The translations under genes were made by a program, and so were the position numbers. The notes under the pieces were generated by a model that saw only the letters and a program-made list of their open reading frames with translations, was not told where the DNA came from and made no database searches. This document shows, in pieces, positions 1 through 64,000 of a DNA stretch of 64,000 nt. The stretch is taken from assembly GCA_963736755.1 (NCBI GenBank), contig CAVTQE010000023.1, positions 9,822 through 73,821 on the forward strand, given 5' to 3'. Source of the DNA: an uncultured delta proteobacterium (GTDB taxonomy: Bacteria; Desulfobacterota; WTBG01; JAGOGO01). Positions within the stretch are counted from its first letter, which is position 1. Every line of letters starts with the position of its first letter.

Positions 1-223
1 AGATAAAGTGGGCCGTGTTTTTTCCTGCCGTCACAATCAGCCATCCAACGATGGCACTCCAAAGGGCTACTTTTCCGGGAAGAAAGAGGGATACCAAAAA
101 CAGACCAGCGCCTACCTCGCCGAGAAAAAATGCGGTGGTGATTAACCATGCCCATTCTTTTTGAGGATTATAGCCGACCTCAAAGGTATCCTCTTCAAGA
201 AATTTAAAGTTCCTATGTAGCAT
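1..223 (-). CDS. NrfD/PsrC-like membrane subunit of the adjacent molybdoenzyme (5' part only; gene runs off the left edge)
   Basis: Own minus-strand translation from ATG 223-221 with GGAG upstream: MLHRNFKFLEEDTFEVGYNPQKEWAWLITTAFFLGEVGAGLFLVSLFLPGKVALWSAIVGWLIVTAGKNTAHFI. Hydrophobic helices; lies directly after the FeS subunit gene. Confidence 0.5.
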   Translation of the reverse strand, partial: MLHRNFKFLEEDTFEVGYNPQKEWAWLITTAFFLGEVGAGLFLVSLFLPGKVALWSAIVGWLIVTAGKNTAHFI

Positions 224-271
224 AGCTTATCTCCTCTTAAAATTTTTATTGACCGAAAAATTATCTAATCG

Positions 272-883
272 TTAGGAAATATAGTAGACTTTCGGCTCAG
301 TTCCCTTTTCAGGCATCGGCTGAACCGCGTTTCGTGATCTTATTAATTTTCGAATTTCCGAATTGGGATCACTTAAGTCGCCAAATTTTCGGGCACTGGT
401 GGGGCAGCCAACCACGCAGGCCGGATCTACTCCTGCGTTAACCCGCTCAATGCACCCTACGCATTTGGTCACGGTTCCTTCCTGGAACTGCTCGTAACAT
501 TGTTTCTCGAATGGGGTCAAGCCCTTTTCCGGATAATAACCCTTAAGCACTCCTTTTTTCAAATAGTGTCGGTTCTGGTACGGGCAGGCCACATAACAAG
601 CCCGGCAACCGACACACTTATCGTAATCTACCAAGACCACCCCATGCTCAATATCCGTATAGCTTGCCCCGGTCGGGCAGGCTTTTTCACAAGGCGCTTC
701 CTCACAATGGTTACAAATCTGAGGAGTATAGACCCGAGTGACATTAGGGTATGTCCCCACTTCTTCAATCAGGGTCTTGGTCCAATAAACTCCCCGGGGT
801 GTCCCATACTCCTGCTTGCATGCCAAAGAGCACGCCTGGCATCCAATACAAAGCTTTAAATCAATGACCATTCCCCAAATCAT
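272..883 (-). CDS. 4Fe-4S multi-cluster iron-sulfur (beta) subunit of a DMSO-reductase-family molybdoenzyme
   Basis: 203 aa ORF with four ferredoxin-type Cys groups (CIGCQACSLAC, CNHCEEAPCEKAC, CVGCRACYVAC, CVGC...CVVGC); operon context. Confidence 0.85.
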   Translation of the reverse strand: MIWGMVIDLKLCIGCQACSLACKQEYGTPRGVYWTKTLIEEVGTYPNVTRVYTPQICNHCEEAPCEKACPTGASYTDIEHGVVLVDYDKCVGCRACYVACPYQNRHYLKKGVLKGYYPEKGLTPFEKQCYEQFQEGTVTKCVGCIERVNAGVDPACVVGCPTSARKFGDLSDPNSEIRKLIRSRNAVQPMPEKGTEPKVYYIS

Positions 884-913
884 TTTTTTACCTCCGCTAT
901 ATTTTTAAATTAT

Positions 914-1180
914 TCAACCACCTGCCCGAAATGTGATCGCGGGCATGGCGATTATTTTGTCACCTGACCGAAGGGGGATATCCAAACTGTGGATCTGCTT
1001 AACCGGTCGGCAGTTGAGCCAAACCAGATAATCGGAGCTGATGCCTCCATCGTTCCTGCACAAAAACCTCATGAAGAGTTCGGCCATCAATGGTAGATAT
1101 TCCTTAAGAAACTGTTCAAGGGTATCCCCCGTAAACTCTACTGCTTTTTGACTCCAACCCAGCAACTCCCGCACTTTCAA
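914..1180 (-). CDS. MoaD/ThiS-family small beta-grasp protein ending in Gly-Gly
   Basis: 88 aa ORF ending ...ITFRAGG; size and C-terminal GG are typical of sulfur-carrier / ubiquitin-like proteins. Confidence 0.6.
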   Translation of the reverse strand: MKVRELLGWSQKAVEFTGDTLEQFLKEYLPLMAELFMRFLCRNDGGISSDYLVWLNCRPVKQIHSLDIPLRSGDKIIAMPAITFRAGG

Positions 1181-1214
1181 AGAGAGCCGTAACGTTTAAC
1201 GTCATGTTTTCTCC

Positions 1215-3881
1215 TTAGTATTTTTTGGGAAGCGGCGGTTTTGGAAGTTTGGTAATCTTCACCCGAGCCACCGTCTCCATCGCACCAGTAACATGATCAG
1301 TATAATCGAAATCGTTTCCCAAAAGCGTGTTAAACTGCCCGCCACCCAACCGGGTAACCGGGCTGTGAGAAACCGTGCGGTTGGTAGCGTTGGAGACACC
1401 AATCACCTCAGGATGAATACCCTCGGTATAAACCAACCACCCGGACAAATGGCCAAACTGGGAACGGACTTCGATGTAGTCTCCCTCCTCAAGTCCCTTT
1501 GCCTTCGCGGTTTTGGGATTCATAATCAGCCCAACATGGTGGGGGTCTCGGTCAGCAATCTCTCGAATCGTCGGGATGGAGAGGTTTTCAGTAAAATTCA
1601 TAAAGTGTTCTTTAAAGGTAATTGCGTACATATCAAACTCTGGCGGTTCACTATGAACCGGTGAGAGGCTCCCATTGGGAAAAGCCACATACTCACTGGT
1701 ATCCCATTTAAAAGGCATCTTAACTTTAGCCATGTTTTCTTCTAAATGTTTCTTTCTGTTGAAGGATGATACTCGCAGAAAAATGGGCGGCGCATATCCC
1801 GGCCCCGCTTATTGCTCATGATGGTATTTACGGTTCGGTGGCCTCCAGATAACATTGTGTCCGTTTGCCGCAAACCAGTCAAGCCCGCGCTCCGGCGGCC
1901 AGACTGTCTTGGTCCAGTAGCGGGCACAATGATCCAAAAATTCTTTATGGGTATACCGCTTATTAACATCAAGCATTAATTCCGGGTCATTCACCAACCC
2001 CGTAATAAAGCTATAGATCTCATTCATTTCCTTGAGCTTACCGATGCGCTCCGCCACCTCAGCCAGGATCTCATAACCATCCCGGCATTCGCCTAATGGC
2101 TCAACCACTGGCTGACGGCAGTTTAATCCCTCGGTTGCCGGTGGCTCACACATAAGCAGTGCCCAGGACTCTAAATAGGTCTGGTCAGGAAGAATGACAT
2201 CCGCAAAGTTGGTTGTTTCATTATGGAAAAGGTCAATCGCCCAGATAAAGTCAAACCCTCTTAAGATATCGTACCACTTTTCCACATTCCCCACCATAGA
2301 CCAGGTGGTGTTGGAGTGATAGAGCAGACAGGTGCTGGGTTTGAATTTAATGTCATATTTTTCCGGTTCGAGCAGGGTTAACATATTAAACTGGCCGGGG
2401 TCAACGCCGAGAGGCATAATATCCATGAGCGTCGTGGTATTGGGCGGCCAGTTAAAGGGAATTTCCGGATGGAGTTGATGGGGCTTAGGGTTCGAGAATG
2501 CCGTCCGGGCCGGGTTCATCGGTCCATGCCATGTGGGGAGATCCGAGAACGACACCAAGCAAACCACCGGGTGCATTATAGGCGCCCACTAACATGTTGA
2601 GCAGGATATAGGACTGGTTATCCATGGTACCGTATTTGTGTCCTTGGGCACCCCGGTACCAGTTAAACGAGACCGGTCGGTAGGGGTATACTTCTCCGTC
2701 AAGGGTGATGGTGCTTCCGATCTGGGCAGCTTCTCCGAACTCCTTCGCAATCCGCCGGACGGTGGCCGCAGGCACGCTGGTAATCTTCTCGGTCCATTCG
2801 GGCGTATATTCTTTATAAGCATCTTTTATATATTGAAAGGCCGGGCGCACTCTCTTGCCTTCGACCTCATAGGAGCCTTCCAGGGCGATATCTTTAATCG
2901 TCGGGTCATCAAAGGCTTTCGCGTTCTTATCCACCGGATCCCACACCAGAGGTTTATACCGCTCTTCTCTGGTCTGCTGGAACCAGCGCATGGAGCCGGC
3001 TGGCCGGCCTTGAGGCGGCAGGGCTTTTTCCGTTGATGACCGCGTAAACCAGCCATCATCTCCAATTAGATACCCGCCATCGGCAAACCATTTCAGATAT
3101 TCCGCATCGTAAATCTTGTGTTCATGCATCAGCGCGTGGCACAAACCCAAAACAAAGTGCCGATCACAGGCTGGCCGGATCGAAACCGATTCTTCCGCCT
3201 TGGCGGCTGAGGTTGAAAGACGGGGTTCGACGCACACAACCTTCATCCCTCTGGCCGGGCATCCGCCATCATCCTTTGCCCGGCGGCGACGTGGAGGTGG
3301 GAAGAAAAACCATCACCACCGCCGCATTGGATCCAGTAATTGCATCGTTCGTAATCACCGACCCCGGCAAAAGCGGAGTTGTAAATGCCCGCGGTCACGT
3401 GGTACCCCCCTCCACAGTAAGTGCCTACCACATGGAACTGGTTGCCGTTGCCGAAAATTGCCGGCCACGCCCAGTTATAAATTTTTTGAAAATCAGTAAT
3501 GGCGTAAACAAATTCCCGGGGGTCTTTTTCAATCATTTTTTTCATTTTTGAAGCCACTAAATCCAAAGCTTCATCCCAGGAAATTTCTACCCATCCCGGG
3601 TCTTCCCCCGGTCCCTTTTTGGGGTTGGTCCGCTTTACCGGTCTTTTGAGTCGGTAGGGATCATAATTTCGATCGACACCGGTAACAGCCTTAACACAAT
3701 TTTTTCCCTTATTGCTGGGGCAGGTTGGGTCACCCTCAATTTTGTCCACCACCCCGTTGTTTGATACATGTGCCACCATCGCGCACGTATGGAGGCACAT
3801 TTTACAAGTGGTTGGGAGCCACTTGCCTGGCCTCATCGAATTGGCCCTCGCTTGCTTTTCCACCCTCAATTTTTCTCTCAA
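1215..3881 (-). CDS. Molybdopterin oxidoreductase catalytic (alpha) subunit, no Tat signal, split into four reading-frame pieces
   Basis: ORFs 3243-3881 (N-terminal CKMCLHTC...C FeS domain), 2485-3246, 1809-2576 and 1215-1733 (C-terminal molybdopterin dinucleotide-binding domain) are colinear parts of one enzyme. Junctions overlap in different frames. Confidence 0.8.
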
Positions 3882-4678
3882 GGTTCGGCCCTCCTTTTGG
3901 GTTTGAGGTTTTAAGCTTTACTGAATTCGCCCCCCGAAGAAGAGAGGACAAATGATTTATCAAGAATTTTAGCAGGATAGGGCTTATTTGATTTTAAACA
4001 CGAGCACTTAGCTGAGGAACAGGATAAAAAATTTATGATAATTAGAATATTTGTTATTAAAATTAAAAGAAAAATCTTTTTCTGAAATTGAAAAATATTT
4101 TTTAAAAATTGCCCCACCCAGGGTATGAGTGCAAGAATCTTTCAATCGATGATGACTTTTAAAAGGTTTGATAAAAATTATTTGATAAATCTTTTTTACT
4201 ATGAATAAAAATTTTTTACTTTTAAAATATTTTTTTATCACGCTATCTTTTTTTTGGTTTTAGTTAAGGTCCGGTTGATTGAGATGATGTTAAATAATTT
4301 CTTCCGGTTATAATTTTAAACCCAAGTCATAAACCTTTTATATTTTACACGAAAGACTTTGACTTTAAAAGGTTCAAATTACATGCCAAAAAAACTGCCC
4401 TATCTACAAGATAAAAGCCCCACCTCCCTTAATTGTCAATCAGGAGGTTTCTGATTTTGCAGAGAAAATTTCTGAAAAAAATTATTTAAATATTTTCAAT
4501 AAGATATTCGTATAACCCATCCCAATCATTACCCAAGAGAACCATGAGTGTCCTGGGGAGGCATGCGGCCTCACATCCCATCCTTTTATCGCCTCTCTTT
4601 GCTTGCCATTCAAGAAAACCACTCCGCATTATGATTGTTCAGTTTGAATTAAACCGAAAAACCCCCACCCAAAAAAAA

Positions 4679-4704
4679 CCCCACCTTTTCAGGTGGGGTT
4701 TTTT
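4679..4704 (-). terminator. Rho-independent terminator (bidirectional shape) downstream of the VOC gene
   Basis: Stem CCCCACCT (4679-4686) / AGGTGGGG (4691-4698), loop TTTC, T-run 4699-4704 and A-run 4671-4678. Confidence 0.8.
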
Positions 4705-4723
4705 ATACGGAGCTCAGCAATCG

Positions 4724-5293
4724 TTATTTCTGAGACGCATATTTTCCATCAATCACTTCCCAGAGGGCACCATGGATGCTTTTGGGGTGGATAAAAGCGT
4801 AGTTTCGTTCTTTTTCCGGCCAGAACCGTACTTCTTTTCCTGCCCCGGACAACTTCTCCGGCACCAGTGCGCCACCATTAGCCTTAATCTTCGGTCCCTC
4901 TTTGGTGACATCATCCACATTGATAGAAAGAAGTTGTACCCCTTCACGGCCATTGTTCACTTTGCTGATCCAGTAGCCGACATCCGCCATTTTACCTTCG
5001 GGTTTGGGGTCTTTTTTCGGTACCCATTTGGTCGCATTTCCCATTCCGCTGATCACAACTTTTCCGCTCATGTCTTGTAGTTCATACCAGCCACCGGAAT
5101 ACTCATCTTCCATTACTTCAACCGTGGTCGGGCCAACCTTGAAACAGGAAACATTGATGTGGGAATCAGGATCAAAGTACCGTTCCGCCACGTCCCAGCC
5201 AAAAATCTTCATGTAATCTTGTTCCGCTTTCACCACATCAAAAGTCGCAATACTAATGTGGTCAATAAAATTAGCATTAACTTTTTCTGGCAT
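4724..5293 (-). CDS. VOC (glyoxalase/bleomycin-resistance/dioxygenase fold) family protein
   Basis: 189 aa ORF; N-terminal IDHISIATFDVVKAEQDY... is typical of VOC/methylmalonyl-CoA-epimerase-like domains. Last gene of the enoate-reductase operon. Confidence 0.55.
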   Translation of the reverse strand: MPEKVNANFIDHISIATFDVVKAEQDYMKIFGWDVAERYFDPDSHINVSCFKVGPTTVEVMEDEYSGGWYELQDMSGKVVISGMGNATKWVPKKDPKPEGKMADVGYWISKVNNGREGVQLLSINVDDVTKEGPKIKANGGALVPEKLSGAGKEVRFWPEKERNYAFIHPKSIHGALWEVIDGKYASQK

Positions 5294-5380
5294 TGCTAAC
5301 CTCCTTTTTTGATATTTTTAAAGGCAAGAAGGTGTATTGGTCGTCAGACATACACCTTCCTGCCTCAATCAATTACTCTT

Positions 5381-5632
5381 TTATAAAGCCTTGCTGGTAT
5401 CGAGTCTTTTTGCACTTGGAAATGCGGCAATATAGGGAGTGGTTGCCGTTGTGTCTTCTAACTCAAATAAAATCGCAACTTCCGGACAAGAGAAAGCACA
5501 AATTCCGCATTCCTCACAAAGGTCTCTCAGGATGGATGCCTTCCCGTTTACAAGGCCGATTATAGTTACCGGACAGGCCCGGAGACAAATTCCACAGCCT
5601 GTGCATTTCATCACATCAACTTCTGGTATCAT
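5381..5632 (-). CDS. 2x[4Fe-4S] ferredoxin
   Basis: 83 aa ORF with CTGCGICLRACP and CEECGICAFSCP motifs. Confidence 0.85.
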   Translation of the reverse strand: MIPEVDVMKCTGCGICLRACPVTIIGLVNGKASILRDLCEECGICAFSCPEVAILFELEDTTATTPYIAAFPSAKRLDTSKAL

Positions 5633-5676
5633 ATTAAAAGCCTCCTTGTTTTCTTTTTTTACGTTAATGAGCCTTT

Positions 5677-7695
5677 TTAATGTTGTTTGTCTTTGTCTCG
5701 GTGCATGAGTTGGTAAGACTTAAAGGTAACCTTCATGCCCATGCGATATCCATCATGAACCGCTCCATACCCACGCCTTACCTGGATAGCATCACCGATC
5801 ATGTAAACGTCAGCCTTCCCGTATTTACCGAGTTTAACCTCCTTATTAGGCACAAGGTCAGCTATGATCACGGTGTCGGCAGCGAGTTTATTTTCTTTTT
5901 TCTCAGCATCGATAACCACTACGCCGTCATCCACAATCTCTTTGACCTTGCTCAGGTTAATCTGTGCGACGTTTCCGGCTTTCAGTTTCATCAAATATCT
6001 CCAGATGTAGGAGGGGTTAACATCCGGTCCGAATTTCTTCTGAGGACCAACAATGGCGACCTTAACGTCTTTGTATTTGTCGACAATATAGAGAGCCGTG
6101 GAAATTGCCGCGCCTTTACCGCCAAGGATGAGCACGTTTTTGCCTGGTTTTACCTTTCCGGAAAGAACATCGAGACAGCTTGAAACGATCTTCTTATCAC
6201 TGCCCGGATAAGATGCCATATCAGTTGTAGCTCCCGTGGCGATAATAACTATATCCGCTGTTTCTTTCTTGAGGTCTTCACTGGTCAGAGCCTTATTCAG
6301 AACAATCTTGGCGCCAAACTTATCGCACTGGGCTTTGAGATGTTTTACCAATCTCATCAATTCCTCATCACCCCATGGACCATGGGAGGCGATTTCCATC
6401 TCACCGCCTACGCAATCTCGCTTTTCATAAATCGTTACATCATTGCCTTTTTGCGCTGCGATTGCACCGGCCTGTAACCCGGCAACACCGGCACCGACGA
6501 TGATAATTTTCTTTTTCTCTTTGTCTTTCGCGAATCCGTAGTAGCCCCACTCCGGCTCATTTTCATGACCAAGGGAGGGCCGAACCGTACACATTAATTC
6601 GGTGTCCCGGAAAAGTCTGGCCAAGCAAACATTACAAGCGATACAAGTAATAATGTCTTGCTGACGGTCTTCCATAACCTTTTTAGGAAGAGCAGGGTCG
6701 GCAATCATCGGACGGCACATTTCCCAAATGTCCAGCCTTCCTTCAGCAATCGCTTTCTCTGGAATCTCAGGGACGAATAACCGGTACGCCATGCTCACCG
6801 GAACCTTAATGTTCTTTTTCAGTCTCTCAGCAATGTAGAGCCAATGGCCCATCGGAACGTCCCGGGTGATAACGGGAACCATAGATTCCTGCCACCCAGC
6901 GGTAACACTGATATAATCCGCACCCGCTGCTACGGCAAGCTTAATAGACTCAAGGCTTTCTTCCGGGCTGTTGCCGCCACGGTCATCCAGAAACTCTTCA
7001 CCGCAAAGGCGGATCCCAACGGGAACATCACCGCAAGCCTTTTTGCAGGCCTGAATGATATCGGTCATAAATTTGGAGCGGCCTTTGATATCTCCGCCGT
7101 ATTGATCTGTCCGTTTGTTGGTGTAAGAAGAAATGAAGTTAGAGAGCAGATAACCGACAATACCAGAGATTTCAAGAATCTCATACCCAGCTTCCACTGC
7201 CCGCCGGGCTCCATCAGCGTTGTTTTGGATGGTCCTTTCAATATCTTCCAGGGTCATTTCCTTGGGTGGTCGGAAAATGGGAAGCTTCTGGGGAACAACC
7301 GAAGGACCAATAGTATAGGGCAGTTCAATCCCTCCAACGCGTCCGCAATCCATAAGCTGCAAGCAAGAAGCTGAATCATACTTTTTAATCGCTTTTGCCA
7401 ATCGGGCAAGTCCGGGTATAAACTTATCATCCCAGATCGCCATCATACCTACATATCCTTTTCCAGCACCAATTTTATCAGTGTAAGCACCCTGCGTAGT
7501 AACGATACCCGCGCCTCCGCGAGCTTGGGCTTCCATATACCCAACCTCTTTGTCAGAAACATACCCATCACGGTAGTTAAAGTTAGTTTCGGTGGAGGCA
7601 TACTTTACTCTGTTTTTGACTTCCAGCTTTCCAATCTTGATCGGGCTGAATATGTGAGGATATTTTTTTATTCCCGGTAGAATTTCACCAGCCAT
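5677..7695 (-). CDS. Old-yellow-enzyme-type FMN/FeS/FAD oxidoreductase (2-enoate reductase / 2,4-dienoyl-CoA reductase family)
   Basis: N-terminal OYE TIM-barrel, central CIACNVC Cys motif, GAGVAGLQAG Rossmann motif. Start placed at MAGEIL (ATG 7695) because GGAGGA lies 5 nt upstream; the ORF track start 7713 lacks an RBS. Confidence 0.85.
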   Translation of the reverse strand: MAGEILPGIKKYPHIFSPIKIGKLEVKNRVKYASTETNFNYRDGYVSDKEVGYMEAQARGGAGIVTTQGAYTDKIGAGKGYVGMMAIWDDKFIPGLARLAKAIKKYDSASCLQLMDCGRVGGIELPYTIGPSVVPQKLPIFRPPKEMTLEDIERTIQNNADGARRAVEAGYEILEISGIVGYLLSNFISSYTNKRTDQYGGDIKGRSKFMTDIIQACKKACGDVPVGIRLCGEEFLDDRGGNSPEESLESIKLAVAAGADYISVTAGWQESMVPVITRDVPMGHWLYIAERLKKNIKVPVSMAYRLFVPEIPEKAIAEGRLDIWEMCRPMIADPALPKKVMEDRQQDIITCIACNVCLARLFRDTELMCTVRPSLGHENEPEWGYYGFAKDKEKKKIIIVGAGVAGLQAGAIAAQKGNDVTIYEKRDCVGGEMEIASHGPWGDEELMRLVKHLKAQCDKFGAKIVLNKALTSEDLKKETADIVIIATGATTDMASYPGSDKKIVSSCLDVLSGKVKPGKNVLILGGKGAAISTALYIVDKYKDVKVAIVGPQKKFGPDVNPSYIWRYLMKLKAGNVAQINLSKVKEIVDDGVVVIDAEKKENKLAADTVIIADLVPNKEVKLGKYGKADVYMIGDAIQVRRGYGAVHDGYRMGMKVTFKSYQLMHRDKDKQH

Positions 7696-8131
7696 TTTAT
7701 TCCTCCTTAACATTAAAAATTTTAGCTAATTAAATATAAACAACTGATCAAAAAATCACCAGCACAACCAATCAGTCCCCTGTTAACCACCTCCTTCCAT
7801 TCTAAATAACCACCCCGTGCTCATCCTTTTTAGAATTATCCGTCATCCATCACAAAAACAAGACTTCAGGATGGTCAAGCATCGACAAGCAAGGCAAAAT
7901 TTTAATTTTATTAAGAAATTTTTTTAAAAAATTAAAATGAACGAGCATTCATTCTCTTTGTAACATAGGCCTTTTTCTTTGTCAAGAAAATATTTTTTTA
8001 AATTTCTATCCACTGTAGCTCGTGAGGAAAAAGTTGAAGAAAGGCAAATAGTTCTTGCTCTTTTTTTTTATCCTTGATACAAATTTTTGGTTTCCCAAGT
8101 CAATCATTTTTTTTGTTGAAAGGAAAAATCT

Positions 8132-8818
8132 ATGGGTAGCTACAAGACGGTTTTAGACTTTTCCTGGAAAGGAATTCCCCTACATAAAGTGTTAGAAAAC
8201 CATAAAATGTGGGTAGAGACGAAAGGAATTGAGGGGAGAAAAGCGGTCTTAACCGGGGCCGATCTCCAGGAAATAAATTTGGAATACACCGACCTAAGGG
8301 CAGCGGTTATTTCCGAAGTAAATCTCAAAAAAGCAAACCTTATCAATATTTCTTTACGAGGGGCTAACCTAAGAAAAACAATACTTACCGGAAGTTGCCT
8401 TAAGTGGGCGGTCTTGAGATATGCCGACCTGAGAGAAAGCACCTTGGAAGAAGCTGATTTCGAAAATGCCGATCTCCGGGATACTGATCTCCGGGATGCA
8501 AACGCACAACGAGCAAATCTTATTGAAACCAATCTTTGGTGTGCAAATTTGGAGAATGCTGATTTTCGTGATGCAAATTTTGAGCTTGCAAATATGAACG
8601 AGACTGACCTCACTCACGCGAATCTGGAAGGAGCTAATTTTCTATTGACAAGCTTTAAAGGTGCAGTGCTGCTGGGAACCAACCTCACCCACGCTTTCAA
8701 TTTAGAACCCCACCACCTTGCCCGGGCTAAGACTCTTTATCAAGCCAAGCTCGATGAACCTCTTCTGAATGAGGTAAAAGAAAAATATCCTCACTTGCTT
8801 GATAAACCAGAACAATAA
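8132..8818 (+). CDS. Pentapeptide-repeat protein
   Basis: 228 aa ORF with long runs of A(D/N)Lxx pentads (ANLRKTILTGSCLKWAVLRYADLRESTLEEADFENADLRDTDLRDANAQRANL...). Confidence 0.9.
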   Translation: MGSYKTVLDFSWKGIPLHKVLENHKMWVETKGIEGRKAVLTGADLQEINLEYTDLRAAVISEVNLKKANLINISLRGANLRKTILTGSCLKWAVLRYADLRESTLEEADFENADLRDTDLRDANAQRANLIETNLWCANLENADFRDANFELANMNETDLTHANLEGANFLLTSFKGAVLLGTNLTHAFNLEPHHLARAKTLYQAKLDEPLLNEVKEKYPHLLDKPEQ

Positions 8819-8983
8819 AACTTTTTTTGAGTGAGCCCCCAGTGTTTGTCAAAAGGCGGGATATTGATAGACCCGTTAAAGCTCTTTGCACTGTTCATCA
8901 AATACTTTGGTTTGTCTGGTTTCTTTGGGATTTGTTCTCTTGGAGATAGTTGGCAGCGACGAGGACACACGGTAACCAACATT

Positions 8984-9900
8984 ATGAGAATCCTGCAACT
9001 AATGAAATGGCTCTCTCCCCGGGAGGACACGGGCGGAGAGATCCGGTCTTTCCGGCTTGGCAAGGCCATTGCGTCCTTTGCTCGTGTGGATGCGGCCGGT
9101 TTTGTCCTTCCCGAGGAACGGATTGATGGAAAGGAAGAACACCTGTCCCACTATAGCCGATTGTATCCCGTCCTCATTCAACGAGCGTCCTGTAATTCTT
9201 TGAATTTTTTATCTGGCATCGCCCACGGGCGCTCCCTCAGGTCCGCCCGGTTTTTCGATCTATCATACCGCCGTTTTGTTGAAAAAATCCTCCAGAAAAA
9301 CCGCTACGACGCTATCCAGGTAGAAGAACTTCCCCGACGCAAGCAGCCTCGTCCTCCTTTCCCTGAATTTTCCGGTCATCTACAGTTCCCATAACGTCGA
9401 ATCACAGCTATCTTCCATGATATTCAAACACAGGAACCTTGTTTTAAGGTTCCTGTCGGAAACGGAAAGAAAGCGAACCGCGGCAGAGGAAAGAAGGAGG
9501 CTCGGCTTTGGCCCGGGCCTGCCTTGCCGTTTCGGAAAAGACAGGGGGATTTTGAAGCGGCTTTCTCCTGAGGGGACGACTCCTATTTACATCCTCACCA
9601 ATTGCGCCAATGACCGCTTCGAACCTTCCCCTCAGGGGGGTTCAGGGCAAAGGAGTTCTTTCCGTTGGCTGCTTCGGATGGTATCCCAATGAGGAGGGAA
9701 TGATATGGTTCATAAAAGAGGTACTTCCCCGCTTGAGGAAAAAGGTGCTGAGCCCGGAAATCACTGTTGCAGGGAATGAAATTGGTCGTTTGTGGAGTGG
9801 AAAATTAAAACGGGCGGGATTCGGATTTATCCTGACGTACCAGAACATTCTTCCCTTCTCCCGCTGGATACCATATCTCGATATCCCGCCGGTCAAGTAA
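8984..9900 (+). pseudogene. Family-4 (GT1-fold) glycosyltransferase, decayed and spread over at least 3 frames
   Basis: MRILQLMKWLSPREDTGGE... (N-terminus), ...IYILTNCANDRFEP... and ...VGCFGWYPNEEGMIWFIKEVLPRL... appear in successive frames. Confidence 0.5.
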
Positions 9901-10264
9901 AACAACAATAATACTAGTATGATATATCAAGCCGCCCATCTTCCTGACCGGGTTGGCATGGCCATTGAATTGTAAGGAGGCAAAAATACGCTTTTCGCCT
10001 TTATTACATTTAAAACAAGGAGGATTAGCCATGATAGAACACGCAATTAATTTTATAGCTTCTTTCTACGAGGTTCCGGGATGGGATGGCCTGGATGTAA
10101 CCGGTTTTGCAACTTTAATGGGAGTTTTGTTTTTACTGATTACCCTCGCCGAGATTCTGATGGCCATCCATGACCGGAAAAAAGAAAGCAAGAAGGATGA
10201 AAAGGTTTTTTTACCCCAAGCAAACTTCACAAAAAGTGTGCAGTGGGGACTGGCTAAATTTTGG

Positions 10265-10393
10265 AATGGTCTTTGGGGTCGCCAACAATGGCAATGCGGG
10301 CATTAATAGATAAAGCGGTGCCAAGTTGCCGGAACGTTTTCCACGGTATAATCAGTTCCTTTAGCAAAAACGTGAGGCCGGATTTTTCTTAAA
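10265..10393 (-). repeat. Pseudo-copy of the 3' end of the heptose-1-P adenylyltransferase gene
   Basis: About 129 nt, roughly 88-90% identical by eye and in the same orientation as 12487-12614. Confidence 0.8.
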
Positions 10394-10399
10394 CCATCA

Positions 10400-10960
10400 T
10401 CAAAAGTTTAATCTCATCTGCTTTATATAAGGCAGGGATAGCGGAGGACACGCTGGTTGATGATTTTGTGCTTTCCCTGGAAATCGCCCTGCAGGGTTAC
10501 CAAATCCAATATTCGCCGAGAGCCGTTGCCATAGAAACGGGATCGGCAAGCATCAACGAGGAATTCAAGCGGAAGACACGGATTGCCGCCGGTAATCTCC
10601 AGGCCGTCCTGCGCATGCCTGAACTGCTCAATCCATTCCGGCACGGGATGCTCACGTTCCAGTATATTTCCCATAAGTTCCTTCGATCCTTTTTCTCGCC
10701 CCCCTCTGTTTCGCCGCGTTGATCCCTCTCAATATCCTTCTTCTGTCAAAAGGCGGTTTCGTCTCCGTCTTTATGTTAGTTATGCAGGTATTGTTTTACC
10801 TCATAGCGTGGGCAGGATATGTATCCGGGAACGCCGCCTCTCCTCGCGCCTCTTTTGCGTCCCCCTCTATATCGTTGTCATGAACCTCTCAGCCATCGTG
10901 GGTGCCTTCCGGTACCTGGCGGGGAAGCAATCCGTCCTGTGGGAAAAGTCCCTGAGGAAA
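10400..10960 (+). pseudogene. C-terminal half of a family-2 glycosyltransferase (N-terminal catalytic half missing, frameshifted)
   Basis: ...AEDTLVDDFVLSLEIALQGYQIQYSPRAVAIETGSASINEEFKRKTRIAAGNLQ... begins abruptly at the end of the duplicated fragment. The tail ...NLSAIVGAFRYLAGKQSVLWEKS is in another frame. Confidence 0.5.
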
Positions 10961-10994
10961 GAAGAGGGACCAGACAGGGAGGAGATACCGGAGA

Positions 10995-12382
10995 ATGATA
11001 ATGCGATCCTTCGTGTTGCGGTCTTATATCGTTTCCCTTATGCTTTCCCTCGGAATGGAAGTGCATTTATTCTGCCCTGAAAGCCATTTCCGTCGAATCA
11101 ATACCCCTTTCCTTCTTTTTCATGATGGTGGGGATGATAATAGCCCTCTTTTCCTTGCAGGACTTTCTCCTTTTTCTCAGGGACAACCGGTAACTTTCTC
11201 ATCCTGGTGATCCTGTTTTTCCTGTCCGGACTAATTTCCGTTCTTTTTTCCCCCTTTTCCCAGTCTCTATGGGGCCAAGTGGCTTTTTCACTATGGCTTG
11301 TTCGTTGGAACTTCTTTTTCCCCTTTTTTCCTCTTTTCCCTTGAGAGGGGACTCGGCTTGTTTTTCTTAAAAACCATAGCCTCCATGAGTTGTTTATATG
11401 CTCTTGTGTCGATGATTGAAGTGATGGACAAGGACTTCTTGCGGCTTCTTTCGGATACGTTCCGCAATGGGGAACGGAATACTCGTCCACGGGTGGATTA
11501 GGCCTGGAGCCACGCTTCAACATCCGAATATTTTCGGTTGCTTCATGTCTCTCGGAATTCTCATTTTTATTTATCTGAAGGAGCGGTCCATGGTGAAAAG
11601 CTCAGTCTTCTTCCCTGCCGTACTGACGCTTTGCCTCGCCATGGTCTTTTCCACCTCCCAAAATGCCATGCTGATCCTCCTGATTCCCCTCGTTTTTCTT
11701 TTTTTCAACAGAAAGACGGCACCAACAGCCATTCTTGTCCTTCTCATGAGTGGTCTTTTACTGGCCACTATGGCCCCTTCCCGATCGAAAGCTCACCGAC
11801 CTGTGGAATGTCCTTGTGAACACGGAAAAAGCGACCACCGATCCAGGTGAGATACGTGATCAAGACATGACGAAGACTCCCGTGGCATACAACACCGCCG
11901 CAACCCGGCTCATGCTCTGGGAAAGCGCAATCAGGATGTTCAAGGATCATCCGGTATTCGGGATCGGGCCGGGCGGCTATAACCGGGCGTTAAAAGAGTA
12001 TGCCTCACCATCGCTCCTTGCCGTCGAAAAACCGAAAATCGATCGGGAATACCTGAATGCCCACAACGGGCTTTTCAATCTCCTGGCGGAATTCGGGATC
12101 GCAGGCACCATCCTGGCCATCCTTATTTTCCTGCTCCTCCTCAGGAAAATAATCCAGCGATATGGACCCGTTTCTTCCTCACCGGTCTATGCCATCGTGC
12201 TCGGAATTGTGCTCTCCTTTTGTCCCGACGCTTTTTTTTACAGTCGGTTCTACATGGTGCTCTCTTTATCCCTTCTTTTCTTCTTTGCCTTCCATCGTGA
12301 GGCTCGCCCCAATGCTATCTCGACGCCGTCGAAGAAACCGGTATCCTCAAAGGAGGACAAGGGGGCTTCGTCGCCAGTGTGA
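10995..12382 (+). pseudogene. O-antigen ligase (Wzy_C) family membrane protein, several frame breaks
   Basis: Fragments ...ATLQHPNIFGCFMSLGILIF... and ...RLMLWESAIRMFKDHPVFGIGPGGYN...YLNAHNGLFNLLAEFGIAG... in different frames. Confidence 0.55.
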
Positions 12383-12439
12383 ACCGGGCGTCCCGCGCCC
12401 AAAACCTCCCATCATCCCACTTCTGCAAATAACCGGGGT

Positions 12440-12925
12440 TTATTTGCCGGGTGAGACCTGAATTTTTTTTATATATTCACTGCTGGAATGGCCTTTGGGA
12501 TCGCCAACAATGGCAATGCGGGCGTTAAGGGATATAGCGGTGTCACGTTCCGGAACGTTTTCCACGGTATAATCAGTTCCTTTAGCAAATACGTGGGGCC
12601 GGATTTTTCTTAAAATTTCATCAACAGTTGGCTCAGAAAAAAGGGTGAGGTAGTCAACATACACCGAGGAGCAAATAATTTCGAGACGTTCATTTTCCGG
12701 CATGAGGGGACGCCCTTCCTTTTTTGTTTTCCTCACTGACTCATCACTGTTTACCCCAACGACGAGTATATCTCCCTTTTGCTTCGCTCCGCGCAGACAG
12801 CGAATTGCTCCGCGCAGACAGCGCATATGGCCAAAGGTCAAAACATCCGTTGACGAACACTATCTTTTGGCGATTTTTTCTGTGTCCTTCGAAAACCGCT
12901 ATAGGCTTTTCTGGTGAGCAAGAAT
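12440..12925 (-). CDS. hldC: D-glycero-beta-D-manno-heptose 1-phosphate adenylyltransferase (RfaE domain II type), 5' end frame-broken, with 21-bp internal tandem duplication
   Basis: ...GDILVVGVNSDESVRKTKKEGRPLMPENERLEI...VFAKGTDYT...; upstream frame gives KIVFVNGCFD. Adjacent to the heptose kinase gene. Confidence 0.75.
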
Positions 12926-12935
12926 AATCTTCGCT

Positions 12936-14012
12936 TCATTCATCGTATTTTTTCACTGCCTCCAAAAGTTCTTCCCGCGTTAGCACCGCTGTACCGCTTT
13001 TCGTTACTACCACCCCCGCGGCGCAGGTAGCGAGGATAGCGGCGTCATGAAATCCGGCACCTGAAGCTACGGCAAGGGTAAAAACGGCGACCACGGCATC
13101 CCCCGCACCGGTTATGTCAGTGATATCATGGTGCCTTAATATAGGAATATGAGAGAATTTCGCGGGTTTCTCCAAAAGGCTCATCCCTCGATTCCCCCGG
13201 GTAATAAGCACAGCCTTTAATTTTAATTTATCCATCAAGATATGTGCGGCCCGCTCCAGTGCCTGATCATCAAAAAGTCGCTTGCGAACTGCCTTTTCAG
13301 TCTCTGATTCGTTTGGAGTGACCGCAGTTACCCCCCGAAACCGCATTATTTGGTAGCGAGAGTCTGCGATGATGATCTTCTGCTTGGCTAAATTCTGAAT
13401 CAAAGAAATGATCCGATCTGAAACCACTCCGTACCCATGGTCAGAGACGATAATGACATCTATGTCGCGGGATAACTTTTTGAACTGGTCGTAGATTTTT
13501 TCCTGGAGCCGCGCAGGAATTAGTTCCTGGTTAACTTTATCTATCCTGATGACTTGTTGTCTGGAGGTGTGTTCATCTCCCGCCATGATCCTGGTTTTGG
13601 AAACCGTATTAACAATATGAGAGCGAAGGAGCCCGTCAACATCCACCCCGCTCTTCTTTAATTGGTTGAGCATACTATTGCCTGCCTCGTCATTTCCCAG
13701 GATTCCCACCGCGCATACCTTGCCGCCGAAGCTCGCCAGGTTATGCGCGACGTTTCCTGCTCCACCGGGAACAATATCTTCCCCTTCATGACGAATAACC
13801 ACCACCGGGGCCTCACGAGAAAGCTGAAACGGTTTTCCATAGAGGTACACATCAGCAATGTAGTCCCCGATTACCAATACTTTCGGCTGGGGAAATTTTT
13901 TTATAATTTCTTCGAGATATTTTTCTTTGGTTTGTGAAGGCTCTTTTTTTATCCCAAACGGGGGCCTTCCCTGAGCTTTACCTGTACCGTGCCTTTTTTT
14001 TTGATAGATCAT
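12936..14012 (-). CDS. hldA: D-glycero-beta-D-manno-heptose-7-phosphate kinase (RfaE domain I, PfkB family)
   Basis: VLVIGDYIADVYLYGKPFQLSREAPVVV...GGAGNVAHNLASFGG... and C-terminal GAGDAV motif. Confidence 0.85.
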   Translation of the reverse strand: MIYQKKRHGTGKAQGRPPFGIKKEPSQTKEKYLEEIIKKFPQPKVLVIGDYIADVYLYGKPFQLSREAPVVVIRHEGEDIVPGGAGNVAHNLASFGGKVCAVGILGNDEAGNSMLNQLKKSGVDVDGLLRSHIVNTVSKTRIMAGDEHTSRQQVIRIDKVNQELIPARLQEKIYDQFKKLSRDIDVIIVSDHGYGVVSDRIISLIQNLAKQKIIIADSRYQIMRFRGVTAVTPNESETEKAVRKRLFDDQALERAAHILMDKLKLKAVLITRGNRGMSLLEKPAKFSHIPILRHHDITDITGAGDAVVAVFTLAVASGAGFHDAAILATCAAGVVVTKSGTAVLTREELLEAVKKYDE

Positions 14013-15070
14013 AGTCCCTTCCTTGTTTGATCAAGAAATTCTTCACAGGCTTTCACAACCTTCTCTACTGAGAGGTTCCTCATGCAACGATTATCAGTAG
14101 GACAAACCTTGAGCTGACATGGGCTGCATTCTAACTCTTCGCGTAATAGTTTCGTCTTTTCCAAACCATAGTTGGTATACCGGGGATCCGTGGATCCCAT
14201 CATGACTATGACCGGAACATCAAACGCAACCGCAAAGTGCCGGGGGCCGGTATCATTCGTGACTACCAGGGCGGCATCACTGATAATCGCCTTGAGGTAT
14301 TCGAGCGAGATATCTTCTGGGGTAAAAACAAACGGGCGGTTACGCATCAATGATGCAATCCGCAAAGCAATCGCTTCTTCACCTGGACCGGCAATGATGA
14401 TCACCTGCGCACCATATTTTTCAATCAAAAAATCCCCCGCCTGAGCAAAATATTCCGGTGGCCAGAGTTTAGACGGACCAAAACTTCCTCCGGGGACCAG
14501 GATCACCAACGGTTTCTCCTGATCAATTCCCCGGCGTTGGTAAAGCGTGTTCACCGCTTCACGGGTATCGCTCAGAAAGGTAAGCACCGTGCGTTCGGAA
14601 GAGATCGCATAGTGCATCGCGTTGCAAATATTTAGGTACCGTTCGACCATGGGGATGGGGATATTTTTCCCCTTTTCCCGGGGGGGAGGAATTTTGTGGG
14701 TCAACATAAACCCCCGGAGGTTAGTATTGTAGCCAACGCGCATAGGAATTCCTGCTAAGAAAGAAACTGCCGCGGAACTAAACGAATTGGGCAAGATAAG
14801 AGAAAGATCAAAACCCGATTTTTTCAACTTCCGGCTCAACGAAAACTTCTTTTTCCACGGCCGGTGCAAAGACTTTGAATCGTATTCGATAATTTCATCA
14901 TAATAAGGAAGGCCTTCGACAACCTTCCGCACTTGAGGACGCACTAACAGCGCAATATGCGCGTCAGGGTTGTTTTCCCGGATTGCTCGCAATGCGGGTG
15001 TAGCCATAACTACGTCGCCGACCCAACTCGGACAATGAACTAAAATATTATTGTGCTTTTTTCGTGGCAT
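14009..15070 (-). CDS. LPS heptosyltransferase (glycosyltransferase family 9)
   Basis: ILVHCPSWVGDVVMATPALRAIRE...; C-terminal NDTGPRHFAVAF...GSTDP. Start moved to MPRKKHN (15070). Confidence 0.85.
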   Translation of the reverse strand: MPRKKHNNILVHCPSWVGDVVMATPALRAIRENNPDAHIALLVRPQVRKVVEGLPYYDEIIEYDSKSLHRPWKKKFSLSRKLKKSGFDLSLILPNSFSSAAVSFLAGIPMRVGYNTNLRGFMLTHKIPPPREKGKNIPIPMVERYLNICNAMHYAISSERTVLTFLSDTREAVNTLYQRRGIDQEKPLVILVPGGSFGPSKLWPPEYFAQAGDFLIEKYGAQVIIIAGPGEEAIALRIASLMRNRPFVFTPEDISLEYLKAIISDAALVVTNDTGPRHFAVAFDVPVIVMMGSTDPRYTNYGLEKTKLLREELECSPCQLKVCPTDNRCMRNLSVEKVVKACEEFLDQTRKGL

Positions 15071-15371
15071 AACAACATCCCGCGCTGTGCGATGGGGGGT
15101 CGAAACAACCCATCCACCACACACCACCCATCAAACAAAAATGAATGCACCTCACGTGTGATATCCTTGAACGGCAAAGTGGTTTCACCGCTTTTTTTCG
15201 CTCAAAAATAGCAAGGTGCGTAAGACTAATCAGGAGAGGAGTTAATTTAGAAAGGGAACCCTTCCTAACCTTTGTCAACCCAGAGTTTGAGCATTTCGGT
15301 TGGGATAAATAAAAAGGATTCGCATTTGCCCTTTTCACTATAGTATAATTCTTAAAATTAATAATTGTTTT

Positions 15372-15556
15372 GCCATTTACCCCGTTAGAAATGCCCTGCT
15401 TGCCTTGTTAGATATCAAATATTTAACAAGGTAAAGAACCACGGGGTAAACTTTAAAAAAATTTTTACACTTTTTCACACGGGGCATTCATCCCGTTAGA
15501 AAATTTTCTAATGGGATTTACCCTGTGTGAAATCTTTCTAACGGGGTTTCACGTTA
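15372..15556 (+). repeat. CCCCGTTAG-family multi-hairpin repeat element, copy A
   Basis: Colinear with the reverse complement of 20296-20472. Contains palindromes ccttgttagatatcaaatatttaacaagg (15403-15431) and cccgttagaaaattttctaatggg. Confidence 0.75.
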
Positions 15557-15736
15557 ATGAAAAGCCTTTAATCTTTTGCAAGGCTACAATCTTTCTTACC
15601 TTAAATAAAAAAATATATTATTATTACTTAATCAATAAGAAATCAACCATAGAAAAAGAGGATTTTCTTGACTGGGTTGAAAATATTGGCTAAAAAAACA
15701 TTATTATCAATTTGTTAAATTAAAAAAGGCACGCGC

Positions 15737-16552
15737 ATGTCCTCTGAGTACAAACAGCCCCTTATGAGAAACCTTCGGTACTATCTCCGGAAAAGTTGCG
15801 GTAAAGTCTCGATAGAGTGCAATCGGCTCCAAAAACTCTGGAAGCTGGAGGATAAAATTTCTTATCAATTCTCCGACTGGGAACTTTTAAACCAGGCTCT
15901 TACTCATAAATCTTATGCTTATGAGGTTCTCAAAAACAATGGTAAACACTATGAGATGTTAGAATTTCTGGGTGATGCAGTTCTGGATATGGTGATTAGT
16001 CATCTCCTGATGAAAAAGTATCCCGAAGCCACTGAAGGAGAACTCTCGAAAAGCCGTTCTTCTCTGGTTAATACCAAAAGGCTCTCCATCCTCGCCCGTC
16101 AGTTTGGTTTAGGAGAATATATCCTCTTAGGTAAAGGCGAAGATCAAAGCCAGGGCCGTTCCAAACCAACGATCCTTACGTGTGTTTATGAAGCATTAAT
16201 TGGAGCGATTTATTTGGATGGAGGCTTTGATAAGGTCGCCAAAGTAATCCATTCCCATTTTGAACAACTGTTATCCCATAAATTATCAAAAGGAATTTAT
16301 CGGGATTTTAAAAGCCGGCTCCAGGAATATGTGCAAGGCACCCTTAAAACCATTCCTGAATACCATGTGTTGAGTGAATCAGGCCCCCCGCATGCAAAAG
16401 AATTTGCGATCCATATTAAAATAAATGGAAAAGCTTATGGTAGTGGCCGCGGGAAAAGCAAGAAAGAGGCCCAACAGCGTGCGGCCATGGCAACCCTCAA
16501 ACAACTCGGTCTTTCCGCCAAACCCCCTTCTGCTAAAAGACCAAACCCATGA
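15737..16552 (+). CDS. rnc: Ribonuclease III
   Basis: ALTHKSYAYE...YEMLEFLGDAVLD signature, C-terminal dsRBD (EYHVLSESGPPHAKEF...GRGKSKKEAQQRAA). About 35 aa N-terminal extension if ATG 15737 is used. Confidence 0.9.
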   Translation: MSSEYKQPLMRNLRYYLRKSCGKVSIECNRLQKLWKLEDKISYQFSDWELLNQALTHKSYAYEVLKNNGKHYEMLEFLGDAVLDMVISHLLMKKYPEATEGELSKSRSSLVNTKRLSILARQFGLGEYILLGKGEDQSQGRSKPTILTCVYEALIGAIYLDGGFDKVAKVIHSHFEQLLSHKLSKGIYRDFKSRLQEYVQGTLKTIPEYHVLSESGPPHAKEFAIHIKINGKAYGSGRGKSKKEAQQRAAMATLKQLGLSAKPPSAKRPNP

Positions 16553-17875
16553 AAAGTATCATCGCCATTGTGGGCAGGCCCAATGTCGGTAAATCTACCC
16601 TCTTCAACCGCTTAGCCCGGAAGCCAAAGGCAATTATTGACGATCTTCCCGGGGTAACCCGAGACCGCAACTATGCTGAAGTTGAATGGGGTGACTCTTC
16701 TTTCACTCTTATCGATACCGGAGGATTCGAGCTTGAACCCCATCAAGCATTATCCCGCTTGGTCCAGGAACAAGCTCGCTTAGCCATTGAAGAAGCAGAT
16801 ATCATCCTTTTTCTCACTGATGGCCGTGAAGGGCTTACTCCGGTTGACAAAGATTTGATCAGTCTTCTCCGGACGATCCCTAAACCTATCTTCCACTGTA
16901 TCAATAAAATTGATGGCCCCCGCCATGAAGAAAACCTTTACGACTTTTTCCAGATGGGGATTGACCAGTGGTTCACCATCGCGGCTAAGCACAACCGCGG
17001 GGTAAGCGAATTAATGGATGAGGTAATCAAGGCCCTTCCCAAGAAAAAACTCTCATCGGAAGAGGAAAGTGCCATTAAGATCGCGGTGTTGGGTCGTCCC
17101 AACGTTGGAAAATCATCATTAGTCAATCGAATCCTCGGCTATAACCGCGTTATTGTCAGTGAAACTCCCTGGAACGACCCGGGATGCGATTGATACGCCT
17201 TTTAGGTTTAAAGGCAAGCGATACATTATCATTGACACTGCCGGGATCCGGAAAAAAAGCCGGATTGGCTACCAACTCGAAAAGTATTGCGTGGTAGAAG
17301 CATTACGAGCAATTGAACGGTGTGATGTGAGTTTGATCCTGATTGATGCCCAGGAAGGAATCACCGAACAGGATGTAAAAATTGCCGGTCAGGTCTATCA
17401 AAAAGGAAAGGGCTGCGTGGTGGTAGTCAATAAGTGGGACGTGATCCAAAAGGATAACTCCACCATCGGGACCTATGTGGAGAAAATAAAAGACAAAATG
17501 AAATTTCTTGACTTTGTCCCGCTTATCTTTGTCTCTGCCCTCTCCGGCCAGAGGGTGTCAAAAATATTGGATAAGGTTTACGACTGCTTTACGCAATGCC
17601 AAAAAAGGATCGAAACCGCTGAACTAAACCGTTTCCTGGCTCAGGTGATCAATGATCATCCTCCGTCCCACCATTGCGGAAAACAAATCAAATTTAAATA
17701 TCTCGCTCAGGTGGACATAAAGCCGCCCACCTTTGTTTTTTTCACTAATTTTCCCAAAGCCATTCACTTTTCTTACCAACGGTATCTTGCCAATCAGTTG
17801 CGGGAGGCCTACGGTTTTGAAGGCGCTCCGCTTCGGCTCTTTTTCCGGGGAAGGGAAAGAAAAACCACCCCATAA
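16549..17875 (+). CDS. der: Ribosome-associated GTPase Der/EngA (two G domains), one frame break at 17167-17169
   Basis: GRPNVGKST twice, DTGG, C-terminal KH-like domain. Removing one C of CCC 17167-17169 restores SETPGTTRDAIDT. Confidence 0.9.
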
Positions 17876-17985
17876 TATTTGCTTAAACATAGTATCAGAA
17901 AGGCAGGTCGCTTACCCGTCAGTAAAAAGCTGTTAACCACGTGGTCGGCGATTCGAGTCCGTCCCGGGGAGTTAATGATTTCAAA

Positions 17986-18016
17986 GGGTTAGCAAAATAT
18001 TGCTAATCCTTTTTTT
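17986..18016 (+). terminator. Rho-independent terminator after der
   Basis: Stem gggttagca (17986-17994) / tgctaatcc (18001-18009), then T-run 18010-18016. Confidence 0.6.
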
Positions 18017-18195
18017 AAATTGTCAAGTTTTTGTAAAGTAGATTTTCTCCCCTCAAAGCTTTATCCAAGAAACTCACCGCCTTAACCTTATGAGAAGGGA
18101 CCAAGTGTGCATAACGCAGGGTCATAGTAAGAGTTTTATGCCCCAATAACTCCTTTACGGTAGTCTAATCAACTCCCGCCATAACCAACTGTGAA
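18015..18195 (-). pseudogene. C-terminal remnant of a tyrosine recombinase / phage integrase
   Basis: Own translation: SQLVMAGVD*TTVKELLGHKTLTMTLRYAHLVPSHKVKAVSFLDKAL... It has the conserved LGH...TxxYxH box with the catalytic Tyr, an in-frame TAG, and no N-terminal part. Confidence 0.7.
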
Positions 18196-18552
18196 AGTCA
18201 GGAGTTGACTATACAGGGATTGTCAAAGGTGATGGTGACTTCTTCCTGAAATGTTGATTTCAACTTTTTCTGCCTCCATGCAACATTTCAAACAGTAATA
18301 AACGGAACAAATCCGAGTGTTGATCTGTTTTCCGTATCGAATCCTTCTGCAGGGGATACATCATGGCAGCTATTCTCCGTATGGGGTGAGAGACCATCCT
18401 GCCATGGTATAGTCTTACCAGCCAAAGGTTTTTGCTGGGCTTGCCCGTGAGGTTTTAGCGGAAACTCCAATATCTTAGGTCAATTTTTCTTGACAAATTA
18501 TCCCCCTTTTTTGTATGGTTAATTATTATCAGAGCAATTCACTTCGTATGCT

Positions 18553-18861
18553 ATGAAATTTACCCCAAGAGAAAAAACGCGCAAGACAATCCCACAGAAA
18601 ACCACGCGCCGCCGGTTTTTGGCGCAAGTCCTGACTGTGGCCGGAGCCATCGCAGTGCCGATCCTCGGGTTCTGCCAGACCCCGGGCATGGAGCGGCGCC
18701 AGGATCGCCGCGGGGACCGGACAGATCGGATGGAACAGCGCGGCGACAAGATGGTGGAACGCAGCGACGACCCCATTGGAATCAGGGGACCGCAGCGGCG
18801 TGAAGACCGGAGCGATCTCCGTGGAGACCGTCGCAATGATCGGCGCGAGCGAATCTATTAA
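18553..18861 (+). CDS. Tat-signal protein with Arg/Asp-rich low-complexity mature region
   Basis: TRRRFLAQVLTVAGAIAVP twin-arginine signal, then RRQDRRGDRTDRMEQRGD...REDRSDLRGDRRNDRRERIY. Possible TTGACA/TATGGT promoter at 18490-18519. Confidence 0.55.
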   Translation: MKFTPREKTRKTIPQKTTRRRFLAQVLTVAGAIAVPILGFCQTPGMERRQDRRGDRTDRMEQRGDKMVERSDDPIGIRGPQRREDRSDLRGDRRNDRRERIY

Positions 18862-18882
18862 AAGCAAGAGAAGAGTGATTTT

Positions 18883-19653
18883 ATGAAAGGAAGCGTTTTT
18901 TGTTTTGCCCTCGTGGCCATTTTTCTCATTACGTTCAGTCCGACCGCCTCTGCCGAAAACCCGTCGGTGGCCCGCATGGCGTTTTTCCACGCCAAGCCTG
19001 GCGCCAAGGCCCAGATGGAAGAAGCCATCAAGAAACAGATGGACTGGCGCCGGGAACAGAAGGACGACTGGGGGTGGCTCACATGGGAGTATGTCAGCGA
19101 CGAAGTGGGCCGATATGCCGTGGCCACCTTCGGCCACGCCTGGCAGGACTTCGATCAGCCCAAAATATTGCCATCGGTTGAAGAGGGTTTACAGAAGGAT
19201 TTGGCCAGCCTGTGTCTCACCCCTGTAGTGGTTCAGTATTTCGATCATCTGGAGGAAGTCAGCGCATTGGGGACGGTGAAGGAGACCCCCAATGTGGCCG
19301 AGATCGCCGTCTTCCAGGTTCAGTTTGGTAAGGCTGTGCAGTTCTACGAAGCCATACGACAGTTCCACAACGCACTTCGGAAGGCGGGGTCGCCACAGCG
19401 CTATGAGTGGTTTGAACTGCTCAGCGGCGGCGAGGAGCCGCAGTTTATGTTGTTTCTACCGCGGCGCAACTGGGCCGCCTTCGACACACAGAGCGGCTTT
19501 TTGCTGGAGGTATTGGAGAAATCCGTGGGAACGAAGAAGGCCAGTGAACTGTTCGCACAATTCACAGCCACCGTGAAGAACTGTCGGCGTTACGCCGTCC
19601 GCCTACGCCCTGATCTCTCCAACTTGCCGACTTCCCCACTACTCAAGAGATAA
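18883..19653 (+). CDS. Secreted hypothetical protein (signal peptide, two similar alpha+beta halves)
   Basis: 256 aa ORF; N-terminal FCFALVAIFLITFSPTASA signal. GC-rich, co-oriented with 18553. Confidence 0.55.
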   Translation: MKGSVFCFALVAIFLITFSPTASAENPSVARMAFFHAKPGAKAQMEEAIKKQMDWRREQKDDWGWLTWEYVSDEVGRYAVATFGHAWQDFDQPKILPSVEEGLQKDLASLCLTPVVVQYFDHLEEVSALGTVKETPNVAEIAVFQVQFGKAVQFYEAIRQFHNALRKAGSPQRYEWFELLSGGEEPQFMLFLPRRNWAAFDTQSGFLLEVLEKSVGTKKASELFAQFTATVKNCRRYAVRLRPDLSNLPTSPLLKR

Positions 19654-19882
19654 AATAGGGCAAGCGGCAATTATAGCTCCCAAACCTCCTAACCCTTCTA
19701 ATTTTTCTAATCCTTTTACAAAAATTCCTTCAATATTCCTGTTTTTTTCTTCTGGATAGGCGCCACAATTTCTTAGCTCCCCATCCGAGCACTGATCGTA
19801 GGCAGACCAAAACAAGATTGCTCCCGGCGCCTCATTTCTATAAATAAGCTTAATCAGTTAGAAACAAGCTCAACAACAAAAA

Positions 19883-20191
19883 CTAAATAGTTTCGGGCTG
19901 ACAACCTCTCACGACGATGGCTTTAGAAATGGTTGACAGCTCCCTTAATGCGGCAATTTCCAGGTAGTCGGCTGAGGTAAAACAATGCATGAGCAGTTCA
20001 AAGCTTTCAAATTCGATCACCGCAATCCTCTCTGGATTCCAATTGCCGGATAAAGGAGTTACTTCTCCCCCCCGCGCTAAAAATCGTCCCCCGTATTTTT
20101 TAAATACCTCATCAAGTTTTTCTCCATAGCGAGAAAAGACTTCCTTATCTGTGATTTTTGTCTCAACGATCATATAAACCGCCATCACCAA
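19883..20191 (-). CDS. DUF1330-family protein
   Basis: 102 aa ORF; ...GGRFLARGGEVTPLSGNWNPERIAVIEFESFE...YLEIAALR... matches my recollection of the DUF1330 pattern. Confidence 0.7.
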   Translation of the reverse strand: MVMAVYMIVETKITDKEVFSRYGEKLDEVFKKYGGRFLARGGEVTPLSGNWNPERIAVIEFESFELLMHCFTSADYLEIAALRELSTISKAIVVRGCQPETI

Positions 20192-20295
20192 CCTCCTAAA
20201 GAACTCTTTTCCTTTATGTTACCGGGTTTGTAAACGCAAAGCCAAACGTTATGTGCCCGTCCTGCTCTGTTTTTACGAAGTTATTTTCAGCAGGT

Positions 20296-20472
20296 TTCAA
20301 GTTTTTTCACGGTACCCCAGAAAACCCCGTTAGAAGGCTTTCACACGGAGCATAAACCCCGTGTAAAAAGGCGTAAAAATCTTTAATTGTACCCTGTGCT
20401 TCTTCACCCCGTTAGGTATTTGATATCTAACAGGGCAAGCAGGGCCTTTCAAACGGGGTAAACGCAAAACGA
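20296..20472 (-). repeat. CCCCGTTAG-family multi-hairpin repeat element, copy B (inverted relative to A)
   Basis: Its reverse complement aligns with 15372-15556. Palindrome cttcaccccgttaggtatttgatatctaacaggg at 20402-20435. Confidence 0.75.
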
Positions 20473-20540
20473 TATTCCAGCACATCCTGAAATCGGATTG
20501 TAGCATCATTTTGGCGCGATGAGAATGCCAAATTAAATTT

Positions 20541-20597
20541 AAAGTTTTAAGGGTTAAGGAATCAAACGAACAACTTAAAACTTAACACTTAAATCTT
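20541..20597. repeat. Word-hairpin block (T words)
   Basis: aaagttttaagggttaagg (20541-20559) versus cttaaaacttaacacttaaatctt (20574-20597). Confidence 0.7.
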
Positions 20598-20609
20598 AGA
20601 TCTTAATTC

Positions 20610-22473
20610 TTATTCCTCCGCAACGTTCTGTAATTTTTCCTCAAATATCGTTTCTTGTCTCTTAAGTAGGTCGGTAAGTTTTTCGAGCTCATCAAAAAGG
20701 GCATCAACGGTTTTTTCGCACTGGTGCGTTGCCTGGGCGAGTTCGGTGATTGCTGAACCGTGGTGTTTACTTAACGCCTCCTGCATTGCGTTGGCAAGGC
20801 GATTCAGCTCCTGCTCCTGGATTTCTATTTCCTGCTCAATCTTTTCGATGCGTTGTTTAACGGGATTCAAAACTTTAGCTCGTTCGGCAATAATAACCGA
20901 GCGTTTTCGCCGCATCTCTTTTTTATTCCGCTTATCGCCCGATTCTTCATTGTGTTTATCTTTGAGCGCAGTTTTTCTCCTTTCTTCATCTTCGTGCCAC
21001 CCCCCCTGTTCTAAGAACCGCTGATAGCTTCCTTCAAAAAAATACGGGCCTTCTTTATCAAATACAATCAATCGTTCCGCCAGGGCGTGGAGAAACATCT
21101 CATTGTGGGTAACCAATAACACGGCACCCTCAAAACTATCTATGGCCTCAAGCAAAGCATCAGATGATTCCATATCGAGGTGGTTGGTAGGCTCATCAAG
21201 AAGCAGAAGATTAACGGGAGTAACGAGGAGTTTACCCAGCATTACCCTGCTTTTCTCACCGCCGGAGAGCACCTCTATTTTCTTAAGAGCAGCATCCCCC
21301 CCAAACATCATCGCACCACAGATATTGCGGGCCATCTGCCGATCAACGCTCACATGCGAAGCAAGTATTTCCTCCTCTATTGTTCGGGACTCCACCAGGT
21401 TTTTGACATTGGTTTGTTCAAAGGCAGCCACATGCCGCTCCCGGGTGTTGAGCAATCTCACCGCCTTGCAGGGCGAGCGTTCCCGCCAGAAGCTTTAAAA
21501 GGGTAGTCTTTCCTTTTCCATTGCTCCCAATAACGCAGACCCGGTCTCCGGCCTTAATCGTAAAACTCAAATTTCTGATAAGAGGTTTCGTGGCGTCATA
21601 AGCAAAAAAAAGGTTCTGGGCGCCCAACACATACTTCCCCTGAAATGGTTTGCTCCGAAAGGCAAACTCAAGATTTTTAAGTTGCTCAAGTTTTTCTTTT
21701 TTTCCCATTTTTCCAATGGTCTTAATGCGGGATTGAACAAGATTGGCGAGTCGCGCTTTTGCCCGGAAGCGGGTGATAAAAAGTTCGATTTCCCTCCGAC
21801 GCTGTTCATCTTTAATCCGCGTTTTTTCGTGTATTTCTTCTTCTTGAGCTATCTGACTGTAATATTTTTCGGTATCCCCTTCGGTTTTTCTGATTTTGTG
21901 GCGATAAAGCCCCATGGTGTGGGTCACCAGCTTATCCATCAGGCTCCGGTCGTGGGTAATGAGCAAAAGCTCATGGGGCCAGTCAAGTAAAAAACGTTCC
22001 ACCCAGCGGATGGAGGTTATGTCAAGATAATTGGTAGGCTCATCAAGCAGGAGCAGGTCAGGATCTGATACAAGTACTTTAGCCAGATTCAGTCGGACCT
22101 GAAACCCCCCGGAAAATTCCCAGGGTGGTCTTTTCATGTCCTCCAGTGAAAAACCCAGCCCCATAAGAATTTTTTCTACTTTCCAGTAGTGGTCCCGCTC
22201 CCCTTCGGGAAGCCCCTTCATGCCCTCCTGGAGTATGGCATCTTCCGTAAACTCCAAGGTTTGCCGGACATAACCAATGCGGTATCCCCGGGGGATGATG
22301 ACGCTACCCTCATCAGGCGGCTCTTCACCCACAATGATCCGAAAAAGGGTGGTTTTTCCATGGCCGTTACGGCCCACTAATCCCACCCGTTCGCGGGGGT
22401 TAATCTTGAAGTTCACCTGGTCAAAAAGAAGTTGATTACCAAATCGCTTGGTAAGGTTTTCTACGCTGATCAT
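20610..22473 (-). CDS. ABC-F family ATPase (two ABC domains plus C-terminal coiled coil), one frame break near 21440
   Basis: GRNGHGKTT and GSNGKGKTT Walker A motifs, LSGGF/LSGGEKSR signatures, LLLDEPTN twice. ORFs 21418-22473 and 20610-21461 are colinear. Confidence 0.9.
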
Positions 22474-22488
22474 AGTTCATCGTGCCAA

Positions 22489-22572
22489 TAAACCCGGTTA
22501 GAAAATTTTCACCAGGGGCATTTACCCCCTATTTCTTCACCCCGTTAGATATTTGTATCTAACGGGGCTCGT
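22489..22572 (-). repeat. CCCCGTTAG-family repeat element, short copy C
   Basis: Near-perfect palindrome cttcaccccgttagatatttgtatctaacgggg at 22535-22567; same orientation as copy B. Confidence 0.7.
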
Positions 22573-23030
22573 TCGTTAAAAAGCATATTCTTTTTCTCAC
22601 AATTAAGGGAGCGATTTCAAGAAAATATACAGGAGAGACCCCGTTTCTGGAAAAAATTGATTGTGTGCACTGTGCAAGCCGATTTTAAAAACTCTTTGCA
22701 TAACCAGGAATCACCGTTCCACCTCGAACCAGATGAATGCTTAAGTATCAGCCGTACCAACAGGCGCGAAACCAAAATTTTATGTGATTTATTCGTTGGG
22801 GCATTGACAACCCTTTCGAAAATGATAAGATCATGCCTGTCCGGGCAGTTTAAGAGTATTCCCATAATGCACTCAAATTCGAGAAGTTTTTGTCGGGGTT
22901 AGATAATGTTTGTTCTTCCAGACATATTCTCTGCTCTCGCGTTTATTACCAACCCGCGAAGGCGGTCTCATTTTTCTGCCATCTTATACCAAGTTGCATT
23001 CAAAAGCAGATCGAGGCGACGACGATCAAA

Positions 23031-23097
23031 ACGTGAAAAGTGCGACGTGAAGTGTGAAGTGTTTTAACACCTTACGTTTAACCTTTTACGATTTACG
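23031..23097. repeat. Word-hairpin block (H words)
   Basis: acgtgaaaagtgcgacgtgaagtgtgaagtg / tttt / aacaccttacgtttaaccttttacgatttacg. Confidence 0.7.
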
Positions 23098-23166
23098 AAA
23101 ACTGACGAGGAGACAACAAAGATATGCAAATGAAGGCGACTTGGTATTAGCAAAGGAGGATCACCC

Positions 23167-24364
23167 ATGAAGTTAGCCAGAGTACCGATACGTTTAATGC
23201 TCCTCATTTCCTTGGTCGTGGTTATGAGCTTCTCGAACACTTCTTTCGCCCGAAAAGCCCTCCGGCCGGTAATGGGACCGGATAATACCATCAGCCTCCT
23301 GGCAGGAAGTGGACATTTCCGACGAACAGGCCCCCATGGGCGTGGATGCGATCCCTGATGCGAAGGGAGTTTTCGGTTATCCCCATGAGGCGATCGGCCT
23401 GAACATTGACCCCCTCACGGCAGGCATTGATACCACCACACCACCCACGCAAGTCTACACCCTCTGTGCCAAGGGTGATGAGCTACCCGAATCCGGTCCG
23501 TGGAATGCGCGGTGTTATGTTCAGGTTCATACCGGTTTTCTGGGCCTGGAAGCAAAACCCTTGCGGAACTGGGTCGGCGAAGAACAATATGATCTTATTG
23601 CCAAAGATGGAACCATCAGAACAAGAAAGCTGATTAAATACGCAAAACCTTACTATGGCGAAAACGGGACGAGATTCAAAAAGATGGTGTACTATTATGA
23701 ACCCCAGGATTTTCGAGGAACATCTCTCTTGGTCTCGAAGCCGGCTGATGAAACCAAAGACAATGAAATGATGATTTATCTTCCGAGTATCCGGCGTATC
23801 CGTCGGATACCCTCTGGCCAGGATATGGATTCCCCAACCGGGATGGACATGAGCTACGACCAGCTTGATCGCAACCCCGGAAAATGGGATATGAATATTA
23901 TCGGTGAAAAAACCATTTACGTGGATCAGCCGCCGATCAGCAATTGCTATGGCTCCGAACCTCATCGGGCTTACATGGATGGAAAGCAGTGTGTAATCGT
24001 GGAAATGACCCCCCGGAATAAAAAGTGGCCAATATCACGAGATGTTCTATACTACGACAAGGCTTCGGCAGCATGTTATTACGAGGAAATCTATAATAAG
24101 GAGGGCACGCTGGAAAGAATCGCCCTTCCTTTTATGGCTCACCTCTATCCGAAAAATCCCGTCTACTGGACGTTGGGCGATCAGTACGCCCACAATCTTC
24201 TTACCAATCACAAAACCTTTTATGGTCCTCCTGAGTTTGACCGTAAGGGGAACAAAATTTTTGATTATGCCACCCGTGACTGGTCGAACTATCTCTTTTG
24301 GTTTGACACCGGCCTGCCCGATGAGTACTTTTCCGATCAATTCATGATACGGGGAACGCGATAG
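23167..24364 (+). CDS. Secreted LolA-like / DUF1329-like outer-membrane lipoprotein-sorting family protein, frame break near 23310-23350
   Basis: Signal peptide ORF 23167-23358 followed in another frame by 351 aa containing MMIYLPSIRRIRRIPSGQDMDSPTGMDMSYDQLDR. Confidence 0.5.
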
Positions 24365-24530
24365 CAGAAGCGCAAGAGCGCTCTCTCAACTTCTAACCGC
24401 CATTTTCAGCACGACAAGAGCAAATGATGAGTAAAAACTCAATGCCCTGCTTCCAGGATTATTCGCACTCTCAACACAGCAAGAAGCTCCTCTTTAAAAA
24501 GGATTATCAAAAAGCTAAGACCATTCATCC

Positions 24531-25816
24531 TTGAGTCTTTGCGTTATCGCCTGTTTAGGCTGCGTCATGAGTGATGCACCACCGCGTGATATAAAAACAG
24601 TGGCGCATGACTATATCCCGAAACTTGAAAAAAATTTACGCCAGAACATCGTCCCCTTCTGGCTGCAAAAAACTCTTGATCCGACAAACGGAGGCTACAC
24701 GATCAATTTCGGTCTCAACAGCGAACCCTTAGGACCGGGGGTCAAAATGATCGTCACCCAGGCACGCCAGGTCTGGTTTTTTTCACGGTTGGTACGCGAA
24801 GGATACGGCGGCAAGGAATGCCTGGATGCTGCGGAATTAGGCTATCGATTTCTCAAAGAGAAGATGTGGGACAAAAAACATGGCGGGTTTTACTGGCAGG
24901 TCGATGCCACGGGAAATAAGGTTCTCCTTGCCGGGAAGATGATGTGCGGCCAGGCTTTTGGCCTCTACGCTGTTGCCGAATATTATCTGGCCTGCAAAAA
25001 ACCAGAGGTCCTGACTTTTGCGCGGGAAATTTTTGAGCTTATGGAAGCCAAAGCCCATGACTCAGTGTACGGGGGCTACTGCGAGACCTTCGCTGAAGAC
25101 TGGTCTGTCCCAACCTCTCACTCGTTCCTATCTGGGAACGCCTTCTAACACCAAAACGATGAATACCCATCTCCATCTGCTGGAGGCCATGGCCAATTTT
25201 TATCGCGCCAGCGCATTACCGCTCGCCCGCGAGCGTCTGCTGGAGTTAATCCATATTCAAAGCACCACGGTGGTAAGAAAAAATGTGGGAGCATGTACGG
25301 ATAAATACCAGCGAGACTGGACACCGATGCTGGATGGTGACAATGCTCAGGTTGCTTACGGCCATTCTCTGGAAAATATCTGGCTGCTCATAGACGCCTG
25401 CGATGCAGCGGGCATTTCTCCCTCTCCTCTGCGTGATCTTTTTCAGACGCTTTTTAATTATGCGCTTCAAATATGGCTTTGATGAAAAAAAAGGAGGATT
25501 TTATCGCAGCGGCAACATAGTCAAAAACAGGGCAACAGACCGCAATAAGGTCTGGTGGGTTCAGGCGGAAGCCTTGGTCAGCGCCTTATATCTGTACCGT
25601 CTGACTCAGGACACAAAATACCTGGAGGTCTTTGCCAAAACCTACGATTTTATCGACAAGCACCAGGTAGATTGGCACAACGGCGAATGGTACGCCACCA
25701 TCACACCGCAAGGAAAGCCGGAAGGCAACAAAGCTGACCAGTGGAAAGCAGGCTATCACAACGGCCGGGCAATGATGGAATGTCTCAAAATTCTGAAAAA
25801 GGAACGGCGGGAATGA
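24531..25816 (+). CDS. N-acylglucosamine 2-epimerase (AGE) / cellobiose 2-epimerase family protein, three frame pieces
   Basis: NIVPFWL...NGGY...QARQVWFFS...; ...NTHLHLLEAMANFY...; ...GGFY...VWWVQAEALV...WKAGYHNGRAMMEC in successive frames. Confidence 0.85.
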
Positions 25817-25818
25817 AA

Positions 25819-25910
25819 GAAGATTTAAGAATTTAAGGGTTAAGCTTAAAACTTAACAGCTTAGCATCTTAATACTTTTACCTTTTACGTCTCACTCTTC
25901 ACGTTTAACC
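25819..25910. repeat. Word-hairpin block (T then H words)
   Basis: agatttaagaatttaagggttaagcttaaaacttaacagcttagc...ccttttacgtctcactcttcacgtttaacc. Confidence 0.65.
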
Positions 25911-25947
25911 GAAGCGGCTGATGCTGCCAGAGAATGTTGTGTTACGA

Positions 25948-26832
25948 TTATTGATCTAAAAGTATTGCCAAAGCGTTTTTACGAATTTCTTTAATGGTGG
26001 CAGGTTTTCTGATAAAGCGCACTCCCTGTTCCGAGATAAAAGAAATATGTTCCGGGGTAAACTTGCCGCTAAAAAAAAGAAAACGTTTTTTGATCGCGGG
26101 AAATAAGTGGAGTGCCTGCTGGTAAAAGGAAATGCCATCCATGGTGGGCATATCAATATCGGAAATGATGAGCTTGTAATAGGTATGTTTTAGTTTTTCC
26201 AGTGCTTCCTCTCCGTTATACGCGCTATCAACAACGCCCTCTTCATTTAATAGCGCCATGATGAGAATACGGATAGGCTCTTCATCGTCTACAATTAAAA
26301 TTTTTTCTTGCCAAACGTGGGGGAGGGCGCGTAACTGATCGTTCAAGTCATTCAATTCCAGGTTATTCCCATAGTAGTATTTAATAAATCGTTGGTGATT
26401 CTGAAGAACCATGGCAGCGCGCGCGAAATCTCGCTCAATTCCTTTAACGTGTTAACCACGTAAAGAAAAACATCATTGAACCTTGATCGTTCGATCGCCA
26501 CGATATCTTTGTACACCTGATCCTTGGTTAATGTTTGTGCGGCAATCTTCTGGAGAACTTCATCGAATATTCTCCCGATTTTGGTGTTGGTTTCGATCAT
26601 CAATGGTCACGGGTTGCATGGAGATAGGATGAGTTTTTACATATTTCAATGCCTCTTCCAAAATGCGAAAATGGTCTGTTTCATGGTCCGCAAGGCGTTC
26701 AAGGAATTGTCTTAAGGTTGGATCATCTTTAAAATAGTGCGCGGCTTGTTTATAAACGTCTCCCGCCAGACGTTCAATGTTCATTAACCAGGCAACGATT
26801 TTTTCCATGTTTTCTTCTGCCGTGTTGTCCAT
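25948..26832 (-). CDS. Response-regulator receiver domain protein with an N-terminal helical (ferritin-like?) domain; two frame breaks
   Basis: Receiver: KILIVDDEEPIRILI...LIISDIDMPTMDG...IRKP (25948-26412, confident). ORFs 26352-26603 and 26560-26832 read as colinear upstream helical segments. Confidence 0.6.
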
Positions 26833-26939
26833 TGGTCTCTTCGAAGCGATTTTTTTTGGCTCTCGGCTGTGTCCCCGGTCATTATCTCAAGAACCACATT
26901 TTCTTAGGGGTTCTCCTGCGGGGAGGTTTTAGTATTACA

Positions 26940-27800
26940 TTACAGGAGTTTTTTCTCCACGTAGCGAACCCCGTTCCGAAAGATTTTAATTCCTAAGCCT
27001 TCTTCCGGCAAGGGGAGGCCTCGGCGCTTAAGGTCTTCTTTTTTCCGGGTCCAGTCAGGATGGTTGGTGAAATGGTTATAACCTTCAGGGTGGGGCATTA
27101 AGCCAAGGACGTGTCCGGTAGGGTCACAGATGCCAGCGATATCCCGGAGAGAACCATTCGGGTTATAGGGAAATTTTCCCCGCGCCGGCTTATTGTCAGG
27201 GGTGGCATATTGGAAGACAACGTGATGATCAGTAAAAAGTCTTTTGATAACCTCTTTCGGAGCAAAGAACTTTCCTTCTCCGTGACGAATCGGCAGCTCA
27301 ATGGTTTTAATCCCTTTGGTAAACACACACGGGGAGTGTAAGGTCTTCAGGTAAATCCAGTCATCGCGAAAATTTCCGCAGTCATTAAAGGTAAGCGCGA
27401 CATCGCGCGCCTTATAGTTGCCATCAAAACCAGGAAGGAGGCCCAGATTTACCAATGCCTGGAACCCGTTGCAGATCCCGATAATCAGCTTTCCCTCAGC
27501 AATGAACTCCTCAATCTGAGCGCCGAGGTTAAATTTAAAACGGCTGGCTAAAAGCACACCCGCCCCGTGGTCATCACCCCAGCTGAACCCCCCGTCAAAA
27601 ACCAGGATGTGGTAGTCTTTTAAAACCTCCTGATGCCCGATCGTCTCGCCCGTGATCAGCTCATTTATATGAACGCGGTGTGATTCAGCGCCGGCTATTT
27701 TTAAGGCATAATCAGTCTCATAGTCGCAGTTCAGTCCGTAGCCGGTCAAAACAAGTGCTTTTACTTTTTTCATCTCAGCGCCCCAAAAGTCTTTTTCCAC
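26940..27800 (-). CDS. purQ: Phosphoribosylformylglycinamidine synthase, glutamine amidotransferase subunit
   Basis: ...GGFSWGDD...GICNGFQALVNLGLLPG...HGEG... motifs; adjacent to purL. Confidence 0.9.
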   Translation of the reverse strand: MEKDFWGAEMKKVKALVLTGYGLNCDYETDYALKIAGAESHRVHINELITGETIGHQEVLKDYHILVFDGGFSWGDDHGAGVLLASRFKFNLGAQIEEFIAEGKLIIGICNGFQALVNLGLLPGFDGNYKARDVALTFNDCGNFRDDWIYLKTLHSPCVFTKGIKTIELPIRHGEGKFFAPKEVIKRLFTDHHVVFQYATPDNKPARGKFPYNPNGSLRDIAGICDPTGHVLGLMPHPEGYNHFTNHPDWTRKKEDLKRRGLPLPEEGLGIKIFRNGVRYVEKKLL

Positions 27801-30771
27801 GCGTGTTTTAATTCCGTGATATCAGCATCAATAAGTGTCCCTTTACCCTTCACTCCGTTAATTTTCAACCGTGGTTCTTCCGTTACTTCGCCAATGGCAG
27901 CAAAGCAGCATCCTTTTAAAACCGCTTCAAACTTTTCTTTGTTCTCCGGAGCAATGGTGACAAGAAACCGCCCCTGGGTTTCCGAGTAAAGGATGCGGTC
28001 ATTGGTCAGGTCTTCTTCCACGGGCACCGCGCTGAGGTCAATCGTTAAACCCAGACAACCGGCCATCGCCACTAAGGCGAGGTGAACGCCTAAGCCTCCC
28101 CGGTAAATCCCGTGCGCTGAAGCAACCCATTCTTCCTGAATGGCCGTGCTTAAAGCGCGATAGAGCGGAATGACGTCCTCAGTGTTTACTTTCGGAACAT
28201 TGAGTCCGATACAGCCAAAGCGGTCATAGTACTCTGATCCGCCCAGCTCATTGCGCGTTACCCCTAAAACATACACCACATCCCCCGGGATTTTAACATC
28301 CATGGTCACGCACTTTCGGATATCATCAATCACCGCGGTGGCAGTAAACTGAATCGTCGGCAGGCCGGAAATCTTCCGGGTCTCGCCATATCGGCCTTTA
28401 AGATTGCCGTCGATATACATGCTGTCTTTTCCGGAAAGCAACGGAATACCAAAGGCAAGGCAATAATCTTTTAACGCCCAGTTTGCCCGGACCAGTTGGG
28501 CAGCCTTAAGCTTGCCATCCGGATTGGAAACCGGATGGTACTGGATGGTAGGCCAGCAGAAGTTATCCACGCCCCCAATATCGTCAAGCTTCGCGCCCAC
28601 GGCAATGAGCCGTCGCACTGCCTCGTCAATCGTGCACCCGATCATGGGGTAGGTATCAATCTGACTATACGTGGGATTGATGGCCTGCGTGGCAGCCAGG
28701 CCCCGATACGATCCCAAAATCGGCCGAACCACAACCGCATCACTTGTCACATCCCGCTCTTTTCCTACCAGCGGCTTGATCACGCTTCCCCCTTGAACCT
28801 CATGGTCATACTGGCGGATAACCCATTCTTTGCTGGCAAGGTTCGGCCGCGAAAGAATGTCTTTGAGAAGACTCGCATGGTCTTCGGGTTCCATGATGAC
28901 CGGTTCGTACAAGCCACGAACGTTCGGGCGGCATCCACTCAGCATCAAACTCCCACTGGGGAAAATCAGATTTTAAAAGCTCGGTAGTGATATAAGCGCA
29001 GGTCTTCCCCTGATAGAGAATATGAATCTTGCCGGTGTTGGTGTATCTCCCGATGACCGTGCTTTCAACATCATGTTTCCGGGAAAGCTCCATAAAGCGT
29101 TTTTCATGTTCCGGCTTTACCGCTACCGTCATCCGCTCCTGGGATTCCGAAATCCAGATCTCCCATTGGTCAAGCCCCGAATATTTAAGCGGGACTTTAT
29201 CCAAATCAACCTCACACCCATTGCTGAACCGGGCGCTTTCCCCAATGGATGACGAAAGCCCGCCCCCGCCATTATCGGTGATAAAAGCGATCAGCCCTTC
29301 ATCCCTCGCCTCAAGCAAAAAGTCATGCATCTTCTTCTGAGTATACGGATCCCCAATTTGGACATGACCTGCGGGAGTGTGTTCGCTAAACCCTTCGGAA
29401 GCAGCAGTTACCCCATGGATGCCGTCTTTCCCTACGCGTCCCCCGGTCATAATGATAAGCTCACCGGGGGTCGTGGTCTTCATCTCACTCGGTCTTCCCT
29501 GAACGGAAAAAGGCATGATCCCCAGAGCGGTTACAAAAACCAAACACTTACCCAGGTAACTTTCATGGAAAAAGAGATTGCCAAAAGGCGTGGGCACGCC
29601 GCTTTTATTTCCTCCGTCCTTAACCCCGGTGATAACGCCGTCCAACAGCCTTCGGGGGTGGAGACGGGGTTTAAGCTCTCCCTGATAATCCCGAGAGGCA
29701 ACGCAGTACCCGTACATTCCTAAAATAAGCTTTGACCCTAAACCGGTCCCGAGCGGATCCCGGTAAACGCCCACAATCCCGGTAATGGACCCCCCGTAGG
29801 CCTCCATGTTGGAAGGGCTGTTGTGAGTCTCTCCGGTGATAGTATAGTAATGAAGGTCATCGAACCTCCCCACTCCCGCGTTATCCCAGAGCACGGAAAC
29901 CACCCAGGGTTTTTTCTTCTGAATGTCCAGGGTGGGCTCTTCAATGCAGGTCTTAAACAGATTATCCACTACCGTCTCTTTTCCGGTCGAAAGATCCTTA
30001 TAGCGGAAAAGCCCCTTAAAAGTATTGTGGTTGCAATGATCAGACCGGGCCTGGGCAATGTATTCAAGCTCAATATCCGTGGGAAGGTCAAGGCCCACTT
30101 CTCTCCGCTCGTTCCTTACCTCTTCCCGGAGAAAATACTCCCGGATCGTCGGAACATCCCGGGGGTTAAGCGCGAGGTTTCGCTCATCGCTTATCCGCAT
30201 CAGCTCTTCATCACTATCAATCGAAAAAGCCTTTACCGTTGGTATATGGCTCAACACAACCTTCGGAACCGTTAAGCCGATATTTCTTCTTGCGTCCTGG
30301 CTTCCCTTTTTCAAAAATTTTCCACTGCTGGATAAGATCATTAGCAAGTGATTCCCGGGCAATGAGGTTCACTTTTCCCTCATCCAAGCCCTTGCCCCGA
30401 ATACAGAAAAGCTTTGAGGTATAGCACGCCTCTTCTTCTTTAAAAGTAATTTTCAGGAGATCTTCAATCGCTTCTCTGGCTGTGCTCGCGGCCGTGTCCC
30501 GCACCCCGGGCCGGAACCCAACCCACACCGCCCAATCAAACTCAATCGCCAGGGCGTCAAAGCCGGAGACGTGAATGACCGGGTTCGTGAAAATCTTGGT
30601 TCTGATCTCTTCGAGTTGTGCCGCTGTGAACTCAGCATCAAGAGTAATAATGTTTATCAACCGCACTGAGTCCACGGTGATTCCAAAGTAGTCCTGGGCT
30701 TGCGCTTTTAACGACGCCCCTTCAGCGTCAAAAAGCTCGGGTTTAAGAGCAATTTCTATTTTTGCTACCAT
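27770..30771 (-). CDS. purL: Phosphoribosylformylglycinamidine synthase II with fused PurS-like N-terminal region; two frame breaks
   Basis: ORFs 30217-30900 (MVAKIEIALKPELFDAEG..., PurS-like; start taken at ATG 30771), 28806-30362 (ARSDHCNHNTF, GETHNSPS) and 27770-28948 are colinear. Confidence 0.9.
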
Positions 30772-30900
30772 ACGTTGAGTCTCTCTTCGGGATGATTCAA
30801 TAAAAAAGGAAGGAAAATTTTCAGAAAGTGTAGGTGAGGATGGAAAAAATGTCAAGGTTTGTTCTGTTTCATTGAACTTCTGACAATATTTTGTTAGCAT

Positions 30901-31085
30901 AAGATTTAAGTTTTAAGATTAAAGTGTTAAGGGTTAAGCTCCTGGTTCGTAGTTCATGGTTCGTCGCTATCAGCTAGGAGCTATCAGCCAAGAGCTATGA
31001 GCAATGATCTAACAACTTAAAACTTAACCCTTTTAACTTATTTACTTTTCACATTTCACGTTACTTCACGTTTCACGGAGTATTT
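30901..31085. repeat. Word-hairpin block (T, S, T-complement, H words) between divergent purL and purN-like genes
   Basis: aagatttaagttttaagattaaagtgttaagggttaag / ggttcgtagttcatggttcgt / gctatcagctaggagctatcagccaagagctatgagc / acttaaaacttaaccc / ttcacatttcacgttacttcacgtttcacg. Confidence 0.7.
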
Positions 31086-31088
31086 GCC

Positions 31089-31870
31089 ATGATGAAACCC
31101 ATTCATAATCCTGAAGAAGGCCCTTTGAAATTAGTTGGACTCATGTCCGGGTCAGGGACCAATATCCGAAAAATTTTGGAGCATCAGATAAAACTCGAAA
31201 AACAAGCCGGCACATCACCGTTTAAAATGGTTGTTCTTTTTAGCGACAACGGGAACAGCAATGCATCCAAAATCGGAATGGAATACGATATTCCGGTGAT
31301 AACCCGCGACATTGCCGGGTTTTACGCCAAGCGAGGGAAAAAACGGAGTGATTTAACGTATCCGGCCGGAATTTGACGCTGAAACCGTAAAAGCCCTTTC
31401 CCCCTTTGAGGTCAAAGTAGGGATTTATGGCGGGTATATGAGTGTTGTCACCTCTCCTCTTATTCATGCCTTTCTGGGGGTAAATGTTCACCCGGCTGAC
31501 CTTTCGATTGAGGAAGGAGGCAAACGAAAATTCACGGGTGCCCACGCGGTGCGAGATGCCATCGCACAGCGGAGAAAAAACCATTGCCGCTACTACCCAT
31601 ATTGTTGAAGACGCGGTTGATCAGGGGCCGATTCTCATGATCTCTCCCCCCCTGCCCGTGATAGTAAAAAAAGAGTGGGATCTTTCCAATCCCGAACATC
31701 TCAAAGAAGCTGAATCTTTTAACCAGGAGCGACTTAAAGAAAACGGGGACTGGCTGATTTTTCCGAAAACGATCGAATATCTGGCTCAAGGCCGCTATGG
31801 AAGGGATGAAACCGGCACGCTTTATTTTGATGGCAAGCCGATTCCCCATGGGTTCCGGTATGAAATTTAA
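31089..31870 (+). CDS. Formyltransferase of the PurN (GAR transformylase) family, three frame pieces
   Basis: LKLVGLMSGSGTNIRKIL...; ...GYMSVVTSPLIHAFLGVNVHPADL...; ...AATTHIVEDAVDQGPILM...; sits in the pur cluster. Confidence 0.7.
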
Positions 31871-31965
31871 GTATTTAAGGGTTAAGTTTTAAGTCTTTAA
31901 GCTTACCTTAAGCTTAACCTTAACTTAACCTTAACCCTTAAACCTTTAAACTTAAACTTTCAACT
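31871..31965. repeat. Word-hairpin block (T words), about 30-bp imperfect stem between purN-like and purM
   Basis: 31875-31902 ttaagggttaagttttaagtctttaagc pairs with 31908-31941 ttaagcttaaccttaacttaaccttaacccttaa. Confidence 0.8.
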
Positions 31966-31968
31966 TTA

Positions 31969-33111
31969 TTGATTGAGAAACTTTTTATGTCGCAACATTA
32001 CAAAAAAGCTGGGGTTGATATTCATCAGGGAGATAAAGCATCCCACATTCTTTATCAGGCCGCTCGCAAAACCTGGAAAAACCGCTCCCGTCAATTAGGA
32101 GAAGTGATTACCCCGTTTGATGATTTTACCGGATTGCGGGTGATGGCAGTGGGGAAGCTTCCCGCGGGAACGGTTTTGGGAGTGGGTTTTGATGGCGTGG
32201 GAACGAAAGTCGAGATCGGAGAACGGATCGCTCTTCACAACACCATCGCCTTTGATTTATTCGCCATGGTCTGCGATGACGCGGTGGTCAGGGGAGGTGA
32301 ACCGGTTTTAGTGGGAACCGTCCTTGATGTTAATACCCTGGGAAAAGACGATGAATCGTATCTGAATTTCATTAAACAGCTGGCCGACGGGTATGTTAAA
32401 GCCGCCCGCGAAGCTGGAGTCGCGGTCATCAACGGAGAACTGGCGGAACTGGGAGTCCGCGTTCACGGTTATGGCCCGTTTAACTATAACTGGAGCGCCG
32501 GGGTTATCTGGTTTGCCCGGAAAGAGCGGATGTTCACCGGTTTTGAAATCAAGCCCGGTGATGCCCTGGTTGGTTTAAATGAGGAAGGCTTTCGTTCAAA
32601 TGGTTTATCCCTGGCCCGGCGAATCTTACGTCAAAATTTTGGAGAAGAGTGGCATACCCAATCCGTGAACGGAAAAAATCTGGGTGAGCTGGTGCTCCAA
32701 CCATCCCGAATCTATACCCGCGCCATCGTGGACATGATCGGCGGCGTGGAAGGCAACCCCCAGGCAAAGGTCCACGGCGTGGCCCACATTACCGGCGGAG
32801 GAATACCCGGCAAGCTGGGAAGAATACTCAAACCCCAGAAATTAGGCGCTCAGATTGACAGCCCTTTTCCTCCCGGAGATATCGTTTCCTTTTGTCAGGC
32901 ACTGGGCAACGTCTCCGATCAGGAAGCTTATCAGGCCTGGAATATGGGCCAGGGGATGATCGTCATCACTCCTGAGCCTGAAGGGGTAATCCAGATTGCT
33001 CGCAACCACCGGATCAAGGCAAAAATAATCGGACGGGTGACAAAAACCCCGGGCATTACTATTGTGAGCCAAGGAGCTTTCAAAAAAGACAAGGTGTTAA
33101 AATTTTCTTAA
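31969..33111 (+). CDS. purM: Phosphoribosylformylglycinamidine cyclo-ligase (AIR synthase)
   Basis: YKKAGVDI...GFDGVGTKVEI...AFDLFAMVCDDAVVRGGEP...HITGGG. The true start may be ATG 31987. Confidence 0.85.
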   Translation: MIEKLFMSQHYKKAGVDIHQGDKASHILYQAARKTWKNRSRQLGEVITPFDDFTGLRVMAVGKLPAGTVLGVGFDGVGTKVEIGERIALHNTIAFDLFAMVCDDAVVRGGEPVLVGTVLDVNTLGKDDESYLNFIKQLADGYVKAAREAGVAVINGELAELGVRVHGYGPFNYNWSAGVIWFARKERMFTGFEIKPGDALVGLNEEGFRSNGLSLARRILRQNFGEEWHTQSVNGKNLGELVLQPSRIYTRAIVDMIGGVEGNPQAKVHGVAHITGGGIPGKLGRILKPQKLGAQIDSPFPPGDIVSFCQALGNVSDQEAYQAWNMGQGMIVITPEPEGVIQIARNHRIKAKIIGRVTKTPGITIVSQGAFKKDKVLKFS

Positions 33112-33420
33112 CAAGCTTTCATCAGATCACCAAGGGCTTTTTATTCCAGAAAACGTAATTTTTTTAAAGACTAAAAAGACCGCCCATAATCTTAATTATC
33201 AACTCCCCCGAAGGAAAAAATCAATTAATTTTAGTTAGTTATTGATTTCTGCGGGAGGTTATCCCCTCGAAGGCCGGGGCAGAAATGATATTTTGAGAGC
33301 CAGCCCTAATTTTTTTACCGAAAAATCTTTTTGTTTTTTTTTACAGAGTGTGGTATTTATTTAAAGAATAATATTGAATTTACAAGTTTTTTTTGACAAG
33401 GAAAAAGGAGGTTTAACAAA

Positions 33421-33924
33421 ATGCCGGTTGCACAGTATCTCTGTGATAGTTGTGGTAAGGTTCTGGAAAAGATCATTTCAGAGAAATACCCGGCTAATAT
33501 GACCTATGCTCCCCCAAACACGACCAGCCATTTCTTTCAGTGCATGAATACCTCGTGTAATGCTAAATTTATTGCTTGCGAAGAAGAATCAGGGAAGCTA
33601 ACCTGGGATCTTAAAGATGAAGAAAACTTCAAAAGTATTTTAAAAAGCGTCAATGAACGGCAAGAACGCACGGTCCTCAAGGAGGAAAAGGAAAAATTGG
33701 CCCAGGAAAAGGCTCAGATTGAAAGAATGCTCAATGAAAATCCGCAAAAAATCTCGGTCATTAAAAAAGATATGGAAAATATCAAAATCCAGGTTAATAA
33801 CCTGACGGACGAATATGAAGAACGAAGTGTGCAAATTACCAATTTGGAGGAAGCCCTGAAAAAAGGGAGATTACGGTTGGAGGAAATTGAAAAAAGGCTT
33901 AGGGATTTAATCCATATTAAGTAA
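33421..33924 (+). CDS. Hypothetical zinc-ribbon plus coiled-coil protein
   Basis: 167 aa ORF, AGGAGG RBS, CDSCGK...CMNTSC Cys pairs, K/E-rich heptad-like C-terminal half. Confidence 0.5.
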   Translation: MPVAQYLCDSCGKVLEKIISEKYPANMTYAPPNTTSHFFQCMNTSCNAKFIACEEESGKLTWDLKDEENFKSILKSVNERQERTVLKEEKEKLAQEKAQIERMLNENPQKISVIKKDMENIKIQVNNLTDEYEERSVQITNLEEALKKGRLRLEEIEKRLRDLIHIK

Positions 33925-33936
33925 CTGATGTTGCAT

Positions 33937-34012
33937 CGGGGCGTAGCGCAGCCTGGTTTAGCGCACCTGAATGGGGTTCAGGGGGTCGGAGGTTCAAATC
34001 CTCTCGCCCCGA
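33937..34012 (+). tRNA. tRNA-Pro (anticodon GGG)
   Basis: Hand-folded cloverleaf: acceptor CGGGGCG/CGCCCCG, D stem GCGC/GCGC, anticodon stem CCTGA/TCAGG with loop ATGGGGT, T arm GGAGG-TTCAAAT-CCTCT; 76 nt. Confidence 0.9.
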
Positions 34013-34160
34013 TTATTTTTTTGCTACCATAACAACACAGGGCATCTGCCCTTGTCTTACCCAATGCAACAAAAGTATCGTTTTGTTGCTGGCCTGACCG
34101 CCATAGAGTCGCAAACTCAGGTTAGAAAAATTTGTCCACCTGGGCAGATATAACTATTCC

Positions 34161-34658
34161 TCATTGTTTTTCCCCGCATTTGTCGCAGAATTTTTTTGTC
34201 TCTTGCAACGCTGCTCCACAGGTTGAGCAGCGTTGCAAATCTTCGGTTGTCTGAGCGGCTTGGGTAAGTATTATTTGCACATCTTTACCGCAGGTGCTGC
34301 AAAATTTTTGCCCGGAGGTCAAACCTGCTCCGCATTCGCATACAGCTATTGATTTCATGCCTGTTGTGGCGAATGTTTCCTGCACTCTTTTTATCTCATT
34401 CTCAATCGTTACTATTTGGCGGTCTGTTACATTAATGGTCGAAAAAAGGTCTCTTATTTTTTGTTCACTATAATCACCCCTACGAAACAAATCATACACT
34501 AATCTCCCCAGCTCATTTATTTTATCATTCTTTTCCTTTTCAAGTTCCCTCAATTTGGCTCTCAGTTTCATAAGCTCAAGTGACCGGTATGACTTAGAGC
34601 TTATGGAACCTATTCCTTCAACAACTTTTTCTTTGACCTTTTCAATAAAATCTTGCAT
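34161..34658 (-). CDS. Hypothetical coiled-coil protein with two C-terminal zinc ribbons
   Basis: 165 aa ORF; CECGAG...CSTCGK and CSTCGAA...CDKCGE motifs. Confidence 0.5.
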   Translation of the reverse strand: MQDFIEKVKEKVVEGIGSISSKSYRSLELMKLRAKLRELEKEKNDKINELGRLVYDLFRRGDYSEQKIRDLFSTINVTDRQIVTIENEIKRVQETFATTGMKSIAVCECGAGLTSGQKFCSTCGKDVQIILTQAAQTTEDLQRCSTCGAALQETKKFCDKCGEKQ

Positions 34659-34986
34659 AAGTAACCACCTCTTTTCTTGTGCAAGTTTACTCCCACGCTC
34701 CTGACAAAGTTTTTTATTCGTTTCTTAAGACATTTTTAAGTGTATTTCCTTCCGGAGTCGTCTTTGTTCATGGTGTCACCTCTTTTTTGCTACTATTTTA
34801 TTATAGCATTTCCGGGAATTGATAGAATAACTTTTTATCCCCTTTCTTTTTTCACCCTTTTGATAAAAGCTCTGAACCAAAATCATAGATAATGAGCTTT
34901 TTAGTTAAGAAATTTTAAATCGAATAGTTTTTGCAGTAGACCGACTAAAACAGGCCAAACTTTTTGATTGAAAAGAAAGTAATAAA

Positions 34987-35012
34987 GAACCCCCGCATTT
35001 CTGCGAGGGTTC
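34987..35012 (-). terminator. Probable terminator hairpin downstream of the 44-aa ORF
   Basis: gaacccccgca / tttc / tgcgagggttc; on the minus strand it is followed by tttatt. Confidence 0.45.
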
Positions 35013-35079
35013 GAGATGAGGAGAAATTGATGGTTTTATCCTCTAAATGTTTATACTATTTTTTGAACAACAAGTCTGT

Positions 35080-35214
35080 TTAAAAAAGAAATTTCGTACA
35101 GCCTAAAGGCTCAACTGTCTTGCCGGCGGTGACATCTTTCAATTTGTTATGCTTGGTTAAGACCATCTTGGTATATTTTTTCTTCTCCTGCTTTTTCTCT
35201 TTTTCCTTTTGCAT
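35080..35214 (-). CDS. Small Lys-rich 44-aa peptide (possible modified-peptide precursor)
   Basis: GGGAGG 6 nt upstream of ATG 35214. MQKEKEKKQEKKKYTKMVLTKHNKLKDVTAGKTVEPLGCTKFLF; has its own terminator. Confidence 0.45.
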   Translation of the reverse strand: MQKEKEKKQEKKKYTKMVLTKHNKLKDVTAGKTVEPLGCTKFLF

Positions 35215-35363
35215 GGTTTTCCTCCCCTGATTATGGATTTTGCTAAAAATATATTTAATTCTTTTCCTTTCAATCAGCCAAAAACAACTTCTTTTTGGTT
35301 GATATTTCATCAACTTTTAACTGTTAAAAGGGAAAGAGTCAACACTATTAATTTTCTCTATAA

Positions 35364-35388
35364 CCTATACGCCTGAGCGGAGTCCCTC
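35364..35388. repeat. 25-nt exact repeat cctatacgcctgagcggagtccctc, copy 1 (similarity extends to about 60 nt)
   Basis: Identical 25-mer at 40939-40963; the flanks ttaatttt...ta...cctatac are also similar. Confidence 0.8.
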
Positions 35389-35414
35389 CCAGGTCATACT
35401 GTTTCAAATTCCAC

Positions 35415-36416
35415 CTATATCCATCCATACTCTACATACCATCGCGCGGTTTCCCTCACTCCATCCCATAAAGAATACGTTGGCTTAAATCCAAATTCTT
35501 CCAATGCCTTGGTGCCATCACAAACCCAGTGCAAAGGTCCTCTTATTGATGCGGATCGACCGGTTGTTGAACATTGTTTGGCCTTATGCCTAAGGCTTTC
35601 TTTAAAAAGGTTTCTTACCTTCAACAAGATAGAAGGGACCGCGATCCTAAGTACCTTCTTGTCAAGTGCCTTTGCCGTCAGTCTGCAGATTTCATCATAT
35701 GTTGTGGGCTCTTCGTTACATAACATATAAATACGGCCGTCAGTATCATTTGTTTCAGCCGCTTTTATGAGTCCAGCTGCCAAGTCCTTGACATAGATAA
35801 TACTTTGATATCTTAATCCCGATCGTCTGGTCAGGTAAAATCCTCGATTGACCATTTTCATATAGGGTAACACCGTTATCGGGTTTCGATCCCGGGGGCC
35901 AAAAACAAGTGGTGGTCGAAGTATGGTCAAAGGTATCTTGCTGGTGTAAACCAGTGCGATCTTTTCTCCTCCTAGTTTGCTCATTCCATAGGCATCGATC
36001 GGCATGCAAGGGGACTCTTCCGTTAGCCGTTCCGGACTGTTTCGTGGGCCAACAGCAGAAATGCTCGATACATGAATCACTTTTGCCAGACTATTCTCAT
36101 ATTGGCAACAGGCATCCAGCAAGTTTTGTGTACCTGCTTCGTTCACACGAAAAAACTCTTCTTCTGTGGCATGTTTGTGGTGAATCGCAGCGAGATGGAA
36201 AACATAATTTGCTCCTTTTAGTGCACGCTCGAGAGATGCCTTTTCCAAAACATCGCCATAAACGACTTCGACCTTTTCGTTTGGTACACATTGAAGATCT
36301 GAATCCCTTCTGGTGAAACACCTCACATGGTAACCCCTTTTAAGCAGCAGATCCACGAGATGACTACCCACAAAACCCGCGCCACCTGTTACCAAAGCTG
36401 TTTTTTTTACTATCAT
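35415..36416 (-). CDS. NAD-dependent epimerase/dehydratase (extended SDR)
   Basis: [15 protein letters not shown] Rossmann motif, YGMSK catalytic motif. Start moved to MIVKKT (36416). Confidence 0.85.
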   Translation of the reverse strand: MIVKKTALVTGGAGFVGSHLVDLLLKRGYHVRCFTRRDSDLQCVPNEKVEVVYGDVLEKASLERALKGANYVFHLAAIHHKHATEEEFFRVNEAGTQNLLDACCQYENSLAKVIHVSSISAVGPRNSPERLTEESPCMPIDAYGMSKLGGEKIALVYTSKIPLTILRPPLVFGPRDRNPITVLPYMKMVNRGFYLTRRSGLRYQSIIYVKDLAAGLIKAAETNDTDGRIYMLCNEEPTTYDEICRLTAKALDKKVLRIAVPSILLKVRNLFKESLRHKAKQCSTTGRSASIRGPLHWVCDGTKALEEFGFKPTYSLWDGVRETARWYVEYGWI

Positions 36417-36578
36417 CGCAGCACAGCCTTTTGATGGTATTGTCCTGTCCGGTCTAAAGCAACCCATTACAACTTTGGAAGATCTTTTCAACTCAATCAG
36501 TTTAACATAATGTCAACGACTGCATAGACACCCACTTTTATGGGCTTACCATAGCTATCCGGTCCAGAATTGCAAATC

Positions 36579-37790
36579 TTAGTCTAGAGAAAACGCTCCC
36601 GGTACTTCATCTAAAGATCTTCTTTCGTATTGCAAGACTTCTTGATCAAAACCCTTCGGAGCCCAAGCATAAAGATGCATTATGCCGGGAGTATGATAGC
36701 GTTTTTTGAGTTGTTCCATGTATTTTAAATGAATAGGGGCTTGATCGGCTAGAAAAAGTAGGCTGGACAACCCGCCTTTATCAAAAAAAATCAGATGCTG
36801 CTCCAGGAGCCCCTTCCCTATGGTTTTGTTTGGGTCGTGAATCCGTACCCCCAGTATTTTATATTGTTTCTTATTTGGCACCAGAGTTGATCCCCATAGG
36901 TTTTTGTATCTGATCAGTCCACCATCTAAGAAGGGCCGGGATTTTCCGAAATCTATACTTGAACACTTCTTTTCATACGCAATTAAAATACAATAGTAGT
37001 AAAGGGCGTCAAAAGCGCCTTCGTTCAGATACTCCAATTTCCCCTTTTCGACGCCCACGAGTTCGAAGACCAGTGTATTATTTCGCACTCTGCAAATGGC
37101 TGCCGCCATCCGCTGGTCTTCTTTTTGAACAACGACAAGAAAACCGGTTTCTATGAGCCGTTTGACTTTTTGATAACTGTCTATAATTGCACGTTCCCCA
37201 AACCTTTTGGTTATGTAAGGACGATACATTTCGAAATAAAAATGGTCTAAGGCCGCTCTATCAAATAAGACACTCCAAGTATACTTGAGATCACAGACTT
37301 TTTGAATTTTTCGGAGTGCATTCCCCCGGAATTGTTTTTTAATCCCTTGAAACACGTTTGAAAAATACAGAATTGATTTTACATGGTCTGGGGTATTAAG
37401 AAATCCTTTTAGCCCTGAAAGGCGATAAAAGACCAAATTAATATGAACGATCGTTAAATCTCGTGTTATCTTGGTCTGTTCCAAAAAGCGAAAGATCTGC
37501 CAGAAAAAAAGATGTCCGAGAGGTAATGACGATAATACCGTTGCACCGGAAAAATCCATGACAAACTCTTTTTGCCCCTTTTTTCCAATGTAGAGGATAA
37601 ATAAAGGTTCCTTAACCGGATTCAATTGGCAGTAAAAAATTAAAGCGTCGACCCGAATATCCAACAAAAATGAAATTATAGACTTTAACAGATAAATAAT
37701 AGGTTCCGTAAGAGTCAAAATTCGCCAGGGTAATCGGTCGTAAATTCCAAGGAGAAACTCTTTTAACCGTATAATGTGATTTGTTTGCAT
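36579..37790 (-). CDS. Hypothetical protein, possibly FemAB/CelD-like acyltransferase fold
   Basis: ORF 36579-38057 overlaps the upstream rSAM gene by 250 nt, so the start was moved to MQTNH (37790). The family assignment is only an impression. Confidence 0.3.
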   Translation of the reverse strand: MQTNHIIRLKEFLLGIYDRLPWRILTLTEPIIYLLKSIISFLLDIRVDALIFYCQLNPVKEPLFILYIGKKGQKEFVMDFSGATVLSSLPLGHLFFWQIFRFLEQTKITRDLTIVHINLVFYRLSGLKGFLNTPDHVKSILYFSNVFQGIKKQFRGNALRKIQKVCDLKYTWSVLFDRAALDHFYFEMYRPYITKRFGERAIIDSYQKVKRLIETGFLVVVQKEDQRMAAAICRVRNNTLVFELVGVEKGKLEYLNEGAFDALYYYCILIAYEKKCSSIDFGKSRPFLDGGLIRYKNLWGSTLVPNKKQYKILGVRIHDPNKTIGKGLLEQHLIFFDKGGLSSLLFLADQAPIHLKYMEQLKKRYHTPGIMHLYAWAPKGFDQEVLQYERRSLDEVPGAFSLD

Positions 37791-37806
37791 GCTTTCCAAG
37801 TTAACG

Positions 37807-38898
37807 TCATGAGCAGAAGCTTTTATAGCAGTACTGTGCGTTGAGCACTCGACAGCCCCAACACCCACCGCCGCAAGCACTAAGAAATTTACAGCTAAGG
37901 CAACCTTCAGGGTACCTCGGATGTCTGAATTCCTGAAATCCTTCTTCCCAAATGGATTTAAAGCGTTTTTCCCTGACATTACCTTGGGAGAACCGAATGT
38001 CTGAGGTGATATTGCAGGGCAAAACTTCACCGTCCGGGTTGATAGCACAGCATTCACGGCCTGCTCGGCAGAAAAAGGGTTCGGAGGTAACCTCTTGAAA
38101 ATGGTTTTTTAGATACCCCGTATGAGACATAAGTTCAACAGGGCAGTAGGCTCGCAGTTTTTTTACCATGTCAATGAGTTCCAAGATTTCAGCTTCTACA
38201 AAGTTATTTGCGGAAAGTTGACTCGCGCGTCCTATTGGAATGAGCATTCCCAGCACCCAGTTTGTCGCCGATGAGTTTACGACATGCTCTGCCAAGTCTT
38301 TTATGTGGGAGACATTGTTTGGGAAGACAGTTGTGTTTATTTCACGGACTTTGACGCCGATCTTTTTAAAAATTTCCAGGGCCTTTAATGAGCTGGCAAA
38401 GGCACCCGCTTTCCCTCTCACAGCGTCATTTCTTTCCCCGACGTCGTCAATGCTTGTAACCACCCGGTCGATTCTTAATTCAGACAGCTCTTTTTGGTAT
38501 TTTTCGACCAAATATCCATTGGTTGCCAACGTGATGCGTGGAATACCGACTTTATCGGCATAGCGTAAAATATCAAACACATCATCCCTGACAAGCGGTT
38601 CTCCGCCTGTAAAGATAAGATGCCGGACTCCTGTCTCCTTGATGTCATCAATGATTTTTAAAACCTCTGTATATGATAACTGGCGAACATCCCTTCTACA
38701 CGCATCCACCTGGCATTGTTTACAATTAAAGTTACAGTCAAAGGTCAATAAGAAATGCACATAGCGGGGTAATTTAACAAGTGGAAGTGCCTGCCCAATG
38801 CGGCAAATACGTAAGCGAATATCGGCATAGTGATCAAAATAGTACTGTTTTAGAGGAGGTGCCAATTTCAGAAAACGATCGACGAATGACAAAAACAT
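37807..38898 (-). CDS. Radical SAM protein with C-terminal SPASM-like Cys-rich domain
   Basis: CNFNCKQC (CxxxCxxC), GGEPL, C-terminal CRAGRECCAINPDG...CLSCKFLSACGGGCWGC. Confidence 0.85.
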   Translation of the reverse strand: MFLSFVDRFLKLAPPLKQYYFDHYADIRLRICRIGQALPLVKLPRYVHFLLTFDCNFNCKQCQVDACRRDVRQLSYTEVLKIIDDIKETGVRHLIFTGGEPLVRDDVFDILRYADKVGIPRITLATNGYLVEKYQKELSELRIDRVVTSIDDVGERNDAVRGKAGAFASSLKALEIFKKIGVKVREINTTVFPNNVSHIKDLAEHVVNSSATNWVLGMLIPIGRASQLSANNFVEAEILELIDMVKKLRAYCPVELMSHTGYLKNHFQEVTSEPFFCRAGRECCAINPDGEVLPCNITSDIRFSQGNVREKRFKSIWEEGFQEFRHPRYPEGCLSCKFLSACGGGCWGCRVLNAQYCYKSFCS

Positions 38899-39038
38899 AA
38901 TAATTTTCCTCCGGATGAATAAAGCCCGGAGCTTTATTGAATGTACAATATTCAGTCAAATGACTGACCGCTAAGTCCAGTTCCATCAAGGTGTTGTTTT
39001 TATTGCACAGCAAAATGAGGTCACTATCGTTTCATATT

Positions 39039-40097
39039 TCAAAGCCAACGTATCCCAATCATATGTTGTCTCAATCCAGCGCCTGGCATTTTTCCCCATC
39101 TGATGTCTAAGGCGTCATCCTCCAGTAAAGTAATAATTGCCGCGGCAACCCCTGCCGGTGAGTTCTCGGCTTTTAAGAAACTATCTTCCGGTAATATATC
39201 ATTGCTTATGCCCATCTTTTTTGTACCATAATCAGGAATGACAACCGCCTTACCACAAGCCATGTATTCATAGATTACTAAGGCTGAACTGTCAGGCAGC
39301 GGAAACAGACATACGTCGGCACATGTGATCAGTCCTGGAATTTTATCCGGATCCATAAACCCTAGAAATATTACTTGGCTGTGTATATGTAAAGAGTTGC
39401 AGAGATTTGTCAGCCTTTCTTTTTCATCCCCATCGCCAACCAATACGAACCTTGCCTCAGAAAATCGCTGCAACACAAGCGCCATGGCGTGAATCAGCAA
39501 ATCAACATTATAATATTTGTTCAACCTCCCCACATATTGAATAATTGGATGTTTCTGATGCAGGAGATCATGGGGGAGAGGACCCGGAGGGACGTCAGGG
39601 CTGAATTTTTTGGTGTCGGTGCCATTTGGGATTAGGACTATTCTTTCCGCCTTAACACCAACCCCAGAGCAAAATCGTCTTTTGTGCTCATCGACAACCA
39701 GGACAATATCAGCAAATCGGGGTAATATTTTTTCCAGAAGCTCAATTAAATAATACCTCAATGAAAAGCCGTCATGCCGAGCAATCATAGAATAGTCATC
39801 AATAAAATCAATCACTAAAGGAATTTGGTAAACCATTTTGATGAGGACCGCAGCAACCGCCGATTCAATGCTATCAGCCATGATGACATCGGCTTTGACC
39901 TTTCTAAACCGGATAACTCCTAAAAAAATCCCCAGGCCATACGAAACATATTCGTTAAGAAAATTGACAGGATGCAAATTAAATTGATCGATCTGATGAC
40001 CTCGCTTTGCAAGGCGCCCAAGAAGGTGAAACTCTCTTTGTAGAAACCGTAGCCCACTTGTCTTCAAAGGGGGTCTCGCTATTCTACAGAGTTTCAT
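39039..40097 (-). CDS. Family-4 (GT1-fold) glycosyltransferase
   Basis: 352 aa ORF; ...IQYVGRLNKYYNVDLLIHAMALV...FVLVGDGDEKERL...FLGF...FPL... is typical of GT4 C-terminal domains. Confidence 0.7.
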   Translation of the reverse strand: MKLCRIARPPLKTSGLRFLQREFHLLGRLAKRGHQIDQFNLHPVNFLNEYVSYGLGIFLGVIRFRKVKADVIMADSIESAVAAVLIKMVYQIPLVIDFIDDYSMIARHDGFSLRYYLIELLEKILPRFADIVLVVDEHKRRFCSGVGVKAERIVLIPNGTDTKKFSPDVPPGPLPHDLLHQKHPIIQYVGRLNKYYNVDLLIHAMALVLQRFSEARFVLVGDGDEKERLTNLCNSLHIHSQVIFLGFMDPDKIPGLITCADVCLFPLPDSSALVIYEYMACGKAVVIPDYGTKKMGISNDILPEDSFLKAENSPAGVAAAIITLLEDDALDIRWGKMPGAGLRQHMIGIRWL

Positions 40098-40465
40098 TCC
40101 GTTGTTTCCTATTGCTGTGCTTCATACACATTGTCCTCATCATATCAGGCTGGTCGTCTAGCCATGTCTTCTTGATGCTGGTCATATCAAAATACGACAT
40201 TTCGGGCCAATCTGCAATGATACATCATATACAATGAGGCAAGACTTGTCAGTACTGTCAGAATGTGCTCGCTACAAAGGAACAACATGCGCCGGAACTA
40301 CGTATAGTTATAGATAAGAAATTCTCAAATTAATTAGGCTAAACCTGAAAATTTTGATGTCAAAAGCACCGATTAAGCAATCAGGCGTAAAATGCTCAAG
40401 GCAAATCGTCACCTTAACCCCAGCTAGTGTACTGCGTCCAACACTTCTTTACATAAATTTCCGGG

Positions 40466-40534
40466 ACGTCATTCCCGCGAACAGCGGGAATCCAGCTAAA
40501 AACACTGGATTCCGGGTCAAGCCCGGAATGACAA
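40466..40534. repeat. REP-like double-hairpin element
   Basis: attcccgc-gaaca-gcgggaat (40471-40491) and attccggg-tcaag-cccggaat (40509-40529), bracketed by gtcatt/aatgac. Confidence 0.7.
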
Positions 40535-40938
40535 ATAAAGTAAAGACATTTATGACGCACTACACTAGGTGTGGCGTGCACTGGGTAAAGGTTCATGAAA
40601 CAGATGTTCCTTACGGGCTCATTTTACCTTAGAAATGCCTTTAAAAGCTTTGAAAATTCCATTTCTTGGGAAGATGTTTTTCATAAGCTAAAAGAAAGGT
40701 CAATCTAATTATGCAAAAAAACCATAAACATCTTTATATCTCCAAGTCATAGATAAGAGCCCTAATTCTCTTAGAATAATATGTTTTTTTCGATTGGTTG
40801 GGACCATTTTGACCAGTCCCGAAAGATGAATCATATTTAGAGTTAGAATTCTACAATTTAATGTTTTTCAATTTGCCTGGTTTCAAAGGCCGGGAAAGGC
40901 CAAAAGGATTAACTCAAGACTTTTAATTTTCCTTTTAC

Positions 40939-40963
40939 CCTATACGCCTGAGCGGAGTCCCTC
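40939..40963. repeat. 25-nt exact repeat cctatacgcctgagcggagtccctc, copy 2
   Basis: Identical to 35364-35388. Confidence 0.8.
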
Positions 40964-41164
40964 TCGGGTCGGGGAAAATTCCCTGTAGATTTTTTCGGAA
41001 AAGAATTTTTTTTTTAAAATAGACTTGTTCACCTCAATAAAAACCTGCCACGAATTGTGACCCTTTTACTGTATGGTTTTTGTATAGTAGAACAGACTAA
41101 AAGTGAACCATTCCCGAAGCCAATTTTTCCAAACAAACTTAAAAACAATGGAACCAAATTTTAA

Positions 41165-41212
41165 TGAATGGGGTTCAGGGGGTCGGAGGTTCAAATCCTC
41201 TCGCCCCGATTA
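41165..41212 (+). repeat. 48-bp duplicate of the 3' part of tRNA-Pro (att-like)
   Basis: tgaatggggttcagggggtcggaggttcaaatcctctcgccccgatta is identical to 33968-34015. Confidence 0.9.
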
Positions 41213-41235
41213 AACAAATATCTTTATTTAGTATT

Positions 41236-41274
41236 AATCCCCTATAAATGGATTTATAAGGGATTATTTTTTTT
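41236..41274 (+). terminator. Hairpin plus T-run after the tRNA-fragment repeat
   Basis: aatcccctataaat / gg / atttataagggatt, followed by atttttttt. Confidence 0.5.
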
Positions 41275-41448
41275 GTTGCTTTCTTGTCTGGGTGAAACCC
41301 CTATGCCTGGGAATTTCTCCCATAAAAATGAGATGATTGTCCTATAGACAACAGTCTAAAATCTTATTACCATTTCTCTCCGAAAACAAAACACAAAAAT
41401 TTTTAAACTGGAGGTGAAGTAAAGAACCCCGGGCGTCCGCACAGGGCA

Positions 41449-41768
41449 TTAAAAATCAAATTCTAATTGTTTAGGTGTTTTCTCTTCATGTCGATGATAT
41501 TCTATATATTTCTTTATCGTCTCACTGGTTACTTTGTCCCCTACCGTCCTGACAAAATATCCATCTTCCCAGAATTCTCCTCCCCACAGCTCCTTCTTTA
41601 CCCTTGGATACCTCCAAAATTTCCTTCGCACTTACGCGCTCTTCAGCACCCTCACCGTTTCCCCTACAGAATATCTCGGCGGTATGCTCGCAAATATGTG
41701 CACGTGATCGCCCGCTATCTCCATTTCTATCACTTCACAGTCCCTTGCTGCCAATATCTCTTTAAACA
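41449..41768 (-). pseudogene. IS200/IS605-family (Y1, HUH) transposase TnpA remnant
   Basis: Own translation: ...EMEIAGDHVHIFASIPPRYSVGETVRVLKSA*VRRKFWRYPRVKKELWGGEFWEDGYFVRTVGDKVTSETIKKYIEYH... It has an HxH motif, an in-frame TAA, and the N-terminus is missing. Confidence 0.7.
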
Positions 41769-41774
41769 ACTATT

Positions 41775-42976
41775 GTGAACAAACACAGGAGGATGGTTAT
41801 GAAGATTGGAATAGGGTTTGTTTTCGTGGTTACATTTCTGTTTCTGGGTAGTGCTTTTGCTGCTGATCCTGTACCACCGCCGGTAGAGGAAAGCTGCGGG
41901 CCGAAATTCACCTTTGAGGCTGGGCCAATCGTGATGACTCGTCACCAGGACAACCAAGCTATTTTTTCAAGCCCGGGAAACCCAAGGAGCGGTGACCTTC
42001 TGAAAACTTCCATGATTGATGACGATTGGAGGGTCGGCGGTCAGGCACGGTTGACGGTTTCTTTCCCGTGTTTCTATCTGGATTTTGGCGGATTTTGGCT
42101 ACCATCCGGCTCCAACACAGAAAATAAACCTTTGCCGTTAGAAAGCAATACCATTGAAACGAGCCCCCCTACATTGTTTGATGGTCGAACTCAGATTCCA
42201 TGGTTGATGATGATTGGAGAGTCGGCGGTCAGGCACGTCTGACTGTTGCCTTCCCGTGTTTTTATCTTGATTTTGGCGGATTCTGGATACCATCCGGCTC
42301 CGACACGGTACATAAATTTGAGCCGGATGGCGAAAATACAATCGAAACGAGCCCTCCAACATTCTTTGGCGGCCCAACAGTCGGAGATGCTACGTTTAAA
42401 TATTCTTCGTCGATCTATAATTTGGATGGGAATATTGGGCACAGTTTTGCTCCCTGGTTATCGGCCTATGCCGGAGTCCGGTATTTGAGGTTAAAAGAAA
42501 AACTTGACATGTTTTCCCCCTTCGGCGGCTCTGATTATGAGGACGATAATTGGAAAGCAAAGAACTCAATGGTCGGCCCGCAGATCGGCGCACGGGCAGA
42601 CATTCTGAAGCTGATCGGCGTTTGCGAATCAAGTCCCTGGTCTTTAGATACCAACGTTGCTTTTGTGATCCTGCACAATCATGCGAAATCTGAATTTTCG
42701 CGAACTCCTGGCACTGCTACCTCTGGATCGGCATCATCAAACTTCTGGACCCCGGGCGTGGCTGCGGAGGCTGATCTGGGGTTTCGTTTGATGCGCAATC
42801 TTAAACTGGCGATCGGCTATCAGATGCTCTATCTCGACCGGGTTGCGCTCGCTACAAATCAGGTGGCAGGGACCGGGAACTTCAACGTGGTTGGCGGGGA
42901 AATCAATATGTCAGTAGAAAAAGACAGCGTTCTTTATCACGGCGGACTCGTAAGGTTTGTTATAGACCTGCCGTAG
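41775..42976 (+). CDS. Outer-membrane beta-barrel protein (BBP7-like impression) broken by an internal 188-bp tandem duplication
   Basis: Signal peptide KIGIGFVFVVTFLFLGSAFA. DDDWRVGGQARLTV(S/A)FPCFYLDFGGFW(L/I)PSGS occurs twice. C-terminal beta-strand pattern ends ...YHGGLVRFVIDLP. Confidence 0.6.
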
Positions 42977-43073
42977 TCAGGTACAGGGTATCTTAAAAAA
43001 ACCAAAATCCCCTTCCAAGACCACTTAAAAAAGACCCGAGTTAAGTGCGTTTTTCCCATATTGCGGGGAGCGT

Positions 43074-43200
43074 ATGGCGTTCGGTTTCGTCGACCATCCT
43101 CCCTCTGAAGCCGCTCACCGCCCGTTTCTCGCAGTCTTGTTCGGCGATTCGTTCCTCGGGCTCCGCGTATTCCCGGCGCTGGCCGGGCTTATGCAAGCGT
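43074..43200 (+). pseudogene. Short remnant resembling the N-terminus of a GT39/ArnT-like glycosyltransferase
   Basis: FVDHPPSEAAHRPFLAVLFGDSFLGLRVFPALAGL; only about 40 codons, so weak. Confidence 0.25.
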
Positions 43201-43266
43201 TACTGCTTCCAATCGGTAATTCTTACCCCATAATGCACGATAAATCCTTATCGCTTTGTATATAAA

Positions 43267-43791
43267 TTAATTTGCAATAATTTTCCGTAACTGAACCGGG
43301 TCAAAGTGGGGGGGGAGAGGTGAGCGGAGGCCGAGACGCCGCAGGACACGTCCCGCTGCCCGGCGGGAGCAGTCATATGCCCCTATCAACCACAAGCCTG
43401 CTCGTGAGGCGTTCCACACGCGGGCCAGCAGGCCGCTGGTCCCGGTATCGAGAGGAACCACGCAATCGCCTCGGACGACACCCGTGACGCGCGCCACTAT
43501 GCTGTTGGGATTGAACGGCCCCTCCTCGTGCACGTTTGCGTCCCCCCGTGTGAAGAGGCCGTCAGCCGTTTTGCGGGTTACACGGTGGAGCAGGTATTGT
43601 CCCTCAGGGGTCTCCACCAGTGCCACCATCCCCAGGGTCAGCGTAGATGCTGTCACGGACGCCAGCTCGACGACGTCGCCCGACCGGATAAATGGGCGCA
43701 TACTCATACCCGTCACCGTCAGCCGCGCTCGCCCGCCCTGCTGCAGCGCATCGCGCACAAGCGGTACGACGTCAGCGCAGGGCGCTCTCAT
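43267..43791 (-). CDS. S26/S24-type signal-peptidase-like serine protease (candidate leader peptidase)
   Basis: VTGMSMRPFIRSGDVV...LLHRV...FTRGDAN. ATG 43791 overlaps the upstream stop (ATGA). Confidence 0.6.
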   Translation of the reverse strand: MRAPCADVVPLVRDALQQGGRARLTVTGMSMRPFIRSGDVVELASVTASTLTLGMVALVETPEGQYLLHRVTRKTADGLFTRGDANVHEEGPFNPNSIVARVTGVVRGDCVVPLDTGTSGLLARVWNASRAGLWLIGAYDCSRRAAGRVLRRLGLRSPLPPHFDPVQLRKIIAN

Positions 43792-44675
43792 AAGACAGAC
43801 CGCACGAGTGGGATCACTGCAGGTTCCGGACGGCATCGTAAGCGGTACACCGGAATTTGGGCCAGCAAACGGTCCAGCACGTCAAACGCCCGTGCCAGCA
43901 GTTCAGAATTCCAGTAAGGCAGAAAGGCGCGAGCGGCCAGCAGGGGCATGGATTCAGCAGGGGATAGCGGCACAAGTTCATTCTTGTGCGCCTTCTCGAG
44001 CAGCAGGATCGCCGACAGCGCTACCTGGTGGTTACGGGCGATGTGGGCGGTGCCCCCCCAGGGCGTTCCGTAAATGGTCACGCCGTCGGTGTTGAGCCGC
44101 ACGGCCACCCGGTCATCACTCAGGGCAACCACACCGTCCTCCTGCGCCCAGAGGAGCCCCTGGGTACTCTTCCCCGCGCCCGCCCGCCCTACCATGAGCA
44201 GGCCGCGACCGTTGTCGTCAAGGCCGCAGGCGTGGAACACAAGACCATCGTTGAAGATGATCCGTGTCCGGATCATCAGTTCACTCGGCCCGATGGGCAG
44301 GACCGTAGAAAATTGTTGGTTGCGCGCCGCCATCCGCTCCAAAAGCAAGGCCCGCTCCCACGTGTTGTTCACTTCTAACCGTGCCTTGGGGGGGCGGGTC
44401 TTCCAGCGCGATGTGTAATCAATGTCCACCAACGCCTCGTAGCCGTCACGCCCCTTAAACATCCGCCACACGTGCTTGGGATCATAGATCAGTTCGTTAG
44501 CGGGCAACGGGGAAAGATGCCTCACGCCTTCCCAGTGGATGACGATGTTCGATGCAGGGGCCGGGTGAGAAACCATAAAAGGGCTCAGCAGCCCTGGCAA
44601 GCCAATTTCCTCGAACGGTAGAGGGCATTCGACGGTTAAGGTCAGATCAGCAATGTGAAAATGGGCTTGATTCAC
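43788..44675 (-). CDS. HPr-kinase-related P-loop protein
   Basis: VFHACGLDDNGRGLLMVGRAGAGKST...LSDDRV resembles the HprK C-terminal domain. GTG 44675 overlaps the rSAM stop (GTGA). Confidence 0.65.
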   Translation of the reverse strand: MNQAHFHIADLTLTVECPLPFEEIGLPGLLSPFMVSHPAPASNIVIHWEGVRHLSPLPANELIYDPKHVWRMFKGRDGYEALVDIDYTSRWKTRPPKARLEVNNTWERALLLERMAARNQQFSTVLPIGPSELMIRTRIIFNDGLVFHACGLDDNGRGLLMVGRAGAGKSTQGLLWAQEDGVVALSDDRVAVRLNTDGVTIYGTPWGGTAHIARNHQVALSAILLLEKAHKNELVPLSPAESMPLLAARAFLPYWNSELLARAFDVLDRLLAQIPVYRLRCRPEPAVIPLVRSVL

Positions 44676-45733
44676 AGGCGGTTCATCTCCGCAACCCGTC
44701 TCCTCTCCCGGGCGATGCTGCACAGGTAAGGGACAGGCTCATCCGTGGAGCCAGCCTCCAGGTAAGAAGAGGCGGGACAGCGCGGACAATAGTTTTCATT
44801 GTCGCATACACTGCAGACTGGCGACGGTGGACAGTCGGCCACGATTTTGCGGGTCGCCTCCCAGGCAGCCGCAAAACCAGCCTCAAGCGGCCTTGCGCCC
44901 GGCATCGGGAAGTCCAGGCACGCGTTCATTTCACCGCCGGCAAAGATGACAAAGCTCGCTCGCCCCGCACTGCAATAGAACGCGCCGTGAGGAATATTTG
45001 CCGGCAGGGGCTCTTCCAGACGTGCCGTCACGCCCTCTTTCTGCTCCAGACGCACAACCTCCGCCGCCGATAGTCTGATGACCTCCGCCGTACCAGGCAA
45101 ACGGTCGCGGCGCGGCGTCAGCATCCAGGCTGCCTGGAAGGGCACTCCACGCGCGTGGGCCAGGTCCCGCATGGCAGGCAGTTCGTGCACGTTCAGCTGC
45201 GAGATCGTCGTCTTGATCAGGAGCGGCACTCTGCCTGTTTCTAACAGCGCGTCAATGCCTCGAAGGCACTGACGATAGCTGCCGGGCACATTGGTGACAC
45301 GCTCGTATACGGCCTCGGTGGCGCCATAGAGAGAAACCTCCAGACGGGAGGGCGGGGTGTTCGCCAGGCGATGGGCGATGGCGGGAGTGATCAGGGTTGC
45401 GTTGGTGAAGAGTGTGATGTTGAGCCCCCAGGTCGTGAGAGGCTCATAGATGTCAAAAAAATCGGTGCGGAGAAAAGGTTCACCTCCTGAAAGGCAGACA
45501 AAGAGCATTCCGGCGTCCGTCGCCTCCCGCGCCAGGGCTAGCCACTGCTGCGCCGATAACTCCCTGACACGAACGCCTTCGGCTCTGACGGGCCCGGCAA
45601 TGTAGCACATGAGGCAGCGAAGGTTGCAGCGGCTCGTCAGCTCGAACATGCCACTCAGCGGCTGCCCGGCAGTAATAGCCTTCTTAAAGAGAATGTCAAG
45701 CAATCCTCGATAGTCAGTGGGACTTTCGCTCAT
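44672..45733 (-). CDS. Radical SAM / SPASM-domain peptide-modifying enzyme candidate
   Basis: CNLRCLMCY (CxxxCxxC), SGGEPFL, C-terminal FYCSAGRASF...CPPSPVCSVCDNENYCPRCPASS. Confidence 0.85.
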   Translation of the reverse strand: MSESPTDYRGLLDILFKKAITAGQPLSGMFELTSRCNLRCLMCYIAGPVRAEGVRVRELSAQQWLALAREATDAGMLFVCLSGGEPFLRTDFFDIYEPLTTWGLNITLFTNATLITPAIAHRLANTPPSRLEVSLYGATEAVYERVTNVPGSYRQCLRGIDALLETGRVPLLIKTTISQLNVHELPAMRDLAHARGVPFQAAWMLTPRRDRLPGTAEVIRLSAAEVVRLEQKEGVTARLEEPLPANIPHGAFYCSAGRASFVIFAGGEMNACLDFPMPGARPLEAGFAAAWEATRKIVADCPPSPVCSVCDNENYCPRCPASSYLEAGSTDEPVPYLCSIARERRRVAEMNRL

Positions 45734-46005
45734 AACTCGATGAGCCCTGCGCGAAGCAGCTCGGCAAGGAATTCTTCGATATCTTTGCCGGCGGTAGCCT
45801 CATCGATATTGAACTCGATTGCCATTTCCTTTGTTAATGTTTCAGTAGATTGCGATTCATCGAGGTGGTCCCAGATCCAACGAGCGGATGGGTTGAGGGT
45901 GATCAGACAATTGAAATCAAAGACCATCTGGCCCGTCGGTACGATGACCGTCTGATCCGCGACTTCACGGAGGATGAGCCCTTCCTTCTTGCGCACTGTT
46001 TTCAA
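45730..46005 (-). CDS. PqqD-family protein (RiPP recognition element-like)
   Basis: 91 aa ORF; ...LILREVADQTVIV......LNPSARWIWDHLDESQSTETLTKEMAIEFNIDEATAGKDIEEFLAELLRAGLI. Its stop overlaps the rSAM start. Confidence 0.8.
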   Translation of the reverse strand: MKTVRKKEGLILREVADQTVIVPTGQMVFDFNCLITLNPSARWIWDHLDESQSTETLTKEMAIEFNIDEATAGKDIEEFLAELLRAGLIEL

Positions 46006-46134
46006 GAATCCTCAATTTAAGAGATGGACTACAAGGCGATTGACCGGACACCTTCACGGTATCTTGTGCATAAATATAAAGTCACCTCAGGCGAACTACA
46101 CGGCAGGACAATCTAAACTTTCTTCATTTTCACA

Positions 46135-46281
46135 TCAGCTTTGCCTCTTATGTGCCGCACAAGCCGACCCATGCTGGTACTTTAGACACTGCATAAGCCG
46201 CTCCTCGATTTGGAGCTTAGTAACAGTCACCTGAGGCTTCTCGTATTCTTTCTTCATGGGCGCCTCATGCTTTTTTTGCAT
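46135..46281 (-). CDS. Candidate 48-aa RiPP precursor peptide (below the ORF-track cutoff)
   Basis: Own translation: MQKKHEAPMKKEYEKPQVTVTKLQIEERLMQCLKYQHGSACAAHKRQS. GGAGG lies 10 nt upstream of ATG 46281, and the ORF ends 129 nt upstream of pqqD. Confidence 0.55.
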   Translation of the reverse strand: MQKKHEAPMKKEYEKPQVTVTKLQIEERLMQCLKYQHGSACAAHKRQS

Positions 46282-46462
46282 AAAAGCCTAACCTCCTTTC
46301 AGCCTCGCTTTTGTATTCGGTGTTTTATAGCGTAAAAAGAATTAATATAGGTTTTTAATTTTAAATCAATTTTAAAAATAAAGCTATTTTTTATGTTCGC
46401 TCAGGCAACAGTGTTGTCATGTATTGCTAACCCTATGAATTTAGACTTAATTTTTCCGTCTC

Positions 46463-47596
46463 TCACTGCTTCGCGAAACCCGTCCAGACCTTTACACGCC
46501 AGCAGATGAACCGAAGATAGTTGACCGGCAGCATTACGTCGCGGGAGGCAGGGTAAAGTTCTTTAATTTCTTGTGGTCGCGGGAAGAAGCTTTTAGTAAA
46601 GGAATAAAGAATCTTTGACCATGTATCAAGAACAAATCTTGCCATAAGGATATCCCCGGCATGGAATAATGTAACGTCCTTTCTGATATTCATTCTGAAG
46701 AATCTTAGAAGAAAGGGCGCGATATTGGCAGGCGCATGTGTGAGCTGCTCTTGGAGAATTCTAAAAGATTTAAGCGGACCATCTTTCAGACGCCATAAAG
46801 AATCCAACTGGGCAAGGATAATCCGGGCGGATTTAATAAGTCCAACTTTTTTGAGCCTGCCGGCAAATTCCTCCCAGTCAATTATTCCGTCATATTTATA
46901 TAAGCCCCAGTGGATGTCCACCAGTATTTTGAATTCCCTGAAGTCATGCCTGAAATGATGGATAAACAACATCATCATGGTCATCTCCGGGGAAAGAACA
47001 TACGCGCCTGAATTGTTTCTCTTCACGCTCTTCCATATATCATCAGAATTCATATCAAAAAGAAATGGAACGCCAAAATCCCAATGGACCTCAACCAGAA
47101 AAGGGTGCCTTGAGTGTTGGTACTGGGCATGGTGTAACCGGCCTATCCAGAAAAGCAACGGCAATGAATCTGTGCGTAGATAACCATTCCCAATAAAAAT
47201 GGTATCCGCGTTGACGATATCCGCCCTTTTTATCAGGATATCTATGTCCGACGAGCTTCTGCAGTTGGGATCGCCATAGAGTGTCCGCGCGATCTCATTG
47301 CCTTTGATGACGCAGGCGGGGATGCCCCGCTTTCCAAGCAAGGCCACAACGTCTTTTTCTATTGCCTCCTGACACACTGAAATGTTGACGTTTTTCAGGA
47401 AACGGTTTTCATTCTGTTTAAGATAGTCATCGATATAATTGTTTGATCCGGAATAGTGTTTTTTTAGCTGGGAATAAAGGAGCATCTCCAAGCCGTGCTG
47501 CTGTGCCAGGGTTACACAGGTGGAAAGCTCGGCACTGTTTAAAGAGATGGTGGATGGGGGCAGGGGGGATAGTATGTCCGTTAATGGAGATTTCAC
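46463..47596 (-). CDS. Uncharacterised nucleotidyltransferase family protein (NTP_transf_5-like)
   Basis: ...IPACVIKGNEIARTLYGDPNCRSSSDIDILIKRADI...FLVEVHWDF... pattern; upstream of and co-oriented with the RiPP-like operon. Confidence 0.65.
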   Translation of the reverse strand: MKSPLTDILSPLPPSTISLNSAELSTCVTLAQQHGLEMLLYSQLKKHYSGSNNYIDDYLKQNENRFLKNVNISVCQEAIEKDVVALLGKRGIPACVIKGNEIARTLYGDPNCRSSSDIDILIKRADIVNADTIFIGNGYLRTDSLPLLFWIGRLHHAQYQHSRHPFLVEVHWDFGVPFLFDMNSDDIWKSVKRNNSGAYVLSPEMTMMMLFIHHFRHDFREFKILVDIHWGLYKYDGIIDWEEFAGRLKKVGLIKSARIILAQLDSLWRLKDGPLKSFRILQEQLTHAPANIAPFLLRFFRMNIRKDVTLFHAGDILMARFVLDTWSKILYSFTKSFFPRPQEIKELYPASRDVMLPVNYLRFICWRVKVWTGFAKQ

Positions 47597-47814
47597 AGGG
47601 AAGTATGCCCCCTCAAGAGCCTGCTGTTCCTATTGATTTCCGGAAGATTTCGAGTCGGAAGGGGGGTTCTCGCCCTGACTTCCCTGATAAGTTTTGCTGC
47701 ACTGGCTGGCGTGGCGGTTACTTCTTCCAGTCCCTGGGTGGTTGTTTCCATGGTCTTTTTCCTTTCTGACTGCTTCCATTATAGCCCTCTTTTCCACCCA
47801 AACCAACCTTAAAA

Positions 47815-48190
47815 GTGCAAACTGAAATTGTTTCTGACTGGGCTCGAAAGACCTTGCACGCCATTATCCGCGGTAAAGTGGAGCCTGAAAGCATTATTCA
47901 CTCCGATACCCGGCGCGGTTACAGTAAATTGGTTGACTTGGGATACAAAAAACATTACCGTGTCCGCCATGGCAATGACCAGTCTGCCAATGGTAAGCGG
48001 CATATTAACGGCATCGAGTCTTTTTGGTCTTATTCAAAACGCAACCACATGAAATTACATTGAAAACAATGATCAATCTTTTATCTTCACCTCAAAGACT
48101 GGGAGTTCGGACGCAATTAGGGAAACCAAAATATTTACCAAGTACTTCTAAAAAACCTGAGGGAAAAAGCCATCAATGAGTCAAGACATT
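47815..48190 (+). pseudogene. 3' remnant of an IS1595-family (ISXO2-like) transposase
   Basis: ...IIHSDTRRGYSKLVDLGYKKHYRVRHGNDQSANGKRHINGIESFWSYSKR...; continues with stops and frameshifts as ...HLKDWEFGRN...YQVLLKNL. Confidence 0.7.
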
Positions 48191-48266
48191 ATTTTTTACT
48201 TGACATATTTCTTTTTACATTATAGAATTAAAGGACTTTTTTAATGAAGAACAAAGGGGAGAAAAA

Positions 48267-48698
48267 ATGAAAAAAATATTCATAAAAGCATTCACGTTTG
48301 GTTTCTTTTTACTTTCGGCGTTTCAATGCTTTTCCGCACCCCCAATCTCCCAGGGTGAATACGCAATTAAGTTAGCGGAAAAATTATGTTTGGGAGAAAA
48401 TTTATCAGCAGATGCGGCTATTGCCGCCTTGACCAAAGTGGGAGTAATGCCAGTGGATGGATTTAAACCCGGGGATCCCATGAATTGGATCATAGCGGGC
48501 GAAATTTTAAATGCGTGTCGAAGAGAGTGTAAGGAAAACCTGTTTAATTCTTTAACCTGCTGCAAAGAGCTTGCTCCTTTGCCCGACAAATGCTGTGACG
48601 AGGTGATTGGCCTGGTTTCCTCTTTAAACGAAGAATTGGGATTGCTTCCACCCGCGCCGCCAACTCCCCCGAAAGAAGATACAAGCGTTTCATCGTAG
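48267..48698 (+). CDS. Secreted Cys-containing hypothetical protein
   Basis: 143 aa ORF, GGGGAG RBS, signal peptide FTFGFFLLSAFQCFSA. Confidence 0.45.
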   Translation: MKKIFIKAFTFGFFLLSAFQCFSAPPISQGEYAIKLAEKLCLGENLSADAAIAALTKVGVMPVDGFKPGDPMNWIIAGEILNACRRECKENLFNSLTCCKELAPLPDKCCDEVIGLVSSLNEELGLLPPAPPTPPKEDTSVSS

Positions 48699-48758
48699 AT
48701 AAAAGGTGAGAGTTATTTCTTGATAATAAATTATAATGGATACGTGAGGAGATGAACA

Positions 48759-50082
48759 GTGAAACAAAAAAATAAAAGTAATAATTTTATTTTTTGGTTT
48801 CGCTACGCTTTTATTGTTTCTTATCATTCCCGGGCAAAGCCAGGCCCAGCTTTCCGTCGTTCCCGATTCACACCTATACCAGGCAAGGACAAACCTGCCC
48901 GCGCAAAAAATGGACAATACGCCGGGCTGCCTCCATCTGGGCTCCATTAAAATCCACCCGAGAGTCGATGTAAATGAGGCCTATGAAAGCAATCTATTTT
49001 TAGAGGAGAGCCATAAGAAGAGCGCGTGGCTTACCACGATTAGCCCGGGCGTTAGTCTCCTGCTTCCGCTTCGACGCCATTCACTTCAGCTTGATTACCA
49101 TGCTGAGATTATTGAAGCCTCACGATTTCATAAACAATTTGATACTGATAACCATTTTGTTAACGGTATTCTTAACCTGGATTTTAACCGGCTCAATATT
49201 CAGACAGGTGATAACTGGGAAAGCAACTCCACCGCCCCGGTTAATGAACATGATATCAGGAACGACTACCATCAAAATCGGGCCTTTTGTGATATAGGTT
49301 ACCGGCTTGCCACACGATATACGGTGCACGGTTTTTATCGAAACACCTCCAGGCAATTTGATAACACTCGCAGTTCTTCTGATCCAACGGCTGATCCCGA
49401 ATGGGACAACTATACGGAAAACGACATGGGGACATCTCTGTATTATCGCTTTTTGCCCAAAACATCAGTCCTCTTCGAATACGGATTTACCCACCACAAC
49501 CAAAACGACCGGGGATTACTCGACACTAACCGGGACTATGATGCGCAGCGGTACTGGCTGGGGCTCATGTGGGAGCCGACCGCGAAAATCAAAGGAACAA
49601 TAAAAGGCGGCTACTATCAACAAAATTTCGCTGCCGGCAGCACCTCCCAGGACTGGGGTGGATTTTCATTCGAGGGAAACCTCCAATATGCCTATACATC
49701 CCGTGACTCCTTTACCCTTACAGGATTCAGGTATCCCATCGAAACGAGCGTAAACGAGTCTCATGTTCCGGGTTACGCGCCCGGCCTTTACGGTACATAC
49801 TCCATCACAACCGGCGGCACTCTCACCTATAACCATCGCTTTACCTATAAAATCTCTGGTATCGCTGATGTATCATACTTTCATGATAACTACAGTGAAA
49901 AAGGTTCGTTGGGCATAAATAGAGATGATGACCGCATCTATACCGGCATAGGCGTCCTTTATCAGATCCGGGACTGGGTGGGTCTTAAGTCTGGGTATCG
50001 CTACGAGGATTGCGACTCCAATGCGTTCAATGAATCTTATCGGAATCATATATTTTCAGCGACATTATCCCTCACTTTTTAG
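48759..50082 (+). CDS. Outer-membrane beta-barrel protein of polysaccharide-export loci; frame break in A7 run 48766-48772
   Basis: Removing one A gives VKQKIKVIILFFGFATLLLFLIIPGQSQA (signal peptide) in frame with ORF 48814-50082. Alternating beta-strand pattern; ends ...SATLSLTF. Confidence 0.6.
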
Positions 50083-50140
50083 ACAGATGCTGATTGATCT
50101 TTCTAAAATAAAGAAAAAAAGTTAAAATTTTAGTCATAAA

Positions 50141-50174
50141 AGAAAGGAGGCCTTTGCCTCCTTTCTTTTATTTT
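50141..50174 (+). terminator. Rho-independent terminator after the OMP gene
   Basis: agaaaggaggc / cttt / gcctcctttct, followed by tttatttt. Confidence 0.8.
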
Positions 50175-50210
50175 ATTCTCTGATACAATGTTCAATTACC
50201 ATTTGAGTTT

Positions 50211-50264
50211 ATGGAAAATGCTAATAGGATGTTACGTGGTCTCATTAAGTCATTGAAGAACTAA
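50211..50264 (+). pseudogene. 3' remnant of a four-helix-bundle (23S rRNA IVS protein family) gene
   Basis: MENANRMLRGLIKSLKN* compared with the end of 61842-62201 (...MQDVDRMLSGLIKSLKK*). The nucleotide similarity continues into the following ttcacttttcac words. Confidence 0.7.
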
Positions 50265-50392
50265 CTTTTCACTTTTCACGATTCACTTTTTACGCTTCAC
50301 GCTTTACGGTTTTTTTTAACGTTTAACTTTTCACTTTTACGTTTTACATTTCACGTTTTACTTTTTACTATTTCAAACAGAAGGACTTTGCC
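50265..50392. repeat. Word block (H words, single polarity)
   Basis: cttttcacttttcacgattcactttttacgcttcacgctttacgg...cgtttaacttttcacttttacgttttacatttcacgttttac. Confidence 0.7.
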
Positions 50393-51359
50393 ATGAGGTT
50401 AAAAAGAATCATTATCACCCGGTCGTGCTTCCTTCTGCTTTTTTTGGCTCTGCTTCTCCTTCAGGCCTGTTCCTATCCAACCACACCCCGGATCAAAAAA
50501 ACAGCACCAGCACCTGAAGGGCCATCAGCCAGCACTCCTCCGGAACAAAGCATTGGGAAAATTTTTCAAAAAAACGCTCCGGTACTTGTTTCCCAGCCGG
50601 AACGCAAAGAAAAAGAATATGAAATCGGTCCGGAAGATAGGCTGGAGATTAGGGTATGGGACCAGGAAGATCTCACGCGGGAAGTGTACGTGTCCCGGGA
50701 AGGAGTTTTTTCCTATCCTCTTATCGGCACGGTTCAGGCAGGTGGCCTCAGCGTGGAACAGCTCGAAAAAGAAATTGCTGACCGGCTCTCCAGAAAATAC
50801 ATCGTCAATCCCCAGGTTACGGTTACGGTAAAAGAGTTTAAGAGCAAAAAAGTCCTGGTGCTCGGCGAAGTCGGAGTCCCCGGAACTATATCCGTTAACC
50901 GGGAAGACCACCCTTTTGGAAATACTCACGAAAACCGGTGGCCCAACCACAAATGCCGGGATTGAGATAACCGTCATGCGGCCCCGGAAGACCCCCAACG
51001 CTCCTGGCTCTCAGGAAAGGTCAGCGAACAATGAGGTGATAAAAATAAATTTAAAAAGGCTTTTAGAAGGCGATACCTCCCAAAATATTTATCTCGAGCC
51101 GAACGATACGGTGTATTTTTCTAAAACTGGATTTTATTACGTGTACGGCGAGGTAAAATCTCCCGGGAGATACAACCTGGAAATGGGCACCACTGTACTG
51201 AAGGCGATCACCACTGCCGGCGGAGTAACGGAAAAGGCAGCAGTCAACCGGACCAAGGTAGTGCGGGAAAAAGCAGGACAAAAATCAGAGATGCGCGTCA
51301 AACTGACTGACCCGGTTGAACCAGAAGATATTATCGTGGTTCCGGAAAGCTTTTTCTGA
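50393..51359 (+). CDS. Polysaccharide export outer-membrane lipoprotein (Wza family), one frame break near 50905
   Basis: Lipobox LLLQAC, YEIGPEDRLEIRVW...PLIGTVQAGGLSVEQLEKEIADRL..., then YPLTGKTTLLEILTKTGG... (SLBB) in the second frame. Confidence 0.85.
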
Positions 51360-51401
51360 AAAGAAAAGGGTTAATAAGGAAATGCGTTAATAAGTAAATG
51401 G

Positions 51402-51812
51402 GTGGAGGGGATGAAACAACCGATAGTAGTAAAAAGCTTTGAGGACTTATACGTTTATAGCCTATCACGGGCTTTCAGCAAGAAGGTTAGTGAGTTAATA
51501 AAATTGTTGCCACAACATGAAGAATACAACCTGAAAAGCCAGATGCGACGGGCAAAACTTTCAGTTACAAATAATATAGCAGAGGGATATGGAAGATATC
51601 ATTATCAAGAAAATATCCAGTTTTGTAGACAGGCAAGAGGGTCTATTTATGAATTGATAGATGATTTTAATGAATGCGCTGATGAAGGATACCTTGATCA
51701 AAAAATGCTAACCGATTACAAAGAAGCCGGTTATTATTTGTTGAAAGTTTTAAATAAATATATCAGTTCCCTGAAAAAACTAAAGCAAGCAACTAAAGAA
51801 TTAACTCATTGA
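51402..51812 (+). CDS. Four-helix-bundle protein, 23S rRNA intervening-sequence protein / Avd-like family (copy 1)
   Basis: ...QMRRAKLSVTNNIAEGYGRYHYQENIQFCRQARGSIYEL... Probably starts at ATG 51411. Flanked by an inverted repeat (51386-51403 / 51823-51848). Confidence 0.85.
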   Translation: MEGMKQPIVVKSFEDLYVYSLSRAFSKKVSELIKLLPQHEEYNLKSQMRRAKLSVTNNIAEGYGRYHYQENIQFCRQARGSIYELIDDFNECADEGYLDQKMLTDYKEAGYYLLKVLNKYISSLKKLKQATKELTH

Positions 51813-51856
51813 CTCATTATTTACCCATTTACTTATTTACTTATTAACTTATTTCT

Positions 51857-54070
51857 GTGCATAGGCAGGATGTCATGGCTGAGAATTTTTTTGGAGAAGA
51901 AATCAATTTAAGAGATTACCTGAGAGTTCTTTTTAAAAGACGGTGGTTGATCGCCGCCGTTCTGCTCATCGTGGTCGTAAGCGTAACCATAGAGACATTC
52001 CGGAAGACTCCGATCTATCGGGCAACCGCTCAGGTTATGATTGAAAGCGAAAATCCCAAGGTGGTTGATATTCAAGAAGTTCTTCAAAGCAACCAGGAGT
52101 ATTCCGACTATTATCAAAGCCAATACGAGATTTTAAAAAGCAAAGCTCTGGCCTTGAAGGTAATCAACTATTTAAACTTAAATGAAAATCCTGTGGTTGG
52201 CGGTTCTAAAAAGGGCTTCAGTCCGGGCGCGGTTTTCCATGGAATGATAGGATGGCTTAAAAACCTTACCTCTTCGGCTGAGGCAAAACCCGATCCCCAG
52301 CTGGAGGAAGACCAACGAAATAACTCCCTGATAGCGGCTTACCTGGGCAGCTTGAGGGTGGAGCCGATAAAAAACAGCCGCCTGGTCAATATAAGTGTCG
52401 AAGGTATAGACCCCAAAATGGTAGCCAGGATCGCCAATACCCATGCTCAGCTTTACATCGAGAGCAACATCGAAAGAAAATTTGCTGCCGCTCAGGCAGC
52501 CGTGAGCTGGCTTAACCAGAGAATAAAAGAAGAAGGAAAGAAACTTCAGCAAAGCGAAGAATCTCTGCAGACCTACCGGGAACAAGAAGGTTTGATTGAT
52601 ATTGATTTTCAAGAACGACAGGGCATCATCATGCAGAGCCTTAATGACTTAAATACCGCGTTAACCGAAGCCCAGACTGAAAAAATAACAAAGCAGCAGC
52701 TCTCCTCAGCCTCGGGTCTGGATGAATCACATCCCGCGGTCATGCAGAACTCTTTAATCCAGGCACTCAAGGCAAACTATATCGCCCTTTCCGGAGAGTA
52801 CTCCAAGCTTTCCCAGAAATACGGCCCGGAACATCCCAACATGGTGAGACTCTCATCGGAAATGCAGGCGATACAAGGAAAAATTGCCCAGGAAATCAGG
52901 AAACTCGCCCAAAGCATGCACACCGATTCCCAATTAGCGTCAGACAAAGAAAAAGCCATTCTTGCCGCCATGGAAGCAAAGAAAAAAGAAGCCCTTGCCC
53001 TCAATCAGAAACAGATTAAATACGATGCATTAAAACGTGAAGTCAGCATCACCCGCTCCTTGTTTGAATCTTTGCTCAAGCGGGCCAAGGAAGCTTCGGT
53101 TACCGAAGGGTTAAACGTAACCAATATTGTTGTCGTTGATCCTGCCCGCTTGCCCGATACGCCTTTTAAACCCCAAAAAGCTCGCGATATTCTTTTCGCT
53201 CTGATCATCGGCCTTACCCTTGGCATCGGATTAGCCTTTTTGCTTGAATACCTGGATAACACCATCAAAATTCCGGAAGAGGTGGAACGCTATCTAAAAA
53301 TACCGCTCTTAGGTCTCGTGGGAAGTTTTCCAACTAACTCGACTGACCTCAAAAAGAATGAACTTATTTCTCATACGAACCCAAAGTCGACTATCTCGGA
53401 GGCCTATCGAACTATCCGGACAAACCTCCTTTTTTCTTCTCCGGATAATAAAAAACAAGTGCTTCTGGTAACCTCGATGCTCCCTTTCGAAGGCAAGACT
53501 GTCCTGTGCTCAAATCTTGCCATCACCTTTGCCAAAATGGGGAAAAAGGTACTTTTAGTGGATGCGGATATGAGGAAACCAAAAATTTATAAAGTGTTTA
53601 ATCTTGATCGAGTCAAAGGATTATCCGCGTTCCTCGTGGGCGAGGAATCTTCGATCGTAATTACGGACATTCCCGGCCTCAAAATTTTAACCTCCGGCAC
53701 CCTCCCGCCCAATCCCTCTGAACTTTTAAGTTCAAAAAAAATGCAAGATTTCATTGAGCGGGCCAGGGAACAATACGACCTCATTCTCTTTGACTCTCCG
53801 CCCATCCTTTCGGTCACTGACGCAGTCATTCTATCCACTCTTGCCGATGGGGTGGTAGTGACAATCAAGGCTTCCGATACCCCGCGACCAGCCATTAAGC
53901 AGGGACTCCAGCAGCTTTCCGAGGTGGGCGGCAAAGTGCTGGGTTGCGTTTTAAATGCTGTGGATTTTGAAAAGGAAAGCTACTACCATTCCCCCTACCG
54001 GTATCATCATCATTATTATTATCACGCGTATGGAGAAGAGGAAAAAAAAGATTTAAGATTTAAGGGTTAA
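51857..54070 (+). CDS. Polysaccharide co-polymerase / tyrosine autokinase (Wzc/GumC-type)
   Basis: N-terminal Wzz domain, coiled coil, second TM, Walker A SMLPFEGKT, DADMRKP, C-terminal Tyr/His cluster YYHSPYRYHHHYYYHAY. Confidence 0.9.
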   Translation: MHRQDVMAENFFGEEINLRDYLRVLFKRRWLIAAVLLIVVVSVTIETFRKTPIYRATAQVMIESENPKVVDIQEVLQSNQEYSDYYQSQYEILKSKALALKVINYLNLNENPVVGGSKKGFSPGAVFHGMIGWLKNLTSSAEAKPDPQLEEDQRNNSLIAAYLGSLRVEPIKNSRLVNISVEGIDPKMVARIANTHAQLYIESNIERKFAAAQAAVSWLNQRIKEEGKKLQQSEESLQTYREQEGLIDIDFQERQGIIMQSLNDLNTALTEAQTEKITKQQLSSASGLDESHPAVMQNSLIQALKANYIALSGEYSKLSQKYGPEHPNMVRLSSEMQAIQGKIAQEIRKLAQSMHTDSQLASDKEKAILAAMEAKKKEALALNQKQIKYDALKREVSITRSLFESLLKRAKEASVTEGLNVTNIVVVDPARLPDTPFKPQKARDILFALIIGLTLGIGLAFLLEYLDNTIKIPEEVERYLKIPLLGLVGSFPTNSTDLKKNELISHTNPKSTISEAYRTIRTNLLFSSPDNKKQVLLVTSMLPFEGKTVLCSNLAITFAKMGKKVLLVDADMRKPKIYKVFNLDRVKGLSAFLVGEESSIVITDIPGLKILTSGTLPPNPSELLSSKKMQDFIERAREQYDLILFDSPPILSVTDAVILSTLADGVVVTIKASDTPRPAIKQGLQQLSEVGGKVLGCVLNAVDFEKESYYHSPYRYHHHYYYHAYGEEEKKDLRFKG

Positions 54071-54261
54071 GTTTTAAGGGTCTAAGGAACTTAAAGCTTC
54101 AGAACTTCGATACTTATGGCTGCCTTGCAACATATTGAGAATTATTAGCTTTTAACGGTTTACGGTCTTTTGATCTTAACCCTTTGACTCCTTTATCCTT
54201 TACGGTTCGACTTTGATCCTTAACCTTATCCTTAAACCTTAACCCTTAACTCTTTATTATC
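54071..54261. repeat. Word-hairpin block (T words and complements)
   Basis: gttttaagggtctaaggaacttaaagc...gatcttaaccctttgactcc...gatccttaaccttatccttaaaccttaacccttaac. Confidence 0.7.
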
Positions 54262-55229
54262 ATGATTGACCTTCACGCGCATATCCTTCCTGACCTTGAT
54301 GATGGGGCAAAAGACTGGCAGGAGACCCTTGATATGTGCGCCATTGCCTTGAATGACGGCATCCACACCATCGTGGCCACCCCCCATGTGAAACGAGGAA
54401 TGTACACCCCGGCCAAAAAACTTATCTTATCCAAGGTCGCCGAACTCAACCACCGCCTGCTCCATGCTCCGCTTACGCCTCCCGTCGTGTAAAACGTGAA
54501 ACGTAGAGATGTAACTCCTCACGCTTCACGCCCCGCGCCTCCCCGTCAAACGTAAAAAGTAAAACGTTAGAAGTAACTCCTCACGTTTCACAGTTCACGT
54601 TTCACGGATTAACAATTGTGCCCGGCGCTGACAACGCTTTTGAGCCGGATATCCTCGACCAATTAGAACAGGGAACTGCTTTGTATCTTGCCCACCCCAC
54701 CAACGCTATAAACGCACCAAACGCAATTAACGCGAATAACCCAACTACCCGTGAAATGCGAAGCATATTTCACCGGGACCCCACAAACCCTATAAACCCA
54801 ACCCTCCGCTACGTGCTCCTGGAGTTGTCCGATTATTTTCTTTTTCCTCAGGTGAAAGACCTCATCCGGAAACTCCGCGAAAAAAACATCGTGCCTGTCC
54901 TCAGCCACCCGGAAAGAATTGCCATGATCCAGAAAAATCACCAGCTCCTTCAGGCCTTCATTCAAGCCGGCGCTCTTTCCCAGGTAACCGCGATGAGCAT
55001 CACCGGTGAATTCGGAAAAGAAATTAAAAAACTTACCCGAACCCTGGTAAAGAAAAATCTGGCGCATGTTATCGCCTCTGATTCCCACTCAAAAGACCGC
55101 AGGCCGCCGATACTTTCACAAGCAGTCTCGGAGGTCGCTGACCTTATCGGCAGCGATAAAGCGGAACTGATGGTCCAGGGGATACCCCAGGCGATCATTG
55201 AAGGTAAGGAAATAAGATTAGATGATTAG
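54262..55229 (+). CDS. PHP-family protein-tyrosine phosphatase (CpsB/YwqE type), split by a 137-nt word-hairpin insertion and carrying a second in-frame insertion
   Basis: MIDLHAHILPDLDDG...TPH... (54262-54468), then GLTIVPGADN...SHPER...ASDSHS (54606-55229) in another frame. Confidence 0.8.
54469..54605 (+). repeat. Word-hairpin insertion inside the phosphatase CDS (two tandem units)
   Basis: Stops in all three frames (taa 54490, tga 54497, tag 54504). Contains the core gtcaaacgtaaaaagtaaaacgttagaagtaactcctcacg. Confidence 0.8.
54691..54808 (+). repeat. In-frame low-complexity insertion in the phosphatase CDS
   Basis: ccaccaacgctataaacgcaccaaacgcaattaacgcgaataaccc ... hairpin gtgaaat/atttcac ... 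ccacaaaccctataaacccaaccctcc. Confidence 0.65.
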
Positions 55230-55297
55230 AGGATTGGAAGGTTGGAAGGTTAGGGAATTAGATAATTAGATGGTTAGAAGATTGGATGGTTAGAGGG
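55217..55297. repeat. Word block (G words) overlapping the phosphatase stop
   Basis: gattagatgattagaggattggaaggttggaaggttagggaattagataattagatggttagaagattggatggttagaggg. Confidence 0.7.
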
Positions 55298-55299
55298 AA

Positions 55300-55665
55300 A
55301 TGGGGAAAAATTTTTATAGAGACCTGTTAGTCTGGCAAAAGAGTGTATCCTTGATAAAAGAGGTTTACGCTGAAGCTGACAAATTGCCAAAATCAGAGGA
55401 ATATAATCTGAAGCAGCAACTTAAAAGAGCAGTTGTTTCTGTTTCGTTAAATATTGCTGAAGGGAAAAATCGAAGATCCCCAAAAGATTTTATTAATTTC
55501 CTTAATATCTCAAATGGTTCTTTAGCGGAGACAGAAGCGATTTTATTGATATGCGGGGAACTTGGGTTTTTGCGTATTCCGGAAGATTTACTTTCCCATA
55601 TAGAAGAACTGGCAAAAATGATCAACAGCCTGATTGCCAACATAAGGGGGAAATTAGAAGGTTAG
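55300..55665 (+). CDS. Four-helix-bundle protein, 23S rRNA IVS protein / Avd-like family (copy 2)
   Basis: ...QLKRAVVSVSLNIAEGKNRRSPKDFINFLNISNGSLAETEA... Confidence 0.85.
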   Translation: MGKNFYRDLLVWQKSVSLIKEVYAEADKLPKSEEYNLKQQLKRAVVSVSLNIAEGKNRRSPKDFINFLNISNGSLAETEAILLICGELGFLRIPEDLLSHIEELAKMINSLIANIRGKLEG

Positions 55666-55904
55666 AGGATTAGAGGATTGGAGGGTTAGAAGATTGGAAA
55701 GTTGGATGATTAGAGGGTTAGGAGGAGACTAACTTGCAAACATCCCAACATCTAAACTTCTAATCTTCTATCGCGTCCAAACATCCAAACCTCTAAACCT
55801 CCAACCCTCTGAAGTTGCTAATCCGTCTAAAACTCTAAACATCGGGTCTTTGCCCTTAACCTTAACACTAAAACTTAACACTTAATTACTTAAATCTTAA
55901 CCCA
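55651..55904. repeat. Word-hairpin block: G words, then complementary words, then T words
   Basis: 55651-55728 ttagaaggttagaggattagaggattggagggttagaag... versus 55742-55830 acatcccaacatctaaacttctaatcttc...cctctaaacctccaaccctc; then cttaaccttaacactaaaacttaac. Confidence 0.7.
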
Positions 55905-58119
55905 ATGAACACGATTATTGAGTATGGCCTTATTTTCCTGATTATTTTTACCCCGCTCGCCTTTGGCTCAGTCCATGTCTGGGCATATACCATCGTGGAA
56001 GTTGTTGTCCTTCTTCTTCTTTTGATTTGGCTGTTAAAACATTTTACTTTTCACGATTCACGTTTCACGTCTTCACTTTTCACGTTTCACTTTTCACGCA
56101 TTCACCCGTACTTTCACATTTCACTCTTTACGTTTTACGATCCCCTTTTCCCTCTTCCTGGGCCTGATCCTTTTCCAGATGGTTCCAATACCTGCGACAG
56201 TAATAAAACACCTGTCCCCCAATACCTATGATCTCTACCAGCAAACCATCGGAAATCCGTTAAACGTAAAAAGTAAAACGTTAAATGTTACTACGTCCCT
56301 CGCTGATAGCTCATTGCCGATAGCAAAACCCATGAGCCACGAGCTATCACATTTCACGTCCTATGATCCATTTACACAAACGCCACCAAAACCGAATTTC
56401 TCAAATTCTTTGCCTACTTCTCCGTATTTTTTCTCATCATCACGACCATGACCACCACGCGTCAGATACGACGAATAGTACTGACGATTATTTTCACCGG
56501 AACCGGCGTTGCATTTTTAGCGCTCTGCCAGATACTCAGCAAGTCAGATAAAATCTACGGGTTCTGGCAGTCTCAGCAGGCTCTGCACAAGATCGGAATC
56601 TACGGCGGTCAGATCGGAAAGATCGGAAGCTACGGCGGTCCTTTTATCAATCCCAATCACCTGGCCGGCTACCTGGAGATGGTTATCCCTCTCGCGCTCG
56701 GGTTTTTGCTCAGCCGCGAGGTACCGGGCATCATTCGTTCGGCAAAAAACTGGAAACGACGGCTTTCCCTGCTTGAATCCTGGCTTGCGAAAAATACCCT
56801 CCTTATCTTCATTATCGTCCTGATGGCATCAGCGGTCTTTATTTCTGCCTCGCGGGGCGGGATTATTTCTTTTATTTTTTCTTTAGGGTTATTTTCCCTG
56901 CTGCTCGGAGTGCGAAGATACCACAAGGGAAAAAGAAAGATGGTGCTGCTTATCACCGGATTAATATTCATTTTTCTTCTGTGGATGGGCATTGGCCCGG
57001 TAGTCACCGAACTCGCTACCCTCGCCGATCCCAAGACCTCCGGCTTAGTGGTACGGCTCCAGGTATCGAAAGATACCCTTGCCCTGGCACGGGACTTTCC
57101 CCTCTTCGGGGTCGGGCTGGGTAATTTTCAAACTCTCTATCCTAAATATCAAACATTTATCTACCCCTTCTTCTGGGACCACGCTCATAATGATTACGTG
57201 GAAATGCTCGCCGATACCGGCTGGATGGGGCTGCTCTTATTTTTTGGTGGAATCTGGTTGGTGCTTTTCGCCATCATCAAAACGTGGAAGCAAAGGCGAG
57301 ACCCATTTCTGGCGGACATAACCCTCGGTGGTTTTATCGGCGCAGTGTCTCTTCTGTGCCATTGCCTGGTAGATTTTAACCTCCACATTCCTGCCAATGC
57401 CTTTCTCCTTTTTGTGATCCTGGGACTGATGGTCGCTGCGGTTAATATCAAAAAAAAGGGAGAAGAAGATTTTTCTTTCCTTCCAATCCGCGCCGTTTCT
57501 TTCTCGCCCAAAACAAGAACTGCGCTGATCATGGCAAAAGCCCTCATAATAGTGTTCCTGCTTACCCTGGTGATGAAAGATTATCTGGCGTATCATTTTT
57601 TTAGTAACTACCAATCCCTCAAGCCGAGCGAGTTCTCACTCGCCGCCTCCCTCGTTAAACGTAAAAAGTAAAACGTTAGAAGTAACTCCTCACAGTTCAC
57701 GTTTCACGTTTCACGTTTTACTCACCCGGGCCATCTTTTTTGATTCGGGTAATGCACCGTATCATTATGAGCTGGGTAATTATTATGCCCGCAAGATGAG
57801 CGAATCCTGGAAACGGGGAACCTCGAACATACCAGGAGAACAATGGGTCTTTGACGCTGAAAAAAATGCCCGATTTTTTGGACTTAAGGCTTTACAGGCG
57901 TATGCTGATGCGGTAAACTTGTCTCCGGCCAATGCCTGGTATCATTTTTATCTAGGATGGACCCTGAGCGAATTAAAGCGGTTTTCGGATTTCTCCCAAC
58001 ATCCGATCCCGCTTGCGGAACCTTTTGACGCGGAAACAGAATTTTCCCGGGCCCTCATGCTCGATCCAAACAATGAAAATATTAAAAAATATATAACGGC
58101 CGTAAAACCTGGAGGTTAA
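55905..58119 (+). CDS. O-antigen-ligase-like (Wzy_C) membrane protein with C-terminal TPR-like tail, interrupted three times by word-hairpin insertions
   Basis: ORFs 55905-56231, 56179-56451, 56448-57671 and 57796-58119 are colinear. Core ...FWDHAHNDYVEMLADTGWMG... Confidence 0.75.
56038..56140 (+). repeat. H-word insertion 1 inside the ligase CDS
   Basis: attttacttttcacgattcacgtttcacgtcttcacttttcacgtttcacttttcacgc...; no stop in frames 0 and 1. Host frame changes from 0 to 1. Confidence 0.75.
56254..56366 (+). repeat. Word insertion 2 inside the ligase CDS (core element plus S-complement words)
   Basis: gttaaacgtaaaaagtaaaacgttaaatgttac...gctgatagctcattgccgatagc...catgagccacgagctatcac. Host frame changes from 1 to 0. 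Confidence 0.75.
57654..57725 (+). repeat. Word-hairpin insertion 3 inside the ligase CDS
   Basis: gttaaacgtaaaaagtaaaacgttagaagtaactcctcacagttcacgtttcacgtttcacg; about 90% identical to 54545-54607. Confidence 0.8.
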
Positions 58120-58127
58120 AGAAAAAA

Positions 58128-58240
58128 GTTTTAAGGGTTAAGATTTAAGGGTTAAAGAACTTAAAACTTAATTACTTAAATCTTGTGTTTTTCACTTTTT
58201 ACGTTTCACGGTTAACCGTTTACGGCGTTTCACTTGGAAA
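58128..58240. repeat. Word-hairpin block (T then H words)
   Basis: gttttaagggttaagatttaagggttaaagaacttaaaacttaattacttaaatctt...ttcactttttacgtttcacgg. Confidence 0.7.
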
Positions 58241-58246
58241 GGCTTT

Positions 58247-59380
58247 TTGATGTGGAAATTTTTTCTAACCTTTTTTATTACTTACGGCACGATGCACTCC
58301 TTGTTTTACCACCGCGTGCGCGTGCTTCTGCCTGACCAGCGCTGGATTCACGGCCTGGTCATAGTCCTCCTGGTGCTGCTGGTTATCGTTCCGGTGAGCA
58401 GTATTTTCCTGGACAGGAGCGGTCATGCCGAATCAGCGCGACTGGCGGCGCTCATCGGCTTCAGCTGGATGGGGTTTCTTTTCTTCGCGTCGATTCTGGC
58501 TGTCGGCATGGATATTTTGGATATCCTTTCCTGGACAGGAAGGAGAATCTTCGCCCGGGATCTTCCCACACTGTGGGGAAAAGGGCCAGCGATAATAATG
58601 CTGGCATCAGCGCTTCTTATCTGTGTTTACGGAGTTTTCGACGCACGTCGTATCCGCGTGGAGCGAATAACCGTCGCGACGGACAAACTGCCGGCGGGGG
58701 CGCAGCGCCTGCGAATTGCCCAGATCTCCGACGTGCATATAGGCCTGCTCATCGGAAAGCCCCTTCTCAGCACTATTATCGGGATTCTCAACCGGGAGCA
58801 GCCTCAGATCGTGGTCTGCACCGGTGACCTGCTCGACAGCTCCGGTCATATCGATGGGCTTTCACCCCTCCTTAAGCAAATACAGCCCCGATACGGCAAA
58901 TATGCCGTTATCGGTAACCACGAGTGCTACCTTGGCCTTGCCCGTTCGCTGGCGTTTCTCGACCAAGCCGGGTTCAGGGTGGTTCGCAACCAGGTAATGA
59001 CCAATGGGGGAATCATCAACATTGCCGGGGTCGATGACCCCGCGGCGGGAATCAAAACGGACGAGGTCGCCCTGCTCTCCTCCATACCGAACAAACTCTT
59101 CACCCTGTTTCTCAAACATCAGCCAAACGTGCCAACAGAAACGCACGGGCTTTTTGATCTCCAACTGTCCGGTCACACCCATAAGGGCCAGCTGTTTCCT
59201 TTCGGCTATGTGGTTTCCCTTTCTTATCACTACCTGGCGGGATTCTATCCTTTAAGCAAAGGATCATCGCTTTACACCAGCCGCGGCACCGGCACCTGGG
59301 GCCCTTCCATGAGAGTGCTGTCACCGCCGGAAGTCACCATCATCGATGTGGAGAGCAGCCGAGCTGTTCGTAAAAAGTAA
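58247..59380 (+). CDS. Membrane-anchored metallophosphoesterase (calcineurin-like)
   Basis: N-terminal TM helices; ISDVHIG, CTGDLLD, GNHE, GVDD, SGHTHKGQ motifs. Confidence 0.85.
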   Translation: MMWKFFLTFFITYGTMHSLFYHRVRVLLPDQRWIHGLVIVLLVLLVIVPVSSIFLDRSGHAESARLAALIGFSWMGFLFFASILAVGMDILDILSWTGRRIFARDLPTLWGKGPAIIMLASALLICVYGVFDARRIRVERITVATDKLPAGAQRLRIAQISDVHIGLLIGKPLLSTIIGILNREQPQIVVCTGDLLDSSGHIDGLSPLLKQIQPRYGKYAVIGNHECYLGLARSLAFLDQAGFRVVRNQVMTNGGIINIAGVDDPAAGIKTDEVALLSSIPNKLFTLFLKHQPNVPTETHGLFDLQLSGHTHKGQLFPFGYVVSLSYHYLAGFYPLSKGSSLYTSRGTGTWGPSMRVLSPPEVTIIDVESSRAVRKK

Positions 59381-59504
59381 AGCACGAGGCGAAAGGAGTA
59401 AAGAGTTAGGTGTTAAATACCGTAAATCGTAAAGGGTAAACAGTAAAAGGTTAAAGGTTAAAAGTAAACAGTAAAAACTAAAGACTGATACCAAAAAGTG
59501 AAAG
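59381..59504. repeat. Word block (cgtaaa/gtaaac words) 5' of four-helix copy 3
   Basis: ccgtaaatcgtaaagggtaaacagtaaaaggttaaaggttaaaagtaaacagtaaaaac...aaaaagtgaaag. Its complement words follow the gene at 59862-59935. Confidence 0.7.
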
Positions 59505-59861
59505 ATGGATTCAAGACAACATAGAAAATTAGACGTCTGGAAAAGGTCAATGGAGTATGTAAGAGAAATTTATAAGCTTACTGAGTCTTTCCCAAAATCA
59601 GAGGCCTATGGCCTGACTTCCCAGATGAGGAGATCATCTATATCTATCCCGAGCAATCTGGCAGAGGGAGCTGCACGCAAAGGTACAAAGGAATTCAGTC
59701 AATTTTTAAATATCGCTCAGGGGTCTATCAGTGAGCTTGACACTCAAATAGAGCTGGCTTTTATGCTGAATTATATTGATAAGCAAAGTTATGAAGATCT
59801 GATGGAAAAGTTAAAAGCAATATCTAAAATGTTGTTCGGCTTGTCAAGGTCACTAAAATGA
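59505..59861 (+). CDS. Four-helix-bundle protein, 23S rRNA IVS protein / Avd-like family (copy 3)
   Basis: ...QMRRSSISIPSNLAEGAARKGTKEFSQFLNIAQGSISELDTQ... Confidence 0.85.
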   Translation: MDSRQHRKLDVWKRSMEYVREIYKLTESFPKSEAYGLTSQMRRSSISIPSNLAEGAARKGTKEFSQFLNIAQGSISELDTQIELAFMLNYIDKQSYEDLMEKLKAISKMLFGLSRSLK

Positions 59862-59935
59862 CAACTGATAAAAGTTAATTTTCACTTTTCACTTTTCACT
59901 TTTTACGCTTAACGACAAAATAAAGGAAAAAGATT
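59862..59935. repeat. Word block (H words) 3' of four-helix copy 3
   Basis: gttaattttcacttttcacttttcactttttacgcttaacg...gattcgaggcacgaag. Confidence 0.7.
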
Positions 59936-60000
59936 CGAGGCACGAAGATCGGGGATAAATTTACCGAAAACAATAAAATTTAAAACGGGAAGATGATCAC

Positions 60001-60546
60001 ATGGATATAGTCAAGCTTGAAAAAGTCGAAAACAAAATCATTGAAATAAGAGGTCAAAAGGTTTTGCTGGATGCTGATGTTGCAGAAATTTACGGTGTTG
60101 AGACGCGAGATATCAATAAAGCCGTGACAAATAATCCGGATAAATTTCCTGAGGAATATGTTGTTGAACTCTCAAAATCTGAAAAAAGAGAACTGGTGGA
60201 AAATTTCCACCGGTTCAATAAGCTAAAGCATTCTACGGTAAATCCTAAAGCATTTCCTGAAAAGGGCTTGTATATGCTTGCTACCATACTCAAAAGCGAA
60301 AAAGCAACTTCGACAACTATCGCTATCATTGAGACTTTTGCCAAGATAAAAAACCTGTCAAACAATATCAAGGAGCTGTCAAAAAGCCGGCATGATAAAC
60401 AAAGGCAAAATCTTCTTCAGAAAAGCGGAGACATTATTTCCGATATACTCTATGACGATTTAGTCACAAATGAAAGTGAGACAAGCTTCGAGATAAACTT
60501 TGCGGTGTTGAAATTCAAGCACACCATCAAAAAAAGTAAAAAATGA
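60001..60546 (+). CDS. ORF6N-domain (KilA-N-related) DNA-binding protein
   Basis: KIIEIRGQKVLLDADVAEIYGVETRDINKAVTNNPDKFPEEYVVELS... Confidence 0.8.
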   Translation: MDIVKLEKVENKIIEIRGQKVLLDADVAEIYGVETRDINKAVTNNPDKFPEEYVVELSKSEKRELVENFHRFNKLKHSTVNPKAFPEKGLYMLATILKSEKATSTTIAIIETFAKIKNLSNNIKELSKSRHDKQRQNLLQKSGDIISDILYDDLVTNESETSFEINFAVLKFKHTIKKSKK

Positions 60547-60612
60547 ATATCCGAGGAACGAGAATTAAGGGTTAAGGGGCAAGGTTAAAGGCGTGAGGAA
60601 GAGGGAAAAAGA
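60547..60612. repeat. Word block 5' of four-helix copy 4
   Basis: cgaggaacgagaattaagggttaaggggcaaggttaaaggcgtgagg. An approximate complement lies at 61112-61150. Confidence 0.6.
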
Positions 60613-61023
60613 ATGAAACTTACTCGTTTTGAAGACCTCGACTGCTGGCAGGAAGCCAGAAAATTAGTGAAAAGTGTCTATGGAGTAACGAGGGGCGACT
60701 CATTCAAAAAAGACCTTCGGCTCTGCGGACAGATTCAGGCAGCAAGTTCTTCGGTGATGGCAAATATAAGTGAGGGGTTTGTAAGAAGGTCGAACAAAGA
60801 ATTTACTCAATTCTTGTTTATTGCCATGTCATCTTCTGCTGAAGTTCAGAGCCACCTTTATAGCGCCTTAGACCAGGGGTACATCAATCAAGCGCAGTTT
60901 GATGACATTTACAACCAAGCCACGAAAACAGCGAAGATTATATCTGGGCTCATTACTTATTTGAGAAATAACGAGAAACAATATAAACTCAACAAACCAG
61001 AAAAACAGAAGAAACCAAATTAA
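60613..61023 (+). CDS. Four-helix-bundle protein, 23S rRNA IVS protein / Avd-like family (copy 4)
   Basis: ...QIQAASSSVMANISEGFVRRSNKEFTQFLFIAMSSSAEVQS... Confidence 0.85.
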   Translation: MKLTRFEDLDCWQEARKLVKSVYGVTRGDSFKKDLRLCGQIQAASSSVMANISEGFVRRSNKEFTQFLFIAMSSSAEVQSHLYSALDQGYINQAQFDDIYNQATKTAKIISGLITYLRNNEKQYKLNKPEKQKKPN

Positions 61024-61111
61024 CCAAAGAGACTAAAGAAACCAGAGAAACCAGATAAACCAGATAAACCAGATAAACCAGAGAAACCAAATAAACCAGA
61101 GAAACCAAACA
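61022..61111 (+). repeat. 9-nt tandem repeat (aaccagaga/aaccagata), about 10 units, starting at the stop codon of copy 4
   Basis: Eight clean units at 61040-61111 plus two degenerate units. In frame with the ORF they would read KPEKPDKPDKPDKPEKPNKPEKPNK. Confidence 0.85.
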
Positions 61112-61233
61112 AACGTTTCACGTTTTACTTTAACCCTTTATCCTTTTAATTATTCACTCATTCACTTATTTACTTATTTACTTATTAACTTATTAACTCA
61201 TTAACTCATTTACTTTTTAATGTAGTTAAATCT
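61112..61233. repeat. Word block (H, T-complement, L words)
   Basis: acgtttcacgttttactttaaccctttatcc...ttcactcattcacttatttacttatttacttattaacttattaactcattaactcatttac. Confidence 0.7.
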
Positions 61234-61734
61234 ATGGGAAAATCCTGGTTTGTCGTCCACACCAAACCCAGTCAGGAAGAAAACGTGGCCATGCATCTTA
61301 AGCGCAAGGGGATCGAGACCTACCTGCCCAAGATTGAGACCTGCGTTTATAACGGCCTAAAAAAAATTAAAAAGACCAAGTCACTTTTTCCCAATTATCT
61401 TTTTGCCGGGTGCGAAAGAAAAAACATCACTCAGGTCTGCTGGACCAGGGGAGTAAAAAAAGTGCTTTGGGAAAACAACGCTCCCCAGCCCATCAACGAT
61501 GAACTGATTTTCTCACTTAAGTCTTTAACTGGCGATGACGGTTTGATCCGCCCTCCACAATGGGACACGTACCAAAAGCATGATCTGGTTTTGATTACCT
61601 CCGGTCCTTTCAAGGACCTCTACGCCCTCTTTGACCATTGGGAGTCGGATAAGGAGAGGGTCTGTTTACTGCTCAAGCTTTTAAATGCCCAGATCCGGGT
61701 TACTGTGCCAGCGGCTCTCGTGGCAATAGCGTAA
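61234..61734 (+). CDS. NusG-family paralog (RfaH/UpxY-like operon-specific antiterminator)
   Basis: WFVVHTKPSQEENVAMHLKRKGIETYLPKI (NGN domain) and a KOW-like C-terminus (DLVLITSGPFKDLYALF). Confidence 0.8.
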   Translation: MGKSWFVVHTKPSQEENVAMHLKRKGIETYLPKIETCVYNGLKKIKKTKSLFPNYLFAGCERKNITQVCWTRGVKKVLWENNAPQPINDELIFSLKSLTGDDGLIRPPQWDTYQKHDLVLITSGPFKDLYALFDHWESDKERVCLLLKLLNAQIRVTVPAALVAIA

Positions 61735-61841
61735 CGGCGCCATGCGCCGGATATCGTGAATCGTAAGGCGTGAAAAGTGAGGAGCAACATTTAACGTTTT
61801 ACATTTTACGTTTTACGTTTTACGTCTAACGGAGTTTAGGG
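61735..61841. repeat. Word-hairpin block containing an inverted copy of the core element
   Basis: cgtgaatcgtaaggcgtgaaaagtgaggagcaacatttaacgttttacattttacgttttacgttttacg. Confidence 0.7.
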
Positions 61842-62201
61842 ATGTTAAACAAACCTCATAAAAAACTGGATGTATGGAAAAAGGCAATCGATTTGGTGCA
61901 GCAGATATATGATCTGACAAAAACTTTCCCGAAAAATGAAGATTACAGCCTAACCAGCCAAATGAGAAGAGCTGCGATATCAGTACCCTCTAACATAGCG
62001 GAAGGAGCAGCGCGGCAAACCAAAAAAGAATTCATGCAATTTCTTCATATGGCACAAGGTTCGCTGAGCGAATTGGATACACAGATAGAAATAGCAAAAA
62101 GATTAGGATATTTCAGTGAGGATCAAACCAAAAAAATATTCGAGATTATGCAAGATGTTGATAGGATGTTAAGTGGTCTCATTAAGTCATTAAAGAAATA
62201 A
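61842..62201 (+). CDS. Four-helix-bundle protein, 23S rRNA IVS protein / Avd-like family (copy 5)
   Basis: ...QMRRAAISVPSNIAEGAARQTKKEFMQFLHMAQGSLSELDTQ... Confidence 0.85.
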   Translation: MLNKPHKKLDVWKKAIDLVQQIYDLTKTFPKNEDYSLTSQMRRAAISVPSNIAEGAARQTKKEFMQFLHMAQGSLSELDTQIEIAKRLGYFSEDQTKKIFEIMQDVDRMLSGLIKSLKK

Positions 62202-62300
62202 CTTTTCACTTTTCACTTTTCACGTTTTACGTTTTACGGTTTTTAACGCTTTTCACATTTTACTAATTTACTTTTCACTTTTTAACTTATTAACCCTTTT
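62202..62300. repeat. Word block (H and L words)
   Basis: cttttcacttttcacttttcacgttttacgttttacgg...cttttcacattttactaatttacttttcactttttaacttattaaccc. Confidence 0.7.
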
Positions 62301-62399
62301 TTTAACAAATTCATTTACAACTCCTGAAGGTTTTTTACAAACCTGACCGGGCGGAGCCTGCCCCGCGCCTTACAACAAAAGAAAGAAACAAGATTCGAG

Positions 62400-62482
62400 G
62401 CACAAGGAACGAGAATAATCGTAAAAAGTAAACAGTAAAAGGTAAACAGTAAAAACTAAAGACTGATACCAAAAAGTAAAAG
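62400..62482. repeat. Word block 5' of four-helix copy 6 (paralogous to 59441-59504)
   Basis: cgtaaaaagtaaacagtaaaaggtaaacagtaaaaactaaagactgataccaaaaagtaaaag. Confidence 0.75.
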
Positions 62483-62637
62483 ATGGATTCGAGACAACAT
62501 AGAAAATTAGACGTCTGGAAAAGGTCAATGGAGTACGTAAGAGAAATTTATGAGCTTACCGAGTCTTTCCCCAAATCAGAGGTCTATGGTTTGCGCTCGC
62601 AAATGCGTCGAACGGTTGTATCAATACCCAGCAATCT

Positions 62638-62924
62638 TCACCCTGTTAAATAGCTTGAAGTAAGAATGCATTATTATACATATGTCCTACAAAGCATGAA
62701 TGATATGAATTTCTATACAGGGTATACAAAAAACCTCAAACTAAGATTTGAGCACCACAATAAAGGCCTTGTTGAGTCGACAAAAGACAGAAGACCATTC
62801 AAATTGATTTATTATGAAGCATGTCTGAATCAGAATGATGCAATAAAACGAGAAAAGTATTTAAAAACATACCATGGTAAGATGTTTTTGTATAAAAGGC
62901 TCAAATCTTATTTAACCGGGTAAA
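62638..62924 (+). mobile_element. 287-nt insertion carrying a GIY-YIG nuclease ORF, bounded by 12-nt imperfect terminal inverted repeats
   Basis: ccctgttaaata (62641-62652) versus tatttaaccggg (62909-62920), 11/12 complementary. It replaces 4 nt (g gca) of the NLAEG motif. Confidence 0.75.
62666..62923 (+). CDS. Small GIY-YIG nuclease family protein
   Basis: YYTYVLQS...FYTGYTKNLKLRFEHHNKG...FKLIYYEAC...AIKREKYLK (GIY...YIG, conserved Arg and Glu); 85 aa. Confidence 0.9.
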   Translation: MHYYTYVLQSMNDMNFYTGYTKNLKLRFEHHNKGLVESTKDRRPFKLIYYEACLNQNDAIKREKYLKTYHGKMFLYKRLKSYLTG

Positions 62925-63189
62925 GAAGGTTCCGGCAGTACCTCAAAGAAAGAATTTATACAATTTCTTAATATCGCAAGGCGATCAACCTTCGAAAATG
63001 CAAATATGATTATCGTGTTTGAGAAACGGAGTCTAATAATGTGAGTTAAGAGACGAGCTATTGATTAGACCTTGAGCAGGAGTTCGGATGCACACTAATT
63101 TTATAAAAGCTGTTACGGGAAAACTAACCCCTTGCTCCGTGATCACTGACAGCTGGGAAAAGGGCTCATTCCAAGCTCCATGCTCCATG

Positions 63190-63328
63190 CCCCATGCTTT
63201 TTAACGTTTACGTTTCACGTTTTACATTTAACGTTTCACGTTTCACTTTTCACGTTTCACTTTTCACGGTCTTTTCACCTTTCACTTTTCACGGTCTTTT
63301 CACCTTTCACTTTTTTCGGAGCTAACCC
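63190..63328. repeat. Word block (H words, single polarity)
   Basis: aacgtttacgtttcacgttttacatttaacgtttcacgtttcacttttcacgtttcacttttcacggtcttttcacctttcacttttcacgg... Confidence 0.7.
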
Positions 63329-64000
63329 ATGAGTAAAAGAATTTTGGTCACCGGCGGCGCCGGTTTCTTAGGCTCGCATTTGTGCGAAGCTCTTTTAAAA
63401 CAAAAGCACGAGGTCATCTGTATTGACAACTTTTTTACCGGCCGGAGAGCCAATATCGCCCATTCTGGTGCCCAATCCCCTTTTTGAAATTTTAAGACAC
63501 GATATTACTTTTCCCCTGTATGTCGAGGCAGACGAAATCTATAACCTTGCCTGTCCGGCAAGTCCGATCCATTACCAGTTCGACCCGGTGCAGACCACCA
63601 AGACCTCAGTCCATGGCGCTATTAATATGCTCGGCCTCGCCAAACGATTAAAGGTCAAAATCCTTCAGGCCTCAACCTCAGAAGTCTATGGCGACCCCAC
63701 CATTCATCCCCAGCCGGAATCGTACTGGGGAAATGTAAATTCTATTGGCCATCGGTCCTGTTACGACGAAGGGAAGCGGTGCGCTGAAACCCTTTTCTTT
63801 GATTATTACCGCCAGCACAACCTGAAGATAAAAGTTGCCCGCATCTTTAATACCTATGGCCCCCGCATGCTCCCGGATGATGGCCGGGTGGTGAGTAACT
63901 TTATCGTGCAGGCGTTAAAAGGAGAGAATATTACCGTCTATGGCGATGGAAGCCAGACCAGAAGCTTTTGTTATGTTGATGAAATGATCGAAGGACTTAT
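63329..64000 (+). CDS. UDP-glucuronate decarboxylase (UDP-xylose synthase), 3' end beyond the window, frame break near 63470
   Basis: [20 protein letters not shown]...DNFFTGR..., then [35 protein letters not shown]...YDEGKR...[12 protein letters not shown] in the second frame. Confidence 0.85.

What the first reader, a model, noticed from the sequence alone, without database searches (positions are those of the whole stretch)
54262..55229. Tyrosine-phosphatase gene split by a 137-nt hairpin insertion that closes all three frames; precise removal would restore one ORF
The PHP-type phosphatase reads normally to ...ELNHRLLHA (54468). It resumes at GLTIVPGADN (54606) in a different frame, matching the ...LPGxE... 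strand that follows the corresponding helix in B. subtilis YwqE. The intervening 137 nt (not a multiple of 3) are two tandem word-hairpin units with stops in every frame (taa 54490, tga 54497, tag 54504). A single sequencing indel therefore cannot explain the split. A second insertion (54691-54808) stays in frame and adds about 37 residues (PTNAINAPNAINANNPTTREMRSIFHRDPTNPINPT) between the conserved LYL and RYVLLE. The gene may be a recent pseudogene, a two-piece enzyme reinitiating at GTG 54618, or the insert may be removed or bypassed at the RNA or ribosome level. The last option is speculative; precedents are T4 gene 60 bypassing and mitochondrial byp elements.
Basis: partly seen in the sequence, partly recalled or inferred. 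Interest (0 to 1): 0.8.

Follow-up and report, generated by a model that had tools for sequence, protein, structure and literature searches.

The report
Frame-broken repeat loop in phosphatase gene
The gene is interrupted as described, but the interrupting DNA is a repeat module that close relatives translate in frame as a floppy surface loop. The break here is most likely a sequence error or a very recent knockout, not a sign of RNA editing or ribosome hopping.

Summary
A CpsB/YwqE-type PHP tyrosine phosphatase gene reads to 54468 and resumes at 54606 in another frame. The 137 nt between carry stops in all three frames (54490, 54497, 54504).

The interpretation mostly does not hold. The 137 nt are two copies of a heptamer-word module. 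The second copy (U2) is open and in frame with the C-terminal part, reading SNVKSKTLEVTPH. All 16 short-read relatives with both flanks keep one frame across this site. Their inserts add 0-213 nt to a 54-nt base state, every total a multiple of 3, with no stops. That includes a 94-97% identical relative with an intact 343-aa gene, so relatives translate the insert.

Here U2 lacks one base present in five other copies, and U1 has an in-frame TAA. Two edits give a 322-aa ortholog-like ORF.

The contig also carries plain frameshifts in der, purL, an ABC-F ATPase, Wza and other genes. The neighbouring Wzy gene is broken at three repeat inserts.

My reading is a hypervariable translated loop, like Rickettsia palindromic elements. 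The break is a consensus artefact (~0.55) or a recent null allele (~0.3). Bypass or excision is about 0.03.

The parts
54262..54468 (+). N-terminal conserved part (residues 1-69) of a CpsB/CapC (YwqE-type) PHP tyrosine phosphatase
   Evidence: PF19567 positions 1-66, E = 6.8e-18. It is 97% DNA-identical to L002. dN/dS against L002 is 0.11.
54469..54534 (+). Unit 1: a diverged copy of the heptamer-word module (gtaaaac gtgaaac gtagaga + gtaactcctcac + gcttcac). It lies in the N frame but carries TAA 54490, with TGA 54497 and TAG 54504 closing the other two frames.
   Evidence: Relative to the canonical 48-nt core it differs by -7 and +1 nt, so it stays in frame. It reads PPVV*NVKRRDVTPHASRP against the canonical PPLSNVKSKTLEVTPHVSRP.
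54535..54605 (+). Unit 2: a canonical copy of the module. It is open and in frame with the C-terminal part (ASPSNVKSKTLEVTPHVSQFTFH). It is one base shorter than every other copy within 54541-54545 (CCTCCC-CGTC), and that missing base is the frameshift.
   Evidence: Alignment A5. The same peptide is present in frame in P0003, P0007, P0012, P0017 and P0022 among others. It forms a strong hairpin.
54606..55229 (+). C-terminal conserved part of the phosphatase. The frame is open from 54507 and the first start codon is GTG 54618.
   Evidence: PF19567 positions 103-233, E = 5e-26. dN/dS against L002 is 0.24. The public annotation calls it a separate 203-aa protein, P0006.
54691..54808 (+). Second in-frame variable insert. 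It consists of 9-nt NAI repeats plus a small palindromic module (54748-54776, ..TREMRSIFHRD..).
   Evidence: It is nearly identical in P0001-P0003, shorter or different in other orthologs, and different in the closest C-terminal relative L094. The AlphaFold2 model gives mostly low confidence here (10-residue block means 43-55 over residues 161-200; segments below 50 at 165-179 and 196-199).
57628..57720 (+). A second exact copy of the module, inside the neighbouring Wzy/O-antigen-ligase-like gene (site C). It is again in frame with the downstream part and out of frame with the upstream part.
   Evidence: L002 has a different module at this site and an intact 779-aa ORF.
55905..58119 (+). Wzy_C-type gene broken into three ORFs at three repeat-insert sites: A 56041-56140, B 56250-56370 and C 57620-57726. 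The conserved body is intact.
   Evidence: DNA alignment to L002 and frame analysis.
17160..17176 (+). Control: a plain 1-nt frameshift in the essential GTPase gene der/engA. It is pinned to ACTCCCTGGAACG by the conserved ETPGTTRD motif.
50875..50895 (+). Control: a plain frameshift in the Wza-type polysaccharide export gene, which splits Poly_export from SLBB.

Best explanation
The 137 nt are two tandem copies of a short repeat module. The module has GTAAAAC-type heptamers, a conserved middle (GTTAGAAGTAACTCCTCAC) and complementary TTCACG-type heptamers.

The module sits in a loop of the PHP phosphatase between helix 2 and the LTILPGADN strand. In this bacterial lineage, an uncultivated Thermodesulfobacteriota related to ORM2a, that loop is a hot spot for repeat gain, loss and replacement. 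The inserts are ordinarily kept in frame and translated as a disordered surface loop. This is the same way Rickettsia palindromic elements sit in frame inside genes.

In this contig the loop is frame-broken by two small defects. Unit 2 lacks one base that all other copies have. Unit 1 carries a stop where the canonical module has TCA.

I judge these defects most likely to be consensus or assembly errors. The region is hard to assemble because it is repetitive and varies between strains, and the contig as a whole carries many indels. No excision, bypass or reinitiation is involved. The real gene most likely encodes one protein of about 320 aa.

Shown: the anatomy, in-frame translation in relatives, and the other frameshifts in the contig. 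Inferred: that the defects here are artefacts.
For: 1. In all 16 short-read loci with both flanks, the N, C and C2 parts share one frame. The ELN-to-PGADN stretch measures 54, 57, 60, 105, 111, 117, 132, 201, 225 or 267 nt. All are multiples of 3 and none has a stop.
2. L002 is 94-97% identical in the flanks. It has an intact 343-aa phosphatase and an intact 779-aa Wzy gene.
3. The module is read in the same frame (NVKSKTLEVTPH) in every intragenic copy in relatives, in two different genes.
4. Window U2 is 1 nt shorter than five other copies, exactly at the frame junction. Two edits give a 322-aa ortholog-like ORF.
5. The contig has plain frameshifts elsewhere: der, purS-purL (2), an ABC-F ATPase, GlcNAc 2-epimerase (2), Poly_export, a molybdopterin oxidoreductase, and probably a second Wzy_C gene.
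6. The only other broken ortholog is L001, a contig with many split genes.
7. The conserved parts show purifying selection (dN/dS 0.11 and 0.24), and the kinase shows no window-specific excess of amino-acid changes (15 against 24).
8. The AlphaFold2 model of intact P0002 has a core pLDDT above 90, with insert 1 below 50 for most residues and insert 2 low and mostly unstructured.
Against: - The unit 1 closure needs at least two edits, and an in-frame stop is not a typical indel-type consensus error.
- Wzy site B also has an in-frame TGA inside an extra 21 nt that looks like real sequence.
- Homopolymers of 7-8 bases agree between the window and L002, so the contig is not uniformly noisy.
- Frame-breaking defects are far denser in the inserts (at least 6 in about 460 nt) than elsewhere (about 0.2 per kb). 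That needs an extra assumption, such as strain heterogeneity or repeat-specific error.
- I could not retrieve the source record or its reads.
Confidence: 0.55

Rival explanations
1. The defects are real. This strain carries a very recent null allele of the phosphatase, and also of Wzy and Wza. It arose through the high turnover of repeat modules in these loops. It is either a young pseudogene or an OFF state of a variable exopolysaccharide locus, in the manner of a contingency locus.
For: Unit 1 is a distinct, diverged copy rather than a garbled canonical one, and it is closed in all frames. Wzy site B carries extra heptamers with an in-frame TGA. Three or four genes of one polysaccharide cluster are hit. 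Insert content differs between strains that are 94-97% identical, which shows a high mutation rate at these sites. Some alleles carry perfect heptamer runs that could slip, as in L096.
Against: Essential and housekeeping genes outside the cluster are also frameshifted (der, purL, ABC-F), which points to the sequence rather than the biology. None of the 16 short-read relatives carries an OFF allele. The gene bodies carry no defects and show no relaxed constraint, so any inactivation would have to be extremely recent yet involve at least 6 separate events. The heptamers here are imperfect, which makes them poor substrates for slippage.
Confidence: 0.3
2. A two-piece enzyme. The 76-aa N fragment and a C fragment starting at GTG 54618 are made separately and assemble into an active PHP phosphatase.
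For: Both pieces are long open frames with intact catalytic motifs. The public annotation calls them as two genes, P0131 and P0006.
Against: GTG 54618 lies inside the conserved LTI(V/L)PGADN strand, so the C piece would start without it. I see no clear Shine-Dalgarno sequence upstream. All relatives are single chains. I know of no split PHP phosphatase (own knowledge).
Confidence: 0.04
3. The insert is skipped. Either it is excised from the mRNA, or the ribosome hops from GTG 54487 (followed by TAA) to GTG 54618, as in T4 gene 60 or the mitochondrial byp elements.
For: The codon before the stop (GTG) recurs in the C frame at 54618, and the region folds into hairpins. The defects are concentrated in inserts while the gene bodies remain under selection.
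Against: Relatives up to 97% identical keep every insert open and in frame, which shows the inserts are translated. Unit 2 itself is in frame with the C part. The gap would be 128 nt against about 50 nt in gene 60. With 38 candidate landing codons a match is expected about half the time by chance. The product would replace the LTIV strand with PPVV. Rfam finds no intron or other RNA family. The Wzy breaks show no matching take-off and landing codons.
Confidence: 0.03

Closest known systems
Rickettsia palindromic elements (RPE), short palindromic repeats inserted in frame into protein-coding genes
   Same: A dispersed short repeat with hairpin potential is found inside unrelated genes. It is always read in one frame as a conserved peptide and sits in surface regions compatible with the fold. 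See PMC10969869 for the RPE description, and for the behaviour here.
   Different: I found no sequence relationship. The module here is built from heptamer words that also form intergenic tandem arrays. Its right arm varies in copy number, and the long hairpin is not conserved in all copies. Its content turns over between strains that are 94-97% identical. The host is a free-living-type Thermodesulfobacteriota, not an obligate intracellular bacterium.
Intergenic heptamer direct-repeat arrays (TAACTGA repeats of marine Beggiatoaceae; STRR heptamers of cyanobacteria)
   Same: Tandem 7-nt words are abundant at gene boundaries throughout the window. Compare the title and abstract of PMC4679880 as listed; the STRR comparison rests on my own knowledge.
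   Different: The words are different (TTTCACG, GTAAAAC, CCTTAAC, GGTTAGA). Here they also enter coding regions in frame.
T4 gene 60 translational bypass and mitochondrial byp elements
   Same: A stop codon directly follows a codon that recurs downstream, and there is local secondary structure.
   Different: The gap is 128 nt rather than about 50 nt. The supposed gap is translated in relatives. No nascent-peptide signal is recognisable. See the membership test.
CpsB/YwqE PHP-family tyrosine phosphatases paired with BY-kinases
   Same: The gene is a member of this family and lies next to a Wzc-like BY-kinase, a Wza gene and a Wzy gene.
   Different: It carries two lineage-specific, low-complexity loop insertions that are absent from YwqE, CpsB and more distant orthologs.

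Membership tests
CpsB/CapC (YwqE-type) PHP tyrosine phosphatase, PF19567 | Profile match above Pfam's gathering score | tested here: met
   The N part scores 65.4 bits and the C part 92 bits, against a cut-off of 27. YwqE and CpsB structures are hit at E = 1e-28 to 1e-32.
CpsB/CapC (YwqE-type) PHP tyrosine phosphatase, PF19567 | Conserved metal-binding His/Asp/Glu residues (HxH at the N terminus, TPH, E of LLELS, HPER, SDxH) | tested here: met
   All are present in the window. H5, H7, H42 are invariant or nearly invariant in both alignments, and H170, D228 and H230 are invariant in both; E142 is invariant in A1 and nearly invariant in A4.
CpsB/CapC (YwqE-type) PHP tyrosine phosphatase, PF19567 | One uninterrupted coding sequence | tested here: not met
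   The window gene is split at 54490-54606. The gene is intact in 16 relatives.
CpsB/CapC (YwqE-type) PHP tyrosine phosphatase, PF19567 | Genomic pairing with a BY-kinase or polysaccharide locus | tested here: met
   A protein with Wzz, GNVR and AAA_31 domains lies directly upstream (51857-54070). Wza and Wzy genes flank the pair.
RPE-like in-frame intragenic palindromic repeat | The same short repeat occurs in several unrelated genes and in intergenic DNA | tested here: met
   Copies lie in the phosphatase, in Wzy sites A to C, and in the intergenic stretch 61777-61802.
RPE-like in-frame intragenic palindromic repeat | Inserted in frame and read in one constant frame | tested here: met
   This holds for all copies in short-read relatives. 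It does not hold in the window itself, where two copies are out of frame with the upstream part.
RPE-like in-frame intragenic palindromic repeat | Conserved palindromic (hairpin) structure | tested here: inconclusive
   Window U2 folds strongly. The consensus fold of 10 copies keeps only a 5-bp stem with no compensatory pairs, and L090-type copies lack the right arm.
RPE-like in-frame intragenic palindromic repeat | Sequence homology to the Rickettsia RPE families | not tested
   I made no comparison with RPE sequences. Rfam gives no hit. The claim is therefore 'works like', not 'is a member'.
MITE | Terminal inverted repeats and target-site duplication | tested here: inconclusive
   The arms are heptamer arrays of variable number, and I could not define discrete TIR or TSD. 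TTCACG words flank the core on both sides in L083.
T4 gene 60-type translational bypass | Identical take-off and landing codons, with a stop right after take-off | tested here: met
   GTG 54487 followed by TAA, and GTG 54618 in the C frame. With 38 candidate codons this is expected by chance about half the time.
T4 gene 60-type translational bypass | A short coding gap (about 50 nt) that is not translated | tested here: not met
   The gap would be 128 nt. Homologous sequence is translated in frame in relatives.
T4 gene 60-type translational bypass | Nascent-peptide signal and take-off stem-loop acting on the ribosome | not testable with these tools
   This needs translation assays.
Group I/II or other self-splicing intron | Match to an intron RNA family or a conserved catalytic core | tested here: not met
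   Rfam at gathering thresholds finds only one tRNA in 64 kb. At E up to 1 in 54200-54900 it finds only a chance miRNA-hairpin hit.
Simple-sequence contingency (phase-variation) locus | ON and OFF alleles in the population that differ by repeat-unit number | tested here: not met
   16 of 16 short-read alleles are ON. The differences are module replacements, not unit counts. The sample is small and the alleles are not independent.

The most novel reading that the evidence does not exclude
The frame-closing inserts are real, yet the genes still work. On this reading the strain skips the heptamer-word hairpin modules in the phosphatase and in three places in Wzy. It does so either by excising them from the RNA or by long-range ribosomal bypass. 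This would explain why the defects pile up in the inserts while the gene bodies stay under purifying selection.
Probability: 0.03. Interest if true: 0.9.

Novelty: new member of a known kind. Interest (0 to 1): 0.22.

Why it matters
As a recoding or RNA-excision candidate this finding does not hold up, so it should not be pursued as one without read-level confirmation.

What remains is of modest interest. An uncultivated Thermodesulfobacteriota lineage carries heptamer-word repeat modules that enter envelope-polysaccharide genes in frame and are translated as disordered loops. These modules are swapped between strains that are otherwise 94-97% identical.

This is a free-living-type counterpart to the 'selfish DNA in coding genes' known from Rickettsia. 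It is also a natural catalogue of insertion-tolerant loops in PHP phosphatases and Wzy polymerases.

There is a practical lesson too. Such inserts are places where assemblies are most likely to produce false split genes.

Tried and rejected
- **Retrieving the source contig.** I tried exact-protein look-up six times and it failed each time. The sequencing technology and reads therefore remain unknown.
- **Exact search for the module core.** A search of 185,579 species-representative genomes found nothing. The lineage is known only from metagenomes. The nearest genome is ORM2a, CP113000.1, at 72% amino-acid identity.
- **Chimeric assembly of two alleles.** The insert looks L090-like on the left and L083-like on the right. 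The flanks, however, are equidistant from both allele groups, so I found no support.
- **Long-standing pseudogene.** Rejected. There are no defects in about 5 kb of gene bodies, dN/dS is 0.11-0.24, and the kinase shows no window-specific excess of changes.
- **Conserved RNA or DNA hairpin under selection.** I found no covariation, and the right arm is missing in some copies.
- **Known RNA family or intron.** None was found.
- **Gene-60-like GTG...GTG coincidence.** Noted and judged to be chance.
- **Link between plain frameshifts and CCNGG-type motifs.** The sites include der CCCTGG, Wza CCCCGG, purL CCAGG and ABC-F CCCGGG, which would fit methylation-linked long-read errors. I saw the pattern but did not test it statistically.

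Full report
**1. What is in the sequence**

An ORF starts at ATG 54262 and reads MIDLHAHILPDLDDG...ELNHRLLHAPLTPPVV, stopping at TAA 54490. A second frame is open from 54507 and runs to 55229. Its first start codon is GTG 54618.

Pfam places the first piece on positions 1-66 of CpsB_CapC (PF19567) and the second on positions 103-233. The YwqE and CpsB crystal-structure sequences align on both sides of the gap, with GLTIVPGADN falling on LHVLPGQE of YwqE.

The 137 nt at 54469-54605 carry one stop in each frame within 15 nt: TAA 54490, TGA 54497 and TAG 54504. This arises because three consecutive heptamers (gTAAaac gTGAaac gTAGaga) each present a stop, and a 7-nt period steps through all three frames.

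The stretch folds better than shuffled sequence (z = -3.3). A second insert at about 54691-54808 is in frame.

**2. What the 137 nt are**

They are two copies of one module. The canonical form is a 48-nt core, CCTCCCCTGTCAAACGTAAAAAGTAAAACGTTAGAAGTAACTCCTCAC, followed by a variable number of TTCACG-type heptamers.

Unit 2 (54535-54605) is a canonical copy. In the C-terminal frame it reads ASPSNVKSKTLEVTPHVSQFTFH and runs straight into GLTIVPGADN. Unit 2 is therefore already part of the open C-terminal frame and is not an intervening sequence.

Unit 1 (54469-54534) is a diverged copy, differing by -7 and +1 nt from the core. It lies in the N-terminal frame and reads PPVV*NVKRRDVTPHASRP.

An exact second copy of the module sits in the neighbouring Wzy-type gene at 57628-57720. 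A diverged copy lies in intergenic DNA at 61777-61802.

**3. Relatives translate these inserts**

A protein search found many close orthologs at 63-88% identity, all from metagenomes. They are 255-357 aa long, and the length differences fall at exactly the two insert sites. Many carry ..PPLSNVKSKTLEVTPHVS(Q/R)FTFHGL.. at site 1.

At the DNA level I obtained 18 related loci that cover at least part of site 1.
- In all 16 short-read loci with both flanks, the three conserved blocks share one frame.
- The stretch between ..ELN and PGADN measures 54, 57, 60, 105, 111, 117, 132, 201, 225 or 267 nt, where 54 nt is the insert-free base state.
- Every length is a multiple of 3, and none contains a stop.

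L002 is 94-97% identical to the window in the flanks. It has an intact 343-aa phosphatase and an intact 779-aa Wzy gene in the same gene order.

In every intragenic copy in relatives, in both genes, the module is read in the same frame. The other two frames of the module contain stops. This pattern means selection keeps the inserts translatable, which argues directly against excision or bypass in this lineage.

An AlphaFold2 model of the intact relative P0002 supports this. The PHP core has pLDDT above 90. Insert 1 (residues 69-135) is below 50 for most residues and has no secondary structure. Insert 2 (about 160-200) has low confidence (10-residue block means 43-55) and is unstructured apart from one short helix. 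Both are loops between well-packed elements.

**4. The sites are hypervariable**

The window and L002 differ structurally at all four heptamer-module insert sites, one in the phosphatase and three in Wzy. The flanking sequence is nearly identical.

L094 shares the window's unique C terminus (..EGKEIRLDD). It nevertheless has a different module at the end of insert 1 and a different insert 2.

A second module type (GCTGATAGCTCA...CATGAGCCACGAGC, read as LADSSLPIAK..HEPRAMSHEP) alternates with the first. L096 has expanded CACGAAT heptamers to 201 nt, still in frame.

**5. What is wrong in the window**

Compared with five other copies, unit 2 lacks one base in CCTCCC-CGTC at 54541-54545. This is the frameshift between the N and C frames. 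Unit 1 has TAA where the canonical module has TCA.

Changing A54491 to C and adding one C after 54544 yields a 322-aa uninterrupted ORF with the architecture of the orthologs.

The minimum is one substitution plus one indel, or three indels.

**6. The contig has many other broken frames**

Pfam colinearity shows plain frameshifts, away from any repeat insert, in these genes:
- the Wza-type exporter (about 50880);
- GlcNAc 2-epimerase (two);
- purS-purL (two);
- an ABC-F ATPase;
- a molybdopterin oxidoreductase (at least two);
- probably a second Wzy_C gene (only its C-terminal piece matches the profile);
- the essential GTPase gene der.

In der, the universal ETPGTTRD motif pins an extra base to ACTCCCTGGAACG at 17165-17176.

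The neighbouring Wzy gene is broken at all three of its repeat inserts and nowhere in its 1.9-kb conserved body. L001 is the only other ortholog broken at site 1. Its kinase gene is split into four pieces, which is typical of a noisy long-read assembly.

**7. Weighing error against a real defect**

For error:
- Frameshifts in der and purL are hard to reconcile with a viable cell.
- Broken inserts are seen only in the two contigs that also have scattered frameshifts.
- Strain-variable repeats are where a consensus is most likely to fail.

For a real defect:
- An in-frame stop in unit 1, and another (TGA) in an extra 21 nt at Wzy site B, are not typical indel errors.
- Long homopolymers agree with L002.
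- Defects are roughly 60-fold denser in the inserts than elsewhere.

A long-dead pseudogene is excluded. The gene bodies have no defects and dN/dS is 0.11-0.24. The kinase shows 15 window-derived against 24 L002-derived amino-acid changes when polarised with five outgroups.

I put about 0.55 on artefact, 0.30 on a very recent real null allele, 0.04 on a two-piece enzyme and 0.03 on bypass or excision.

**8. Recoding considered explicitly**

GTG 54487 is followed by TAA, and GTG recurs in the C frame at 54618. This is superficially like the take-off and landing pair of T4 gene 60.

Several points count against it:
- The gap would be 128 nt.
- With 38 candidate codons a match is expected by chance about half the time.
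- The product would replace the conserved LTIV strand with PPVV.
- Homologous sequence is translated in relatives.
- The Wzy breaks show no such codon pairs.

Rfam finds no intron or other RNA family.

**9. Comparison with known systems**

The gene is a member of the CpsB/YwqE phosphatase family and sits next to its BY-kinase.

The module behaves like Rickettsia palindromic elements, which insert in frame into unrelated genes and are read as a conserved peptide (PMC10969869). I did not test homology to those elements, and the long hairpin is not conserved across copies.

The intergenic heptamer arrays throughout the window recall the TAACTGA arrays of Beggiatoaceae (title and abstract of PMC4679880) and cyanobacterial STRR repeats (own knowledge).

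**10. Verdict**

The split is real in the sequence as given, but it does not call for an unusual decoding mechanism. It is a frame-broken copy of a normally translated, hypervariable repeat loop, in a contig whose frames are unreliable.

Interest as flagged is low. The in-frame module family is a modest finding, a new member of a known kind.

Noticed in passing
window 55905-58119: The Wzy/O-antigen-ligase-like gene is split into three ORFs at three repeat-insert sites. The indels at sites A and B sum to -69 nt relative to L002, so the frame is restored after site B. The 94-97% identical relative L002 has one 779-aa ORF.
   Followed up: yes
window 17165-17176, 50875-50895, ~21450, ~25100, ~25465, ~28900, ~30300: Plain frameshifts occur in der, Wza, ABC-F, GlcNAc 2-epimerase (2) and purS-purL (2). 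Several of the plausible indel sites lie in or next to CCNGG-type motifs (CCCTGG, CCCCGG, CCAGG, CCCGGG). This would fit methylation-linked long-read errors, but I did not test it statistically.
   Followed up: partly
window 50264-50375, 54048-54254, 55216-55294, 55653-55901, 58126-58184, 59429-59482, 61128-61220, 61787-61825, 62199-62294, 63200-63314: Almost every gene boundary in the last 14 kb carries tandem arrays of 7-8-nt words (TTTCACG, GTAAAAA, CCTTAAC, GATTAGAT). Arrays upstream and downstream of a gene are often complementary word families.
   Followed up: partly
window 54748-54776; P0023: A small palindromic module (CCCGTGAAAT..ATTTCACCGG, read as (S/T)REM(R/P)(S/G)IFHRD) sits inside insert 2. 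In ortholog P0023 it lies at a different position relative to the NAINA repeats, which suggests a second mobile or rearranging in-frame module.
   Followed up: partly
window 56293-56345; L002:2600-2680 and 5650-5770: A second module type (GCTGATAGCTCATTGCCGATAGC ... CATGAGCCACGAGC, read as LADSSLPIAK..HEPRAMSHEP) alternates with the NVKSKTLEVTPH module at the same insert sites in the phosphatase and Wzy genes.
   Followed up: partly
window 51402-51812 and 55300-55665; L002:3445-3819: Genes for 23S rRNA intervening-sequence-type four-helix-bundle proteins (PF05635) are interspersed between the polysaccharide genes. They are conserved in position in L002.
   Followed up: no
window 42008-42368: A 188-nt tandem duplication (1.9 copies, 81% match) spans the junction of ORFs 41775-42242 and 42200-42976. 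The latter has a weak beta-barrel-porin BBP7 hit.
   Followed up: no
window 60973-61114: A 9/18-nt tandem array (AAACCAGAG, about 12.7 copies) starts inside the end of ORF 60613-61023 and continues past its stop. This may be another repeat-associated frame problem.
   Followed up: no
window 51875-54067 vs L002:1-2193: The BY-kinase gene has a high dN/dS against L002 (0.68), compared with 0.11-0.24 for the phosphatase. The changes are spread over both lineages (15 window-derived, 24 L002-derived).
   Followed up: partly
L096:320-522: In one ortholog, insert 1 is a 201-nt expansion of CACGAAT/CACGATT heptamers. It is kept in frame with a 21-nt (7-aa) periodicity, read as SRITNHE.
   Followed up: no

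Follow-up and report, generated by a model that had tools for sequence, protein, structure and literature searches.

The 64-kb stretch of DNA analyzed here (the window) comes from the metagenome-assembled genome of an uncultured Thermodesulfobacteriota bacterium of sulfate-reducer type and carries a hairpin repeat of about 60 to 80 nt in four strong and two degenerate copies. Copy number is low, and the copies within coding sequences (CDSs) are confined to two neighboring capsule/O-antigen genes, for a CpsB-type phosphatase and a ligase. The remaining copies are intergenic, and cassettes encoding a PF05635 protein lie in the same window (Table 1). Core boundaries run from 54539-54611, 57648-57720, 61750-61822, and 23027-23102 for the strong copies, and from 54478-54535 and 56253-56370 for the degenerate ones.

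Table 1. Hairpin repeats, unit arrays, and PF05635 cassettes in the window
Feature	Position	Strand	Description	Evidence or context
Intergenic diverged copy	23027..23102	-	different loop, GTGTTTTAACAC; no open frame	HMM, covariance model
Tandem partner of the phosphatase copy	54478..54535	+	older type, loop AGATGTAACTCCTCAC	nested in C-rich array upstream of core
CpsB-type phosphatase site 1	54536..54611	+	core copy, young subfamily	exact repeat, fold, HMM, covariance model
Ligase site 1	56040..56140	+	TTTCACG-type unit array; right arm without left arm	
Ligase site 2	56253..56370	+	older-type core copy GTTAAACGTAAAAAGTAAAACGTTAAATGTTAC	open frame LNVKSKTLNVTTSLADSSLPIAKPMSHELSHFTS
Ligase site 3	57644..57722	+	core copy, young subfamily; 5' extension TCGCCGCCTCCCTCG	
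Second cassette, same arm family	59380..59935	+	(GTAAAAR)n, PF05635 gene 59505..59861, (TTTTCAC)n	
Intergenic inverted copy	61747..61838	-		spacer between NusG-like gene and PF05635 gene 61842..62201
Parent-type cassette	61842..62252	+	PF05635 gene (23S rRNA IVS protein, four-helix bundle) and 3' arm of TTTTCAC/TTTTACG units	

At the center of the family is an exact 37-nt repeat, AAACGTAAAAAGTAAAACGTTAGAAGTAACTCCTCAC, at 54548-54584 and 57657-57693, for which the chance expectation is 0. In the phosphatase copy, a left arm of 7-nt units (GTCAAAC GTAAAAA GTAAAAC GTTAGAA) is followed by the loop GTAACTCCTCAC and a right arm of TTTCACG-type units; its open frame, SNVKSKTLEVTPHVSQFTFH, continues into the phosphatase ORF downstream. 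The open frame at ligase site 3, SPPPSLNVKSKTLEVTPHSSRFTFHVLL, likewise continues into the ligase TPR tail. A 14-nt 5' extension and a nonrepetitive loop are common to copies in different genes. The original prediction of a recurrent core hairpin with at least five copies was confirmed by the 37-nt repeat, by alignments, and by searches with an HMM and with a covariance model (R1). The copies that it described as diverged (56259), tandem (54488), and inverted (61755-61838) all align with the core and were picked up by both models; R1 recovers all copies, and scanning the window with the two models returned the five copies already noted and added a sixth, the intergenic one at 23 kb. Conservation of the loop held in part. 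GTAACTCCTCAC occurs three times in the window (54511, 54573, and 57682), and its exact conservation is confined to a young subfamily, while older copies have ATGTTRCTCCTCAC or a nested second hairpin (56300-56350). This nested gctgatagctcattgcc hairpin, of a second family, is enclosed by the loop at ligase site 2. The inverted copy has a longer left arm (four GTAAAAY units) and no open frame, and its loop retains ATGTTGC.

We also searched larger collections. A scan of genome contigs gave nine single matches in unrelated genomes, a number equal to the chance expectation, and a scan of viral contigs gave no match. Proteins of the window, looked up by exact sequence, had no match either. The element-encoded peptide, queried against a collection of 5.8 billion proteins, matched only small spurious ORFs in the TTTCACG arrays of other genomes.

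The arms that bound the PF05635 cassettes are inverted and made of 7-nt units, with (GTRAAAN)n at the 5' end and (NTTTYAC)n at the 3' end. The last codons of a metallophosphoesterase gene (RKK and the stop) lie inside the left arm of the cassette at 59380..59935. Cassette positions differ among relatives. The cassette at 61842..62252 is 85% identical over 415 nt to one in the related locus L016 (295-709) at a different genomic place: it follows a NusG-like gene in the window and sits between kinase and CpsB genes in L016, a position from which it is absent in both L013 and the window. In addition, a cassette at 55300 in the window is absent from L013, and L017 has an ORF-less hairpin in place of the window's 59505 cassette.

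Because both of its arms match cassette ends, the hairpin element would be a MITE-like, internally deleted derivative. Its left arm and loop align with the beginning of the cassette (5' arm and opening codons), and its right arm matches the 3' arm. In L016, the 5' arm and ORF start, GCGTAAAATGTTGCAAAAACCTCAT, are collinear with ACGTTAAATGTTGCTCCTCAC of the miniature. Once chance matches in loci selected with an overlapping pattern are set aside, mismatch-free CGTWAAATGTTRC is found only in two miniatures of the window, in the L011 miniature, and at the start of the L016 four-helix-bundle gene. At the other end, the 3' terminus of the window cassette, TAA followed by CTTTTCAC, accounts for CCTCACTTTTCAC, the junction seen in the 61755 copy. 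Miniature and cassette have little unique sequence in common, about 13 nt plus CCTCAY. The alignment shows that in-CDS copies lie in the direction in which the ancestral ORF was read, and we dropped for this reason the idea that an antisense GAGGAG in the loop descends from the Shine-Dalgarno sequence of the cassette. Our preferred reading, to which we assign a probability of roughly 60%, is that the core hairpin is an ORF-less miniature of a PF05635 cassette that was pasted into or beside existing arrays and that, within genes, has been kept only in its open sense frame and would be translated. The internal deletion would have taken the ORF from about the sixth codon to the stop, leaving ATGTTRC..CCTCAY between the 5' and 3' arms.

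The comparisons show that copies were pasted into or beside existing TTTCACG-type arrays, both in intergenic DNA and inside surface-polysaccharide genes. Movement may have occurred either by homology-guided conversion between arrays or through a trans-acting factor. For the two near-identical copies 3 kb apart, local gene conversion without transposition could suffice. A window-wide scan found no transposase, reverse transcriptase, or RAYT among the best 25 of 90 Pfam families, the other 65 being single-member families. Target-site duplications, proposed as a test in the original prediction, gave no clean case at the sites examined, and no cleanly empty site was found. Weak 5-nt repeat candidates are present at the flanks of ligase site 3 (CTCAC) and of the phosphatase site (CTCCT); an 86-nt CTCAC..CTCAC interval at site 3 was rejected as a target-site duplication, as no other site supports it. 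Since the occupied sites are hypervariable in every ortholog, a clean reconstruction of insertion events is impossible.

Arrays of the TTTCACG type lie at the same sites in all orthologs, even without the left arm, and their unit numbers vary among relatives. L013 and L015, compared as single sequences, differ by +58 and -7 nt, a one-unit difference that accompanies a 58-nt insertion. Frame switching by unit number, as in phase-variable contingency loci, would fit a 7-nt unit (not a multiple of three) but would call for perfect tandem units, and the arrays here are imperfect, with 70 to 80% unit matches. Similar intragenic heptanucleotide-repeat elements have been reported for Geobacter metallireducens (PMC2700814). 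Taken together, these features could suggest that nothing has moved, and that the hairpins arose by local expansion, slippage, or template switching of 7-nt arrays, with their likeness due to convergence or to conversion between neighbors. We consider this unlikely, however, given that the loop and the 14-nt 5' extension occur in copies of different genes, that the unique loop sequence recurs where a PF05635 ORF starts, and that the copies at 23 kb and 61.7 kb are distant from both genes.

To a similarly small degree, the element may instead be a functional RNA or DNA structure, such as an RNase III site, a stabilizer, or an antisense or regulatory element, whose presence in genes is incidental. 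The segment 54540-54612 folds better than shuffled sequences (z = -4.6 sense and -7.4 antisense). The antisense strand has a much more stable fold than the sense strand (-32.3 versus -18.3 kcal/mol) owing to conserved G.U pairs, and the intergenic copies lie close to genes, just down- or upstream. The left half (left arm plus loop) is identical between the window and L013 at 40 of 40 positions, despite a host gene whose third codon positions are only 82% identical; a purely junk element leaves this identity unexplained. Against a structural role, covariation is nearly absent (1 of 14 pairs), the entire left arm is gone from the phosphatase site in L016 and L015 with the gene intact, and at ligase site 1 in L015 the left-arm units are replaced such that no hairpin forms. 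Neither a terminator pattern nor an Rfam family was matched, a search of Rfam at a permissive threshold returning only sub-threshold microRNA-precursor look-alikes, as any hairpin would give. When all hairpin families of the window were compared, the G.U asymmetry proved specific to the core family, and we discarded a general asymmetry as a sign of RNA-level selection.

Exactly one sense frame of the element is stop-free, and it exists because the left arm has TAA or TAG in only two of its three phases. The frame reads (S/L)NVKSKTL(E/N)VT(P/T)H. It is the one left open wherever a copy lies in a CDS, in the window (three copies) as well as in relatives, and a check of orientation and frame gave a single orientation and a single frame at all four in-CDS sites. 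The proposal that this frame is always open is correct for the three in-CDS copies and fails for the two intergenic copies and the tandem partner, which have stops in every frame (the partner at TAA 54490, TGA 54497, TAG 54504, and TAA 54512). In five metagenome contigs the element occupies the corresponding position in the phosphatase gene, within one continuous ORF. The ligase ORF is similarly uninterrupted across the copy in L013, L016, and P0027, each with a full in-frame core copy at site 1, and in L011 at site 2. Since the ORFs of relatives run uninterrupted across both sides, the element most likely adds a translated loop to its host proteins. This insert would be of low complexity, made up of the peptide given above and SRFTFH repeats, and would lie where the phosphatase and the ligase are poorly conserved; in the phosphatase it would fall between the alignable blocks of solved homologs.

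These patterns sustain the earlier suggestion of a mobile element tolerated only where it does not stop host translation, with relatives reading through both sides and nongenic copies stopped. Within genes, only copies that lie in sense orientation and are read in their one stop-free frame would survive. A coding constraint of the element's own, offered as the alternative, is not supported: the open frame is a matter of survivorship because the intergenic copies and the tandem partner lack it, and 84% of 63-mer shuffles have at least one open frame anyway. It is also very improbable that selection acts on the amino acid sequence of the encoded peptide, NVKSKTLEVTPH, as a functional protein module. 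Although the peptide is kept in several orthologs, L015 and L016 can dispense with it, the insert stretches vary in length and content in every ortholog, and the phosphatase insert region is about 36 residues longer than the solved YwqE/CpsB structures and unalignable to them. Moreover, it is the nucleotide sequence that is conserved, even at synonymous positions.

In the window sequence, the element's frame joins the host ORF without a break on one side only, a property emphasized in the original prediction. Relatives are continuous on both sides, and the one-sidedness is an artifact of single-base indels because similar indels occur window-wide and a single 1-nt edit at each site is enough to repair the ligase. 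For example, purL is split in the window and is one ORF in a 93 to 99% identical JGI protein, wza is split, and the molybdopterin oxidoreductase and GlcNAc 2-epimerase genes are each in three ORFs. Three 1-nt edits yield a 737-amino-acid ligase collinear with its orthologs. At site 2, judged against orthologs, the frame is restored by one added C at CC 56368-56369, and at site 3 by removing one A at AA 57621-57622, in the host sequence roughly 20 nt upstream; the frame change at site 1 lies somewhere within the array stretch. Frame breaks near elements are found at 57621, 56368, and about 54544 and within 56040-56144, and others lie at 28.9 kb and 50.88 kb. Such breaks are single-base indels of the window-wide kind, for which the elements are not responsible. 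Only the nested partner copy departs from this, in that it does close the phosphatase frame and truncates the phosphatase in the window sequence. That the elements interrupt genes and are handled after transcription, through intron-like excision, ribosomal bypass, or programmed frameshifting, is scarcely credible: the frame changes at four of four element-bearing sites in the window and at site 3 the shift-prone run AAA AAG TAA terminates the incoming frame, but relatives keep a single frame across the element, the edits that restore the ORF lie in host sequence or homopolymers outside the element core and suffice without its removal, unrelated genes of the window are frameshifted too, and with all three of its frames closed the partner copy is beyond rescue by recoding. 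A programmed +1 frameshift at AAA AAG TAA, bypassing, and an intron were rejected in view of the window-wide frameshifts and the 1-nt repair of the ligase. With arrays and hairpins coinciding with frame breaks in an error-prone assembly, annotation may call split genes at such places.

The element works like the Rickettsia palindromic elements (RPEs) reportedly described by Ogata et al. in 2000, and is mainly notable for its link to IVS-protein cassettes. As far as our source covers them, RPEs are palindromic repeats in unrelated protein genes that use one reading frame, are translated as an extra peptide at tolerant sites, also occur between genes, and have no known transposase (PMC10969869). 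The element described here is likewise a short palindrome inserted in protein-coding genes, compatible with one reading frame, predicted to be translated, and placed in tolerant regions, with intergenic copies as well. It is about half the size (about 60 to 80 versus about 100 to 150 nt), its arms are 7-nt tandem units, a candidate parent cassette can be named, and its copy number is low so far. The host is unrelated to Rickettsia, and we compare only the way of working and claim no membership.

Like MITEs, the element is short, noncoding, present in several copies, and bounded by terminal inverted repeats, and it would be a small derivative formed by internal deletion with both inverted ends kept. 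The same source notes that intragenic MITEs can form in-frame fusions (PMC10969869). Unlike in MITEs, the parent would encode a PF05635 four-helix-bundle protein rather than a transposase, no target-site duplication was found, and movement may proceed by array conversion rather than transposition. A third comparison is with the intervening sequences (IVSs) of 23S rRNA genes. Both have a long stem that closes either on a short loop or on a PF05635 gene, both involve this one protein family, and both are sporadically present among close relatives. 23S rRNA IVSs exist in both ORF-less and ORF-bearing forms. The elements, however, lie in CDSs and spacers rather than in helix 25 or 45, and within genes they are predicted to be translated rather than excised; the window has no rRNA genes, so a 23S location is not seen here.

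The small dispersed repeats and STRR heptamer arrays of cyanobacteria, attributed to Elhai et al. (2008) and Mazel et al. (1990), are reportedly also very small, nest in each other and in hairpins, form tandem heptamers, and sit in CDSs without breaking them. They differ in sequence and lineage, and we know of no cassette parent for them. Within a related phylum-level group, G. metallireducens has multicopy nucleotide sequences that have been read as regulator-binding sites or RNA elements; they too comprise arrays of short 7- or 8-nt units, some as inverted pairs, both intergenic and intragenic and sometimes several per gene (PMC2700814). Their unit sequences differ from ours, and the passages on them mention neither frame use nor a link to PF05635 (PMC2700814).

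In-frame palindromic repeats are best documented in Rickettsia, and the same behavior is now seen in a free-living member of the Thermodesulfobacteriota, with a plausible parent named. As a more remote possibility, PF05635 (Avd-like) cassettes may themselves be autonomous mobile elements, whose four-helix-bundle protein or a recruited partner would recognize the arms and mobilize the core hairpin in trans. If true, this would explain how left arm and loop can be 100% identical against about 18% divergence at host third positions, and would give the large IVS-protein family a role and IVSs a route into rRNA genes. If the PF05635 link holds, it would join three poorly understood subjects, namely the sporadic 23S rRNA IVSs, the IVS-protein/Avd-like family, and the short-unit arrays of spacers and protein loops, and would supply concrete substrates for tests of binding and cleavage.

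The hairpin repeat is a genuine feature of this window. The 37-nt string AAACGTAAAAAGTAAAACGTTAGAAGTAACTCCTCAC occurs exactly at two sites, where chance would give 0, and GTAACTCCTCAC occurs three times. The original prediction counted at least five copies, and its diverged copy at 56259, tandem partner at 54488, and inverted copy at 61755-61838 can all be aligned to the core. An HMM (built from 4 copies) and a covariance model (built from 12), models of the kind that the prediction had called for, recovered every one of its copies and added a sixth, in a spacer. The sense-strand RNA of 54540-54612 forms a hairpin at -18.3 kcal/mol (z = -4.6); the antisense RNA reaches -32.3 kcal/mol (z = -7.4), where G.U pairs replace several A.C mismatches and so strengthen the fold. 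Searches for an Rfam family, a terminator pattern, or a viral match to the element found none.

Positions of the element and associated features (window coordinates unless a contig or protein is named)
Feature	Position	Remark
Core copy, phosphatase	54536-54611	
Partner copy	54478-54535	older type
Ligase site 1	56040-56140	array
Core copy, ligase site 2	56253-56370	
Core copy, ligase site 3	57644-57722	
Spacer copies	61747-61838; 23027-23102	second is the sixth copy
Exact 37-nt string	54548-54584; 57657-57693	
Array spacers	50264-50375; 55216-55901; 58126-58215; 59380-59500; 60973-61220; 62199-62294; 63170-63314	
Second hairpin family	56300-56350; L010 395-460; P0027 residues ~55-80	
Ligase edit	57621-57622	one A of AA dropped; YQSLSRASS regained, as in P0006
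Ligase edit	56368-56369	one C added at CC
Ligase edit	56040-56144	any 1-nt deletion in this stretch
PF05635 cassette	61842-62252; L016 295-709	
Split genes: purL; wza; molybdopterin oxidoreductase; GlcNAc 2-epimerase	27770-30362; 50393-51359; 1809-3881; 24531-25816	
Shortened PF05635 gene	62483-62923	
GIY-YIG gene	62666..62923	

The source is a Thermodesulfobacteriota MAG (closest named PurL homolog, 94% identical), and the element sits in a polysaccharide gene cluster: wza, a PF05635 gene (23S rRNA IVS protein), a 737-aa tyrosine kinase, a CpsB-type phosphatase, a PF05635 gene, an O-antigen-ligase/TPR protein, a metallophosphoesterase, a PF05635 gene, an ORF6N gene, a PF05635 gene, a NusG-like gene, and two further PF05635 genes. 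Imperfect tandem arrays of 7- to 9-nt units (TTTCACG, GATTAGAK, TTAAGGG, AAACCAGAG, TTAACTCA) fill nearly all spacers from 50 to 64 kb, many as inverted pairs that enclose a short loop or, often, one of the six PF05635 genes of this region. The syntenic metagenome contig L013 has spacer content wholly unlike the window's. One PF05635 gene keeps only its first 56 codons (profile positions 1-46 of 106) and is directly followed by an 85-aa GIY-YIG nuclease gene; the pair resembles an IVS-protein gene that has taken up a homing-endonuclease-type insertion. Elsewhere, a 188-nt tandem repeat (42008-42368; 1.9 copies, 81% matches) lies within a putative beta-barrel porin region (ORFs 41775-42976).

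A search for the loop and left arm in public metagenome contigs yielded five, all with an orthologous phosphatase bearing the element at the same site and reading through it as a single unbroken ORF in the frame SNVKSKTLEVTPH. The conserved anchors flanking this site are 66 nt apart in L015 and L016, 117 in L013, 182 in the window, 237 in L011, L012, and L014, and 279 in L010; the site thus behaves as a stack of modules that expands and contracts while keeping frame. Nothing but CCTCAC and the right arm is present in L015 and L016; relative to them, L013 has 58 additional nt (left arm and loop) and lacks one 7-nt unit, a net gain of 51 nt, in frame. Two histories are compatible with this difference: the left half was lost, or it was acquired through conversion that used the resident array as an anchor. 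The left half (54545-54584) is identical between the window and L013 at 40 of 40 positions, compared with 82% for host-gene third codon positions; across L010-L014 the identity is likewise 100%, with host third positions at 82-88%, and the right arm diverges freely. Such sequence conservation points to recent conversion or to sequence-specific recognition. The phosphatase stretch that holds sites 1 and 2 is ~36 residues longer than in YwqE, between two alignable blocks. A second hypervariable in-frame insert (54690-54810, HPTNAINAPNAINANNPTTREMRSIFHRDPTNPINPT) consists of 9-nt arrays around the hairpin cccgtgaaatgcgaagcatatttcaccggg, its length differing in each ortholog.

Each copy was translated in all six frames. 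In the window, as predicted, all in-CDS copies share one and the same single open sense frame, and this holds for those of the relatives too; neither of the two intergenic copies has an open frame, and the partner copy is closed by stops in each of the three sense frames. Phase shifts by one with each 7-nt unit, so three perfect GTAAAAC units put TAA in every frame; GTGAAAC on the other strand does likewise with TGA, and GTTTCAC is open in all three. In the in-CDS copies just two of the phases contain TAA or TAG, owing to a first unit of GTCAAAC or GTTAAAC and a fourth of GTTAGAA. Since 84% of 63-mer shuffles keep at least one frame open, a single open frame is unremarkable in itself. The frame is used at all four in-CDS sites and lost outside genes, which upholds the suggestion of selection against stopping host translation and speaks against a coding constraint of the element's own: the open frame is survivorship under host-gene selection.

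The continuity with the host frame on one side only, which the prediction had noted, has another explanation. L013 (syntenic with 48.3-57.6 kb, ~80% nucleotide identity) and L016 read the ligase as one frame over sites 1 and 2 with an in-frame core at site 1; P0027, a ligase ortholog, also has an in-frame copy at site 1, and L011 has one at site 2. Three single-base edits restore a 737-aa ligase ORF collinear with its orthologs. Unrelated genes are broken as well: purL is two overlapping ORFs (a JGI protein, 93-99% identical, spans the switch as one), wza is split and 14 nt shorter than L013's at the break, and the oxidoreductase and epimerase are three ORFs each. One-sided continuity is therefore not an element property; its most likely cause is indel errors in an error-prone assembly. 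The window looks like such an assembly (long-read?), the alternative being a genome in decay; fragmentation is worse still in the related ENA contigs L017 and L018. Because the partner copy shuts all three frames, the phosphatase of this genome is truly truncated, unless that copy is an artifact.

Ligase sites 1, 2, and 3 carry differing low-complexity inserts in all orthologs. At site 1 of P0007 (L015 5044-5116), all left-arm GTAAAAN units have become GTCAGGN (peptide SGVRSQASDV), with loop and right arm retained, which abolishes the hairpin. Arrays of the GTCAGGA type also form the end of the kinase gene in L013 and L016, and in L016 they occupy ligase site 3. The window ligase has 13 additional residues at 56585-56640 (QALHKIGIYGGQIGKIGSYGG versus QYKIGSYGG in the orthologs), including a 9-nt tandem repeat, AGATCGGAA, twice. 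A second hairpin family, gctgatagctcattgccgatagc...catgagccacgagctatca, is likewise translated in frame (ADSSLPIAK..SHE). The window has it within the core-copy loop, L010-L014 have it downstream of the core, and P0027 has it upstream; it therefore moves independently of the core.

As to the element's origin, the same PF05635 cassette, a gene between inverted arms of 7-nt units, follows the NusG-like gene in the window and lies between the kinase and CpsB genes in L016 (85% identity over 415 nt, ORF plus 3' arm); it is missing from the latter position in L013 and in the window. The L016 5' arm and ORF start, ...GCGTAAGGCGTAAAATGTTGCAAAAACCTCAT, are collinear with the element's left arm and loop, ...GTAAAACGTTAAATGTTGCTCCTCAC. 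Apart from chance exact matches in loci preselected by an overlapping pattern, the 13-mer CGTWAAATGTTRC is found free of mismatches only in two window copies, the L011 copy, and the L016 ORF start. The window cassette ends in TAA followed directly by CTTTTCACTTTTCAC, and CCTCA joined to CTTTTCAC gives CCTCACTTTTCAC, exactly the sequence of the 61755 copy. The element is thus best read as a cassette missing its ORF from roughly codon 6 through the stop. The in-CDS orientation would then be the sense orientation of the lost ORF, and the insert's TPH would correspond to KPH of MLQKPHKKL. At the position of the window cassette 59505..59861, which lies between (GTAAAAR)n and (TTTTCAC)n, L017 carries a hairpin with no ORF. 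The metallophosphoesterase C terminus (...AVRKK-stop, 59368-59380) falls within CGTAAAAAGTAAA, the first left-arm units of this cassette, and the ligase fragment terminates in the same string (VKRKK-stop, 57659-57671).

No target-site duplication or clean empty site was found at element sites in the window and orthologs, and no transposase was among the top 25 of 90 families from a window-wide Pfam scan. The element behaves like Rickettsia palindromic elements and in-frame intragenic MITEs (PMC10969869) and shares the architecture of 23S rRNA intervening sequences; intragenic elements of heptanucleotide repeats, described for Geobacter metallireducens (PMC2700814), are a precedent for the array makeup. 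Judged by the features that define each of these families, the element is a member of none. Apart from one-sided continuity, which is explained away, the original prediction of a small mobile element tolerated in genes was largely right, and the interest of the element rests on its link to IVS-protein cassettes.

Follow-up and report, generated by a model that had tools for sequence, protein, structure and literature searches.

The segment between positions 62639 and 62924 of the 64,000-nucleotide stretch of DNA analysed here (hereafter the window) is probably one copy of a widespread and very small selfish mobile element, which interrupts a gene coding for a four-helix-bundle (4HB) protein. 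The element would consist of a left arm of 12–16 nt, a leader of 12–40 nt with a ribosome-binding site, a gene of 84–85 codons coding for a putative GIY-YIG nuclease of the Slx1/UPF0213 type, and a right arm, the reverse complement of the left one, which comprises the last four codons, the stop codon and one or two more bases. The features of the window on which this description is based are listed in Table 1.

Table 1 Features of the window related to the inserted element, its host gene and the ORF-less hairpins, together with uninterrupted target sequences.
Feature	Position	Strand	Details
4HB (PF05635) copy 6, 5′ fragment	62483..62638	+	ends ...SIPSNL; Pfam positions 1–46, E = 1.9e-16
Inserted element, whole	62639..62924	+	286 nt; delimited by alignment to copy 3
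Left arm	62635..62652	+	core CCCTGTTAAATA, 62641–62652; contains the in-frame TAG ending the host fragment
Leader with Shine-Dalgarno-like GAAG	62653..62665	+	family consensus GCTTGAGG; GAAG 5–8 nt before ATG
GIY-YIG nuclease ORF, Slx1/UPF0213 type, 85 aa	62666..62923	+	PF01541, E = 2e-15
Right arm	62909..62926	+	core TATTTAACCGGG, 62909–62920; overlaps the S-Y-L-T-G codons, the stop and 1–3 nt beyond
4HB copy 6, 3′ fragment	62925..63044	+	EGSGSTSKKEF..., +1 frame; Pfam match 62925–63041 = positions 48–85, E = 3.7e-7
4HB copy 3, uninterrupted paralogue	59505..59861	+	NLAEG; closest available empty site for the left junction
Other intact 4HB copies	51402–51812, 55300–55665, 60613–61023, 61842–62201
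ORF-less hairpin	15399..15435	.	CTTG-CCTTGTTAGATA-tcaaa-TATTTAACAAGG-TAAA; DNA fold z = -3.4
ORF-less hairpin, opposite orientation	20403..20439	.	TTCA-CCCCGTTAGGTA-tttga-TATCTAACAGGG-CAAG
ORF-less hairpin, perfect 12-bp stem	22536..22571	.	TTCA-CCCCGTTAGATA-tttg-TATCTAACGGGG-CTCG; z = -7.8
Uninterrupted target sequences			GGAGCGAATTATCGTGAGGCC from L204; AGCAATATTGCAGAAGGT; GCTGTTTACCAGGAGGCG

The window contains six 4HB genes (PF05635), the sixth of which, copy 6, is split at the N(I/L)AEG motif. The only ORF between its two fragments codes for an 85-aa GIY-YIG protein (PF01541), which bears out the initial annotation of a GIY-YIG mini-element inserted into this gene. The frame of the 5′ fragment continues into the element and ends at a TAG codon at 62651–62653, and this stop codon of the host frame is located within the left arm, directly before the ribosome-binding site of the nuclease gene. 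The insert had been described as 287 nt long with four host nucleotides missing. Its length was found here to be 286–287 nt, the host lacking 3–4 nt (GGC or G GCA), depending on how the 2–3 nt common to the host and the element ends are assigned; since TCT / AGA is shared in this way, the boundaries of the element remain uncertain by 2–3 nt. A further, family-wide basis for the boundaries is that pairing ends 4 nt outside the 12-nt arm cores.

The identity of copy 6 to copy 3, put at about 90% at first, is lower when measured, being 85% over the 5′ part, with values of 82, 95, 98, 86 and 64% by 44-nt intervals, dropping toward the junction. For the 3′ half the identity to copy 3 is no more than 56%, and the identity of the 3′ fragment to all five paralogues at the DNA level is 50–59%. 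As judged from these alignments, copy 6 appears to be chimeric, the breakpoint being located about 45 nt to the left of the element. Its 3′ part also stops early, at position 85 of the 106 positions of the Pfam profile, and covers only positions 56–89 of a purpose-built 123-position 4HB HMM. A frameshifted remainder of the gene beyond position 63044 seemed suggestive by eye and was discarded, as no support was given by the HMM. The window copy of the element would be old, with a host gene that is apparently chimeric and is truncated. Five empty 4HB target sites are located less than 11 kb from the element, all of them uninvaded.

The product of the window ORF matches PF01541 over profile positions 2–74 of 78 (E = 2.2e-15), contains the GIY-YIG motifs YTYVL and FYTGYT and has all the catalytic positions (Y6, Y17, R27, H31 and E63), with Y6, Y17, R27, E29, H31 and E63 being invariant in 34 sequences. 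The closest solved structures found by a PDB profile search are two UPF0213 proteins, 1zg2 (BH0048, E = 4e-8) and 1ywl (EF2693, E = 1e-6), followed weakly by SLX1 7cq2 (E 0.33, with no stretch passing alone), and the same search with the nuclease gave no match to I-TevI or UvrC. The protein ends 22 residues past E63; inspection of the window sequence by eye, without an aligned position, showed no Asn between the catalytic Glu and the C-terminus, and no domain beyond the 85-aa catalytic core was found by the Pfam and PDB profile searches. On the strength of these profile matches the protein belongs to the Slx1/UPF0213 branch of the GIY-YIG superfamily, its nuclease activity as such being inferred. 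The dN/dS ratio of about 0.11–0.17 at a median pS of 0.82 indicates that the ORF is under purifying selection, with synonymous sites saturated between element copies. The leader (62653..62665) is too short for a promoter.

Of the nuclease-4HB fusion proteins in the database, the two checked, P0001 and P0002, were rejected as gene-calling artefacts, since the contig DNA has TAG where the called protein has Q and does not translate to that protein. They are still of use in that they display the in-frame arrangement of the element and its host. Gene callers are misled by the element, and fused 144-aa database "proteins" read through a TAG stop.

The 12-nt terminal inverted repeats reported in the initial annotation were recovered, with the cores complementary at 11 of 12 positions and the extended 18-nt arms at 16 of 18, and the right repeat does lie inside the last codons of the nuclease gene (SYLTG plus the stop). 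Both arms were found in each of the 79 copies examined, which come from about ten phyla; the left arm is located 12–40 nt upstream of the start codon in 79/79 family members and the right arm is within the coding sequence in every copy. Arm pairs differ between sub-lineages, for example CCCTGTTAAATA/TATTTAACAGGG, CCCCGTTAGATA/TATCTAACGGGG and ACCCCGCCCCTCC/GGAGGGGCGGGGT, with changes on both sides at 11 of 16 pairs of the stem and complementarity kept. Pairing holds in 91% of the pair cells, versus about 40% once the partner columns are shifted, and the observed co-variation values were reached in none of 500 shuffles. The arms are conserved although the median pS is 0.82, and the outer 4 nt of the element track the host class. 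Within the window alone the count of the short pattern is not significant (20 matches versus 12 expected), and the decisive evidence for the arms comes from comparison with related ORFs elsewhere, in 79 out of 79 of which they appear at the same positions.

The element is co-oriented with the host gene and found at fixed codons. 4HB genes with and without the insert at the same codon were both identified, the site being occupied in 17 type-A and seven type-B genes and empty in locus L204. In about 19 loci the N-terminal 4HB fragments end at positions 53–55 of the 123-position HMM and the C-terminal ones begin at 56–57 and extend to 116–122. Both halves of the host are intact there, which could mean either that the element arrived recently or that the interrupted gene is still used. 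Genes of the PDDEXK_3 (GxxExxY) family also carry the element at fixed sites, and other contexts include ORF6N genes, apparently AbrB-like genes and positions just upstream of start codons. The site motifs are N-I-A-E-G and G-A-N-Y in 4HB proteins, G-F-L-E-x-V-Y in PDDEXK_3 proteins, and others.

Excision in silico restores the PDDEXK_3 profile over positions 1–116 of 117 and the 4HB profile over positions 1–106 of 106. The PDDEXK_3 insertions are scarless with exact sites (RTTTA|Y); the 4HB junctions are heterogeneous, with 0–7 nt of the target lost. The insertion into the N(I/L)AEG motif, initially called precise, recurs at the same codon and is not perfectly precise in the 4HB genes, given these losses. 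No target-site duplication was seen in the PDDEXK_3 hosts, in the comparison of L026 with L204 or in the window. A single consensus target and a TA duplication were also considered and rejected, and no one rule for the 4HB sites emerged from the several boundary definitions tried.

Evidence of mobility is provided by several comparisons. The elements of loci L026 and L027 do not differ at all over 285 nt (100% identity) while the flanks are 74–89% identical, and the tract of identity ends no more than 13 nt (left) and 5 nt (right) from the 12-nt arm cores. The window element is 89% identical to a copy in an Aminicenantes MAG, with flanks of 41–60% identity. A syntenic empty allele, GGAGCGAAT TA-TCGTG-AGGCC in L204, corresponds to the filled allele TA-[CTTGCCCTG...CAGGGTAAA]-AGGCC in L026, the flanks of the two being 91–97% identical and 5 nt being lost in L026; this is the single case of a filled/empty polymorphism found in the loci compared. 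The best intact homologue of the L082 host is only 79% identical to it and is therefore uninformative as an empty allele. Host-specialised lineages of the element were ruled out, because similarity between the ORFs does not separate the elements of 4HB-A, 4HB-B and PDDEXK_3 hosts but mixes them, which points to host switching. At the level of sequence comparison, it is shown that the element moves as a block both between genomes and between genes. The initial suggestion of homing-like behaviour in a conserved motif of a multi-copy family is likewise upheld, as far as alignments can tell, by the recurrent 4HB site, the fixed PDDEXK_3 sites and the L026/L027 pair.

The palindromes of the window have the arm sequence of the element together with the flanking TTCAC / GGTAAAGAA, and the hairpin at 15399..15435 has the same asymmetric ends as the full elements. 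Their arms differ from those of the copy 6 element at two compensated positions (GTTAGATA / TATCTAAC). In locus L085, arms identical to those of the hairpin at 22536..22571 flank a GIY-YIG ORF 62% identical to that of the window. A cognate ORF with exactly the arms of the hairpins is thereby present on the same contig as they are. The initial proposal that the terminal sequences of the insert recur in the palindromes at 15.4, 20.4 and 22.5 kb was right about the arm sequence, but derivation from the copy 6 element was not supported, a sister lineage being matched instead. The more general idea of ORF-less derivatives of an autonomous element was corroborated, such hairpins occurring within the window and being widespread in other genomes: hairpins that carry the arms but no ORF lie near 7 of the 80 loci, those with the same asymmetric ends were found in more than 120 metagenome stretches among the matches listed, and 51 hairpins with CYYG...TRAA ends occupy 40 distinct flank contexts.

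The nuclease family of the element includes more than 5,400 protein clusters. From these relatives 80 loci were collected, the arms being scored in 79 copies; the lineages represented are Aminicenantes, Desulfobacterota, Thermotogota, Patescibacteria, Planctomycetota, Bacteroidota, Ignavibacteriota, Gammaproteobacteria and others. Searches of phage contigs and plasmids yielded no relatives, and none of the 20 loci tested is located in an rRNA gene. Copies in unrelated contexts lacking the inverted repeats would have refuted the initial interpretation; copies in unrelated contexts do exist, and the inverted repeats are kept in every one. Copies within one genome (MAG) are only about 81% identical, which rules out recent intragenomic bursts.

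As to the mechanism, the nuclease would start the movement by breaking DNA, the cleavage being inferred, and the break would be repaired by copying the filled copy, a homing-like process between homologous genes that would account for the identical junction scars accompanying the element. The arms may act in cis, the feature recognised probably being a hairpin or stem, which would explain the spread of arm pairs alone. The nuclease is suggested to be expressed off the transcript and translation of the host gene, with translational coupling inferred. Several points speak against this explanation. Recognition of a 10–15-bp target by an 85-aa domain without a separate DNA-binding domain is unexplained, and there has been no cleavage or mobility assay. 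The 81% identity within a genome leaves no recent intragenomic bursts, the five empty sites near the window copy stay uninvaded, the 4HB junctions are heterogeneous, both host halves are intact in the loci mentioned above and no relatives were found on phage contigs or plasmids. Besides, classical homing elements neither have nor need terminal inverted repeats, and classical transposons duplicate their target, which the element does not.

A bolder reading, which we put forward only tentatively and which is somewhat more apt to be wrong than right, is that an unrecognised class of autonomous elements is involved, whose only protein, a minimal Slx1-like nuclease that is probably structure-specific, has as its substrate the hairpin or panhandle into which the complementary ends of the element fold. 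The element would home into conserved codons of small multi-copy genes in many phyla and would seed REP-like hairpins of roughly 36–40 bp, the hairpin population being a second, independent REPIN/RAYT-like system. At about 285 bp, the element would be, to our knowledge, the smallest autonomous mobile element in prokaryotes.

It might be supposed instead that the REP-like hairpin is the primary mobile unit, moved by another enzyme, with the GIY-YIG gene as a passenger in its loop. ORF-less hairpins do appear far commoner than ORF-bearing copies among the matches listed, hairpins are nested in each other, one long palindrome, in L050, has a full element in its middle, and composite nested palindromes occur in the window. 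However, the ORF and the arms stay together across ORFs only 43–62% identical to that of the window, and changes in the arms go together with the synonymous codons used at the 3′ end of the ORF, which suggests that ORF and arms have long been inherited as a single unit; the right arm is within the coding sequence in every copy, and no other candidate enzyme recurs beside the loci, so we regard this option as unlikely. We give no more credit to a cellular housekeeping or defence nuclease of the Slx1 type, whose stem would have a regulatory or RNA-processing role and which recombination between small repeated genes would have moved about passively. Such a role would agree with the strong purifying selection, with a predicted RNA fold that pairs the two ends of the element (z = -1.9) and with the view that the stand-alone Slx1-like GIY-YIG proteins of prokaryotes are repair enzymes passed on vertically (PMC1564403), but not with the interruption of genes at fixed codons, the complete identity of the element in L026 and L027 despite diverged flanks, the 89% identity between phyla with flanks of only 41–60%, the empty/filled polymorphism or the ORF-less derivatives in 40 unrelated contexts.

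The intactness of both host halves in about 19 loci despite saturated synonymous sites, and a stem adjoining both junctions, would also fit an intron- or IVS-like insert, removed or bypassed when the terminal stem joins the host halves in the transcript, so that the host remains functional; ORF-bearing stem-bounded IVSs exist in 23S rRNA, and GIY-YIG ORFs have been reported in non-intron rRNA insertions of CPR bacteria (PMC11270868). We consider this very unlikely, given that about 28 non-coding nucleotides are insufficient for a ribozyme, that removal of the element does not restore the 4HB reading frame because 3–7 nt are missing, that the host gene in the window is decayed and that none of the 20 loci tested is in an rRNA gene. 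Nor was any ribozyme or intron match found in Rfam: a group I/II intron or ribozyme was rejected, as the window gave no match and the segment 62300–63350 gave none even at E up to 5. An intein is excluded by the frames and stop codons, as a stop separates the host from the ORF and the C-terminal fragment is in the +1 frame. Finally, the arrangement could be due to chance, with an ordinary small ORF beside two pieces of 4HB pseudogenes that have nothing to do with it and an inverted repeat that arose by accident, and the short-pattern count in the window alone would allow that; the same architecture in 79/79 relatives, the same codon in about 25 different 4HB genes and the empty allele L204 already refute such a juxtaposition, leaving it a negligible chance.

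No description of the element was found in the searchable full-text literature, although absence there is no proof of novelty. If the mobile-element interpretation is true, a bare 85-residue nuclease and two arms of 12–16 nt suffice for a horizontally mobile parasite spread over at least ten phyla, and the purely housekeeping view of the prokaryotic Slx1-like GIY-YIG branch is overturned. It would also give a source for the abundant short palindromic repeats of uncultured bacteria and a handle on the enigmatic 4HB ("23S rRNA IVS protein") and GxxExxY families, which appear to be preferred landing pads, and so small a module for site-directed cleavage or insertion would be interesting for use as a tool.

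Among known systems, free-standing GIY-YIG homing endonuclease genes (T4 Seg; I-TevI/I-BmoI) resemble the element in the GIY-YIG catalytic domain, the same site in homologous genes, the conserved coding target, the presence/absence polymorphism and the identity that breaks at the element borders with junction sequences travelling along. The homing criteria of filled and empty alleles at the same site and of an element more similar than its flanks are met, whereas that of a DNA-binding domain is not: homing enzymes have at least 200 aa, a separate DNA-binding domain and a UvrC-related lineage, while that of the element has nothing beyond an 85-aa Slx1-like domain. Terminal inverted repeats and ORF-less hairpin derivatives, both of which the element has, are also absent from homing endonuclease genes, and the targets of the element, unlike theirs, are several unrelated gene families and intergenic sites.

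With the REP/REPIN-RAYT systems the element shares a single small nuclease-type gene bracketed by an inverted short palindrome-forming repeat and the dispersal of the same repeat through genomes as short hairpins. RAYTs are, however, homologues of HUH/Y1 transposases, usually single-copy, vertically inherited and not gene-interrupting, whereas the element has a GIY-YIG enzyme and a right repeat within the coding sequence and is horizontally mobile and site-specific. IS elements with MITEs are similar in their terminal inverted repeats and in their non-autonomous copies, from which the interior is deleted while the two ends with the asymmetric outer 4 nt are retained, but the element possesses no DDE, HUH or serine/tyrosine transposase, its sole ORF being that of the GIY-YIG protein, and makes no target-site duplication. 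Its length of about 285 bp is well below that of the smallest autonomous IS, about 600–700 bp.

The PF05635 host family was first found inside 23S rRNA IVSs. ORF-bearing rRNA IVSs likewise enclose a small ORF in a terminal stem, but the element is found in protein-coding genes and intergenic DNA and not in rRNA in the loci tested. The UPF0213 proteins BH0048 and EF2693, the closest solved structures by sequence, have the same minimal domain and were read as repair enzymes inherited vertically, whereas the clade of the element behaves as a selfish mobile gene.

The Pfam profile search detected six PF05635 genes ("23S rRNA intervening sequence protein", TIGR02436 four-helix-bundle, 4HB) in the window, five of them intact and the sixth, copy 6, split by a 286-nt element composed of a left arm, a GIY-YIG nuclease ORF and a right arm. 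As the initial annotation had it, the interrupted gene is real, with Pfam matches on both sides and PF01541 between them, and so are the 12-nt terminal inverted repeats, complementary at 11 of 12 core positions and at 16 of 18 when extended to 18 nt. The identity of copy 6 to the intact paralogue copy 3, put there at about 90%, was measured as 85% overall (82, 95, 98, 86 and 64% in 44-nt windows towards the junction). The 3′ half is 56% identical to copy 3, which is no nearer to it than any other paralogue, so copy 6 is a chimera whose breakpoint lies some 45 nt to the left of the insert; given the profile positions matched by its 3′ piece, one position is absent and the gene is shortened. The claimed loss of 4 host nucleotides becomes 3–4 nt, the exact element ends being ambiguous since TCT and AGA are common to host and element. 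In the five neighbouring paralogues the N(I/L)(A/S)EG sites are intact and contain no element. The window copy looks old, judging by the one arm mismatch, the chimeric and shortened host gene and the five uninvaded paralogues.

Features of the window and of selected loci from other genomes or metagenomes (L-numbers)
Sequence	Feature	Position (nt)	Remarks
Window	Intact 4HB genes	51402-51812, 55300-55665, 59505-59861 (copy 3), 60613-61023, 61842-62201	PF05635
Window	Copy 6, 5′ piece	62483-62638	PF05635 profile positions 1-46
Window	Sole ORF between copy 6 pieces	62666-62923	85 aa GIY-YIG domain, PF01541, E = 2e-15
Window	Copy 6, 3′ piece	62925-63041	PF05635 profile positions 48-85, +1 frame
Window	ORF-less palindromes	15399-15435, 20403-20439, 22536-22571	Left arm, 4-5-nt loop, right arm
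Window	Nested palindromic composites	15380-15546, 20325-20470, 22493-22571	
Window	Tandem arrays (7-9 nt period)	50264-50375, 51817-51854, 55216-55294, 55653-55726, 56042-56105, 59429-59482, 59879-59903, 60973-61114, 61145-61220, 61787-61825, 62201-62288, 62421-62460, 63200-63314	
Window	ORF6N-domain gene; NusG-like gene (specialised paralogue)	60001-60546; 61234-61734	Among 4HB genes
Window	Epimerase-like gene	63329-64000	ORF stop 63487
L017	GIY-YIG ORF joined to apparent pilin-type protein	800-1554	
L046	Head-to-tail element copies	5998-6248	
L050	Element in palindrome	300-640	
L083 (contig_77261)	Polysaccharide/exosortase locus	1-17963	

Relatives of the nuclease ORF number more than 5,400 at E ≤ 1e-5 among 90%-identity clusters, the best 120 of them being 78–93% identical. 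Scanning one genome per species yielded 80 loci, with hosts from Aminicenantes, Desulfobacterota, Thermotogota, many Patescibacteria, Scalindua, Gammaproteobacteria, Bacteroidota, Ignavibacteriota, Nitrospirota, Cloacimonadota and one Bathyarchaeia MAG. All 79 scorable copies have the left arm, YYYR-CCCTGTTAAATA, 12–40 nt 5′ of the start codon, and in all of them the last four codons of the ORF and its stop are made up by the right arm, TATTTAACAGGG-TRAA; nuclease copies in unrelated contexts without inverted repeats, which would have refuted the initial annotation, were not seen among them. Pairing covers the 12 core positions and partly 4 further ones and then ends, which delimits a unit of 284–307 nt. 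The ORF is under purifying selection (dN/dS 0.11–0.17). Although its synonymous sites are near saturation (median pS 0.82), there is almost no variation in the left arm, which is non-coding, or at synonymous positions of the right arm. Locus L046 carries degenerate copies head to tail, each right arm directly followed by the next left arm, and in L050 the flanks of the element make a long perfect palindrome with the element exactly at its centre.

Of the pair cells in the main clade 91% are paired, a share that falls to about 40% with the partner columns slid, and one arm pair displays 8 double changes. Distant relatives have the same architecture with different arms: CCCCGTTAGATA/TATCTAACGGGG in contig L085 (ORF 62% identical to that of the window), CCCCGTGAGATA/TATCTCACGGGG in L168, TCCCGTTAGAGAAA/TTTCTCTAACGGGA in L093 and ACCCCGCCCCTCC/GGAGGGGCGGGGT in L186 (ORF 44% identical). 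When 26 distinct arm types were aligned, both sides had changed in 11 of 16 pairs and 0 of 500 shuffles reached any observed measure; the former count is biased towards pairing because the extra arms were located by seeking inverted repeats at homologous positions. What the complementarity serves is left undecided by the data, an RNA stem, a DNA hairpin and a dimeric protein reading both ends all being possible.

The three ORF-less palindromes of the window keep the asymmetry of the outer ends (CTTG...TAAA or, when inverted, TTCA...CAAG), and comparable mini-elements occur no more than 3 kb from the nuclease gene at 7 of the 80 loci. The exact pattern CCCCGTTAGATA-N3-6-TATCTAACGGGG was found in at least 120 metagenome stretches, and among those listed there are 51 hairpins with CYYG...TRAA ends in 40 distinct flank contexts. 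Contig L085 contains both a hairpin of this type and a GIY-YIG ORF with exactly those arms. On this evidence the hairpins derive from this element family, as was proposed in calling them MITE-like derivatives, with the correction that those of the window belong to the L085-type sister lineage instead of deriving from copy 6. An arm pair seems able to spread by itself, an argument for the arms being the cis-acting sites. The hairpins of the window sit in larger nested palindromic composites holding further CCCCGTTAGAAA-type half-sites, and metagenome contigs L084, L126 and L131 have the same composite, with outer TTTACCCCGTTAGA ... CGGGGTAAA around an inner hairpin, suggesting that hairpins insert into one another.

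In the GCTTGAGG-leader sub-family nearly all copies lie inside a small gene and are co-oriented with it. The sites are represented by 4HB genes after ...S-N of N-I-A-E-G (17 copies), a second 4HB type after G-A-N-(Y) (7), 4HB genes after G-R-F-H-Y (2), PDDEXK_3 (GxxExxY) genes within the Tyr codon of G-F-L-E-x-V-Y (5), other PDDEXK_3 sites (2) and an ORF6N gene (1), the last interrupted at QVNI| in L067. The 4HB hosts are highly dissimilar among themselves; nevertheless, on a purpose-built 4HB HMM of 123 positions the host fragments stop at 53–55 and restart at 56–57, the C-terminal halves extending to 116–122. In silico excision of CCCTG...CAGGGTRAA gives an uninterrupted PDDEXK_3 domain (1–116 of 117) in L063, L022 and L008, and that of a similar block a full 4HB domain in L011. 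At the N-I-A-E-G sites of 4HB genes the target is short of 0–7 nt, and its frame is not recovered by any simple excision; no target duplication was seen at any examined site. A stop codon within the left arm, either TAG or a TAA in a different frame, ends the host frame and is followed within about 15 nt by a Shine-Dalgarno-like GAGG and a start codon, from which we infer that expression of the nuclease is coupled to that of the host gene. Patescibacteria have an AT-rich sub-family in which the element lies mostly just upstream of start codons or near gene 5′ ends, the genes of the latter kind being AbrB-like by eye only, without Pfam confirmation.

Some public proteins of 128–145 aa (P0001, P0002, P0008, P0033, P0055, P0060, P0082, P0088) appear as fusions of PF05635 or PF13366 with PF01541; P0001 and P0002, the only two checked, are not true fusions, the contig DNA having a TAG in the left arm that was read as a sense codon. 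In L017 a 51%-identical GIY-YIG ORF with its own complementary arms, CCCCGTCGGAGATA / TATCTCCATCGGGG, has no stop and continues in frame into a type IV pilin-type protein (by eye, no Pfam scan), with TTTA at both junctions and the junction exactly at G|FTIVELL, a motif resembling the prepilin cleavage site. If the pilin reading is right, the insertion might be harmless, the mature pilin being releasable by prepilin peptidase.

Mobility is evident from the syntenic loci L026 and L027, whose flanks are 74–89% identical over several hundred bases on each side and whose elements are 100% identical over 285 nt, the identity tract ending no more than 13 nt (left) and 5 nt (right) from the 12-nt arm cores. 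The window element is likewise 89% identical to that of an Aminicenantes MAG, with flanks at 41–60%. The reconstructed L026 host protein, used as query for empty alleles, has intact homologues at 97% and 94% identity. Genes with and without the insert at the same site were thus found, L204 being empty and syntenic with L026 (upstream gene 96%, gene halves 91% and 97% identical): the empty site GGAGCGAAT-TA-TCGTG-AGGCC corresponds to the filled TA-[CTTGCCCTG...CAGGGTAAA]-AGGCC, in which 5 nt are replaced by the element. L204 is nearer to L026 than L027 is, yet L027 has the same element and junctions; the simplest reading of these sequences is that a filled gene was the source from which the element and its junction were copied, in a homing-like manner, into an empty homologue. 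When ordered by ORF similarity, the elements of the various host families are mingled, implying repeated host switches. The outer 4 nt go with the class of host: they are CYYG where the host is a 4HB gene and TTTA where it is a PDDEXK_3 gene, in the latter case matching GTT-TAY of the host sequence itself. This points to junctions formed by short homology and not by a precisely cutting transposase.

The block of arm, nuclease gene and arm thus moves horizontally, lands co-oriented at fixed codons in conserved motif-coding DNA, makes no duplication and leaves hairpin derivatives. As to mechanism, the nuclease would cut DNA to start the movement, repair would copy the filled allele into the broken one via the flanking homology of related genes, and rarer illegitimate events using a few bases of homology would give access to new host families, all three steps, cutting included, being inferred. 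Among solved structures the closest relatives are UPF0213 proteins, and SLX1 follows as a weak match (E 0.33). Branched and hairpin DNA are substrates of Slx1 enzymes, and given this relatedness it is plausible that the arms are recognised as structure, for which there are no test data. Target choice is not easily explained for an 85-residue domain without a DNA-binding module. The finding is real and its earlier interpretation, homing at the conserved motif of a multi-copy family, is essentially right, with cleavage remaining inferred.

Short-period tandem arrays lie near most of the six 4HB genes of the window. Around copies 3 and 6, units of the GTAAAAA type upstream are the reverse complement of those of the TTTTCAC type downstream, so the flanks could pair. 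L081 and L082 have comparable arrays flanking 4HB genes, and in metagenome loci many ORF-less hairpins are bordered by such arrays on either side. The ORF6N and NusG-like genes of the window lie in an apparent polysaccharide-biosynthesis locus, and downstream of copy 6 there is a gene resembling UDP-glucuronate decarboxylase/NAD-dependent epimerase by eye (N-terminal GGAGFLG NAD-binding motif), apparently frameshifted near 63470–63490, beyond which the homologous reading goes on in another frame. The polysaccharide/exosortase locus L083 is thick with small accessory genes: PDDEXK_3, three NTP_transf_2 (two with HepT-like partners), AAA_14/DUF4143 and an element-bearing 4HB gene. Loci of this type seem to gather such genes.

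No published description of the element was found in a full-text literature search. GIY-YIG ORFs have been reported in non-intron insertions of CPR rRNA genes, without the element's anatomy (PMC11270868). A 2006 survey of the GIY-YIG superfamily assigned all selfish members to the UvrC-related lineage and took the Slx1-like proteins of prokaryotes to be repair enzymes passed on by vertical inheritance (PMC1564403), a picture which the element's nuclease clade contradicts. We rate the element as a homing-type nuclease gene with transposon-like ends, and there is a substantial chance that it represents a distinct class of minimal mobile element, its significance being considerably broader than a single window implies. 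It resembles the ORF-bearing rRNA intervening sequences, and it looks similar to an IS element with MITEs but has no transposase and no target duplication. REPIN-RAYT systems are parallel in architecture, although their enzyme is different. The nearest likeness in how the element works is to free-standing homing endonuclease genes, from which it differs in lacking a DNA-binding domain and in possessing inverted terminal repeats.
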